Assembly (NCBI GenBank): GCA_964016885.1
Contig: OZ024741.1
Coordinates: forward strand, 118,358,001 to 118,422,000
From: Eledone cirrhosa
Taxonomy: Eukaryota
Reading direction: 5' to 3'
Length of the DNA stretch: 64,000 nucleotides
Below the pieces are notes generated by a model. It did not search any database, was not told the DNA's origin, and saw only the letters and a program-made list of their open reading frames with translations. This document shows positions 1 to 64,000 of this stretch, piece after piece. The first letter of the stretch is position 1. Each line of letters begins with the position of its first letter. A program made the position numbers and the translations under genes.

Positions 1-49
1 ACCCACTCCCCATCCACTCTCCCCAGTCTTCAGTCTTCATACCCCGCTC

Positions 50-117
50 ACACCTGCTAAATACCCCACGCATTATACACCTGCTAAATACCCCACGCAT
101 TATACACCTGCTAAATA
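50..117. repeat. 27-bp tandem repeat, about 2.5 copies (ACACCTGCTAAATACCCCACGCATTAT)
   Basis: Unit recurs at 50, 77 and 104. Confidence 0.9.
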
Positions 118-419
118 TCCCATTCACCTAATTGATGTTGAACTTGCTTACCCAGCCCCGATGCACCTCACCTGCCCAACCTATGGAAGCTTGACCTGCT
201 TGACATCTGATCTTCCTTGATGTTGTTGTCATGACAAAAAGCACAAAGTCCACCCTGTATGCTAATCTGGTGCCATAACAACAAAAGCACTCGGTTCATC
301 CTGTAAGGTGGTTGTGTTGGTGTCGCACAAGAGAGGTAGTGGGATTGTAGGCTAACGGAAGATAGACTTTATATGTGGCAAATGCACATGGGGAAGTAAG
401 CACAAAGAGCACACCTGAA

Positions 420-990
420 ATAGATTCCCTCAGCTGCCAGGGGAGGGGGTCTATAAAAGTTGTTAACAGCTTTCACTACCTAGACAATCAAGTTAGTAGT
501 GGAGGAGGATGTGCTGAAAGTGTGATAGCTTGGATAAGAACAGGCTGGAAGAAGTTTAGAGATCTATTACTGATGTTAACAACAAAATGCTTTTCTCTCT
601 GAGTGAAGGGTAGACTGTATGATGCCTGTGTGCAAACTGCATTGTTACATGGCAGCGAAACATCGTCCTTGACTGTGGAAGACGTGCAGAGGCTAGAAAG
701 AAATGGGTCCAGTGTGCTTCGCTGGATGTGTAATGTTCGTGTACATGAGCGACATAGCTTAAAAAAAACTGAGGGAAAAACTTGGCATAAGAGGAATTGG
801 ATGTAGCGTGCAAGAGAGAAGACTGCATTGGTATGGACATATAATGTGCATGGAAGATAGCAGCTGCATAAAGAAATGCAGAGAAACCCCAATGGCTGGG
901 ACCTGTGGAAGAGGCTAACATGGGATGAGGTTGTGAAAATAGACATTAAACGATGATGTCGATGATCACAAATTGCAAAGGAGATAGAAA
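420..990 (+). mobile_element. Old, degenerate RTE LINE 3' ORF fragment
   Basis: Translations [30 protein letters not shown] and [25 protein letters not shown] match the RTE C-terminus elsewhere in the window; stops and frameshifts present. Confidence 0.85.
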
Positions 991-1471
991 AACAAAACAT
1001 TTGATGGTAACATACATTTATGGTGAATTGACAGTTAGGGCATATTTATTTCTGTTGTTTGTGTTCTGTGGTCAAAATCTTGCCTTTCATCTTTTAGAGA
1101 GTTGATAAAATAATTTACCAGTCCGGGAGCAGTAGATTGGCAGAATTGTTAAAGCATCAAATGAGATTCCTTGTATCGGTTTTGGATCTGTGTGTTCTGA
1201 ATTTAAATCCAGCTGTGGTTTACTTAGGTGGTAGAACTAATTCTTCAGCCAGCTTAACATCACCACTTAGCCCTTAGGTGCCTTTAACAGGGTTCATTCT
1301 GTTACAAGCATTTGGGCCAAGTCTCCAGTTGAAGATACCTTCCTCCCTCACTCTCTCCTATCAGTCTGGAAGGTCTTGAAAAGGCTCTTGAGCACTGCCC
1401 TCCTCCGTGACTAAAACAATGATTATATATATCATGACCCTCCCAAAGTATAACAATATATATATATATAT

Positions 1472-3530
1472 ATCATCATCATCATCATCGTTTAACGTCC
1501 ATGTTCCACGCTTGCATGGGTTTGGACGGGGGTTTTCCCACTTGAGGCATAGGACTGTCTGGCAGGTTTTCTACAGTTGGATGCCCTTCCTAACACCAAC
1601 CACATTTACAGTGTGGGGCTGGGAGGTTTTTACCGTGTTGCCTACACGGCCACATTACAGCGTGGACTGTGTGTTTTTTGTCGTGACACCTACACGATCT
1701 CATTTGTTTCGGCCTGGATGTTGTGACACCAACATAACTTTACATTGAAAGGGGCGGTGTGGATGGGGTGGGGGTGGTGGGACGGGGGGTGTATTTTGTT
1801 AGAGAAGCCTACTGACTGTAGTAGGTTTTACTTTGTACTTAGGCAAGGCGGGTCTTCTCTATTACTGAGTACCGCCAAAGATCTCGGTCCAGTGACATTG
1901 TCTTGGAGAGGTGTAAGTGTGTGAGGTCCGAATTTATCAGGTCGTCCCAGGTTTTTCTGGGTCTGCCTACTCCGTAGCTACCGTCTATCTTTATTGCCCT
2001 GCACTTTTTTATACAGCTGTCGTCTTTCATGCGCATCACGTGACCGTACCAACGTAGCCTTCTCTCGAGTAAACAACATCTGATCCCTCTTATTTCTAAT
2101 TTTTCCCTTCGTTTATGCTTTGCCGTTCACGTATATTATTATTACACATCCAGCGGAGCATGCAAGCTTCGTTCCTCTCTAGTCTGAGTATATCATCTGC
2201 ACACAATTCCCAGGTCTCACTGCCATGCAACATTGCTGTTCGTATGCAGGCATCATACAACCTGCCTTTCATTTTTAGGGAGAACCCTTTAGCGGCTAAT
2301 AGTGGTATAAGCTCTCTGAACTTTTTCCATCCAGTTCTGACTCTAGCTACTGTACTTTCAGAGCACCCTCCCCCACTGCTGATTTTGTCACCCAGGTAAC
2401 GGAAGCTGTCCACTATTTCTATAGAACCCTCTGCGCAATTGAAAGAGCTAGTATTTTGTGGGCACTTGCTGCTACTTATTGCACCAGAGCACCGGCCACA
2501 TGTAAAATCTATGTTCTTAGTTAGCTTACCTGCGATCCCACTACATCTTTTATGCACCCATACTTTGCATTTGGGACATAAAATGGAGTTTCTACCTACG
2601 CCTTTCCTACACACTGAGCATGGCCATTTCCCGGAAGTGACCGCCGCCTTATTTTCTTTCCTACAAAATAGAACTTTAGTCTTAGCCAGGTTAATTTTAA
2701 GGCCTTTTGATTCTAGGCCATGTTTCCATGTTTGGAATTTCTTCTCTAGCTCGGCCATTGATTCAGCTATGAGCGTTAGATCATCTGCGTATAGGAGTTC
2801 TCATGGGCAGCCGGTCTTGAACTCCACTGTTATAGCCTGAAGGGCAATAATAAATAGTAGGGGGCTAAGAACAGAGCCCTGATGAACACCAACTTTTACA
2901 CTAAACTCTTCACTATATTCGTTGTTAATTCTAACCTTGCTGACTGTTTCTTTATACATGGCTTGTATAGCTCTCACAAGCCATTCGTCAACACCTAGTT
3001 TTCTAAGAGCCCACCAGATAATGGAACGGGGGACTCTGTCGAAGGCTTTCTCCAAGTCGACAAAAGCTAAATAGAGGGGTTTACTTTTAGCTAGGTACTT
3101 CTCCTGTAGTTGTCGTACAATGAAAAGAGCGTCTGTGGTACTTTTGCCTGACACAAACCCGAACTGCATTTCATCTAGATCAATTCTCTCTCTGATGAGT
3201 TGCGCTATTACTTTTTCTGTGACCTTCATGACCTGGTCGATTAATTTAATGCCTCTATAGTTACTCCTATCTAGGGCATCTCCTTTACCCTTGTAACAGT
3301 TAATGATGATGCTGCTACGCCACTCCTTCGGAACAGCCCCATTCTGTATGACTTGGTTTATTATCCGGGTGACCATGCTGTGTCCCACCGTTCCAGAGGC
3401 TTTCAGCATCTCAGCATCTCAGCAACTATTTCCGAAGGCCCAGCCGCTTTACCCGTCTTCATATCTTTGATTGCCTTACTTATTATACTACCTTCGACTA
3501 ACACTGCTGGTCCCTCTATTGGGTCGATAT
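1472..3530 (-). mobile_element. RTE LINE family A, 5'-truncated copy A1, frameshifted
   Basis: ORF pieces 2801-3409, 2096-2758 and 1839-2039 give [30 protein letters not shown]; (GAT)n tail at 1472-1489; 8-bp duplication TCAGCATC near 3403-3420. Confidence 0.95.
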
Positions 3531-3540
3531 ATATATATAT

Positions 3541-3951
3541 ATCATCATCATCATCATCACCGTTTTACGTCCGTTCTTCCACGCTAGCATGGGTTAGACG
3601 GGTTGTCCTGTTGTGTGCAGTGTCTGGTCGGCTGACCATGCCTTGCTCATACAGGAACTGATCTGGCTTGATTTCTACAGCTGGATGCCCTTCCTAACAC
3701 CAACCTCATTTACAGTGAGTGCTGGGTGCTTTTTCGTGGCGCCTACACGTCCACTTTGCAGTGTGGGCTGGGTGCTCTTTTGCTGTGGCACCTCCACGAC
3801 CACCTTGCGGTGGGGGGGACATATTGTTTATATGCTTCAGCATGTATCCATGGGAGGTCGGGTACTCTGTATTACTGCGTGACGCCAGAAGTCACGGTCG
3901 TGTGTCATTGTCTTTGAGAGGTGTAATTGGGTAAGGTCGGCTTTTATCACC
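3541..3951 (-). mobile_element. RTE LINE family B, 3' end fragment B1
   Basis: Encodes VIKADLTQLHLSKTMTHDRDFWRHAVIQSTRPPMDTC plus B 3'UTR and (GAT)n tail; near-identical to 27710-28115. Confidence 0.93.
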
Positions 3952-3962
3952 ATATATATATA

Positions 3963-4242
3963 TAAAGTGGTTGTGCTGGTGCCATGATAAAATCCATGTA
4001 GTACTCTTTGTAAAAGATAATACTGATGCCATGGAAAAATGCACTTAGTACACTCTGTAAAGTGGTGCCACGATAAAATACAGTGCACATTGTAAAGTTG
4101 GTTGCCATTAAGAAGGGAATCTAACCATAGAAACCATTCCACAATAGAACATATGAAGGAATCATCTAGCTAATCAGAACATGCAACCTGTTCAATCCCT
4201 GCCAGCATATAAAGCAGATGTAAAACGGTGATGATGATGATG
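3963..4242 (+). mobile_element. Old RTE-3'UTR-like / SINE-tail fragment
   Basis: Degenerate ..CACTGTAAAGTGG.. repeats, GGTTGCCATTAAGAAGGGAATC box, ends AAAACGGTGATGATGATG. Confidence 0.7.
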
Positions 4243-4838
4243 TATGCCACCTGGCCCTTTGGTTCCTTTTAGCTGGATTGACTCTGTTGTCAGCATCCAG
4301 ACCATGTCACCAGTTTGAAGACACATATCTCCCTTCATCCCATTAGTTTGGTCAGCCCCTGCCTAAAACAATAAAATAGAAAATGCCCCCAAAAACATCA
4401 TAAATTCATCATGAAAAACATATTGATTAGAAAGACAACACAAAACACACAGATGTATGTTGGCAACAAACTTATTGCAGACACCACAGCCAAACTAGAT
4501 TTTAATTACGGAAAGAAAAACGACATTAATATGGTCAAACAATGATTTTTAAAGTTTAATAATGAATGAGAAACTGGTACCACATCGTTGCCATGATTCA
4601 AGCCTATAAAACGGTAATAAGAACCACTACTTAAATTATTTCATCTTTAAGATGAGGTGTGGTGGTGGTGGTGGAGGTGGTGTTGGGAGCAGTCATTAAA
4701 CTAGGATGGACTTTGAACATTTTATTATTGTCTCAAACAAGGCATAAATGACAAATATGGAAATATGAAAAAAATACATTATGTAAGATTTAACATTGCA
4801 GTATTGTCATGTCTTCAAAAATACACAAATGTTTGTGT

Positions 4839-4877
<39 letters not shown>

Positions 4878-5737
4878 ATATGTGTATATATATATGTATA
4901 TATTGAGGTGCCCCAGCATGGCCTCAACCTCTTGGCTGGAACGTGTAATAGAGTAATATATGTGTGTGTATATATACATGCATGTCCATTTCCACGGTTG
5001 CATGGGTTAGATGGTTCATCATCTTATGAGACAAATCCGGTCAAGGGACCATGTCTTGCTCATATGGATTTGAATATATATACACACACATACGCGTATA
5101 TGCACATACACACACACACATATATATATACATATACATAATGGATTTTGTTGTTTTAGTTGTTGTTGCATCATTTTGTTGTAGCTGTTGTCATCGTTGT
5201 TGACGTTATTATATTGGAGATACCTGATTGACACACAGATTCTTCTAAATGTTCTGGTTCTTATTTCTGTGACCTCAATAGATATTGATTTCTTACTGAA
5301 GAAGAAGAAGGTTGTTATATTAATTAGGAGGAAGAGGAGGTAGGTGTGCAGAATTAAGAATATGGAGTAACATTTGTGTCTATTCCCGAAGTGCATTAGC
5401 TCTTTCATTACCATATTTCTTATAGAAGTTACTGCCTATGGTTTGCAAATAATTTTCAAAATAATGAAGAAATTGGAAGGATTTAGTAATAAAACTGACT
5501 TTCTCATTATTGTACTCATGTTTGAAGCATAACTTAACAAAGGTTCTTACATAAAATCATTATGGAAGGTTTTGTACCCATATTTCTAATGAAACATGCT
5601 ACCTATTGTTTTCAAACAGTTTTGAATATACTGAAGAATTTCAAAGAATTTACTAATAAAATTCTTTCATTATTAAGTTGGTGTTTGGAGCATAATTTAA
5701 GAAAATTTCATGCAGAAAATTATGATGGAAAGTTTTT

Positions 5738-5997
5738 ACCCTGTCCACACTGTAAGGTGTTCGTGTAGGCATTACAACGAAAAGCAACCAGTCCACATTG
5801 TAAGATGGTCGTGTAGGCATCACGATAAAAAGCACCCAGTACTCATTGTAAATGAGGTTGGTGTTAGGAAAGGCACCCAGAAACCAAGCCAAAATCGGTT
5901 CTGTATGAGCAAGGCATGGTCACCTGACTTGGCATTGTTCACAACAGGATAACTCATCTAACTTATGCCAGTGTGGAAACATGAACATTGATGATGA
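5738..5997 (+). mobile_element. RTE-3'UTR-like / SINE-tail fragment
   Basis: Three ~46-bp repeats, GGTTGGTGTTAGGAAAGGCACCCAG, then terminal hairpin and GATGATG. Confidence 0.75.
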
Positions 5998-6769
5998 ACA
6001 AATTAAAAATATAGTTTGGTATCATAGAACCAGCAATGGTTACAGACAGTTTAAAAAGATATTAATGAGTATAATTTTATTTTATTTATTTTTGTTTAGA
6101 TAGAAAGCAGGAGCCGAGCCTATGCCTTATGTAGTTATGTAGGACATCTGATCTCAACATCCTGTAATAATTTAGCAGAAAAAAATCTAAATACAGGTTT
6201 GTTAATTCATATATTTATAGTATAGTAACTTTGCCAGCAGGTAGCTAATTGGCAGTCATTAGAATGTCGGATAGAATGCTTTGCAGTTTTTGTTCCAGCT
6301 CTCTGAGTTCAAATCCCACCTGTCATCCTTTCGAGGGCGATAAATAAAAAGTACCAGTTTAGTACTGGTGTCAATTCTTTTTCTATATCTCTTTCTCACT
6401 TTCAATCCTCCTCTGGAAGAAATTTGCTATGTTCAGACCAAGAGAAGGTAAACCGAAGAAAAGACTTTAATTTTTAATATAATGTAGTCATAGTGCTGTT
6501 TTATACTTATTGAGAATGTCTTGTTAATGCAATTTCATACTGTATGTCCATTTAGAATTATTTTTACTGCAAGCAGCATATAAATGCCTACGTTTTAGTC
6601 CCTCAAGGGAAGCCAGGCACATTCCAAAATATATCAAACATTATCCATTTGCTTCAAGCCCCCCCCCCCCCCCCCCCCCGCTCAAACACCCACGAAAGAC
6701 ACTGAGCAACATAGTGTTGTAATGAAGTAGTCACAGTGTCGCAACAAAAGCACTAGTCCACCCTGTGCA

Positions 6770-7056
6770 GGTGCCATGATAAAAAGTATCCAGTTCGCAC
6801 TGTAAGGTGGTGGTAGTACTGGAGTCATGACAAAAAGCATCCAGTTCAGCCTGTGAGGTGGCGGTACTGGAGTTATGATAAAATACTCCCAGTACATGCT
6901 GCAAAGTTGTTGGCATTAGGAAGGGTATCCAATCATAGAAACCAAGCCAAAGCAAAGCATACTAGCAGGACCTAGTAAACTGGTCTAGCTTCAGGATATG
7001 GCAACCATTTAACCCATGCAATCATGGAAGTTAGACATTAAACAGTGATGAGGATG
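6770..7056 (+). mobile_element. RTE-3'UTR-like / SINE-tail fragment
   Basis: Repeats plus TTGGCATTAGGAAGGGTATCCAATC and CCCATGCAATCATGGAAG..GACATTAAACAGTGATGA. Confidence 0.7.
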
Positions 7057-8441
7057 TTTAGTGAGAGGGAAGTGTAGCATGCATGACTCTTTATGTTTCA
7101 AGACCTCTGAGATAAGCAAGAAGAAGGAAGGTATCATCAAACAAGAGACACAGAGACTGGCCCTAAATGCTTGTGACAGTGAACTCTGCTATAAGCATTC
7201 AAGGCTCACCTGGTGATACTAAACTCTCCAACAGGTCCTTTATAAAAAAAGAAAATGTTAGTAGAAAAGGAATTACAATAGAGGTGGGGAAAGGATTGTG
7301 TAAAATGCTGTTAGGGCAGGGTTTGGGAGTGTGAAGCAATAGGATTGATGAGAAGAAGAGAGGCAGGTGTGTCAGTGTTGTGTAGGTTTAGATGGTGGTG
7401 GTACACAGCTTACTAGATCTGATGAGCTGTGACTGTTGTAGTAGTAATACTGGTAGACAGTGAGAGGGGACATAGCACATCTATGAGCCAGAGAAGGCTT
7501 TGTAGTTTGTTGGTAAGAGAGTTCACCAATGGCCTTTCTCTTTTTGTATCTGATATTTGTGTTTGTTGCAGCAGCACTGTTGTAGATGCATCTGTGTGTG
7601 TCTCTATGAATGTATGTATGTTGAAAGCACTGGTTCTCATCCAACCACCAAAGTTAAGCAACATTGAGCCTAGTTAGTATTTAGATGGGAAACCTTGATG
7701 CCGTATTTATCTTTTGTAATATACCATGTATATCCAAATTTTATAATAGATACATCGTATCCCTGTGTGTTGAAAGAGGCAACAAGGATTAGCATTAGGA
7801 AGGGCATCTGACTGTAAAACCTTGTCTTAAACCATCCCATCCAAACCCATGCAGGGATGGAAAAGTAGATGTAAAAACGGTGATGCTGATGATATACATA
7901 CACACACTTTGAAGTTTCAGCATTTGTTTGCTGCTTCTTCACACTGAAGAGGCATCAACACCATAACTTCAACGTCACTGATAACTTTTTCTTCTGAAAA
8001 TAAAACTTACACTCTGCTTTCATGTATTGAGTGTCCATTAATGTTTGAACGTTCTATGTATTAATGAACACTCAATACATGAAATTGAGGACATAGGTAA
8101 TAGAGGAGGGGTGGTTACAGCAAGGGAGGTGTATGGGAGGGGAGATGGTAGAGTAAGGTGTTGTCTATTAGATATATTCCTCAGCTCGAGCATATGGGAA
8201 GATTGGTCTGCTGTAGTATTGCATACTGCCAGAAGTCACGGCCCTGTGTTATCACCTTGGTGAGTGTAATTGTGCAGGGTCAGCATCTCGAGAAAAAATT
8301 ATGTACCGTTTGTGGACTACAAATTAAGAATGTGGTAATCTTTTATAGTGCTTCTGATGATATACAGAATTTGACAATGTTTTGTTATCATCTATATTTT
8401 TCATCATTTTGATGAATTGGACATAACATTAATTAAATATA

Positions 8442-8657
8442 AGGTGTCACGACAAAAAAAAACACAGTCCACGCTGTAATGTGGCCGTGTAGGTAACACG
8501 GTAAAAACCTCCCAACGTGGTTGGGCATCCAGCTGTAGAAAACCCGCCAGACAGTCCTATGCGAGCAAGACAACCACTCTTGCCTCAAGTGGGAAAACTT
8601 CCGTCCAAACCCATGCAAGCATGGAAGATGGACGTTAAACGATGATGATGATGATGA
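8442..8657 (+). mobile_element. RTE-A 3'UTR fragment with (GAT)n tail
   Basis: Matches 23228-23476 with an internal deletion. Confidence 0.85.
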
Positions 8658-8721
8658 ATGTATTGAAACATGTGTAAAGCAATTAAATGGTTTAAAATAA
8701 TTAAAAATATTTTTCCACACT

Positions 8722-9027
8722 TACATAGGTTAGACAGGTTGTCATGTTACAAGACAAGTCAGGTCAGGTGATCATGTCTTGCTCATACTGATCTGTATTT
8801 TGGCTTCTTTTCTATGGCTGGATGCCCTTCCTAAGACCAAATACATTACAGATTGGACTGGGTGCTTTTTATCATGATACCAAAACGATCATCTCATATG
8901 GTGGACTGGGTGCTTTTTTTTTTCTTGTGACCAACATGACTACCTTGCAGGGTAGACTGGGTACTTTTTTTCTTGTGTCACTAACGTGACCACTTCATAG
9001 GATGGGACTGGGTGCTTTTTTCTCGTG
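8722..9027 (-). mobile_element. Old RTE-B-like 3'UTR fragment with about four ~47-bp repeats
   Basis: GGACTGGGTGCTTTTT recurs about every 47 bp; GGATGCCCTTCCTAA box. Confidence 0.7.
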
Positions 9028-9481
9028 TATGTATGTATGTATGTATATACATACATATGTATGTACAATTTAAACTATTTTGACATATATATGTTATTTA
9101 ATTCAGTGAGAATATTTCTTGTGTTTCCAAGGCATGACATGCACTGAGACGACAGTGTAAATTATATTAGTATATTAGTACAGGCAGTATATTAGTATAG
9201 AGTAGAAGCACAAAAAACAAGAGCTGTAAAAAGGTGAGATGAGCTTCTCAGAGTCAATAGTCATCCACGTCGGGTTAAATAGCCTCACCAATATATTGGC
9301 CAAGTATGGTGAGTAAGACATGACCAAAAAGCAGCAGAAATTGGTGGAAGTCAACCAGGGAGAGTTGAAAAGGGATTGGATTGGATTTGATGGATGGTAT
9401 AATAGTATAGACTCTGTATTACTATAGACTGTATATTAGTATTGACTGTATATTAATATATTAGAATAGATGGTATATTAA

Positions 9482-9692
9482 CCCTTTAATATTTACATTA
9501 CTCTGTATATACTATTGTATTTTCACACTAAAGTCTTTATTTCACATAATTATTTCACATAATATTGAATCCTTGAGATTTTGATATTATTTATTTTGAG
9601 AACAATACTTTAACTTCAGCATGAGTGGCTGGTTATGGCCAGTTTAAACAGAAAGAGGTGAGAGAATTCTGACCGGTTTAAATGCTAAAGGG
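9482..9692. mobile_element. piggyBac-like MITE
   Basis: TTAA|CCCTTTAATATTTA ... TAAATGCTAAAGGG|TTAA: imperfect TIRs and TTAA on both sides. Confidence 0.8.
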
Positions 9693-9872
9693 TTAATATA
9701 GACTAAATATTAGTATAAACTGTATATAACTATAGACTGTATATTACTATAGACTGTATATTACTATAGACTGTATATTACTATAGACTGTATATTACTA
9801 TAGACTATATATTACTATAGACTGTATATTACTATAGACTTTTTTTACTATAGACTATATATTACTATAGAC

Positions 9873-10091
9873 CAGGAGTTCTCAACCTTTTTTTCGATGT
9901 GGACCACCAAAATAAGTAATTTTTTCCTGTGGACCACCTAAACTTTAAAATCTTTTGTAATAGAACTGCTACTTATAAGCATCAGTAGAACAGCGCTTTA
10001 AGTCAAATGCATGTCAGAAAATTTTCTGTGGACCACCTGAATTTTCCTGTGGACCACTAGTGGTCCACATGGACCAGGTTGAGAACCCCTG
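9873..10091. mobile_element. hAT (Charlie/Buster-type) MITE, 219 bp
   Basis: TIRs CAGGAGTTCTCAACCT / AGGTTGAGAACCCCTG; 8-bp flank CTATAGAC on both sides (9865-9872, 10092-10099); repeated subterminal TGTGGACCAC. Confidence 0.92.
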
Positions 10092-12315
10092 CTATAGACT
10101 ATATATTACTATAGACTATATTACTATAGACTGTATATTACTATAGACTGTATATTACTATAGACTGTATATTACTATAGACTGTATATTACTATAGACT
10201 ATATTACTCTAGACTGTATATTACTATAGACTATATATTACTAGAGACTGTATATTACTCTAGACTGTATATTACTATAGACTGTATATTACTATAGACT
10301 GTATATTACTGTAGACTATATTACTATAGACTGTATATTACTATAGACTGTATATTACTATAGACTATATTACTCTAGACTGTATATTACTATAGACTAT
10401 ATATTACTATAGACTGTATATTACTAGAGACTGTATATTACTCTAGACTGTATATTACTATACTGTATATTACTATAGACTATATTACTATAGACTGTAT
10501 ATTACTCTAGACTGTATATTACTATACTGTATATTACTATAGACTATATTACTATAGACTGTATATTACTATAGACTGTATATTACTATAGACTGTATAT
10601 TACTATAGACTATATATTACTCTAGACTGTATATGACTATAGACTGTATATGACTATAGACTGTATATTACTATAGACTGTATATTACTATAGACTGTAT
10701 ATTACTCTAGACTGTATATTACTATAGACTATATATTACTATAGACTATATATTACTATAGACTATATATTACTATAGACTATATTACTATAGACTATAT
10801 TACTATAGACTATATATTACTATAGACTGTATATTACTATAGACTATATTACTATAGACTATATTACTATAGACTATATTACTATAGGCTATATTACTAT
10901 AGACTATATATTACTATAGACTATATATTACTATAGACTATATATTACTATAGACTGTATATTACTATAGACTGTATATTACTATAGACTGTATATTACT
11001 ATAGACTGTATATTACTATAGACTATATATTACTATAGACTATATATTACTATAGACTGTATATGACTATAGACTGTATATGACTATAGACTGTATATTA
11101 CTATAGACTATATTACTATAGACTGTATATTACTATAGACTGTATATTACTATAGACTGTATATTACTATAGACTATATATTACTATAGACTGTATATTA
11201 CTATAGACTATATATTACTATAGACTGTATATTACTCTAGACTGTATATTACTATAGACTGTATATTACTCTAGACTGTATATTACTATAGACTGTATAT
11301 TACTATAGACTGTATATTACTATAGACTGTATATTACTATAGACTGTATATTACTATAGACTATATATTACTATAGACTGTATATTACTATAGACTGTAT
11401 ATTACTATAGATTGAATATTACTATAGACTATATTACTATAGATTGAATATTACTATAGACTGTATATTACTATAGACTGTATATTACTATAGACTGTAT
11501 ATTACTATAGACTGTATATTACTATAGACTGTATATTACTATAGACTGTATATTACTATAGACTGTATATTACTATAGACTGTATATTACTATAGACTGT
11601 ATATTACTATAGACTGTATATTACCATAGACTGTATATTACTATAGACTGTATATTACTATAGACTGTATATTACTATAGACTGTATATTACTATAGACT
11701 GTATATTACTATAGACTGTATATTACTATAGACTATATATTTATATAGACTATATATTACTATAGACTGTATATTACTATAGATTGAATATTACTATAGA
11801 CTGTATATTACTATAGACTGTATATTACTATAGACTGTATATTACTATAGACTGTATATTACTATAGACTGTATATTACTATAGACTATATATTACTATA
11901 GACTATATATTACTATAGACTGTATATTACTCTAGACTGTATATTACTATAGACTGTATATTACTATAGACTGTATATTACTATAGACTGTATATTACCA
12001 TAGACTGTATATTACTATAGACTATATATTACTATAGACTGTATATTACTATAGACTGTATATTACTATAGACTGTATATTACTCTAGACTGTATATTAC
12101 TATAGACTGTATATTACTATAGACTGTATATTACTATAGACTGTATATTACTATAGACTGTATATTACTATAGACTATATATTTATATAGACTATATATT
12201 ACTATAGACTGTATATTACTATAGACTGTATATTACTATAGACTGTATATTACTATAGATTGAATATTACTATAGACTGTATATTACTATAGACTGTATA
12301 TTATTATAGATTGTA

Positions 12316-12809
12316 GAAGGATGACAGCTGCATAAAAAGGTGCAGAGCACTAGAAGTAGATGGAAACCGTGGAGTGGGGAGACCCAAGATGACCTGGGAT
12401 GAGGTGATAAAAGCCGACCGTACCCAATTACACCTCTCAAAGGCAATGACACACGAGCGTGACCTCTGGTGCCATGCAGTAATACAGAGTACCCGACCTC
12501 CCATGGGTACAAGCTGAAGCATATAGACAATATGCTCCCACACCCCCCATTGCAAGGTGGTCGTGGTGGTGCCACGGCAAAAAAGCACCCAGCCCACACT
12601 GTAAAGTGGACGTGTAGGCGCCATGAAAAAGCACCCAGCACTCACTGTAAATGAGGTTGGTGTTAGGAAGGGCATCCAGCTGTAGAAATCAAGCCAAATC
12701 AGTTCCTGTATGAGCAAGGCATGGTCAGCCGACCAGACACTGCCCACAACAGGACAACCCGTATAATCCATGCTAGCGTGGAAGAACGGACGTAAAACGG
12801 TGATGATGA
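12316..12809 (+). mobile_element. RTE-B 3' fragment inside satellite (copy 1)
   Basis: KDDSCIKRCRALEVDGNRGVGRPKMTW.. plus B 3'UTR and GATGATGA tail. Confidence 0.95.
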
Positions 12810-13913
12810 CTGTATATTACTATAGACTGTATATTACTATAGATTGAATATTACTATAGACTATATTACTATAGATTGAATATTACTATAGACTGTATAT
12901 TACTATAGACTGTATATTACTATAGACTGTATATTACTATAGACTATATATTACTATAGACTATATATTACTCTAGACTGTATATTACTCTAGACTGTAT
13001 ATTACTATAGACTGTATATTACTATAGACTGTATATTACTATAGACTGTATATTACTATAGACTGTATATTACCATAGACTGTATATTACTATAGACTGT
13101 ATATTACTATAGACTGTATATTACTCTAGACTGTATATTACTCTAGACTGTATATTACTATAGACTGTATATTACTATAGACTATATTACTATAGACTGT
13201 ATATTACTATAGACTATATATTTATATAGACTATATATTACTATAGACTGTATATTACTATAGACTGTATATTACTATAGACTGTATATTACTATAGATT
13301 GAATATTACTATAGACTGTATATTACTATAGACTGTATATTACTATAGACTGTATATTACTATAGACTATATATTACTATAGACTGTATATTACTATAGA
13401 CTATATATTACTATAGACTGTATATTACTATAGACTGTATATTACTATAGACTGTATATTACTATAGACTGTATATTACTATAGACTGTATATTACTATA
13501 GACTGTATATTACTATAGACTGTATATTACTATAGACTGTATATTACTATAGACTATATTACTATAGACTGTATATTACTATAGACTATATATTTATATA
13601 GACTATATATTACTATAGACTGTATATTACTATAGACTGTATATTACTATAGACTGTATATTACTATAGATTGAATATTACTATAGACTGTATATTACTA
13701 TAGACTGTATATTACTATAGACTGTATATTACTATAGACTGTATATTTATATAGACTATATATTACTATAGACTATATATTACTCTAGACTGTATATTAC
13801 TCTAGACTGTATATTACTCTAGACTGTATATTACTCTAGACTGTATATTACTATAGACTGTATATTACTATAGACTGTATATTACTATAGACTGTATATT
13901 ATTATAGATTGTA

Positions 13914-14405
13914 GAAGGATGACAGCTGCATAAAAAGGTGCAGAGCACTAGAAGTAGATGGAAACCGTGGAGTGGAGAGACCCAAGATGACCTGGGATGA
14001 GGTGATAAAAGCCGACCGTACCCAATTACACCTCTCAAAGGCAATGACACGAGCGTGACCTCTGGTGCCATGCAGTAATACAGAGTACCCGACCTCCCAT
14101 GGGTACAAGCTGAAGCATATAGACAATATGCTCCCACACCCCCCATTGCAAGGTGGGCGTGGTGGTGCCACGGCAAAAAAGCACCCAGCCCACACTGTAA
14201 AGTGGACGTGTAGGCGCCATGAAAAAGCACCCAGCACTCACTGTAAATGAGGTTGGTGTTAGGAAGGGCATCCAGCTGTAGAAATCAAGCCAAATCAGTT
14301 CCTGTATGAGCAAGGCATGGTCAGCCGACCAGACACTGCCCACAACAGGACAACCCGTATAATCCATGCTAGCGTGGAAGAATGGACGTAAAACGGTGAT
14401 GATGA
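13914..14405 (+). mobile_element. RTE-B 3' fragment inside satellite (copy 2, duplicate of copy 1)
   Basis: Same 5' and 3' junctions as 12316-12809; only a few differences. Confidence 0.95.
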
Positions 14406-15777
14406 CTGTATATTACTATAGACTGTATATTTCTATAGACTGTATATTTCTATAGACTATATATTACTATAGACTGTATATTCCTCTAGACTGTATATTA
14501 CTCTAGACTATAAATTATTATAGACTGTATATTACTATAGACTGTATATTACTATAGACTATATTTCTATAGACTGTATATTACTATAGACTATATATTA
14601 CTATAGACTGTATATTACTATAGACTGTATATTACTATAGACTATATTTCTATAGACTATATATTTCTATAGACTGTATATTACTATAGACTGTATATTA
14701 CTATAGACTATATATTACTATAGACTATATATTACTATAGACTATATATTACTATAGACTGTATATTACTATAGACTGTATATTACTATAGACTGTATAT
14801 TACTATAGACTGTATGTTACTATAGACTGTATGTTACTATAGACTGTATATTACTATAGACTGTATATTACTATAGACTATATATTACTCTAGACTGTAT
14901 ATTACTATAGACTATATTACTATAGACTGTATATTACTATAGACTATATATTACTATAGACTATATATTACTATAGACTATATATTACTATAGACTATAT
15001 ATTACTATAGACTATATATTACTATAGACTATATATTACTCTAGACTGTATATTACTCTAGACTGTATATTACTATAGACTGTATATTACTATAGACTGT
15101 ATATTTCTATAGACAGTATATTTCTATAGACTGTATATTACTATAGACTGTATATTTCTATAGACAGTATATTTCTATAGACAGTATATTTCTATAGACT
15201 GTATATTACTATAGACTGTATATTACTATAGACTATATTACTATAGACTATATATTTCTATAGACTATATATTATTATAGACTATATATTATTATAGACT
15301 ATATATTATTATAGACCGTATATTACTATAGACTGTATATTACTATAGACTATATATTACTATAGACTGTATATTGCTATAGACAGTATATTACTATAGA
15401 CTATATATTACTATAGACTATATATTACTATAGACTGTATATTACTATAGACTGTATATTACTATAGACTGTATATTACTATAGACTGTATATTACTATA
15501 GACTGTATATTACTATAGACTGTATATTTCTATAGACAGTATATTTCTATAGACAGTATATTTCTATAGACTGTATATTACTATAGACTGTATATTACTA
15601 TAGACTATATTACTATAGACTGTATATTACTATAGACTATATATTTCTATAGACTATATTTTACTATAGACTATATATTACTATAGACTGTATATTACTA
15701 TAGACTGTATATTACTATAGACTGTATATTACTATAGCCTATATATTACTATAGACTGTATATTATTATAGACTAAA

Positions 15778-15970
15778 GGGGGGTGGATTGGCAGTATCGG
15801 TAGAGGGTCGGACGCCATACTTTGACGCATAGAGTTACGGCCCTTGCCATTCTGAGTTCAAATCCCGCCGAGGTTAACTTTGCCTTTCATCCTTATGGGG
15901 TCGATAAAATAAAGTACCAGTAATACACTGGTTAATTGCTGGCCTTGTGCCAAAAGTAGAAACAATTATT
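15778..15970 (+). mobile_element. tRNA-derived SINE (cephalopod-type)
   Basis: A-box-like TGGCAGTATCGG, B-box GAGTTCAAATCCC, body TTTGCCTTTCATCC..GGGGTCGATAAAATAAAGTACCAG; homologues at 51589-51780 and 57854-58036. Confidence 0.88.
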
Positions 15971-16760
15971 ATAGACTGTATATTACTATAGACTATATTA
16001 GTATAGACAGTATTAGAATAGTTTGTAATTAGCTAGATTGACTTCATGATTGTGTTTGGTGGGGCTGTAGTAGGGTAGGTGGGGGTGTCGGGATGATTTA
16101 TATTTCTGAAGAGTCATTCAACTCAACAATTTCTCAATCTATCTATCAATATTTACTCAATTGATCTATTGCTTTTCATTCCATATCTTGTTGCTGTTGT
16201 TGTTGTGGTTGTTTTATTTCTCTGCCATCCTTATATCAATCCATTTATTATTTTTTTGTGTGTGTTTTGTCTTTTTTGTATTTTTAATTTTTTTTGTGGG
16301 TGGGCATGCTTTCTGATTCACTTTTTGTTGTTGCTGTTGTTGTTATTTATATGTTATCTATTTTTATACTATTGCATCTATTTTATTTCATCATCATCAT
16401 CGTTTATTTATTTGTTTATTGTTTTTTATTTAATTTAATTTTCTTGAATATTTGTTTTGTTTGTTTTTGTGGTTTGATTGGCTTCTTTTTTTTTGTTCTT
16501 GAAATCTATTGATTTTGGTGTGATGTGATGTATCCATAGTTTCCTCTACACACTGCACTGTCCATCAATAAGAACACATCTTTCTTTCTTTCTCTTTCTT
16601 TTTTCTTCCTTTTTTCCTTTCTCTTTTTTTATTTCGTTCATTCTTTTTTTAATGTCTTTCTCAGTGTTTTGGAAGTTTGTATTTTAATTATTTCATGTGT
16701 AAGACTGAAGTTTTAGAATATAGGAAAATAAAGACTGGAAATTGGAAGTTATGACTTTCA

Positions 16761-17673
16761 CCCTTTTGATACCAACCCATCCATGATTGCCTCTGGTCAT
16801 ATGAAAAATCCTACCCATTTTAATGGGTTCTTCTTTAAATTATAAACTTCCAATGCAATTTCACAAGAACCTTTTGTTAAATTATGTTACAAATACTGTC
16901 TTAATTAAAATAGATGGTATTTCATTGTAAATATTGTCATGAAAGGGTTAAAGCCTTGACCCTTTCATAGCAATTTTTATGACATACATTCTATTTCAAT
17001 TACTGGAAATGTTTGAGGGATATGGTTCTTATATAAAATCATATTGGAATATTTTAATTTGAATAGGAATTCTTTAACATTTTTGTGACCATATTTTGAA
17101 TGAAATATACTCTATTTTAATTATCCAATCCAATACAGGGCCTTCCCCCTCCTGTTAGAGGAACCTGGTTGACCTCCATCGCTTTCTGTTTGTTTTTGGT
17201 CATATCAAGGGTGTAGTATATCAAGGGTGTAGTTACCAAGCTTGGCCAATTGCAGGTTGTTGAAGCTATTTAACCCATAGTTGTGGTGTATGGCCATTGA
17301 CTCTGGGGAGTTCATTTGCTCTTCTAATTAATTAATGGAGAATTTTGAGGGACTTACTAAAATTATTTCATTACTAAGATACAAACTCAATGCTTAGTTC
17401 CTTCATAAAATTGTTTCTATCTTAGTAATGAAATAATTAATAATTTTAGTAAATCTTCAAAATTCTCCATTAATTAATTAAAATAGAGTGTATTTCATTA
17501 AAAATATGGTCACAGAAATGTTAAAGGGCTCCTATTTAAATTAAAATCTTCCAACATAATTTATAAGTGAAATTTAGTAGATATAAACTCTTCTGGTCCT
17601 TTTAATTTAAATAAGAACCCTTTAGTGGGTGCTAGAACCATATCCAGTTTTGGCCAGGTTTGTATCAAAAGGG
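16761..17673. mobile_element. Nested piggyBac-like / foldback MITE cluster
   Basis: Outer TIRs CCCTTTTGATACC / TGTATCAAAAGGG; inner inverted arms about 17040-17123 vs 17478-17560 and 17327-17381 vs 17418-17480; inner termini AAAGGGTTAA and CCCTTTCAT near 16943-16968. Confidence 0.65.
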
Positions 17674-18819
17674 CGAACTTCAGAATTCTGGATTTTAGAG
17701 AAAGAACATTTTATATTTACTTGCTGTAAGAGGCAACTAAAAAATTGCTATAGTTTCTATCTACTGAATTTCACTCAATGGTATTTTGATGTCAATTGTT
17801 AAGGTTTGCTCCTTGGGTCTCAGGATATGCAACCTTTGTTGTCCATCCACACCTCCCAGGACAGATCACAGACCCATCACCAGTTCTAACAGTGTTGAAT
17901 GGAGGCTGCAATATATGTTGAACAGGCCCCTCTACCTAAGGCTTGAATATGTCCCATGCAAAAGACAATACAATATAAATACCTTTGCAGGTTTTATTCA
18001 TGCCAGTCACCAATTTGGAACTATTCTCAGACCTGAAAATTTGCTGTTTGTGCCAACCTCTTACCTGTGGTCATGAACCTTGGGTAATGACTGAAAGAAT
18101 ATGATTGTGAATACAGGTAGCTGAAATGGGGTTCCTCTGAAGGGTCTTTCTTTGGAGTAAAGTGACTCAATAGAGTGTAACTCAGAGATCAGGGAGTCGC
18201 TCCAGATAGTGCTGCTACTTCTCCGAATTGAGAGATCACAGAGAGTAGAGAATTGTTTTGGAGATCAAGACATAAGTTTATTAATATGTTTATATATACT
18301 GCTCTGAATTAGGTTTATTTTTATGACTATTTATTGAATTGTCTATGGTACATTTGGACTTTATTTCTATATTTCTGATTGTCCTGTACTTCCTTCCTGG
18401 TTGAGTTGTAACTGGCAAGTTCATTGGTGAGTTATTTCTAGCGTTCCTATAAAACTGTTGCCTGTCCTTGTGTTGCTGAATTCATCCATGCCATAATACA
18501 TGCATCCTTTATAAGACAATCCATGTATTTAGCTGGGGAGTGAAAATATTTTTCCTTCTAGTTAAATATAAACTGGTCTCACGATACTGACTGTCTTTAT
18601 TGATTAAGATAATTAATATTGTTCTTGCATTTTGAAACTGCAGTAAGGGAAATTCATGTGGGTGTAAATAATTTTGTCTTTACCTTATTTTGCTTATATC
18701 TTCTTTGTTTTGGAACTCAAAACAAGTTTAATAAATTGTTTATGTATAATATATATATAAATACAATTAAAAATACAATAGACAAAAATATACCTATTTT
18801 TCTACAAAGTTCCGACTGA

Positions 18820-21269
<2,450 letters not shown>

Positions 21270-23476
21270 TACTAAACGACGATGGCACACTTGCCATCAC
21301 CGACGCTGATAAGAAGGTAGCTTGGAAGTGTCACTATGAAAGGCTACTAAATGAGGAGAATAATTGGGAGAAAGGCAGTCTCCCCCATATCGACCCAATA
21401 GAGGGACCAGCACTGTTACTCGAGGGGAGTATAATAAGTAAGGCAATCAAGGATATGAAGACTGGTAAGGCGGCTGGGCCTTCGGAAATAGTTGCTGAGA
21501 TGCTGAAGGCATCTGGCACGGTGGGACACACCATGGTCACCCGCATAGTTAACCAAGTCGTACAGAATGGGGTTGTTCCGAAGGACTGGCATAGCAGCAT
21601 CATCGTTAACTGTTATAAGGGTAAAGGAGACGCCCTAGATAGGAGTAACTATAGAGGCATTAAATTAATCGACCAGGTCATGAAGGTCACGGAAAAAGTA
21701 ATAGCGCAACTAATCAGAGAGAGAATTGACCTAGATGAAATGCAGTTCGGGTTTGTGTCAGGCAAAAGTACCACAGACGCTCTTTTCATAGTACGACAAC
21801 TACAGGAGAAGTACCTAGCTAAAGGTAAACCCCTCTACTTAGCTTTTGTCGACTTGGAGAAAGCCTTCGACAGAGTCCCCCGCTCCATTATCTGGTGGGC
21901 TCTTAGAAAACTAGGCGTTGACGAATGGCTTGTGAGGGCTATACAAGCCATGTATAAAGAAACAGTCAGCAAGGTTAGAATTAACAACGAATATAGTGAA
22001 GAGTTTAGCGTAAAAGTTGGCGTCCATCAGGGCTCTGTTCTCAGTCCACTACTATTTATTATTGCCCTTCAGGCTATAACAGAGGAGTTCAAGACAGGCT
22101 GCCCATGGGAACTCCTATACGCAGACGACCTGACACTCATAGCGGAATCAATGGCCGAGCTAGAGAAGAAATTCCAAACATGGAAGCACGGCCTAGAGTC
22201 AAAAGTACTTAAAATTAACCTGGCTAAGACCAAAGTACTAGTTTGTAGGAAAGAAAACAAGGCGGCGGTCCCTTCTGGGAAATGGTCGTGCTCGGTGTGT
22301 AGGAAAGGCGTAGGTAGAAACTCCATTTTATGTCCTAAATGCAAAGTATGGGTGCATAAAAGATGTAGTGGGATCACAGGTAAGCTAACTAAGAACATAG
22401 ATTTTACATGTGGCCGGTGCTCTGGTGCAATAAGTAGCAGCAAGTGCCCACAAACTACTAGCTCTTTCAATTGCGCAGAGGGTTCTATAGAAATAGTGGA
22501 CAGCTTCCGTTACCTGGGCGATAAAATCAGCAGTGGGGGAGGGTGCTCTGAAAGTACTGTAGCTAGAGTCAGAACTGGTTGGAAAAAGTTCAGAGAGCTT
22601 ATACCACTATTAGCTGCTAAAGGGTTCTCACTAAAAATGAAAGGCAGGTTGTACGATGCCTGCATACGAACAGCAATGCTGCATGGCAGTGAGACCTGGG
22701 CATTGTGTGCAGAGGATATACGCAGACTAGAGAGGAACGAAGCTTGCATGCTCCGCTGGATGTGTAACAGTAATATACGTGAACGGCAAAGCATAAACGA
22801 ACTAAGGAAAAAATTAGAGATAAGAGGGATCAGATGTTGTTTACTCGAGAGAAGGCTACGTTGGTATGGACACGTGATGCGCATGAAAGTCGATAGCTGT
22901 ATAACAAAGTGCAGGGCAATAAAGATAGACGGTAGTCACGGAATAGGCAGACCTAGAAAAACCTGGGACGAGCTGATAAACTCCGACATCACACACTTAC
23001 ACCTCTCCAAGACAATGTCACTGGACCGAGACCTTTGGCGGTACTCAGTAACAGAGAAGACCCGCCTTACCTAAAAATATATAGTAAAACCTACTCCAGC
23101 CAGTAGGCATCTCTAACAAAATACACCCCGTCCCACCACCACCACCCCCACCCGATCCACACCACCCCGTTCTATGTAAAGTTATGTTGGTGCCGCGCCA
23201 TCGAGGCCGAAACAAATGAGATCGTGTAGGTGTCACGACAAAAAAACACACAGTCCACGCTGTAATGTGGCCGTGTAGGCAACACGGTAAAAACCTCCCA
23301 GACCCACACTGTAAATGTGGTTGGTGTTAGGAAGGGCATCCAACTGTAGAAAACCTGCCAGACAGTCCTATGCGAGCAAGACAATCACTCTTGCCTCAAG
23401 TGGGACTACCCCCGTCCAAACCCATGCAAGCGTGGAACACGGACGTTAAACGTTGATGATGATGATGATGATGATG
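21270..23476 (+). mobile_element. RTE-A copy A2, 5'-truncated; RT-PHD-C-terminal frame open to stop at 23074
   Basis: LNDDG...YADDL...YLG...[17 protein letters not shown]; complete 3'UTR; (GAT)n tail. Confidence 0.97.
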
Positions 23477-23492
23477 TGTATATGTATGTATG

Positions 23493-23528
<36 letters not shown>

Positions 23529-23776
23529 TGTATGTATGTATGTATGTATATATATATGTGTATATATATGTATGTATATATATATATATATGTGTATATA
23601 TATGTATGTATATATATATATATATGTGTATATATATGTATGTATATATATATATATATGTGTATATGTATGTATATATATATATATATATGTGTATATA
23701 TATGTATGTATATATATATATATATATGTGTATATATATGTATGTATATATATATATATATATGTGTATATATATG

Positions 23777-23811
<35 letters not shown>

Positions 23812-23821
23812 ATATATATGT

Positions 23822-23852
<31 letters not shown>

Positions 23853-24159
23853 TATATATATGTATGTATATATATATATATATGTGTATATATATGTATG
23901 TATATATATATATATATATATATGTGTATATATATGTATGTATATATATATATATATATGTGTGTATATATATGTATGTATATATATATATATATGTGTG
24001 TATATATATGTATGTATATATATATATATATGTGTGTATATATATGTATGTATATATATATATATATATATATGTGTATATATATGTATGTATATATATA
24101 TATATATGTGTGTATATATATGTATGTATATATATATATATATATGTGTATATATATGT

Positions 24160-24190
<31 letters not shown>

Positions 24191-24246
24191 TATATATATG
24201 TATGTATATATATATGTGTATATATATGTATGTATATATATATGTG

Positions 24247-24284
<38 letters not shown>

Positions 24285-24313
24285 TATATATATATGTGTG
24301 TATATATATGTAT

Positions 24314-24349
<36 letters not shown>

Positions 24350-24354
24350 GTATG

Positions 24355-24385
<31 letters not shown>

Positions 24386-24412
24386 GTATGTATATATATA
24401 TATATATATATG

Positions 24413-24455
<43 letters not shown>

Positions 24456-24459
24456 GTAT

Positions 24460-24495
<36 letters not shown>

Positions 24496-24499
24496 GTAT

Positions 24500-24535
<36 letters not shown>

Positions 24536-24562
24536 GTATGTATATATATATATATATATATG

Positions 24563-24639
<77 letters not shown>

Positions 24640-24736
24640 GTATGTATATATATATGTGTATATATATGTATGTATATATATATGTGTATATATATGTATG
24701 TATATATATGTGTATATATATATGTGTATATATATG

Positions 24737-24771
<35 letters not shown>

Positions 24772-24781
24772 ATATATATGT

Positions 24782-24812
<31 letters not shown>

Positions 24813-24934
24813 TATATGTATGTATGTATGTATATATATATATATATATATGTGTGTATGTATGTATGTATATATATATATATATATATGTGTGTATGTA
24901 TGTATGTATATATATATATATGTGTATATGTATG

Positions 24935-24969
<35 letters not shown>

Positions 24970-25121
24970 ATATATATATATGTGTATATATATGTATGTA
25001 TATATATATATATATGTGTATATATATGTATGTATATATATATATATATATGTGTATATATATGTGTATATATATGTATATATATATGTATATATATATA
25101 TATGTGTATATATATGTATGT
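23477..25121. repeat. Compound (TA)n/(TATG)n microsatellite between two tail-to-tail RTE-A copies
   Basis: Higher-order motif TGTGTATATATATGTATGTA(TA)n. Confidence 0.97.
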
Positions 25122-27238
25122 ATCATCATCATCATCATCATCAACGTTTAACGTCCGTGTTCCACGCTTGCATGGGTTTGGACGGGGGTAGTCCCACTTG
25201 AGGCAAGAGTGATTGTCTTGCTCGCATAGGACTGTCTGGCAGGTTTTCTACAGTTGGATGCCCTTCCTAACACCAACCACATTTACAGTGGTGTATTTTG
25301 TTAGAGATGCCTACTGGCTGGAGTAGGTTTTACTATATATTTAGGTAAGGCGGGTCTTCTCTGTTACTGAGTACCGCCAAAGGTCTCGGTCCAGTGACAT
25401 TGTCTTGGAGAGGTGTAAGTGTGTGATGTCGGAGTTTATCAGCTCGTCCCAGGTTTTCCTAGGTTTGCCTATTCCGTGACTACCGTCTATCTTTATTGCC
25501 CTGCACTTTGTTATACAGCTATCGACTTTCATGCGCATCACGTGTCCATACCAACGTAGCCTTCTCTCGAGTAAACAACATCTGATCCCTCTTATCTCTA
25601 ATTTTTTCCTTAGTTCGTTTATGCTTTGCTGTTCACGTATATTACTGTTACACATCCAGCGGAGCATGCAAGCTTCGTTCCTCTCTAGTCTGCGTATATC
25701 CTCTGCACACAATGCCCAGGTCTCACTGCCGTGCAGCATTGCTGTTCGTATGCAGGCATCGTACAACCTGCCTTTCATTTTTAGTGAGAACCCTTTAGCA
25801 GCTAATAGTGGTATAAGCTCTCTGAACTTTTTCCAACCAGTTCTGACTCTAGCTACAGTACTTTCAGAGCACCCTCCCCCACTGCTGATTTTATCGCCCA
25901 GGTAACGGAAGCTGTCCACTATTTCTATAGAACCCTCTGCGCAATTGAAAGAGCTAGTAGTTTGTGGGCACTTGCTGCTACTTATTGCACCAGAGCACCG
26001 GCCACATGTAAAATCTATGTTCTTAGTTAGCTTACCTGTGATCCCACTACATCTTTTATGCACCCATACTTTGCATTTAGGACATAAAATGGAGTTTCTA
26101 CCTACGCCTTTCCTACACACCGAGCACGACCATTTCCCAGAAGGGACCGCCGCCTTGTTTTCTTTCCTACAAACTAGTACTTTGGTCTTAGCCAGGTTAA
26201 TTTTAAGTCCTTTTGACTCTAGGCCGTGCTTCCATGTTTGGAATTTCTTCTCTAGCTCGGCCATTGATTCCGCTATGAGTGTCAGGTCGTCTGCGTATAG
26301 GAGTTCCCATGGGCAGCCTGTCTTGAACTCCTCTGTTATAGCCTGAAGGGCAATAATAAATAGTAGTGGGCTGAGAACAGAGCCCTGATGGACGCCAACT
26401 TTTACGCTAAACTCTTCACTATATTCGTTGTTAATTCTAACCTTGCTGACTGTTTCTTTATACATGGCTTGTATAGCTCTCACAAGCCATTTGTCAACGC
26501 CTAGTTTTCTAAGAGCCCACCAGATAATGGAGCGGGGTACTCTGTCGAAGGCTTTCTCCAAGTCGACAAAAGCTAAGTAGAGGGGTTTACCTTTAGCTAG
26601 GTACTTCTCCTGTAGTTGTCGTACTATGAAAAGAGCGTCTGTGGTACTTTTGCCTGACACAAACCCGAACTGCATTTCATCTAGGTCAATTCTCTCTCTG
26701 ATTAGTTGCGCTATTACTTTTTCCGTGACCTTCATGACCTGGTCGATTAATTTAATGCCTCTATAGTTACTCCTATCTAGGGCGTCTCCTTTACCCTTAT
26801 AACAGTTAACGATGATGCTGCTATGCCAGTCCTTCGGAACAACCCCATTCTGTACGACTTGGTTAACTATGCGGGTGACCATGGTGTGTCCCACCGTGCC
26901 AGATGCCTTCAGCATCTCAGCAACTATTTCCGAAGGCCCAGCCGCCTTACCAGTCTTCATATCCTTGATTGCCTTACTTATTATACTCCCCTCGACTAAC
27001 ACTGCTGGTCCCTCTATTGGGTCGATATGGGGGAGACTGCCTTTCTCCCAATTATTCTCCTCATTTAGTAGCCTTTCATAGTGACACTTCCAAGCTACCT
27101 TCTTATCAGCGTCGGTGATGGCAAGTGTGCCATCGTCGTTTAGTACACACTTCTCCCCGACAATATCACGGTTTTCCTTGACGCATTGCCTAGCAATCCT
27201 GAACACCTCACGTTTTTGGTCATCGCGTTGTAGAATAT
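25122..27238 (-). mobile_element. RTE-A copy A3, 5'-truncated, frame open, about 180-bp deletion in the 3'UTR
   Basis: [12 protein letters not shown]...EKTRLT* (stop 25341); near-identical to A2; deletion junction TTTACAGTG|GTGTATTTTG near 25290. Confidence 0.97.
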
Positions 27239-27241
27239 GTA

Positions 27242-27274
<33 letters not shown>

Positions 27275-27620
27275 GTGTATATATATATATATATATATGA
27301 TGATATATATGTGTATATATATGTATGTATATATATATATATATATATGTGTATATATATGTATGTATATATATATATATATATGTGTATATATATGTAT
27401 GTATATATATATATATATATATGTATGTATATATATATATATATATATGTGTATATATATGTATGTATATATATATATATATATATGTGTATATGTATGT
27501 ATGTATATATATATATATATATATATGTGTATATGTATGTATGTATATATATATATATATATATATGTGTATATGTATGTATGTATATATATATATATAT
27601 ATATATGTGTATATGTATGT

Positions 27621-27651
<31 letters not shown>

Positions 27652-27709
27652 TATATATATGTATGTATGTATATATATATATATATATGTATGTATATAT
27701 ATATATATA
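27239..27709. repeat. (TA)n/(TATG)n microsatellite linking A3 and full-length B
   Basis: Read directly; contains an orphan GATGAT near 27299. Confidence 0.95.
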
Positions 27710-27999
27710 TCATCATCACCGTTTTACGTCCGTTCTTCCACGCTAGCATGGGTTAGACGGGTTGTCCTGTTGTGGGCAGTGTCTGGTCGGCTGACCATGC
27801 CTTGCTCATACAGGAACTGATCTGGCTTGATTTCTACAGCTGGATGCCCTTCCTAACACCAACCTCATTTACAGTGAGTGCTGGGTGCTTTTTCGTGGCG
27901 CCTACACGTCCACTTTACAGTGTGGGCTGGGTGCTTTTTTGCCGTGGCACCTCCACGACCACCTTGCGGTGGGGGGGGGGGGCATATTGTTTATATGCT

Positions 28000-30900
28000 T
28001 CAGCATGTACCCATGGGAGGTCGGGTACCCTGTATTACTGCGTGACGCCAGAAGTCACGGTCGTGTGTCATTGACTTTGAGAGGTGTAGTTGGGTAAGGT
28101 CGGCTTTTATCACCTCATCCCAAGTCATCTTGGGTCTCCCCACTCCGCGGTTTCCATCAACTTCTAGTGCTCTGCACCTTTTTATGCAGCTGTCATCCTT
28201 CATACGCATCACATGTCCATACCAGCGTAACCGCCTCTCCTGCACGCAGCATTTGATTCCTCTTATGCTCAGTCTCTCTCTCAATTCATTTATGCTTTGT
28301 CGTTCACGTATATTACTGTTACACATCCATCGGAGCATGCAGGCTTCGTTTCTCTCTAATCTACGTAAGTCTTCCACCTTCAGCGCCCAGGTCTCACTAC
28401 CATGCAACATCGCTGTTCGGATACACGCATCATACAGTCTGCCTTTCATTCTGAGGGAGAAGCCTTTTGCAGCTAGCAGTGGTAGTAGTTCCCTAAACTT
28501 CTTCCATCCCGTTCTTACCCTAGTTATTGTACTTTCTGAGCACCCACCTCCGTTGCTAATTCGGTCACCTAGGTAGCAGAAGCTGTCTACTGTTTCTACA
28601 GGGCCCTCCCAGAGATTGGTGGTACTTGTTTCCTGTGGCTGTTTGCTTGCTGTTTCAGCACAGCTGCTGCATGTGAATCCTACATTCTTAATTAAGCTTC
28701 CTGAGATCCCGCTACATCTCTTGTGTACCCATTGTTTGCATTTGGGGCAAAGAATGGAGTTCCTACCTACACCTTTCCTACATACTGAGCAAGGCCATTT
28801 CCCTGAGGGGATCTGGGTTCTGTTTTCTCGTCTACTTATAAGGACCTTAGTCTTTGTCATGTTGACTTTGAGGCCCTTTCTCTCTAGTCCCTGCTTCCAG
28901 GTTTGGAATTTATTCTCTAGTTCTACCATAGATTCAGCTATGAGTGCGAGGTCATCAGCATACAGGAGTTCCCATGGGCATCCGGTCTTAAACTCCTCCG
29001 TTATTGCCTGCAGGACTATGATGAACAGGAGAGGGCTAAGAACAGAGCCCTGGTGGACCCCAACCTGTACGCTAAATTCCTCGCTATACTCATTGCCAAT
29101 CCTAACTTTGCTGACTGCTCCCCTATACATGGCTTGTACCGCTTTCACAAGCCATTCATCTACTCCTAGTTTTCTAAGAGCCCACCAGATTACTGCACGT
29201 GGAACTCTGTCAAAGGCTTTCTCAAGGTCGACAAATGCCAAGTAGAGTGGCTTACTTTTAGCTAGGTACTTTTCCTGTAATTGCCTCACAAGGAAGAGCG
29301 CATCAGTGGTGCCTTTCCCTGGAACAAACCCAAATTGCATCTCGTCTATATTCACCCGGTCCCTAATCAGCTGTGCTATAACTCTTTCTGTTACTTTCAT
29401 GACCTGGTCCATCAACTTTATACCTCTATAGTTTCCTCTATCTAGTGCATCGCCTTTACCTTTGTAGCAGTTGACAATGATGCTACTGCACCAATCTTTT
29501 GGTATGGCCCCCTCTAGTATTACCTGGTTAACGATACGTGTGGTTATAGTGTGACCTACAGACCCAGATGCCTTCAGCATCTCGGCAGCTATACCCGATG
29601 GACCGGTTGCCTTCCCTATCTTCATATCTCTGATTGCCTTACTTACTACGCTGCCGCTGACTTGTACTGCTGGTCCCTCTATAGGGTCTACGTGGGGTAG
29701 GGTCTCTTCTTCCCATGCATTCTCCTCATTTAGTAATCTATCATAATGACTCTTCCATGCATCTTTCTTCTCAGCACTTGTGAGGGCAAGCTCACCTTTA
29801 TCATTCCGGATACACTTCTCTCCAATGACATCACAACTATCTCTGACACACTGCCTCGCAATCTTGAATACCTCCTGTTTCTGGTCCTCACGTTGTAAAA
29901 CATGCTTGAATTTTCTATCCTCTGCTTCCCTCCTAGCTAAGTATACTTGTCGCCTAGCTTCCCTCTTGGTCTCTATGTAATGTACCCTGCTCCCCCCGTT
30001 CTTCCATTCTTTCCATGCCTGTCTCTTGGCCTTGACTGCTTCATCTACCTTATTGTTCCACCACCAAGTCACTCTCCTCCTGCTTGAGGTCTTACTCCAG
30101 CCACAAACCTCATCCGTCGCCTCTAGTAAGTTATTTTTTAGGAACTCCCAGTTCTCTTCTACGTTAAATGTCTCTATCTGTTCTTCTTTACTGTCGTAGG
30201 CGTTGAGTAAAATATCTTTAAATCTGTTACTGGTTGAGGGGACTTTCAGCTTCCAGATCTTTCTTCTCCAGGTTGGCCTCTGTTTCAGGGCTCGTCTAGT
30301 TCTGACCGTGAGGTCGCTGACAACTAAGCTATGTTGGGATGTACATTCCTCACTAGGGAAGGCTTTTGTGTTTACGACCGTCCATCTGTCACGTCCTCTG
30401 ATGAGGATAAAATCTAACTGACTAGAGTGCTCCCCTGATCTATAGGTGATCAGGTGGTTGTCGGGTTTTTTAAAGTTTGTGTTACATATCGACATGTCAT
30501 TGGCGTCGCAGAATTCTAGAAGTCTGAATCCTTCCTCATTCCTTGTGCCAACTCCATGGCCTCCATGTACTCTATTGAAGCCGTCGCAGTGTTTACCTAC
30601 GTGTCCGTTAAAATCTCCTGCAATGATTAGGAAGTCCTTGTCGTCTGTTAGAGCAGTAGTGTGTATTAGGGACTCGTAAAACCTATCCTTAAGTTCGTCT
30701 GGCAGCCCCGATTGGGGTGCGTAAGCTGATATTATTGTGGTAATTGTCTTATTCAGGACTAGTCTGAGTTTAATGATTCTTGCATTTACCCTGTACACTG
30801 AGATTACTTTATCTACCCACTTGTCAGCTAATAGTATACCTACACCACCCATCCCATCGTCATTTCCCACCCAGAAAAATTTGTAGCACTGGCTTTTTCC

Positions 30901-31119
30901 TACAAGGACTCTAGCAGACCCTCCTCTCCATCTAGTCTCTTGCACACAGCATACATCAACTTCCTTTCGCTCTAGCATTTCTACGATTTCTCCTGCTCTT
31001 CCTTTCATTGAGCCTACATTGATGGTACCAACTCGGAGTTTTGGGCATTTGTCGACACTCGTAGGGGAGGGTCTCTGGGTTGGCGCTTCACGTGGGTGCT
31101 TGGTAGCTCGCAGATTCAT
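28000..31119 (-). CDS. RTE-clade retrotransposon polyprotein, 1039 aa: APE endonuclease + reverse transcriptase with internal PHD finger
   Basis: EN motifs GTINV, VQETRW, SAYAPQ, GDFNGHVG, LDFIL, SQH; RT motifs [38 protein letters not shown]; RTE C-terminus [18 protein letters not shown]. Confidence 0.96.
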   Translation of the reverse strand: MNLRATKHPREAPTQRPSPTSVDKCPKLRVGTINVGSMKGRAGEIVEMLERKEVDVCCVQETRWRGGSARVLVGKSQCYKFFWVGNDDGMGGVGILLADKWVDKVISVYRVNARIIKLRLVLNKTITTIISAYAPQSGLPDELKDRFYESLIHTTALTDDKDFLIIAGDFNGHVGKHCDGFNRVHGGHGVGTRNEEGFRLLEFCDANDMSICNTNFKKPDNHLITYRSGEHSSQLDFILIRGRDRWTVVNTKAFPSEECTSQHSLVVSDLTVRTRRALKQRPTWRRKIWKLKVPSTSNRFKDILLNAYDSKEEQIETFNVEENWEFLKNNLLEATDEVCGWSKTSSRRRVTWWWNNKVDEAVKAKRQAWKEWKNGGSRVHYIETKREARRQVYLARREAEDRKFKHVLQREDQKQEVFKIARQCVRDSCDVIGEKCIRNDKGELALTSAEKKDAWKSHYDRLLNEENAWEEETLPHVDPIEGPAVQVSGSVVSKAIRDMKIGKATGPSGIAAEMLKASGSVGHTITTRIVNQVILEGAIPKDWCSSIIVNCYKGKGDALDRGNYRGIKLMDQVMKVTERVIAQLIRDRVNIDEMQFGFVPGKGTTDALFLVRQLQEKYLAKSKPLYLAFVDLEKAFDRVPRAVIWWALRKLGVDEWLVKAVQAMYRGAVSKVRIGNEYSEEFSVQVGVHQGSVLSPLLFIIVLQAITEEFKTGCPWELLYADDLALIAESMVELENKFQTWKQGLERKGLKVNMTKTKVLISRRENRTQIPSGKWPCSVCRKGVGRNSILCPKCKQWVHKRCSGISGSLIKNVGFTCSSCAETASKQPQETSTTNLWEGPVETVDSFCYLGDRISNGGGCSESTITRVRTGWKKFRELLPLLAAKGFSLRMKGRLYDACIRTAMLHGSETWALKVEDLRRLERNEACMLRWMCNSNIRERQSINELRERLSIRGIKCCVQERRLRWYGHVMRMKDDSCIKRCRALEVDGNRGVGRPKMTWDEVIKADLTQLHLSKSMTHDRDFWRHAVIQGTRPPMGTC

Positions 31120-31424
31120 ATTTCATCTATTGATTCAGAGTTGCTCGTGTATTCCCAGCTCATCCATCCCTAACGGTGGGAAAATTGAGGGCTAGAAGGA
31201 CAGTGGTGGTGGGGTAATGGCAGGGTGTGTTGGGATGCGCCAGAGGAGGAGAGAGTTAGTTAGGCAGGTAGTAGCAGCAGCAGCAGTGGAAATGGCATGC
31301 TAGGTTTGATTGGTCGAATAGACTATGGTGGTGTGTGGGGGTGGGGGGGAGGGAAATTGTGAGGTAGGAACTGAGGGTCGCATGGTAAATATCCAAGTTA
31401 ATACTACATCAGTAAAATTAACAA

Positions 31425-31959
31425 TAATAACGTCATGAAAAAAGCTACTAAGAGAAACCCTCGAAAATTTATCGCTAATACAGCAGGGAAAATTTAACGC
31501 TAATACAGCAGGGAACATCATAATATTAACGACATGAAAAAGCTACTAAGAGAAACCCTCGAAAATTTATCGCTAATACAGCAGGGAAAATTTAACGCTA
31601 ATACAGCAGGGAACATCATAATATTAACGACATGAAAAAGCTACTAAGAGAAACCCTCGAAAATTTATCGCTAATACAGCAGGGAAAATTTAACGCTAAT
31701 ACAGCAGGGAACATCATAATATTAACGACATGAAAAAGCTACTAAGAGAAACCCTCGAAAATTTATCGCTAATACAGCAGGGAAAATTTAACGCTAATAC
31801 AGCAGGGAACATCATAATATTAACGACATGAAAAAGCTACTAAGAGAAACCCTCGAAAATTTATCGCTAATACAGCAGGGAAAATTTAACGCTAATACAG
31901 CAGGGAACATCATAATATTAACGACATGAAAAAGCTACTAAGAGAAACCCTCGAAAATT
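31425..31959 (-). repeat. 98-bp tandem monomer array 1 (about 5.4 units)
   Basis: GACATGAAAA at 31531, 31629, 31727, 31825, 31923 (period 98); each unit holds CGCTAATACAGCAGGGAA twice. Confidence 0.97.
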
Positions 31960-31964
31960 CATTC
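31959..31964 (+). promoter_or_regulatory. Initiator-like TCATTC at the inferred 5' start of the RTE-B RNA (inverted segment)
   Basis: Matches the Inr consensus TCAKTY and lies exactly at the inversion junction; the first T belongs to array 1. Confidence 0.4.
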
Positions 31965-32090
31965 AATCTGAAAATATTGAAGAGATAAGACACTTTGCCA
32001 TTCTTCTCTGCTAAAATGTACCACTGAGCTGATTCAAATTTTCCCAGCCAGCCATCCACCTAATCTACGAAGGTATTTTAGCCTACATAT

Positions 32091-33135
32091 TGTCGTTAAT
32101 ATTATGATGTTCCCTGCTGTATTAGCGTTAAATTTTCCCTGCTGTATTAGCGATAAATTTTCGAGGGTTTCTCTTAGTAGCTTTTTCATGTCGTTAATAT
32201 TATGATGTTCCCTGCTGTATTAGCGTTAAATTTTCCCTGCTGTATTAGCGATAAATTTTCGAGGGTTTCTCTTAGTAGCTTTTTCATGTCGTTAATATTA
32301 TGATGTTCCCTGCTGTATTAGCGTTAAATTTTCCCTGCTGTATTAGCGATAAATTTTCGAGGGTTTCTCTTAGTAGCTTTTTCATGTCGTTAATATTATG
32401 ATGTTCCCTGCTGTATTAGCGTTAAATTTTCCCTGCTGTATTAGCGATAAATTTTCGAGGGTTTCTCTTAGTAGCTTTTTCATGTCGTTAATATTATGAT
32501 GTTCCCTGCTGTATTAGCGTTAAATTTTCCCTGCTGTATTAGCGATAAATTTTCGAGGGTTTCTCTTAGTAGCTTTTTCATGTCGTTAATATTATGATGT
32601 TCCCTGCTGTATTAGCGTTAAATTTTCCCTGCTGTATTAGCGATAAATTTTCGAGGGTTTCTCTTAGTAGCTTTTTCATGTCGTTAATATTATGATGTTC
32701 CCTGCTGTATTAGCGTTAAATTTTCCCTGCTGTATTAGCGATAAATTTTCGAGGGTTTCTCTTAGTAGCTTTTTCATGTCGTTAATATTATGATGTTCCC
32801 TGCTGTATTAGCGTTAAATTTTCCCTGCTGTATTAGCGATAAATTTTCGAGGGTTTCTCTTAGTAGCTTTTTCATGTCGTTAATATTATGATGTTCCCTG
32901 CTGTATTAGCGTTAAATTTTCCCTGCTGTATTAGCGATAAATTTTCGAGGGTTTCTCTTAGTAGCTTTTTCATGTCGTTAATATTATGATGTTCCCTGCT
33001 GTATTAGCGTTAAATTTTCCCTGCTGTATTAGCGATAAATTTTCGAGGGTTTCTCTTAGTAGCTTTTTCATGTCGTTAATATTATGATGTTCCCTGCTGT
33101 ATTAGCGTTAAATTTTCCCTGCTGTATTAGCGATA
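32091..33135 (+). repeat. 98-bp tandem monomer array 2 (about 10.7 units), reverse complement of array 1
   Basis: TGTCGTTAATATTATGATGTTCCC.. units, essentially invariant. Confidence 0.97.
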
Positions 33136-33385
33136 TATATGTGTATATGTATGTATGTATGTATATATATATATATATATATGTGTATATGTATGTATGT
33201 ATGTATGTATGTATATATATATATATATATATGTGTATATATATGTATGTATGTATATATATATATATATATGTATGTATATATATATATATATATGTGT
33301 ATATATATGTATGTATGTATATATATATATATATATATATGTGTATATATATGTATGTATGTATATATATATATATGTATGTATG

Positions 33386-33416
<31 letters not shown>

Positions 33417-33835
33417 ATATATATATATATATATGTGTATATATATGTATGTATATATATATATATATATGTGTATATATATGTATGTATATATATATAT
33501 ATATATATGTGTATATATATGTATGTATATATATATATATATGTGTATATATATGTATGTATATATATATATATATGTGTATATATATGTATGTATATAT
33601 ATATATATATATATATGTGTATATATATGTATGTATATATATATATATATATATATGTGTATATATTTGTATGTATATATATATATATATATATGTGTAT
33701 ATATTTGTATGTATATATATATGTGTATATATTTGTATGTATATATATATATTTATATATGTGTATATATATGTATGTATATATATATATATATATATGT
33801 ATGTATATATATATGTATGTATATATATATGTATG

Positions 33836-33868
<33 letters not shown>

Positions 33869-33924
33869 GTATGTATATATATATATATATATATGTATGT
33901 ATATATATATGTATGTATATATAT

Positions 33925-33965
<41 letters not shown>

Positions 33966-34508
33966 TGTATGTATATATATATATATATATGTGTGTATAT
34001 ATATGTATGTATATATTTATATATATATATGTGTATATGTATGTATGTATATATATATATATATATATATGTGTATATATATGTATGTATGTATATATAT
34101 ATATATATATGTGTATATATATGTATGTATGTATATATATATATATATATGTGTATATATATGTATGTATGTATATATATATATATATATGTGTATATAT
34201 ATGTATGTATGTATATATATATATATATATGTGTATATATATGTATGTATGTATATATATATATATATGTGTATATATATGTATGTATGTATATATATAT
34301 ATATGTGTATATATATGTATGTATATATATATATATATGTGTATATATATATATGTGTATATATATGTATGTATGTATGTATATATATATATATATGTGT
34401 ATATATATGTATGTATGTATACATATATGTGTGTATGTATGTATGTATATATATATATATATGTGTATATATATGTATGTATGTACACATATATGTGTGT
34501 ATGTATGT

Positions 34509-34539
<31 letters not shown>

Positions 34540-34935
34540 TATATGTATGTATGTATGTATGTATGTATATATATATATATATGTGTATATGTATGTATGT
34601 ATGTATGTATGTATATATATATATATATATATGTGTGTATGTATGTATGTATGTATGTATGTATATATATATATGTGTATATGTATGTATGTATGTATGT
34701 ATGTATATATATATATATATATATGTGTATATGTATGTATGTATGTATGTATATATATATATATATATATGTGTATATGTATGTATGTATATATATATAT
34801 ATGTGTGTATATGTATGTATGTATATATATATATATGTGTGTATATGTATGTATGTATATATATATATATATATGTGTGTATATGTATGTATGTATATAT
34901 ATATATATATATATATATCTGTATATGTATGTATG

Positions 34936-34972
<37 letters not shown>

Positions 34973-35783
34973 ATATGTATGTATGTATATATATATGTGT
35001 ATATGTATGTATGTATGTATATATATATATATGTATGTATGTATGTATGTATATATATATATATATATATGTGTGTATATGTATGTATGTATGTATATAT
35101 ATATATATATTGTGTGTATGTATGTATGTATATATATATATATGTATGTATGTATGTATATATATATATATATGTATGTATGTATGTATGTATATATATA
35201 TATGTATGTATGTATATATATATATATATGTATGTATATATATATATATGTATGTATGTATGTATGTATATATATATATATATGTGTGTATGTATGTATA
35301 TATATATATATATGTGTATATGTATGTATGTATATATATATATGTATATATATATATGTGTATATATATATATATGTATGTATATATATATATATGTGTA
35401 TATATATGTATGTGTATATGTATGTATGTATATATATATATATATATGTGTATGTATATATATATATGTGTATATATATATGTATGTATATATATATATA
35501 TATGTGTATATATATGTATGTATATATATATATATATGTGTATATATATGTATGTATATATATATATATATGTGTATATATATGTATGTATATATATATA
35601 TATATGTGTATATATATGTATGTATATATATATATATATGTGTATATATATGTATGTATATATATATATATAGATGTGTATATATATAGATGTGTATATA
35701 TATGCATGTATGTATATATATGTATATATATGTGTATATATATATATATATACATGTGTGTATATATATGTATATATATGTGT
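33136..35783. repeat. Compound (TA)n/(TATG)n microsatellite, about 2.6 kb
   Basis: Same higher-order motif as 23477-25121 and 27239-27709. Confidence 0.97.
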
Positions 35784-37640
35784 ATCATCATCAACGTTTA
35801 ACGTCCGTGTTCCACGCTTGCATGGGTTTGACGGGGGTAGTCCCACTTGAGGCAAGAGTGATTGTCTTGCTCGCATAGGACTGTCTGGCAGGTTTTCTAC
35901 AGTTGGATGCCCTTCCTAACACCAACCACATGTACAGTGTGGGTCTGGGAGGTTTTTACCGTGTTGCCTACACGGCCACATTACAGCGTGGACTGTGTGT
36001 TTTTTTGTCGTGACACCTACACGATCTCATTTGTTTCGGCCTCGATGGCGCGGCACCAACATAACTTTACATAGAACGGGGTGGTGTGGATCGGGTGGGG
36101 GTGGTGGTGGTGGGACGGGGTGTATTTTGTTAGAGATGCCTACTGGCTGTAGTAGGTTTTACTATGTATTTAGGTAAGGCGGGTCTTCTCTGTTACTGAG
36201 TACCGCCAAAGGTCTCGGTCCAGTGACATTGTCTTGGAGAGGTGTAAGTGTGTGAGGCCGGAGTTTATCAGCTCGTCCCAGGTTTTTCTAGGTCTGCCTA
36301 TTCCGTGGCTACCGGCTATCTTTATTGCCCTGCACTTTGTTATACAGCTATCGACTTTCATGCGCATCACGTGTCCATACCAACGTAGCCTTCTCTCGAG
36401 TAAACAACATCTGATCCCTCTTATTTCTAATTTTTTCCTTAGTTCGTTTATTCTTTGCCGTTCACGTATATTACTGTTTCACATCCAGCGGAGCATGCAA
36501 GCTTCGTTCCTCTCTAGTCTGCGTATAGCCTCTGCACACAATGCCCAGGTCTCACTGCCATGCAACATTGCTGTTTGTATGCAGGCATCGTACAACCTGC
36601 CTTTCATTTTTAGGGAGAACCCTTTAGCAGCTAATAGTGGTATAAGCTTTCTGAACTTTTTCCAACCAGTTCTGACTCTAGCTACTGTACTTTCAGAGCA
36701 CCCTCCCCCACTGCTGATTTTATCACCCAGGTAACGGAAGCTGTCCACTATTTCTATAGAACCCTCTGCGCAATTGAAAGAGCTAGTATTTTGTGGGCAC
36801 TTTGTGCTACTTATTGCACAAGGGCACCGGCCACATGTAAAATCTATGTTCTTAGTTAGCTTACCTGTGATCCCACTACATCTTTTATGCACCGATACTT
36901 TGCATTTAGGACATAAAATGGAGTTTCTACCTACGCCTTTCCAACACACTGAGCATGACCATTTCCCAGAAGGGACCGCCGCCTTATTTTCTTTCCTACA
37001 AACTAGAACTTTAGTCTTAGCCAGGTTAATTTTAAGTCCTTTTGATTCTAGGCCGTGCTTCCACGTTTGGAATTTCTTCTTTAGCTCGGCCATTGATTCA
37101 GCTATGAATGTCAGGTCGTCTGCGTATAGGAGTTCCCATGGGCAGCCGGTCTTGAACTCCTCTGTTATAGCCTGAAGGGCAATAATAAATAGTAGGGGGC
37201 TGAGAACAGAGCCCTGATGGACGCCAACTTTTACGCTAAACTCTTCACTATATTCGTTGTTAATTCTAACCTTGCTGACTGTTTCTTTATACATGGCTTG
37301 TATAGCTCTCACAAGCCATTCGTCAACACCTAGTTTTCTAAGAGCCCACCAGATAATGGAGCGGGGGAATCTGTCGAAGGCTTTCTCCAAGTCGACAAAA
37401 GCTAAGTAGAGGGGTTTACCTTTAGCTACGTACTTCTCCTGTAGTTGTCGTACAATGAAAAGAGCGTCTGTGGTACTTTTGCCTGACACAAACCCGAACT
37501 GCATTTCATCTAGGTCAATTCTCTCTCTGATTAGTTGCGCTATTACTTTTTCCGTGACCTTCATGACCTGGTCTATTAATTTAATGCCTCTATAGTTACT
37601 CCTATCTAGGGCGTCTCCTTTACCCTTATAACAGTTAACG
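35784..37640 (-). mobile_element. RTE-A copy A4, 5'-truncated, premature stop near 36479
   Basis: [17 protein letters not shown]; 3'UTR and tail. Confidence 0.96.
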
Positions 37641-38008
37641 TATATATATGTATATATATGTGTATATATATATATATACATGTGTATATATATATCTGTA
37701 TATATATGTGTATATATATGTATATACGTGTGTATATGTATATACATGTGTGTATATGTATATACATGTGTGTATATGTATATACATGTGTGTATATGTA
37801 TATACATGTGTGTATATGTATATACATGTGTGTATATGTATATACATGTGTGTATATGTATATACATGTGTGTATATGTATATACATGTGTGTATATGTA
37901 TATACATGTGTGTATATGTATATACATGTGTGTATATGTATATATATGTGTGTATATGTATATATATGTGTATATATGTATATATATGTGTGTATATATG
38001 TATATATA

Positions 38009-38054
<46 letters not shown>

Positions 38055-38596
38055 TACACACAATGTGTATATATATGTATATATATATATGTGTATATAT
38101 ATGTATATATATATATGTGTATATATATGTATATATATATATGTGTATATATATGTATATATATATATGTGTATATATATGTATATATATATATGTTTAT
38201 GTATATATATATATATGTATATATATATATGTTTATATATATGTATATATATATATATGTGTATATATATGTATATATATATATATGTGTATATATATGT
38301 ATATATATATATATGTGTATATATATGTATATATATATATATGTGTATATATATGTATATATATGTATATGTATATATATATGTATATATATATGTATAT
38401 ATATATGTATATATATATGTATATATATATATATGTATATATGTATATATATATGTATATATATATATGTATATATATATGTATATATATATATATGTGT
38501 ATATATGTATATATATATATGTGTGTATATATGTGTATATATATGTATATATATATATGTGTATATATATGTATATATATATGTGTATATATATGT
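37641..38596. repeat. TA/TG microsatellite including a 20-bp minisatellite (CATGTGTGTATATGTATATA, about 10 copies)
   Basis: 20-bp period visible at about 37725-37945. Confidence 0.95.
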
Positions 38597-39999
38597 ATCA
38601 TCATCATCATCATCACCGTTTTACGTCCGTTCTTCCACGCTAGCATGGGTTAGACGGGTTGTCCTGTTGTGGGCAGTGTCTGGTCGGCTGACCATGCCTT
38701 GCTCATACAGGAACTGATTTGGCTTGATTTCTACAGCTGGATGCCCTTCCTAACACCAACCTCATTTACAGTGAGTGCTGGGTGCTTTTTCGTGGCGCCT
38801 ACACGTCCAATTTACAGTGTGGGCTGGGTGCTTTTTTTTGCCGTGGCACCTCCACGACCACCTTGCGGTGGGGGGGGGGGGGGCATATTGTTTATATGCT
38901 TCAGCATGTACCCATGGGAGGTCGGGTACCCTGTATTACTGCGTGACGCCAGAAGTCACGGTCATGTGTCATTGCCTTTGAGAGGTGTAGTTGGGTAAGG
39001 TCGGCTTTTATCACCTCATCCCAAGTCATCTTGGGTCTCCCCACTCCGCGGTTTCCATCAACTTCTAGTGCTCTGCACCTTTTTATGCAGCTGTCATCCT
39101 TCATACGCATCACATGTCCATACCAGCGCAACCGCCTCTCCTGCACACAGCATTTGATTCCTCTTATGCTCAGTCTCTCTCTCAATTCATTTATGCTTTG
39201 TCGTTCACGTATATTACTATTACACATCCATCGGAGCATGCAGGCTTTGTTTCTCTCTAATCTACGTAAGTCTTCCACCTTCAGCGCCCAGGTGTCACTA
39301 CCATGTAACATTGCTGTTCGGATACACGCATCATACAGTCTGCCTTTCATTCTGAGGGAGAAGCCTTTTGCAGCTAGCAGTGGCAGTAGTTCCCTAAACT
39401 TCTTCCATCCCGTTCTTACCCTAGTTATTGTACTATCTGAACACCCACCTCTGCTGCTAATTCGGTCATCTAGGTAGCAGAAGCTGTCTACTGTTTCTAC
39501 AGAGCCCTCCCAGAGATTGGTGGTACTTGTTTCCTGTGGCTGTTTGCTGCTTGCTGTCCCAGCACAGCTGCTGCATGTGAAGCCTACATTCTTAATTAAG
39601 CTTCCTGAGATCCCGCTACATCTCTTGTGTACCCATTGTTTGCATTTGGGGCAGAGAATGGAGTTCCTACCTACACCTTTCCTACATACTGAGCAAGGCC
39701 ATTTCCCTGAGGGGATCTGGGTTCTGTTTTCTCGTCTACTTACAAGGACCTTAGTCTTTGTCATGTTGACTTTGAGACCCTTTCTTTATAGTCCCTGCTT
39801 CCAAGTTTGGAATTTATTCTCTAGTTCTACCATAGATTCAGCTATGAGTGCGAGGTCATCAGCATACAGGAGTTCCCATGGGCATCCGGTCTTAATCTCC
39901 TCCGTTATTGCCTGCAGGACTATGATGAACAGGAGGGGGCTAAGAACAGAGCCCTGGTGGACCCCAACCTGTACGCTAAATTCCTCGCTATACTCATTG
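38597..39999 (-). mobile_element. RTE-B copy, 5'-truncated
   Basis: Colinear with 27710-29096; ORF piece 38901-39764; homology stops at TACTCATTG. Confidence 0.96.
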
Positions 40000-40174
40000 T
40001 TATCCCGGACAAACCACCCACACCCGGATATGTCTCCGCAAACAGTAATTCTCTTCTCGAATGGGCCATGGTGCCCAAATCCTGAATTGAAAGACTTCGC
40101 CAGGTGGTGCTATTAAGTTAGACATGGCCTGGGCCAATACTGGCCAAAACATTTCAAAGTTATTCAAAGTTTTA

Positions 40175-42187
<2,013 letters not shown>

Positions 42188-42429
42188 AATTATAAAATTT
42201 GTGTAGTGGGTGTAATAGGTAACAACAAGAAATGAATTTACTGCTTTATATTGCATGTGTGTGTTTTACATTACATTTGTCCATTTGTAAAATTAACTCT
42301 ATTCTGACTATTTTTTCAAAGATTCTCAATCTGTTTATGCATTGTTATTCTCAAGACTCTCCAATTCCATTTAGTCAATGTCTGTGTATCTTTCCACTAC
42401 ATATATTTCTATTGATCATTCTTCCTCTT

Positions 42430-44012
42430 GTAGTGGTGGTTGTGTTGCTGTTGTAATTGTTGTTGTTGAAACAGATGTTTCTGCTGTTGTTGTCGTCGTT
42501 ATTATTTTTATAGTTTTTAACATTTATGTTGTTGTTGTTGTTACAGTTGTTCTTAAGATAGATGTTGTTTTTGATGTTGTTGTGAAGTTGTTGCTTCTGC
42601 TGTTAGTATTGTGAAGATGTTGTTGTTGATATTATAGTTGTTAAGATTAATGTTGCTGTTGTTGTTAAAGATGTTGCTGCTGTTGTTATTGCTATTGTGA
42701 AGATGCTGCTGCTGTTGTTGTTGTTGATATAGTTGTTGTGATGATAGATGTTATTGCTGTTGTTGTTGTTGTTGATGTTGTTGTTGTAGTTGTTGTGATG
42801 ATAGATGTTATTGTTGTTGTAGTTGTTGTGATGATAGATGTTATTGTTGTTGGTGTTGATTTAGTTGTTGTGATGATAGATGTTATTGTTGTTGGTGTTG
42901 TTGATGTAGTTGTTGTGATGATAGATGTTATTGTTGTTGTTGTTGTGATGATAGATGTTGTTTTTGTTGTTGTAGTTGTTGTGATGATAGATGTTGTTGG
43001 TGTTGTTGTTGTAGTTGTTGTGATGATAGATGTTGTTGGTGTTGTTGTGATGATAGATGTTGTTGGTGTTGGTGTTGTTGTTGTAGTTGTTGTGATGATA
43101 GATGTTATTGTTGTTGGTGTTGTGATGATAGATGTTATTGTTGTTGGTGTTGATGTAGTTGTGATGATAGATGTTATTGTTGTTGGTGTTGTGATGATAG
43201 ATGTTATTGTTGTTGGTGTTGTGATGATAGATGTTATTGTTGTTGGTGTTGTGATGATAGATGTTATTGTTGTTGGTGTTGATGTAGTTGTTGTGATGAT
43301 AGATGTTGTTGTTGTTGGTGTTGTTGTTGTAGTTGTTGTGATGATAGATGTTGTTGTTGTTGATGTAGTTGTTGTGATGATAGATGTTATTGTTGTTGGT
43401 GTTGTTGTAGTTGTTGTGATGATAGATGTTATTGTTGTTGTTGTTATGATAGATGTTATTGTTGTTGTTGGTGTTGATGTAGTTGTTGTGATGATAGATG
43501 TTGTTGTTGTTGTTGGTGTTGATGTAGTTGTTGTAATGATAGATGTTATTGCTGTTGTTGATGTAGTTGTGATGAGAGATGTTGTTGTTGTTGTGATGAG
43601 AGATGTTGTTGCTGTTGTTGGTGTTGTTGTTATTGTGAAGATGCTGCTGCTACTGTTGTTGATGTAGTTGTTGTGATGATTGTTGTTATTGCTGTTGTTG
43701 TTGATGTAGCTGTGATGATTGTTGTTATTGCTGTTGTTGTTGTTGATATAGTTGTGATGATTGTTGTTATTGCTGATGTTGTTGTTGATGTAGTTGTTGT
43801 TATTGTTGTTGTTATTGTGAAGATGTTGCTGCTACTGTTGTTGCTGCTACTGTTGTTGTTGATGTAGTTGTTGTTATTGTTGTTGTTATTGTGAAGATGT
43901 TGCTGCTACTGTTGTTGTTGATGTAGTTGTTGTGATGATAGATGTTGTTGTTGTTATTGTGAAGATGTTGCTGCTACTGTTGTTGTTGATGTAGTTGTTG
44001 TGATGATAGATG
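42430..44012. repeat. (GTT)n-based minisatellite with recurrent GTGATGATAGATGTT
   Basis: Variable-length units anchored on TGTGATGATAGATG. Confidence 0.93.
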
Positions 44013-44062
44013 TTTGTGTGTTATTGCATATGTTGTTTTTCCTTGACTGGTTTGTTTTACAG

Positions 44063-44142
44063 TGGAGATTTAGAAATCACAAAAGAATTTCTCATTGAAC
44101 TCGACAAATTAGTTCAACTAATTGAATCACCTATATTTGCTT
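44063..44142 (+). CDS. VAC14: VAC14 (PIKfyve/Fab1-Fig4 scaffold) coding exon, 80 bp
   Basis: tttgttttacAG | T GGA GAT TTA.. = GDLEITKEFLIELDKLVQLIESPIFA | GTAAGT; recognised VAC14 C-terminal Fig4-binding motif DKLVQLIESPIF. Confidence 0.95.
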
Positions 44143-44877
44143 GTAAGTATCTGTGGAGTTTTTCCTTTTTCTTTTTGTTTTGTTTTGTTTTGCTTTTTGG
44201 TTTTGGATTTAAGTAAAAAATAAAATAAAATAAAAAAAAAATAACTGAAAAACAAAAGCAAAACAAAGCATATTTGACTTGTTTTCGAAAGTTATTTGTG
44301 GATCGATTGTTTTCCTGGGTATAATGATGTAATGTAATGATGTACCATGACTGTGAGACTTGCTTAAGAAAAGACAGTAATTTAATATAATGGGGTAATC
44401 CAGTGTGGGGGTGGTGGTGGTGGTGGTGGTGGTGGTGGTGATTTTGAGGTACTTGTGTGGTTGTGGTGGTGTAGCAAGGACAGGGGGAGAATTTTACATA
44501 ACTCTTGGTTATGTGGTGTACTGGGGGTAAGGATGGATGTGGGTGATGTAGTGGTAGTATGGAAGATAGTAGGTGGAGTAGAAGCCATAGTGGTATGAAT
44601 AGTAGTGGGGGGGTATTAGAACTGATGGTGTGGATGGTAAGGTGTGGTGTGGTACGGATGGTAGCGTGTGGGGTAGTGGTAGTATAGATGACTGCAAAAT
44701 GGTAGTTGAAGCCAATGAGACACAGGCATGCAAGTAAGAAAAATTTTGTTTTTTCCTTCTAACTTATTCCTAACCCTTAAATAAGTTGAAAAAGACTAAT
44801 AAATAGTTTTCTGGTGTATTGATAATTTAAGCATTATATGGTTAAACTATTTTGCTCTACTTTCCTTCTAAATGCAG

Positions 44878-45034
44878 ATCTACGTCTTCAGATGCTTGAG
44901 GCCGAGAACAATCAATATTTAGTCAAAAGTCTGTATGGAATTTTGATGCTTCTACCTCAGTCAGAAGCTTTTCGAATCCTGCAAGCTCGTTTGCAGTGCA
45001 TCCCTAACTTTCATCTGACCCCAGTAAATAAAAG
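44878..45034 (+). CDS. VAC14: VAC14 coding exon, 157 bp
   Basis: aatgcAG | (Y)[51 protein letters not shown] | GTAAGT; phase joins the previous exon (T+AT = Tyr); motif LYGxLMLLPQSxAF..RL. Confidence 0.96.
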
Positions 45035-45189
45035 GTAAGTCATTCACATATATATGTTAAAAAGAACAACACAAGGTTTCATATGAGGTTTTTATTGATT
45101 AGGTTCAGTTATGAACGTTTCACAGATCGGTGGCTCAGGATCCATATTTGTGATATAGACTTGATTCCAACTCCAATCTACTGAATCTC

Positions 45190-45226
<37 letters not shown>

Positions 45227-45228
<2 letters not shown>

Positions 45229-45480
45229 CAAGGAAACAACAAACAGAAGTACAAAGAGTCTCATTAGTTTCACACTTTATATGGAAAAGGGGAAAGAAAG
45301 TTCGACATGTCGGGCTTTAGACCTTCTTCAGGATCACAAAGGATAGATACAGAAAATAAAAGGTGGTCCAAGTAAAGTAAAAAAAAAACGAAAATAAAGA
45401 GAGTAAACAAGACAAACCGTTAGGTAGTCTTGGTAACGATTTTGGAATGTGAAGTGAAGTGTGAGTGTAAGTGTTTGTTT
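45227..45480 (-). mobile_element. Possible Penelope-like terminal repeat remnant
   Basis: Minus strand CCTGAAGAAGGTCTAAAGCCCGACATGTCG resembles a degenerate hammerhead core (CTGANGA..GAAA) typical of PLE ends; abuts (TA)n. Confidence 0.35.
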
Positions 45481-45857
45481 AAATATGTGTGTATTTTCTT
45501 AAGTTATAAAACTAAGTATCATGAAAGGATAACTGATGATTAGAAACATTTGTTTGTGTTTTGTCCTGTTTTCTACATGATTTATTCTATATGATTCCTT
45601 TTGAAAATTGTAATTTATTTTGTACTAGCAGAGGTACTCAATAGTGCCTGGGTATTTAATGAAAGTAACAATATATTTTGGCACATATTACAAAATATTT
45701 TACTAATAGTCGTATTTTCACTCAAGAAGGAATTATTGCAGAATTTTCTTTGTTAGTGCAATACAAAGCATCTAGATAAAAGTATTAGTTTTGTCCAGTT
45801 GTATTTTTACAGTCAACATATATAATGCTTCACCCAGCAATGAATCATTACATATAC

Positions 45858-47067
45858 CAGGGGTTGGCAACCTTTTGGAGAGAGAGGGCCAAACAGTTAT
45901 GCAGTGTCATGGAGGAGGGCCATGTTATTAAATATGTAAATAAATTTTCTGGAGGTTTAAAGCAAAACAAGGAATTTAATATAATTTTATTTTAACAAGG
46001 CCCCTTATTTTACTGCAGGAATAACAAAGAAAAAAGAAAAAAAACTACAAACACATTCAACAAAATAAAAGCAAATTCCTTATTTTACTGCAGGAATAAC
46101 AGAAAAACAACTACTATCACAATCAACAAAAAAAAAAGAAGCAGATTTCTTGCTACAAACGAAATACAGTTAGAAATGGTAAATGATTTAATGAGACACT
46201 TGTTTCTGCTTATTGTGCGATAACTTCTCCACATCAGGTGAAATATTTGTCGATGACAGGAGCAAAACATCATCAGGTGGTCGTCACGCAACCTTGTTCT
46301 TAAATGACTTTTAGTATTTTATTTTGGAAAAAAGTTGTTCACAAGCATATGTACTTCCAAATAATGATATCATCAGTTTCGCATTAGTCAAGATGTTTTT
46401 ATATTTTCCGCTTGGCAATATATATTTCTTGTAGAAGTCAGCAGTGGATTCGAACTGAAATTTCAATTTCAAAGATTCGTCGCACTGTAAGTCAATTAAC
46501 TCCAACTGATATTCTTCTTAAAAGTTCAGCACTCCAAATCCACTTTTCTTTTCTTAGCTTCCATGGGCTTGTTTTTGTTCAAACAAAAAAGATTTATGGT
46601 AAGGTCAAGCAAACGAAGGCGACAATAATTTACGAGTGATTTTATTGAATGACAATATGGGTATAAAAGCGAGTCATGCTAACCGTAAGGTAGTATACAT
46701 TCCAGTCGCTGACGAAAATGCATACTTCCAGCCAACATTTGTGTTTGTTGACTGGAACAAAAACACATACATGAAATCACAGGAAATAATAATACAGGTG
46801 ATATAAGGCTTGGCGGAAGGCCCAGAAAAAGATGGATAAGAGGAAATAATAATAAATGGAAAATATAATAAAGTTACAAAGGTATCTGTAAATATATACG
46901 GTATGAGCAGCGATTTGTGATGGGCATCAGGTCAGCACAACCTTGAAGTGAACTGTATCTGTATTCGATACTAATTAGATAATTAGTATCCAGTGTAAGA
47001 TGGCAGGCCGGACAAAATTCACTCGAGGGCCGGATGTGGCCCGCGGGCCGGGGGTTGCTGACCCCTG
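45858..47067 (-). mobile_element. Internally deleted hAT (Charlie/Buster/SPIN-type) DNA transposon
   Basis: TIRs CAGGGGTTGGCAACC / GGTTGCTGACCCCTG; exact 8-bp TSD ACATATAC (45850-45857, 47068-47075); transposase remnant inside. Confidence 0.95.
46230..46520 (-). pseudogene. hAT transposase C-terminal dimerisation-domain remnant
   Basis: ELIDLQCD..LK.KF..FY...KY......MISLFGSTYACEQLFSKIKY*..RTRLRDDHL. Confidence 0.88.
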
Positions 47068-47936
47068 ACATATACTGTCAATGAAAAGAGCAGGACCAAA
47101 AAATGAATTTGGAATTTCAGTATTTATCCTTTTTTTTTACACAATCAGAACCTAAAAAAAAAAAAAAATGAAGAAACAAATGGAAAATCCTGTAAACTCT
47201 TGAAAACCATAAATAAAATAAGAGTTGGCTCATGAATGAACTATTACACTCCCATTCCCACTTTAATAGTACGTTCAGTCATTCTGCATCTCTTTCACTA
47301 TTTCTCAATTTTATCTTACACATCTCTCTCTTATACCATTTCTTTTTACCATTACTTGCTGAGTAATGAAGTGAATATATGTATTACTAATTACTGTGTT
47401 GTTTATCTGTAAGTGCTGTGTTGTGATGTCTTGTTGATAAACAAGTGTAAGCAGGTAAAAGCACTCTACATCAGTCGTATTTATCCAGCATAAAGGTGGC
47501 AATCAAATGCAATGGATTTTCCATGTATGAAATGAACATTAAGATAGATGTTAATTAATTGTATTTATTGGATTATACATATTTCAATGACACCAGTGTG
47601 GAGCTGTTATGCAATTCTTACAACAGCAACCAGCACTGGTGTGACATCATCAGATGTTAACACAATTGTGTGAGTGAGTTGATATGTTACAGACAAACAC
47701 TTCCATGTATAGTGTGTATATATACATATGTAGTTTTGTGGCTGTTGGTTCTCTAATTCTTGAGTCTAGCCTGGACACATACACTGACAACTTTCCTTTT
47801 TATTACAGATGAACTAATATCATTTTGTTATGTTCTGTAAATTTTTGTATGTATATAAAAAAAATTAGGTGCATTTTCAATCCATTGTTATTTTTACTAT
47901 ATATATATATAAATTATATATAAATATATATATATA

Positions 47937-48037
47937 CAGACTATCCCCCCAAAATGTATACACACTTTGATTACCTATACTCACAATATTTATTAGAATG
48001 ATGTTGAAGTGTGTATACATTTTTGGGACACACAATG
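47937..48037. mobile_element. Tc1/mariner-type MITE, about 100 bp
   Basis: TA|CAGACTATCCCCCCAAAATGTATACACACTT ... AAGTGTGTATACATTTTTGGGACAC; a related half-TIR lies at 48511. Confidence 0.7.
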
Positions 48038-48045
48038 TGTATATA

Positions 48046-48087
<42 letters not shown>

Positions 48088-48397
48088 TGTGTTCAGTTCA
48101 CCTGGAGCAAATCGTGAATAGTAGTGATGGTAGTATTAGGGATGGTTGTAGTGGTGGTGGTGGTGGTAGTAGCTGCAGTAATAGAGGTAGCAATTGTATT
48201 AGTAGTAGTAACTATAATAGTAACATCAGTAGTGTTAGTAGTAGTGATACTGTACCAGTACACTGGTACTTTTAATACCATGGAGAATATGTTTGGTGTT
48301 TGTTCACTTTATTTTTAATTCACTCTTAACAATGGGAGACCAAGATGTCAGATGTATATATAGTCACACTGAGATGAAGATTTTAAAAACACATTGT

Positions 48398-48400
48398 ATG

Positions 48401-48485
<85 letters not shown>

Positions 48486-48510
48486 CTATATATATATATA
48501 TATATATATA
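48398..48510. repeat. (TA)n(CA)n(TA)n microsatellite
   Basis: Read directly. Confidence 0.95.
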
Positions 48511-49523
48511 CAGGGCGCCCCCTAAAAATGTATACATACTTCAACAACATTCTAATAGATATTGCCTGTTAGGTAATCAAAGTGTCATCATCATCACTAG
48601 CATGGAAGATATAGACGTTAAACAATGATGATGATTATATATATAATGTGTGTATATATATGTGCATGTGTGTGTATATATATGTGCATGTGTGTGCGTA
48701 TATGAATGTGTGTGTGCCTTCCTGTGTGCAAGATATATTTGAAACAAATGGCGAAACTGTTTACCTAGGAGCTCTCCATAGAGATCAAATTCTGTTTTTC
48801 TGGCAATGACTTGATTCCAAGTCTGCCAGAATTAACGGCTTCGACTTGTAACGTAAACCTTTTTTTAGCGTATTTCTGATGAAATACACAGTATTCGAAT
48901 TAATATTTGAAGAATCTGGAGGAATTTACACAATTTAATAATTTCATCAAAATGATATTTGTAACAACTTAACATTCTAGCTGCTCTACAGCTTCCTTGC
49001 TTTCCATTTTTCCTTTATCTTTTCTTTGCTTATTTTGCCTACTATTGGCCTTCCTATTAATCTTATTTTACTTTGTTTATTTTTTATTTTAATTTTATAT
49101 TCACTTATCTCTGTCTATCTTTTTTTTTTTTTTTCCTTTCTCGACTGTAAGAAGCACTACACACTTCCCTGAGTCTGTCATGGCTTACTAGCTCTATATG
49201 GATGTCTAAATTGATTAAATAAATTAATTAATAAATAAAAAACAGGTAAAAATAGACGTTGGAAGGTTTTAACTTAAACAGGAAGCTTTTAAAATGAGAC
49301 ATTTTATTTCACATAGAACCAAAAGTGGTTTTGGGCAGGTTGGTATCAAAAGTGTTAATAATCCAAATATGTGGGTTCATGTCCCATGTATGTCAATACT
49401 CATCCTTTTTTCCATTTAGAGGGGTTTTTTAAAATCCCAAGTAACAGACTAATTCTATTTAGTTAAATATGGTGTAAGCACATGTTACTTCCTAATTTAT
49501 ATATATATATATATATATATATA

Positions 49524-50881
49524 TCATAGCTGAATCTATGGCTGAACTAGAGAAGAAATTGCAAACATTGAAGCATCGATTAGAATCAAAAGGCCTTAAA
49601 GTTAAGACTAAAGCTAAGACTAAAGTTCTAGTTTGTAGGAAGGAAAATAGGGCACAGGTGCCCTCTGGGAAATGGCCATGCTCAGTGTGTAGGATAGAAG
49701 TAGGTAGAAATTCCATTTTATGTTCCAAATGCAAACTATGGGTACATAAAAGATGTAGTGGGATCACAGGTAAACTATCTAAGAATGTAGATTTTATATG
49801 TGGCCGATGCTCAGGTGCAATAAGTAGCAAGTGCCCACAGGATACTAGCTCCTTCTATTGCCCAGATGGTTCTATAGAAATAGTGGACACTTTCCGTTAC
49901 CTGGGTGACAAAATCAGCAGTGGTAGAGGGTGCTCTGAAAGTATAGTAGCCAGAGTCAGAACGGGATGGAAAAAGTTCAGAGAGCTTATACCACTGTTGG
50001 CCACAAAAGGTTTCTCTCTAAAAATGAAAGGCAGATTGTATGATGCCTGTATACGAACAGCAATGCTACATGGCAGTGAGACATGGGCATTGTATGCAGA
50101 GGATCTGCACAGACTGGAAAGGAACGAAACATGCATGCTCCGTTGGATGTGTAATAGTAATATATGTGAACGGCAAAGCATAAATGAACTAAGTGAGAAA
50201 TTAGGAATAAGAGGGATCAGATGCTGTTTACTTGAGAGAAGACTACGTTGGTATGGTCACGTGATGCGCATGAAAGACGACAGCTGTATAAAAAAGTGCA
50301 GAGCGATCAAAATTGATGGAAGTTACGGAGTAGGTAGACCCAGAAAAACCTGGGATGATTTGATAAATTCCAACCTTACACACTTGTACCTCTCTAAGAC
50401 AATGTTACTGGACCGAGATCTTTGGCGCTACGCAGTAATACAGAAGACCCGCCTTGCCTATGTACAAAGCGAAACCTACAGTCGGTAGGCACCTTTTAAC
50501 CAAATATACACCCCAATCCACTATCCTTACTCTATCTTCCCACTCCCACCAACACCACCCTCTCTCTGTAAAGTTGGTACCACAACATTCAGTCCAAATA
50601 AATGAGATAATGAGATCGACATCGTGTAGGTGTCACAACAAAAAAACACAGTCCACGCTGTAATGTGGTTGTGTAGGTAACACAGTAAAAAGTTCCCAGT
50701 TCCACAGTGTAAATGTGGTTGGTATTATGAAGGGCATCCAGCCGTAGAAAACCTGCCAGATAGTCTTATATGAGCGAGACACTGTCACCCGACCAACCTT
50801 GCCTCAAGTGGGACAACTCCCGTCTAACTCATGCTAGCATGGAAGATGAACGTTAAACGAAGATGATGATGATGATGATGA
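49524..50881 (+). mobile_element. RTE-A-related older subfamily copy, 5'-truncated
   Basis: ORF 49538-50488 with PHD finger and C-terminus; A-like 3'UTR; (GAT)n tail; starts right after (TA)n. Confidence 0.94.
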
Positions 50882-51203
50882 TATATTTATAAACATATTA
50901 AACTTATGCCAAAATCTCAATTTGGGAGGATATAATAGTTTCCCAGCCATGGTTTCTAGAATCCAGATAATTTATCTGTATATTTTATCCTTTCATTGAG
51001 ATGTGTAAGTATTAGAGATAAATAACTTTTTATTGCTACACCCTCCCACATATATATTATACATATATATTATACATATATTATACATATATACATATAT
51101 ATATATATATACATAAGAATAAGATTAAGATCCGTCCCACCCTTGCAAGCAGGGAAGAGCAGACATAAAATGATGATGATGATGAAATGAAATGATATGT
51201 ATA

Positions 51204-51557
51204 TCATCATCATTTTACGTCCGCTCTTCCCTGCTTGCAAGGGTGGGACAGGAACTGATTCTGGCTTGATTTCTACAGCTGGATGCCCTTCCTAACACCA
51301 ACCTCATTTACAGTGAGTGCTGGGTGCTTTTTTTTTCTGTGGCACCTACACGACCACTTTACAGTGTGGGCTGGGTGCTTCTTTTGCTGTGGCACCTCCA
51401 CGACGACTTTGCAGTGGAATGATATGGACCCCAGTCCCTATCATCTCATTTCTACAGCTGAGTGAACTGGAGCAATGTGAAATAAAGTGTCTTGCTCAAG
51501 GAAACAACACATCATCCAGTCTGAGAATTGAACTCACAACCTTTTGATTGCAAGGCC

Positions 51558-51558
<1 letters not shown>
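51204..51558 (-). mobile_element. Chimeric CORE-type tRNA SINE carrying an RTE-B-like 3'UTR and tail
   Basis: Minus strand: B-box GAGTTCAATTC, CORE-like TCCTTGAGCAAGACACTT, then B 3'UTR repeats, AGGAAGGGCATCC box, CCCTTGCAAGCAGGG hairpin, GAT tail. Confidence 0.7.
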
Positions 51559-51588
<30 letters not shown>

Positions 51589-51592
<4 letters not shown>

Positions 51593-51780
51593 GTTTCTAC
51601 TTTTAACACAAGGCCAGCAATTATCCCAGTGTATTACTGGTACTTTATTTTATTGACCCCCATAAGGATGAAAGGCAAAGTTAACCTCGGCGGGATTTGA
51701 ACTCAGACCATAAAGGGCCATAACTCTTTGCTGCAAAGCATGGTGTCTGACCCTCTACCAATACTGCCAATCCACCGCCC
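51589..51780 (-). mobile_element. tRNA-derived SINE (same family as 15778)
   Basis: Reverse-complement match over its full length. Confidence 0.9.
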
Positions 51781-52397
51781 TATTATATATACATATATAT
51801 GTAATGAACGATTATCTTGTCTCTCATAATCATAGAGCAACACTGGTTCAGGTCGACAACACACAATCTCACATACTTGTGAAAAAATGTGTATATATAT
51901 GCATGAGTATGTATGTATGCACATATATGTGTGTACCTCTCATTATTGTCTCAAACTCCCTCACGGTAGAGTAACCATGGAAGTATAGTAACTGCTTTCA
52001 AGCAAACACTATAAACACTTTCAGTCAACCTTACCACCCCTCTCAAGCCTCTGTATCATATCAATATCCCCCTCCGCCTTCTGAGATATTTTTCACTGCT
52101 ACAAGGGATTTAGTCCCCTTTCTTGACCGGTGTATCATGTGATAGTATCTCCCGCCTTTTTGAGATTTTCTCGCATGCTACAGACGTGTCTAGAAGCGCT
52201 CTTTCCCTGAGGTGTTCCCTTGAAAAGCTAGCTTACCTCATATAGGTATATATTTGTGTCTACTATTTCTACTTACTTTATAATATGTTACATATATATA
52301 TATCAACAGTCAATCGACTTTGGTCAAATTGGACTGAGGAAACATTGTTTCCGTTGGTCTTTCCAATTGCTAATACTCTCTGTCGGTTGCAATTCCA

Positions 52398-52514
52398 GGT
52401 AGGAGCAATGTGAAATAAAGTGTCTTGCTCAAGGAGATAATGCATCGCCCAGTCCAGTCCACTCACAACCTCACAATTGTGAATCCAATTCTCTTACCAC
52501 TCAGCCACGTGCCT
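52398..52514 (-). mobile_element. CORE-type tRNA SINE 5' part
   Basis: Minus strand GGCACGTGGCTGAGTGGTAAG (A box) and CCTTGAGCAAGACACTTTATTTCACATTGCTCC. Confidence 0.75.
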
Positions 52515-52539
52515 TTATATATATATATATATATATATA

Positions 52540-52882
52540 ATCATTTTATGTCCGCTTTTCCCTGCTTGCAAGGGTGGGACGGGCCCTATTCAGCATCTCT
52601 CCATTCATCATCGTCTTTCGTTATCTCCTCCATGAGCTTCAGCGATCTGAGGTCAGCTCTCACCACCTCCGCTCATGATTTTCATGGTCTTCCTCTACTG
52701 CGTCTTCCTTCTACTGACATTTCTTGGCACTTCTTTACCCAGCAGTCATCCTCTATGCGCTTCATGTGTCCATACCAACGCAGTCGTCTCTCCCGCACAC
52801 TACAGCTTATCACTATGGCCTTGGAGCACCCTCCTCTCTTGCTAATCTGATCACTTAGGTATCGGAAGCTATCAACCACCTC
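52540..52882 (-). mobile_element. Third RTE family (C) 3' fragment with internal deletion and very short 3'UTR
   Basis: VDSFRYLSDQIS..//..[28 protein letters not shown]; tail CCCACCCTTGCAAGCAGGG..GACATAAAATGA. Confidence 0.82.
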
Positions 52883-52999
52883 TCTCTGTATATATATATA
52901 TGTTATGTGATGTGATGTATTTGTAAATTATGTGAAGATAAAGTGTAATTATATTTTGATACTTAACCTGTTCATTAGCATAATATTTGTAATATATCA

Positions 53000-53180
53000 T
53001 CATCATTTTACATATTTGCTGGCATGGGTTGGGCAGGTTGTTGCATTCTGTGACTAAACAGATTGACTGACCCTATCCTGCTCATGAGTTCTATTTTGGC
53101 ATTGTTTCTATGGCTGGATACCCTTCCTAATGCCAACTCTTTTACAGAATGTACTGGATATATTTTATTATGGCAGCAGC
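53000..53180 (-). mobile_element. Old RTE-tail / SINE fragment
   Basis: CATCATCATTTTA..GGCATGGGTT..GGATACCCTTCCTAATGCCAAC. Confidence 0.7.
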
Positions 53181-53224
53181 AATACTCTTTAGACCTGACT
53201 AGGTGCTAAATCTCTTCTCAGTAC

Positions 53225-53670
53225 ACTGGCCTCATCCCTGAGCTATGTGGTTGTTATATTGATGACTATCAACACCACCTCACTCACCTGAGAACAGCTC
53301 GACTCCTCTCTTTCCTCTGTTCTTTCCACCCCATACTCGACTCCACCACATCCGGTCACTTCCAGGATATCCCCATCTCCATCGACCCCCTCCCATCTTT
53401 CTATCATTGCCTTTTCCTTCTTCAAACCAACTAACTGCCACTCCTACATTGATTTCATCTCATCTCACTCTAGCCACACAAAACACTCCATCCCCTTCTC
53501 TCAATCTTTCTGCCTCTAATGCAGTTAAATTCATGACTTTGAGGCTGAAGCCCATTTCATGACTAGGCTCGTCACTCAGTGAGTTTATCCCACTTCTTGC
53601 TCCAGGATGCTCTCACTCACACCCGTGGTGTTGACTACACCACTGCCCTCACCCCACAACCTGAGATAGC
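53225..53670 (+). pseudogene. Degenerate Penelope-like element reverse transcriptase fragment
   Basis: YIDD (TATATTGATGAC near 53255) followed by FKPTNCHSYIDFISSHSSHTKHSIPFSQ, the PLE KPT..H.Y....S.H..H.K.SIP.SQ signature. Confidence 0.8.
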
Positions 53671-53715
53671 ACCTATGTTCCATGTATGAACATAAATAAA
53701 TCATATATATCTATA

Positions 53716-53752
<37 letters not shown>

Positions 53753-54051
53753 TCACACAATATTAAACAATGAAAATAAGTAAAACAAAATGGTGTAATC
53801 ATTAATCTATTGTTTTATGATAGTTCCAGAGTGCAAAACTCCATATTATCAGCTCTTTTTTTTAGAAATATATGTGTAACACACACATATATATTATCAT
53901 TAATATTAATTTCTCAACACAGTTACTTGCTACCTAAGGTTTCAAAGCTTACTGTAGCATAGGTCTTGGAGATACTGTTCATGCTAGTTGTTACTTATTG
54001 TGTTATATATATATATATGTAAGAATATTTATAGGTCACACTATAATATTT

Positions 54052-55890
54052 GTAGGTCACACTATAACCACACGTATTGTTAACCAGGTAAAACTAGAAG
54101 GTGTCATACCAAAAGATTGGTGCAGTAGCATCATTGTCAACTGCTACAAAGGTAAAGGTGATGCATTAGATAGAGGAAACTATAGAGGTATAAAGCTGAT
54201 GGACCAAGTTATGAAAGTAACAGAAAGAGTTATAGCACAGTTGATTAGGGACCGGGTGAAACTAGATGAGATGCAATTTGGGTTTGTACCAGGAAGAGGC
54301 ACCACTGATGCCCTCTTCCTTGTGAGGCAGTTACAGGAAAAGAACCTAGCTAAAAGTAAGCCACTCTACCTGGCATTCGTCGATCTCGAGAAAGCTTTTG
54401 ATAGAGTTCCACGTACTGTAATCTGGTGGGCTCTTAGAAAACTAGGAGTAGATGAATGGCTTGTGAAAGCTGTACAAGCCATGTATAGGGGAGCAGTCAG
54501 CAAAGTTAGGATTAGCAATGAGTATAGCGAGGAATTTAGCGTACAGGTTGGTGTCCACCAGGGCTCTGTTCTTAGCCCTCTCCTGTTCATCATAGTCCTG
54601 CAGGCAATAACGGAGGAGTTTAAGACTGGATGCCCATGGGAACTCCTGTATGCTGATGACCTTGCACTTATAGCTGAATCTATGGTAGAACTAGTGAATA
54701 AATTCCAAACTTGGAAGCAGGGACTAGAAAGAAAGGGTCTCAAAGTCAACATGACAAAGACTAAGGTCCTTGTAAGTAGACGAGAAAACAGAACCCAGAT
54801 CCCCTCAGGGAAATGGCCTTGCTCAGTATGTAGGAAAGGTGTAGGTAGGAACTCCATTCTCTGCCCCAAATGCAAACAATGGGTACACAAGAGATGTAGC
54901 GGGATCTCAGGAAGCTTACTTAAGAATGTAGGCTTCACATGCAGCAGCTGTGCTGGGACAGCAAGCAACAAACAGCCACAGGAAACAAGTACCACCAATC
55001 TCTGGGAGGGCTCTGTAGAAACAGTAGACAGCTTCTGCTACCTAGGTGACCGAATTAGCAGCGGAGGTGGGGGTTCAGAAAGTACAATAACTAGGGTAAG
55101 AACGGGATGGAAGAAGTTCAGGGAACTACTGCCACTGCTAGCTGCAAAAGGCTTCTCCCTCAAAATGAAAGGCAGACTGTATGATGAGTGTATCCGAACA
55201 ACAATGTTACATGGTAGTGAGACCTGGGTGCTGAAGGTGGATTAGAAAGAAACGAAGCCTGCATGCTCCGATGGATGTGCAATAGTAATATACGCGAACG
55301 ACAAAGCATAAATGAATTGAGAGAGAGACTGAGCATAAGAGGAAACAAATGCTGTGTGCAGGAGAGGCGGTTGCGTTGGTATGGACATGTGATGCGTATG
55401 AAGGATGACAGCTGCATAAAAAGGTGCAGAGCACTAGAAGTCAATGGAAACCGCGGAGTGGGGAGACCCAAGAAGACCTGTGATGAGGTGATAAAAGCCG
55501 ACCTTACCCAATTACACCTCAAAGGCGATGACACATGACCGTGACCTCTGGCGTCACACAGTAATACAGAGTACCCGACCTCCCATGGGTACAAGCTGAA
55601 GCATATAGACAATGCCCCTCCCCCTCGCACTGTAAGGTGGTCGTGGAGGTGCCACGGCAAAAAAGCACCCAGCCCACACTGTAAAGTGGACGTGTAGGCG
55701 CCATGGAAAAAGCACCCTGCACTCACTGTAAACGAGGTTGGTGTTAGGAAGGGCATCTAGCTGTAGAAATCAAGCCAAAATCAGTTCCTGTATGAGCAAG
55801 GCATGGTCAGCCGACCAGACACTGCCCACAACAGGACAACCCGTCTAACCCATGCTAGCATGGAAGAACGGACGTAAAACGGTGATGATG
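54052..55890 (+). mobile_element. RTE-B copy, 5'-truncated, frameshifted near 55240
   Basis: VGHTITTRIVNQ..YADDL..PHD..; B 3'UTR and GAT tail. Confidence 0.96.
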
Positions 55891-55949
55891 ATCATGATTT
55901 ATATATATTTATTTATATATATTTATGTGTGTGTATTATATATATATAT

Positions 55950-57357
55950 AGAGCTTATACCACTATTAGCCGCTAAAGGGTTCTCCCTAAAAATGAAAGG
56001 CAGGCTGTATGATGCCTGCATACGAACAGCAATGTTGCATGGCAGTGAAACCTGGGCATTGTGTGCAGAGAATATACGCAGACTAGAGAGGAACGAAGCT
56101 TGCATGCTCCGCTGGATGTGTAATAGTAATATACACAAACGGAAAAGCATAAACGAACTAAGGAAAAAATTAGAAATAAGAGGGATCAGATGTTGTTTAC
56201 TCGAGAGAAGGCTATGTTGGTATGGTCACGTGATGCGCATGAAAGACGACAGCTGTATAAAACAGTGCAGGGCAATAAAGATAGACGGTAGCCACGGAGT
56301 AGGCAGACCCAGAAAAACCTGGGACGACCTGATAAATTCCGACCTCACACACTTACACCTCTCCAAGACAATGTCACTGGACCGAGATCTTTGGCGGTAC
56401 TCAGTAATAGAGAAGACCCGCCTTACCTAAATACAAAGTAAAACCTATTTGGTGAAAGATGTGTTGTTGTCACCAATTTGGTTGAAGATGTAAACTCCAA
56501 TTTAGCGGAGAAGTATTTAGAAGTTGGTAAGGTTGCCACGAGTAACCAGGTTTGGTAGAAAGATATAATAGGAATATCGACAACAACTTTTAGCTTGGTT
56601 TTACATTATTTATTAACAGAGGTTGAGCTGGCATGCCAAGAGAAATAAAATAATTCAATTAAGATTACAAGAGAAAATACGGTCGACTGGCTGAAGGCGT
56701 TTAGCCAGCTCCGTAGGAATGTTTTGTCGTTACATATTATTTGTGCTGGCGGAGCAAAAGAACAAGCGGTGTTTACTTAGCATGGTCAAGCCTGGAAGCA
56801 GTCTAGCCTGGAAGTCATCTAGCCTGGAAGTGGTAGCGTCCTCAAATCTATGCGGGCTATTTCTCCCTCAGAACGCGTAGGGATACATCCTCTTCTACTG
56901 GCGCTGATTGGCTGAGCTGAGCCAAATCACGCACAGAGAATGTATGTGAGCCCGCGGAATGTAGGTCACTACACCTACTACAGTCAGTAGGCATCTCTAA
57001 CAAAATACACCCCCGTCCCACCACCCCCATCCCATCCACACCGCCCCTTTCAATGTAAAGTTATGTTGGTGCCACAACATCCAGGCCGAAACAAATGAGA
57101 TCGTGTAGGTGTCACGACAAAAAACACACAGTCCACGCTGTAATGTGGCCGTGTAGGCAACACGGTAAAAACCTCCCAGACCCACACTGTAAATGCGGTT
57201 GGTGTTAGGAAGGGCATCCAGCTGTAGAAAACCCGCCAGACAGTCCTATGCGAGCAAGACAACCACTCTTGCCTCAAGTGGGAAAACTCCCGTCCAAACC
57301 CATGCAAGCGTGGAACATGGACGCTAAACGATGATGATGATGATGATGATGATGATG
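55950..57357 (+). mobile_element. RTE-A copy A5, 5'-truncated, 3'UTR interrupted by an insertion
   Basis: [16 protein letters not shown] (stop 56430); 3'UTR resumes at 56974; (GAT)n tail. Confidence 0.95.
56448..56973 (-). mobile_element. Solo-LTR-like insertion, 526 bp
   Basis: Flanked by CCTA duplication (56444-56447, 56974-56977); minus strand starts TGTAGTG, has CCAAT and AATAAA, and reaches TTTACA at 56489, followed by a 41-bp extension containing TGGTGAC. Confidence 0.6.
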
Positions 57358-57853
57358 GGTGTGTGTGTTTCTTTTAATATGTGCGTGCATGTATGTGTAT
57401 ATGCCTGTGTGTGTGTGTGTGCATATTGTACACAAATGTAGAGCACCTGGCAGATTGTTATATAGGAAGTTTAGTTTAGATTAGATATCAATTTTGCATA
57501 AGAAAGAGGAAAGAGTTTGTTTTGCATCTTATGTCAAATTGAATGAATGCATTTCTAGTATGTTAAGCCAAGGGTATTAAGGTAATCTCTTGCTGAAAAT
57601 ATTCTTAAATATCTTTGGTTAGATTCTATCATCATTGTCATTGTCATCATTGTTATTATCACAATTACATCACATCTTCCATTGCATGTTATAATGTAAT
57701 TCTTGCTAATTCTAACAGATTTCTGACTATTTTTCAACAAACAATCTCAATAATTCACTGATGTAGTTTCATCAGAGAAAATTTATAAAATTATGGTTTT
57801 CTCCAAAGAAAACACCTCCCAGAATCAAACAAAAATATCAAATACTAAATAAA

Positions 57854-58036
57854 TAATTGTTTCTACTTTAGGCACAAGGCCAGCAATTACCCAGTACATT
57901 ACTGGTACTTTATTTTATCGACCCCGTAAGGTTGAAAGGCAAAGTTAACCTCGCCGAGATTTGAACTCAGACTGTAAAGGGATCTAACTATGCTAGAAAG
58001 CATGGCGTCCGACCCTCTACCGATACTGCCAATCCA
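57854..58036 (-). mobile_element. tRNA-derived SINE with probable TSD
   Basis: Matches the 15778 family; AATACTAAATAAATAAT at 57841-57857 and 58044-58060. Confidence 0.88.
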
Positions 58037-58849
58037 TAATACTAATACTAAATAAATAATGCAATATATATATACACAGAAGCCGAAACTGCTTGGTGTT
58101 GTGGTCGGGATTTTACATATGTCATAATCATCATCATCATCACCGTTTTACGTCCAGTAAAAGAGTATATATATATGTATATATATATGTAGGAGGTGAG
58201 TTTTATTGTAGTACAATAAAGCAATGCAGATATCGGATAAGAAGCACTCTACAGTTTGTAGGACTGGAGTATACATAATATATAAGATCAAAAGATGGTT
58301 AAATGAGTTCCATGTATTTTATTATGCGCATTTCAAAAACAAATATCATGCAATAACATTTGTGTTTTCATCAGATAAAATAGGACATGATATGAAGGTT
58401 AAAAACACTTGTGGATAGTGCAGTTTTAAATCAACATATGAAAAGTAGTTTTAGATTGATGTGTGATATTGGGGGAAATTTTTTTTTTAAGAGGGGGGAG
58501 GTTGAAAAGGATGAAAAAGAGGAGGAGATGAGAGTAAAAAGTGGAGGGGGAGGAGTATAATGAGGAAGGATGAGATAGGAGGAGAGATGGCTGATAGAGA
58601 GAGAGAGATAGCTTTTATAACTGAGAAAAAATATATTGTTTTACATAGAGAGGTTGAAAAACCGTTGGAAGATAATGTATAAATTAAAAGAATTTGAAAA
58701 TTAATGAAGGGAAAAATATGTACGAGGAAAGAGAGGGAGTTGATATGTATGAAGATAGAGAGAAAAAATAATAATTGCGGATGAATATTCTAACGTCAAA
58801 AGGTGTATGTTTATAAGTATTGTGGCAATTTCAAAATTAACGGAGAGAA

Positions 58850-59072
58850 AAAAATTATTAAGGTTTGTGTGTAGAAGGATTTGAGAAAAATAATGTGAAG
58901 TTAAAGTTTGTATATTGAAGGAATTGATAATATGTGCGAAGAAAGAGTTAATATGTATTAAAAAATTATTAAGGTTTGTGTATTAGATGATTTGAGAAAA
59001 ATAATGGGAAGTTAAGGTTTGTATATTGAAGGAATTGATAATATGTGCGAAGAAAGAGTTAATATGTATTAA
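58850..59072. repeat. Direct repeat of about 110 bp, two copies
   Basis: AAAAATTATTAAGGTTTGTG..GAAGAAAGAGTTAATATGTATTAA occurs twice. Confidence 0.85.
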
Positions 59073-59400
59073 GAATGAGTTCGTTGATGGGGAGAAAAAA
59101 ATAATAAATTAAGGATGAAATTGAGATTAAAAAGTTTTATGAATTTAGAATCTTTTCTCAAAGGCACATATACATACACCTCTTTAAAATATACCCATCT
59201 TCTTACCTTACTTCAAAGGGCATTATACACTCTATAATACTTGTTTACTCATTACCCTCATTCTATCTTCACCTTGTAAAATCCTTCATAACATATACAT
59301 TTGTTTTTTTGACGTTAGAATATTCATCCGCAATTATTATTATTTTTTTCTCTCTATCATAAAACTTTTTAATCTCAATTTCATGATGATGATGATGATG

Positions 59401-62864
<3,464 letters not shown>

Positions 62865-63469
62865 TCAGGTCACCACTTGGTGCTACTGGTAACATGTATC
62901 CCAGTACAACCTGTCTCATGGTCGGGTCGTTGGCGACTAAACTGGCAACCCCACCAAGGTTTCTTGGTGAGGAGGGTGACTTTGACATCCTGCAGGACTA
63001 AAAACAAAACCTGTCGAAGGGCAAAGGAGCTCTTAAGAGTCAATGGCCATCCAAAATCACTGGGAGAGATGACCCCTTAGCCTTTGTCAAGGCAGAATTC
63101 TAAGAGAAGGAAAACTCTGATATAACACCTGCAACCCTGATGGTATCCAATGATGTTGACTTGTTCTTCTTTTTGGTAAATATCATCTTGGTTAAGAGAG
63201 TGGACTGGCTTTGTGCAGTGCCTTTGCTCACTATAAAAGCTTCACGGCACAGGCATTGCTTTATATCTGGAGATCTCTCTGCACTTGTCGTCACATGGTA
63301 CCATGGGCCCAGCACTATGTGTCAATAATTGTCACAAGTGTAGTGTTTGTACCAGAGTTTTCAAGTCGCTGGCTGGACTAAAAAGTCACACTCGTTCAGC
63401 GCATCGGTAGGGGTTCTCCTACATGGATATAAAGTAGTGGCCGTACTCGAAAACGAGTTGGCAGCCACC
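62865..63469 (+). mobile_element. Unclassified 600-bp insert in TA microsatellite, possibly an RTE 5'UTR-like fragment
   Basis: GC-balanced block with TA on both sides; GAGAAGGAAAACTCTGA and GGCGACTAAACTGGCAACCCCAC resemble RTE 5' regions from recall only. Confidence 0.35.
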
Positions 63470-63550
63470 ATATATATGTATATATGTATATATATGTGTG
63501 TATATATGTATATATATATGTGTATATATATACATATGTATATATATGTA

Positions 63551-63581
<31 letters not shown>

Positions 63582-63596
63582 ATATATATGTGTATA

Positions 63597-63639
<43 letters not shown>

Positions 63640-63823
63640 ATATATATATAATATGTGTGTGTATATATATATATGTGTATATATATATATGTGTGTATAT
63701 ATATATATATGTGTATGTATATATGTGTATATATATATGTATATATATATATATGTATATATATGTATATATATATATGTATATGTATATATATATATAT
63801 GTATATGTATATATATATATATG

Positions 63824-63870
<47 letters not shown>

Positions 63871-63933
63871 GTATATATGTGTATATATATATGTGTATAT
63901 ATATATGTATATATATATATATGTATATATATG

Positions 63934-63964
<31 letters not shown>

Positions 63965-64000
63965 GTATATATATATGTATATATATGTATATATATATAT
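63470..64000. repeat. (TA)nTG microsatellite running off the window
   Basis: Read directly. Confidence 0.96.

What the first reader, a model, noticed from the sequence alone, without database searches (positions are those of the whole stretch)
31425..33135. Base-precise 5' inversion (twin-priming signature) in a full-length RTE
Array 2 ends ...GCTGTATTAGCGATA (33135), and array 1 read in element sense begins AATTTTCGAGGG (31959). Joined, they give the monomer sequence CGATAAATTTTCGAGGG with no gap or overlap. Flipping 31960-33135 restores one RNA: CATTC head of about 131 nt, about 16 monomers, 5'UTR, ORF. The outer breakpoint ATA is microhomologous to the flanking (TA)n, as expected for a second priming event. 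Twin priming is established for mammalian L1; I do not know it as typical of RTE.
Basis: partly seen in the sequence, partly recalled or inferred. Interest (0 to 1): 0.8.

Follow-up and report, generated by a model that had tools for sequence, protein, structure and literature searches.

The report
Front-flipped RTE LINE, ORF intact
A young jumping gene of the RTE type sits in a TA repeat with its front 1.2 kb turned around, likely because both cut DNA ends started copying its RNA, as human L1 elements do; unusually, the flip lies upstream of the gene and leaves the gene intact.

Summary
An RTE-type LINE on the - strand has an intact 1039-aa endonuclease/RT/PHD ORF, a (GAT)3 tail and 5.3 98-bp monomers in sense. 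A 131-bp head and 10.7 more monomers follow in the opposite orientation, ending at (TA)n. Turned back, the two arrays join in perfect register (15.98 units). Contigs of one public run show the family colinear (head, about 2.4 monomers, 5' UTR), and none of its 13 contigs bridges the inverted junction. These are twin-priming signatures (confidence 0.77). Corrections: the register is exact only modulo 98 and within 0-7 nt; CATTC is not shown to be the 5' start; the target-site duplication cannot be read; 16 monomers is about seven times the family mean. No long read was available. The scan has noted twin-primed RTE copies in six findings from other genomes; my paper searches found none described. 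Distinctive here: ORF, UTR and five monomers survive in sense next to a 521-bp perfect inverted repeat.

The parts
27235..27710 (.). (TA)n/(TATG)n microsatellite, 3' flank of the element
   Evidence: same strand polarity and 14-mer content as the 5' flank (cosine 0.95)
27710..27718 (-). (GAT)3 tail; last AT shared with the target
27719..27999 (-). 3' UTR, shared with other copies in the window
28000..31119 (-). Intact single ORF, 1039 aa: APE endonuclease (32-266), RT (557-761, YADD at 720), PHD-like finger (777-820)
31120..31438 (-). 5' UTR; its first ~37 nt are a degenerate monomer start (monomer exit)
   Evidence: an X1 contig's loose end equals 31409-31438 in 30 of 30 letters
31439..31959 (-). 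Array 1: 5.32 units of the 98-bp monomer in element sense, starting at unit position 66 (5' end of the non-inverted cDNA)
31956..31959 (.). Inner junction microhomology AATT (self-complementary); 6 of 7 matches if read on to 31962
   Evidence: (X1 record 2 matches from 31956 and has 80 other letters before it)
31960..32090 (+). 131-bp head of the family, inverted relative to the ORF
   Evidence: head-to-monomer contig in X1 at depth 60.5
32091..33135 (+). Array 2: 10.66 units, inverted, ending at unit position 65 (start of the second cDNA)
33133..33135 (.). Outer junction microhomology ATA with the (TA)n flank; 5 of 6 matches if read on to 33138
33136..35785 (.). (TA)n/(TATG)n microsatellite, 5' flank of the element

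Best explanation
This is one young RTE-type LINE copy whose front 1176 bp (head plus 10.7 monomers) are inverted, likely by twin priming during insertion into a TA microsatellite. Shown: the layout, the register, the microhomologies, the intact ORF, and a colinear family layout in run X1. Inferred steps: (1) the element's endonuclease nicked the (TA)n array, and the RT copied the RNA from the (GAT)n tail through ORF and UTR into the monomers. (2) The other target strand was cut before copying finished; its 3' end (...ATAT) paired with AUA at monomer position 63-65, just ahead of the first RT, and primed a second cDNA towards the RNA 5' end. (3) The first cDNA stopped at about position 66 and the second at the AATT before the head. 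The two 3' ends, both ending in self-complementary AATT, annealed and were filled in. The 16 monomers come either from a source copy with a long array or from expansion of both arms by whole units after insertion (an RNA with about 3 monomers could seed both arms); the data do not separate these.
For: Geometry as in the L1 model: tail, sense part, inverted part, with the internal breakpoint joined straight to target DNA (model in PMC2912911 passages). Inner breakpoints 0-7 nt apart in register; in L1, 32 of 32 had 1-10 bp deletions or duplications (PMC11702581 passage) and 132 of 287 lay within 20 bp (PMC12016303 section 8). Microhomology of 4 nt at the inner and 3 nt at the outer junction; a two-sided null gives 0.018 and 0.098. 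Family colinear in X1: head-to-monomer contig depth 60.5, monomer-to-monomer 73.1, monomer-to-UTR exit 56.7 (derived from the depth bins). The depth left of 31956 is fully accounted for by three monomer contigs, so 0 of 13 X1 contigs and 0 of 2 X6 contigs bridge the junction in the window's form. Monomer-to-head depth is about 2.4 in both X1 and X22, so a 16-unit layout is not typical. Both flanks have the same polarity (G 49/C 1; G 353/C 6) and similar higher-order units, so one array was split and the flank is not inverted. The 30 letters shown of X1's upstream extension are absent from the window (0 matches at up to 3 mismatches), and no AATT lies at the outer junction, which a reciprocal DNA inversion at AATT would leave.
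Against: No read or contig of this locus was seen; no run is known to carry this insertion. The target-site duplication is unreadable: at most 8 bp of (AT)4, below the 10-20 bp of L1 inversions (PMC4245944 passages). X1 differs from the window copy at fixed places (31997, and one extra base after 32025), so it may be another species or subfamily. X22 holds the window-type variants, but its reads end at AATT sites, which I read as enzyme cuts, so it cannot test the junction; the X2 depths cannot be resolved. ATA and AATT each occur only twice per monomer, so abutting breakpoints are far less surprising than 1 in 98 if both ends seek microhomology. The left flank also resembles a third array nearby (cosine 0.92). 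0 of the 5 other copies of this family in the window show an inverted 5' piece, so a family habit is not shown.
Confidence: 0.77

Rival explanations
1. The copy inserted colinear and was rearranged later at DNA level (break repair or replication template switching at the monomer array), inverting head plus monomers and losing anything further 5'.
For: Tandem arrays and (TA)n tracts are unstable (general knowledge), and the array here is about seven times the family mean, so the region has probably changed. Microhomology is also a mark of DNA end joining.
Against: The outer breakpoint falls exactly on the element/target border; flank polarity is unchanged; a reciprocal inversion between the two AATT words would leave AATT at 33136, where TATA is found; all units are 100% identical and the ORF is intact, so little time has passed.
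Confidence: 0.08
2. Assembly or library artefact (chimeric read, or a mis-join between repeat arrays).
For: The locus is made of repeats; no read support could be checked; no genome is held.
Against: A fold-back chimera mirrors the flank, whereas here the arms are unequal, the spacer is a real family sequence in its native orientation to array 2, and the far flank keeps the polarity of the near one. Two coordinated junctions with microhomology are needed. The window has no N.
Confidence: 0.06
3. The inverted layout belongs to a source element and is shared by a subfamily, so this copy inherited it.
For: The run that shows colinearity (X1) lacks the window's variants; the run that has them (X22) cannot show the junction.
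Against: Monomer-to-head depth in X22 is 2.4, not the much higher ratio expected if 16-unit copies were common. One X2 contig has (TA)n directly before the head. The founding event would still need an inversion mechanism.
Confidence: 0.04
4. Two-RNA variant: the second target end primed on another RNA molecule of the same family, and the two cDNAs were joined at AATT.
For: Opposite-orientation inserts from different templates are described for L1 (PMC11702581 passage). The register could follow from ATA and AATT being neighbours in the monomer.
Against: Abutting breakpoints are simplest on one RNA, and both arms are identical in sequence.
Confidence: 0.05

Closest known systems
5'-inverted (twin-primed) mammalian L1 insertions (model of Ostertag and Kazazian 2001, not read; seen through PMC2912911, PMC4245944, PMC11702581 passages and PMC12016303 passages and section 8)
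   Same: Tail-primed sense part, internally primed inverted part joined to the target, breakpoints adjacent on the RNA, microhomology at the outer and inner junction.
   Different: RTE-type single ORF without ORF1; (GAT)n tail, not poly(A); (TA)n target; no readable TSD. The inversion point lies upstream of the ORF, so the ORF stays whole, whereas 5' inversion is described as disabling (PMC4245944 passage).
One 5'-inverted Nimb-2_DR insert in chicken DT40 cells (PMC4245944 passage)
   Same: 5' inversion by a LINE other than L1.
   Different: Another LINE family, cell-culture assay, single case; that paper found none for ZfL2-1.
RTE-2_OV of Octopus vulgaris (PMC9115989 passages)
   Same: Full-length single-ORF RTE with endonuclease, RT and a zinc finger.
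   Different: 1109 aa, UTRs of about 600 nt, C2H2 finger and microsatellite 3' UTR, against 1039 aa, PHD-like finger and 98-bp monomers here. The words 'inversion', 'monomer' and 'tandem' occur 0 times in its main text. Sequences were not compared.
Mouse L1 5' monomer promoters (recalled; also named in the abstract start of bioRxiv 10.1101/2022.08.06.500894)
   Same: Tandem monomers of variable number upstream of a 5' UTR.
   Different: Here a unique head precedes the monomers, and promoter activity is untested.

Membership tests
Twin-primed 5'-inverted LINE insertion | 3' part in sense ending in the element's tail at the target | tested here: met
   (GAT)3 at 27710-27718 followed by (AT)n; same tail in other copies
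Twin-primed 5'-inverted LINE insertion | 5' part inverted, its internal end joined directly to target DNA | tested here: met
   33135 abuts (TA)n; family order head-monomer-UTR shown by X1 contigs
Twin-primed 5'-inverted LINE insertion | Two internal breakpoints close together on the RNA | tested here: met
   0-7 nt apart, but only modulo 98
Twin-primed 5'-inverted LINE insertion | Microhomology at the 5' (outer) junction | tested here: met
   ATA, 3 nt; chance about 0.10 against these flanks, so weak alone
Twin-primed 5'-inverted LINE insertion | Microhomology at the inversion (inner) junction | tested here: met
   AATT, 4 nt; chance about 0.02; native AATT shown directly in one X1 contig
Twin-primed 5'-inverted LINE insertion | Discrete target-site duplication around the whole insertion | tested here: inconclusive
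   At most 8 bp, all (AT)n; the empty site is not available
Twin-primed 5'-inverted LINE insertion | Layout present in the DNA molecule (long-read support) | not testable with these tools
   No genome held; no long-read run among the 24 listed
RTE clade LINE | Single ORF with APE endonuclease then RT, no ORF1 | tested here: met
   Pfam PF03372/PF14529 and PF00078; no other frame of 150 aa or more between ORF start and 5' flank apart from microsatellite frames
RTE clade LINE | Short microsatellite 3' tail | tested here: met
   (GAT)n; compare Table 2 of PMC6007223 (passage)
RTE clade LINE | RT groups with named RTE elements in a tree | not tested
   None of the 120 listed relatives (45-55% identity) carries a clade name; the RTE label is from anatomy and recall
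Penelope-like inverted insertion | GIY-YIG endonuclease and Penelope-type RT, or a ribozyme-bearing unit | tested here: not met
   APE endonuclease; best PDB match L1 ORF2p; no ribozyme in Rfam scan of 31000-33200

The most novel reading that the evidence does not exclude
RTE elements, which have no ORF1 protein, twin-prime as a regular outcome at TA microsatellites. When the flip lands inside the 5' monomer array, the copy is not killed: it keeps its ORF, UTR and five promoter monomers, gains ten outward-facing ones, and becomes a still-active source element with a 521-bp perfect inverted repeat that can drive two-way transcription or double-stranded RNA.
Probability: 0.15. Interest if true: 0.65.

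Novelty: new variant of a known kind. Interest (0 to 1): 0.4.

Why it matters
Papers treat 5' inversion as nearly exclusive to L1 (PMC2912911, PMC4245944 passages); Alu, which moves without ORF1p, almost never inverts (0.02% against 18% for germline L1; PMC12016303). A twin-primed element with a single ORF in an invertebrate-type genome suggests that neither ORF1p, a poly(A) tail nor a mammalian host is required (inference). It also dates second-strand cleavage to before the end of reverse transcription in this clade. One copy cannot give a rate, and the scan has similar unchecked notes from other genomes, so the value here is a clean extra case with both microhomologies. The special point is that the ORF survives, which makes activity of an inverted copy testable.

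Tried and rejected
No whole genome is held, so copies could not be counted. A monomer pattern in metagenome contigs gave 0 loci; the ORF protein gave no confirmed relative in metagenome contigs (0 of 33 stretches) or viral contigs (0 of 1). Read piles ending at 31956/31959 in X22 first looked like a natural 5' end; rejected, because piles also occur at the other two AATT sites of the stretch (32037-32040, 32131-32134) and 99% of what was laid runs on unlike; enzyme cutting at AATT is my inference. A fold-back DNA transposon reading was rejected: the monomers run on into the LINE UTR in X1 contigs and in 300 X22 reads. Monomer and head fold no better than shuffles (z -0.53, -1.14, -0.25), and Rfam gave only two sub-threshold miRNA matches on the (TA)n flank, so there is no support for a ribozyme or RNA-circle origin of the arrays. 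The rate of inversion across the family's ORF body in other copies remains unmeasured. Paper searches listed no paper describing twin priming or 5' monomers in an RTE; PMC13295347 on Bov-B insertion signatures has 0 uses of 'inversion', 'inverted' or 'twin'; PMC5389967 and PMC2718515 cite the model only in their references. Subscription papers, including Ichiyanagi and Okada 2008 on RTE junctions, and supplements were not seen and may bear on novelty.

Full report
What is there. The window is repeat-rich animal-type DNA; octopus is likely, from my recall and from unchecked earlier notes on this genome, not from a test. A LINE lies on the - strand between two (TA)n/(TATG)n tracts, 27235-27710 and 33136-35785. 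From its 3' end it has a (GAT)3 tail (27710-27718), a 3' UTR, one open frame of 1039 aa (28000-31119) with APE endonuclease, RT and PHD-like domains, a 5' UTR, and 5.32 copies of a 98-bp unit (31439-31959). Then the orientation switches: a 131-bp head (31960-32090) and 10.66 copies of the same unit (32091-33135) read on the + strand. All units are identical, and the two arrays form a perfect inverted repeat of 521 bp. Turning 31960-33135 round gives an unbroken array of 15.98 units.

The native layout. No genome is held, so I used public runs (24 listed, 5 hold half or more of the words) and laid four of them on 31927-32155, a stretch with exactly one monomer. In X1 (13 contigs laid) one contig joins head to monomer in the same orientation (depth 60.5), one joins monomer to monomer (73.1), one crosses positions 65-66 of the unit as plain monomer (142.5), and one leaves the monomer into letters equal to the window's UTR at 31409-31438 (depth 56.7, derived from the bins). 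These depths reproduce the four bins around the junction exactly, so 0 of 13 X1 contigs, and 0 of 2 X6 contigs, cross 31959/31960 in the window's form. The family is colinear there, with about 2.4 monomers per head; X22 gives the same ratio. The window's 16 units are an outlier. Limits: contigs show presence, not absence; X1 differs from the window copy at two fixed places and may be another species; X22 is a reduced-representation library whose reads end at AATT sites and cannot test the junction; X2 depths could not be resolved.

The only X1 contig that crosses the head's left edge (depth 19.5, against 23.9 for the head start) matches from 31956, not 31960, and carries 80 other letters before it. 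The 30 letters shown are not in the window. So AATT natively precedes CATTC, and the inner junction has a 4-nt microhomology. In X22 about 640 reads start their match at 31956 against a head depth of 679, which fits a native AATT but would also fit an inverted layout. AATT is its own complement, so two minus-strand cDNAs ending there can anneal. Read on, the match is 6 of 7; at the outer junction ATA extends to 5 of 6. Chance levels for the perfect parts are 0.018 and 0.098. The same contig means that CATTC is not shown to be the element's start. Against that, one X2 contig has (TA)n directly before 31961, so the 5' end is unresolved and 'near full-length' is the safe term.

How much the register proves. 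It is blind to whole units and, with both microhomologies, allows a 0-7 nt gap (8 of 98 registers). ATA and AATT each occur twice per unit and are neighbours at 63-69, so if both ends sought microhomology the abutment is not rare. It supports one RNA template, but modestly.

Target. Both flanks have the same strand polarity and similar 14-mer content (cosine 0.95; five other tracts 0.30-0.54, but the tract at 23479 gives 0.92). This fits one tract split by the insertion, with no inversion of the flank. The longest possible duplication is (AT)4, 8 bp, and is uninformative.

Mechanism. Most likely twin priming (0.77): first cDNA from the tail to about unit position 66; second cDNA primed by the TA-rich end on AUA at 63-65 and ending at AATT before the head; annealing at AATT; fill-in. 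The order of events is inferred from the L1 model as given in PMC2912911 (passages), PMC4245944 (passages), PMC11702581 (passages) and PMC12016303 (passages and section 8); Ostertag and Kazazian 2001 was not read. A later DNA inversion (0.08) must put a break exactly on the element border and, if made at the AATT pair, would leave AATT at the outer junction, which is not there. An artefact (0.06) must make two coordinated junctions. A shared subfamily layout (0.04) conflicts with the 2.4 depth ratio in X22. A second RNA template (0.05) cannot be excluded. The long array came from a long source or grew after insertion; an unchecked note on this genome (e1-8673048) describes such growth in another LINE.

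Other copies. Five other copies of this family in the window (94-97% identical) are 5'-truncated, lack monomers, and 0 of 5 have an inverted piece of the element in 400 bp of 5' flank. The family-wide rate is unknown.

Comparison and novelty. It works like a twin-primed L1 and meets five of seven listed features; the duplication is inconclusive and read support untestable. RTE membership rests on anatomy, not on a tree. It is not Penelope-like, although notes on this genome describe two-sided priming by such elements in (TA)n. PMC2912911 calls early top-strand cleavage nearly exclusive to L1, and PMC4245944 found one non-L1 case. Eight searches listed no paper on twin priming in RTE; subscription papers and supplements were not seen. 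Passages of PMC6007223, PMC9115989, PMC13282606 and PMC4476161 do not report it. The scan has six unchecked notes of twin-primed RTE copies in other genomes; these are leads, not support. What is particular here is the position of the flip: ORF, UTR and more monomers than the family mean remain in sense. If the monomers are the promoter (untested), the copy could still be active.

Verdict. Real, and most likely a twin-primed insertion: a known mechanism in a clade where it is little described. New variant of a known kind; interest 0.4.

Noticed in passing
window 40000-40172: A 173-bp unique piece lies between the 5' end of the truncated copy at 38608-39999 (97% identical to the focal element) and the next (TA)n tract. 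It matches neither the element, the rest of the window, Rfam nor the fetched relatives; it may be a template switch from another RNA.
   Followed up: partly
window 54024-54067: The 5' end of the copy at 54051-55890 carries a 21-bp direct duplication of its first bases, as from repeated priming or a template jump at the 5' junction.
   Followed up: no
window 12316-12808 and 13914-14404: Two equally truncated copies of this family sit in the 17-bp satellite (10092-15774) with the same junctions, so one insertion was probably duplicated with the satellite.
   Followed up: no
window 1554-3951, 21290-39999, 49524-57339: Two RTE-type families about 75% identical share a (GAT)n tail and stack in (TA)n tracts, several head to tail; most 3' ends and many 5' ends abut TA repeats.
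   Followed up: partly
window 28000-31119, residues 777-820: PHD-like finger just after the RT domain; many of the 120 relatives at 45-55% identity also carry PF00628.
   Followed up: no
run X6 on window 31927-32155: The monomer is covered at depth 38.4 but the head only at 2.0 and only in part, so a related organism may pair the same monomer with another head or carry longer arrays.
   Followed up: no
window 32109-32153: The 98-bp unit holds an internal duplication of about 28 bp (27 of 28 identical).
   Followed up: no
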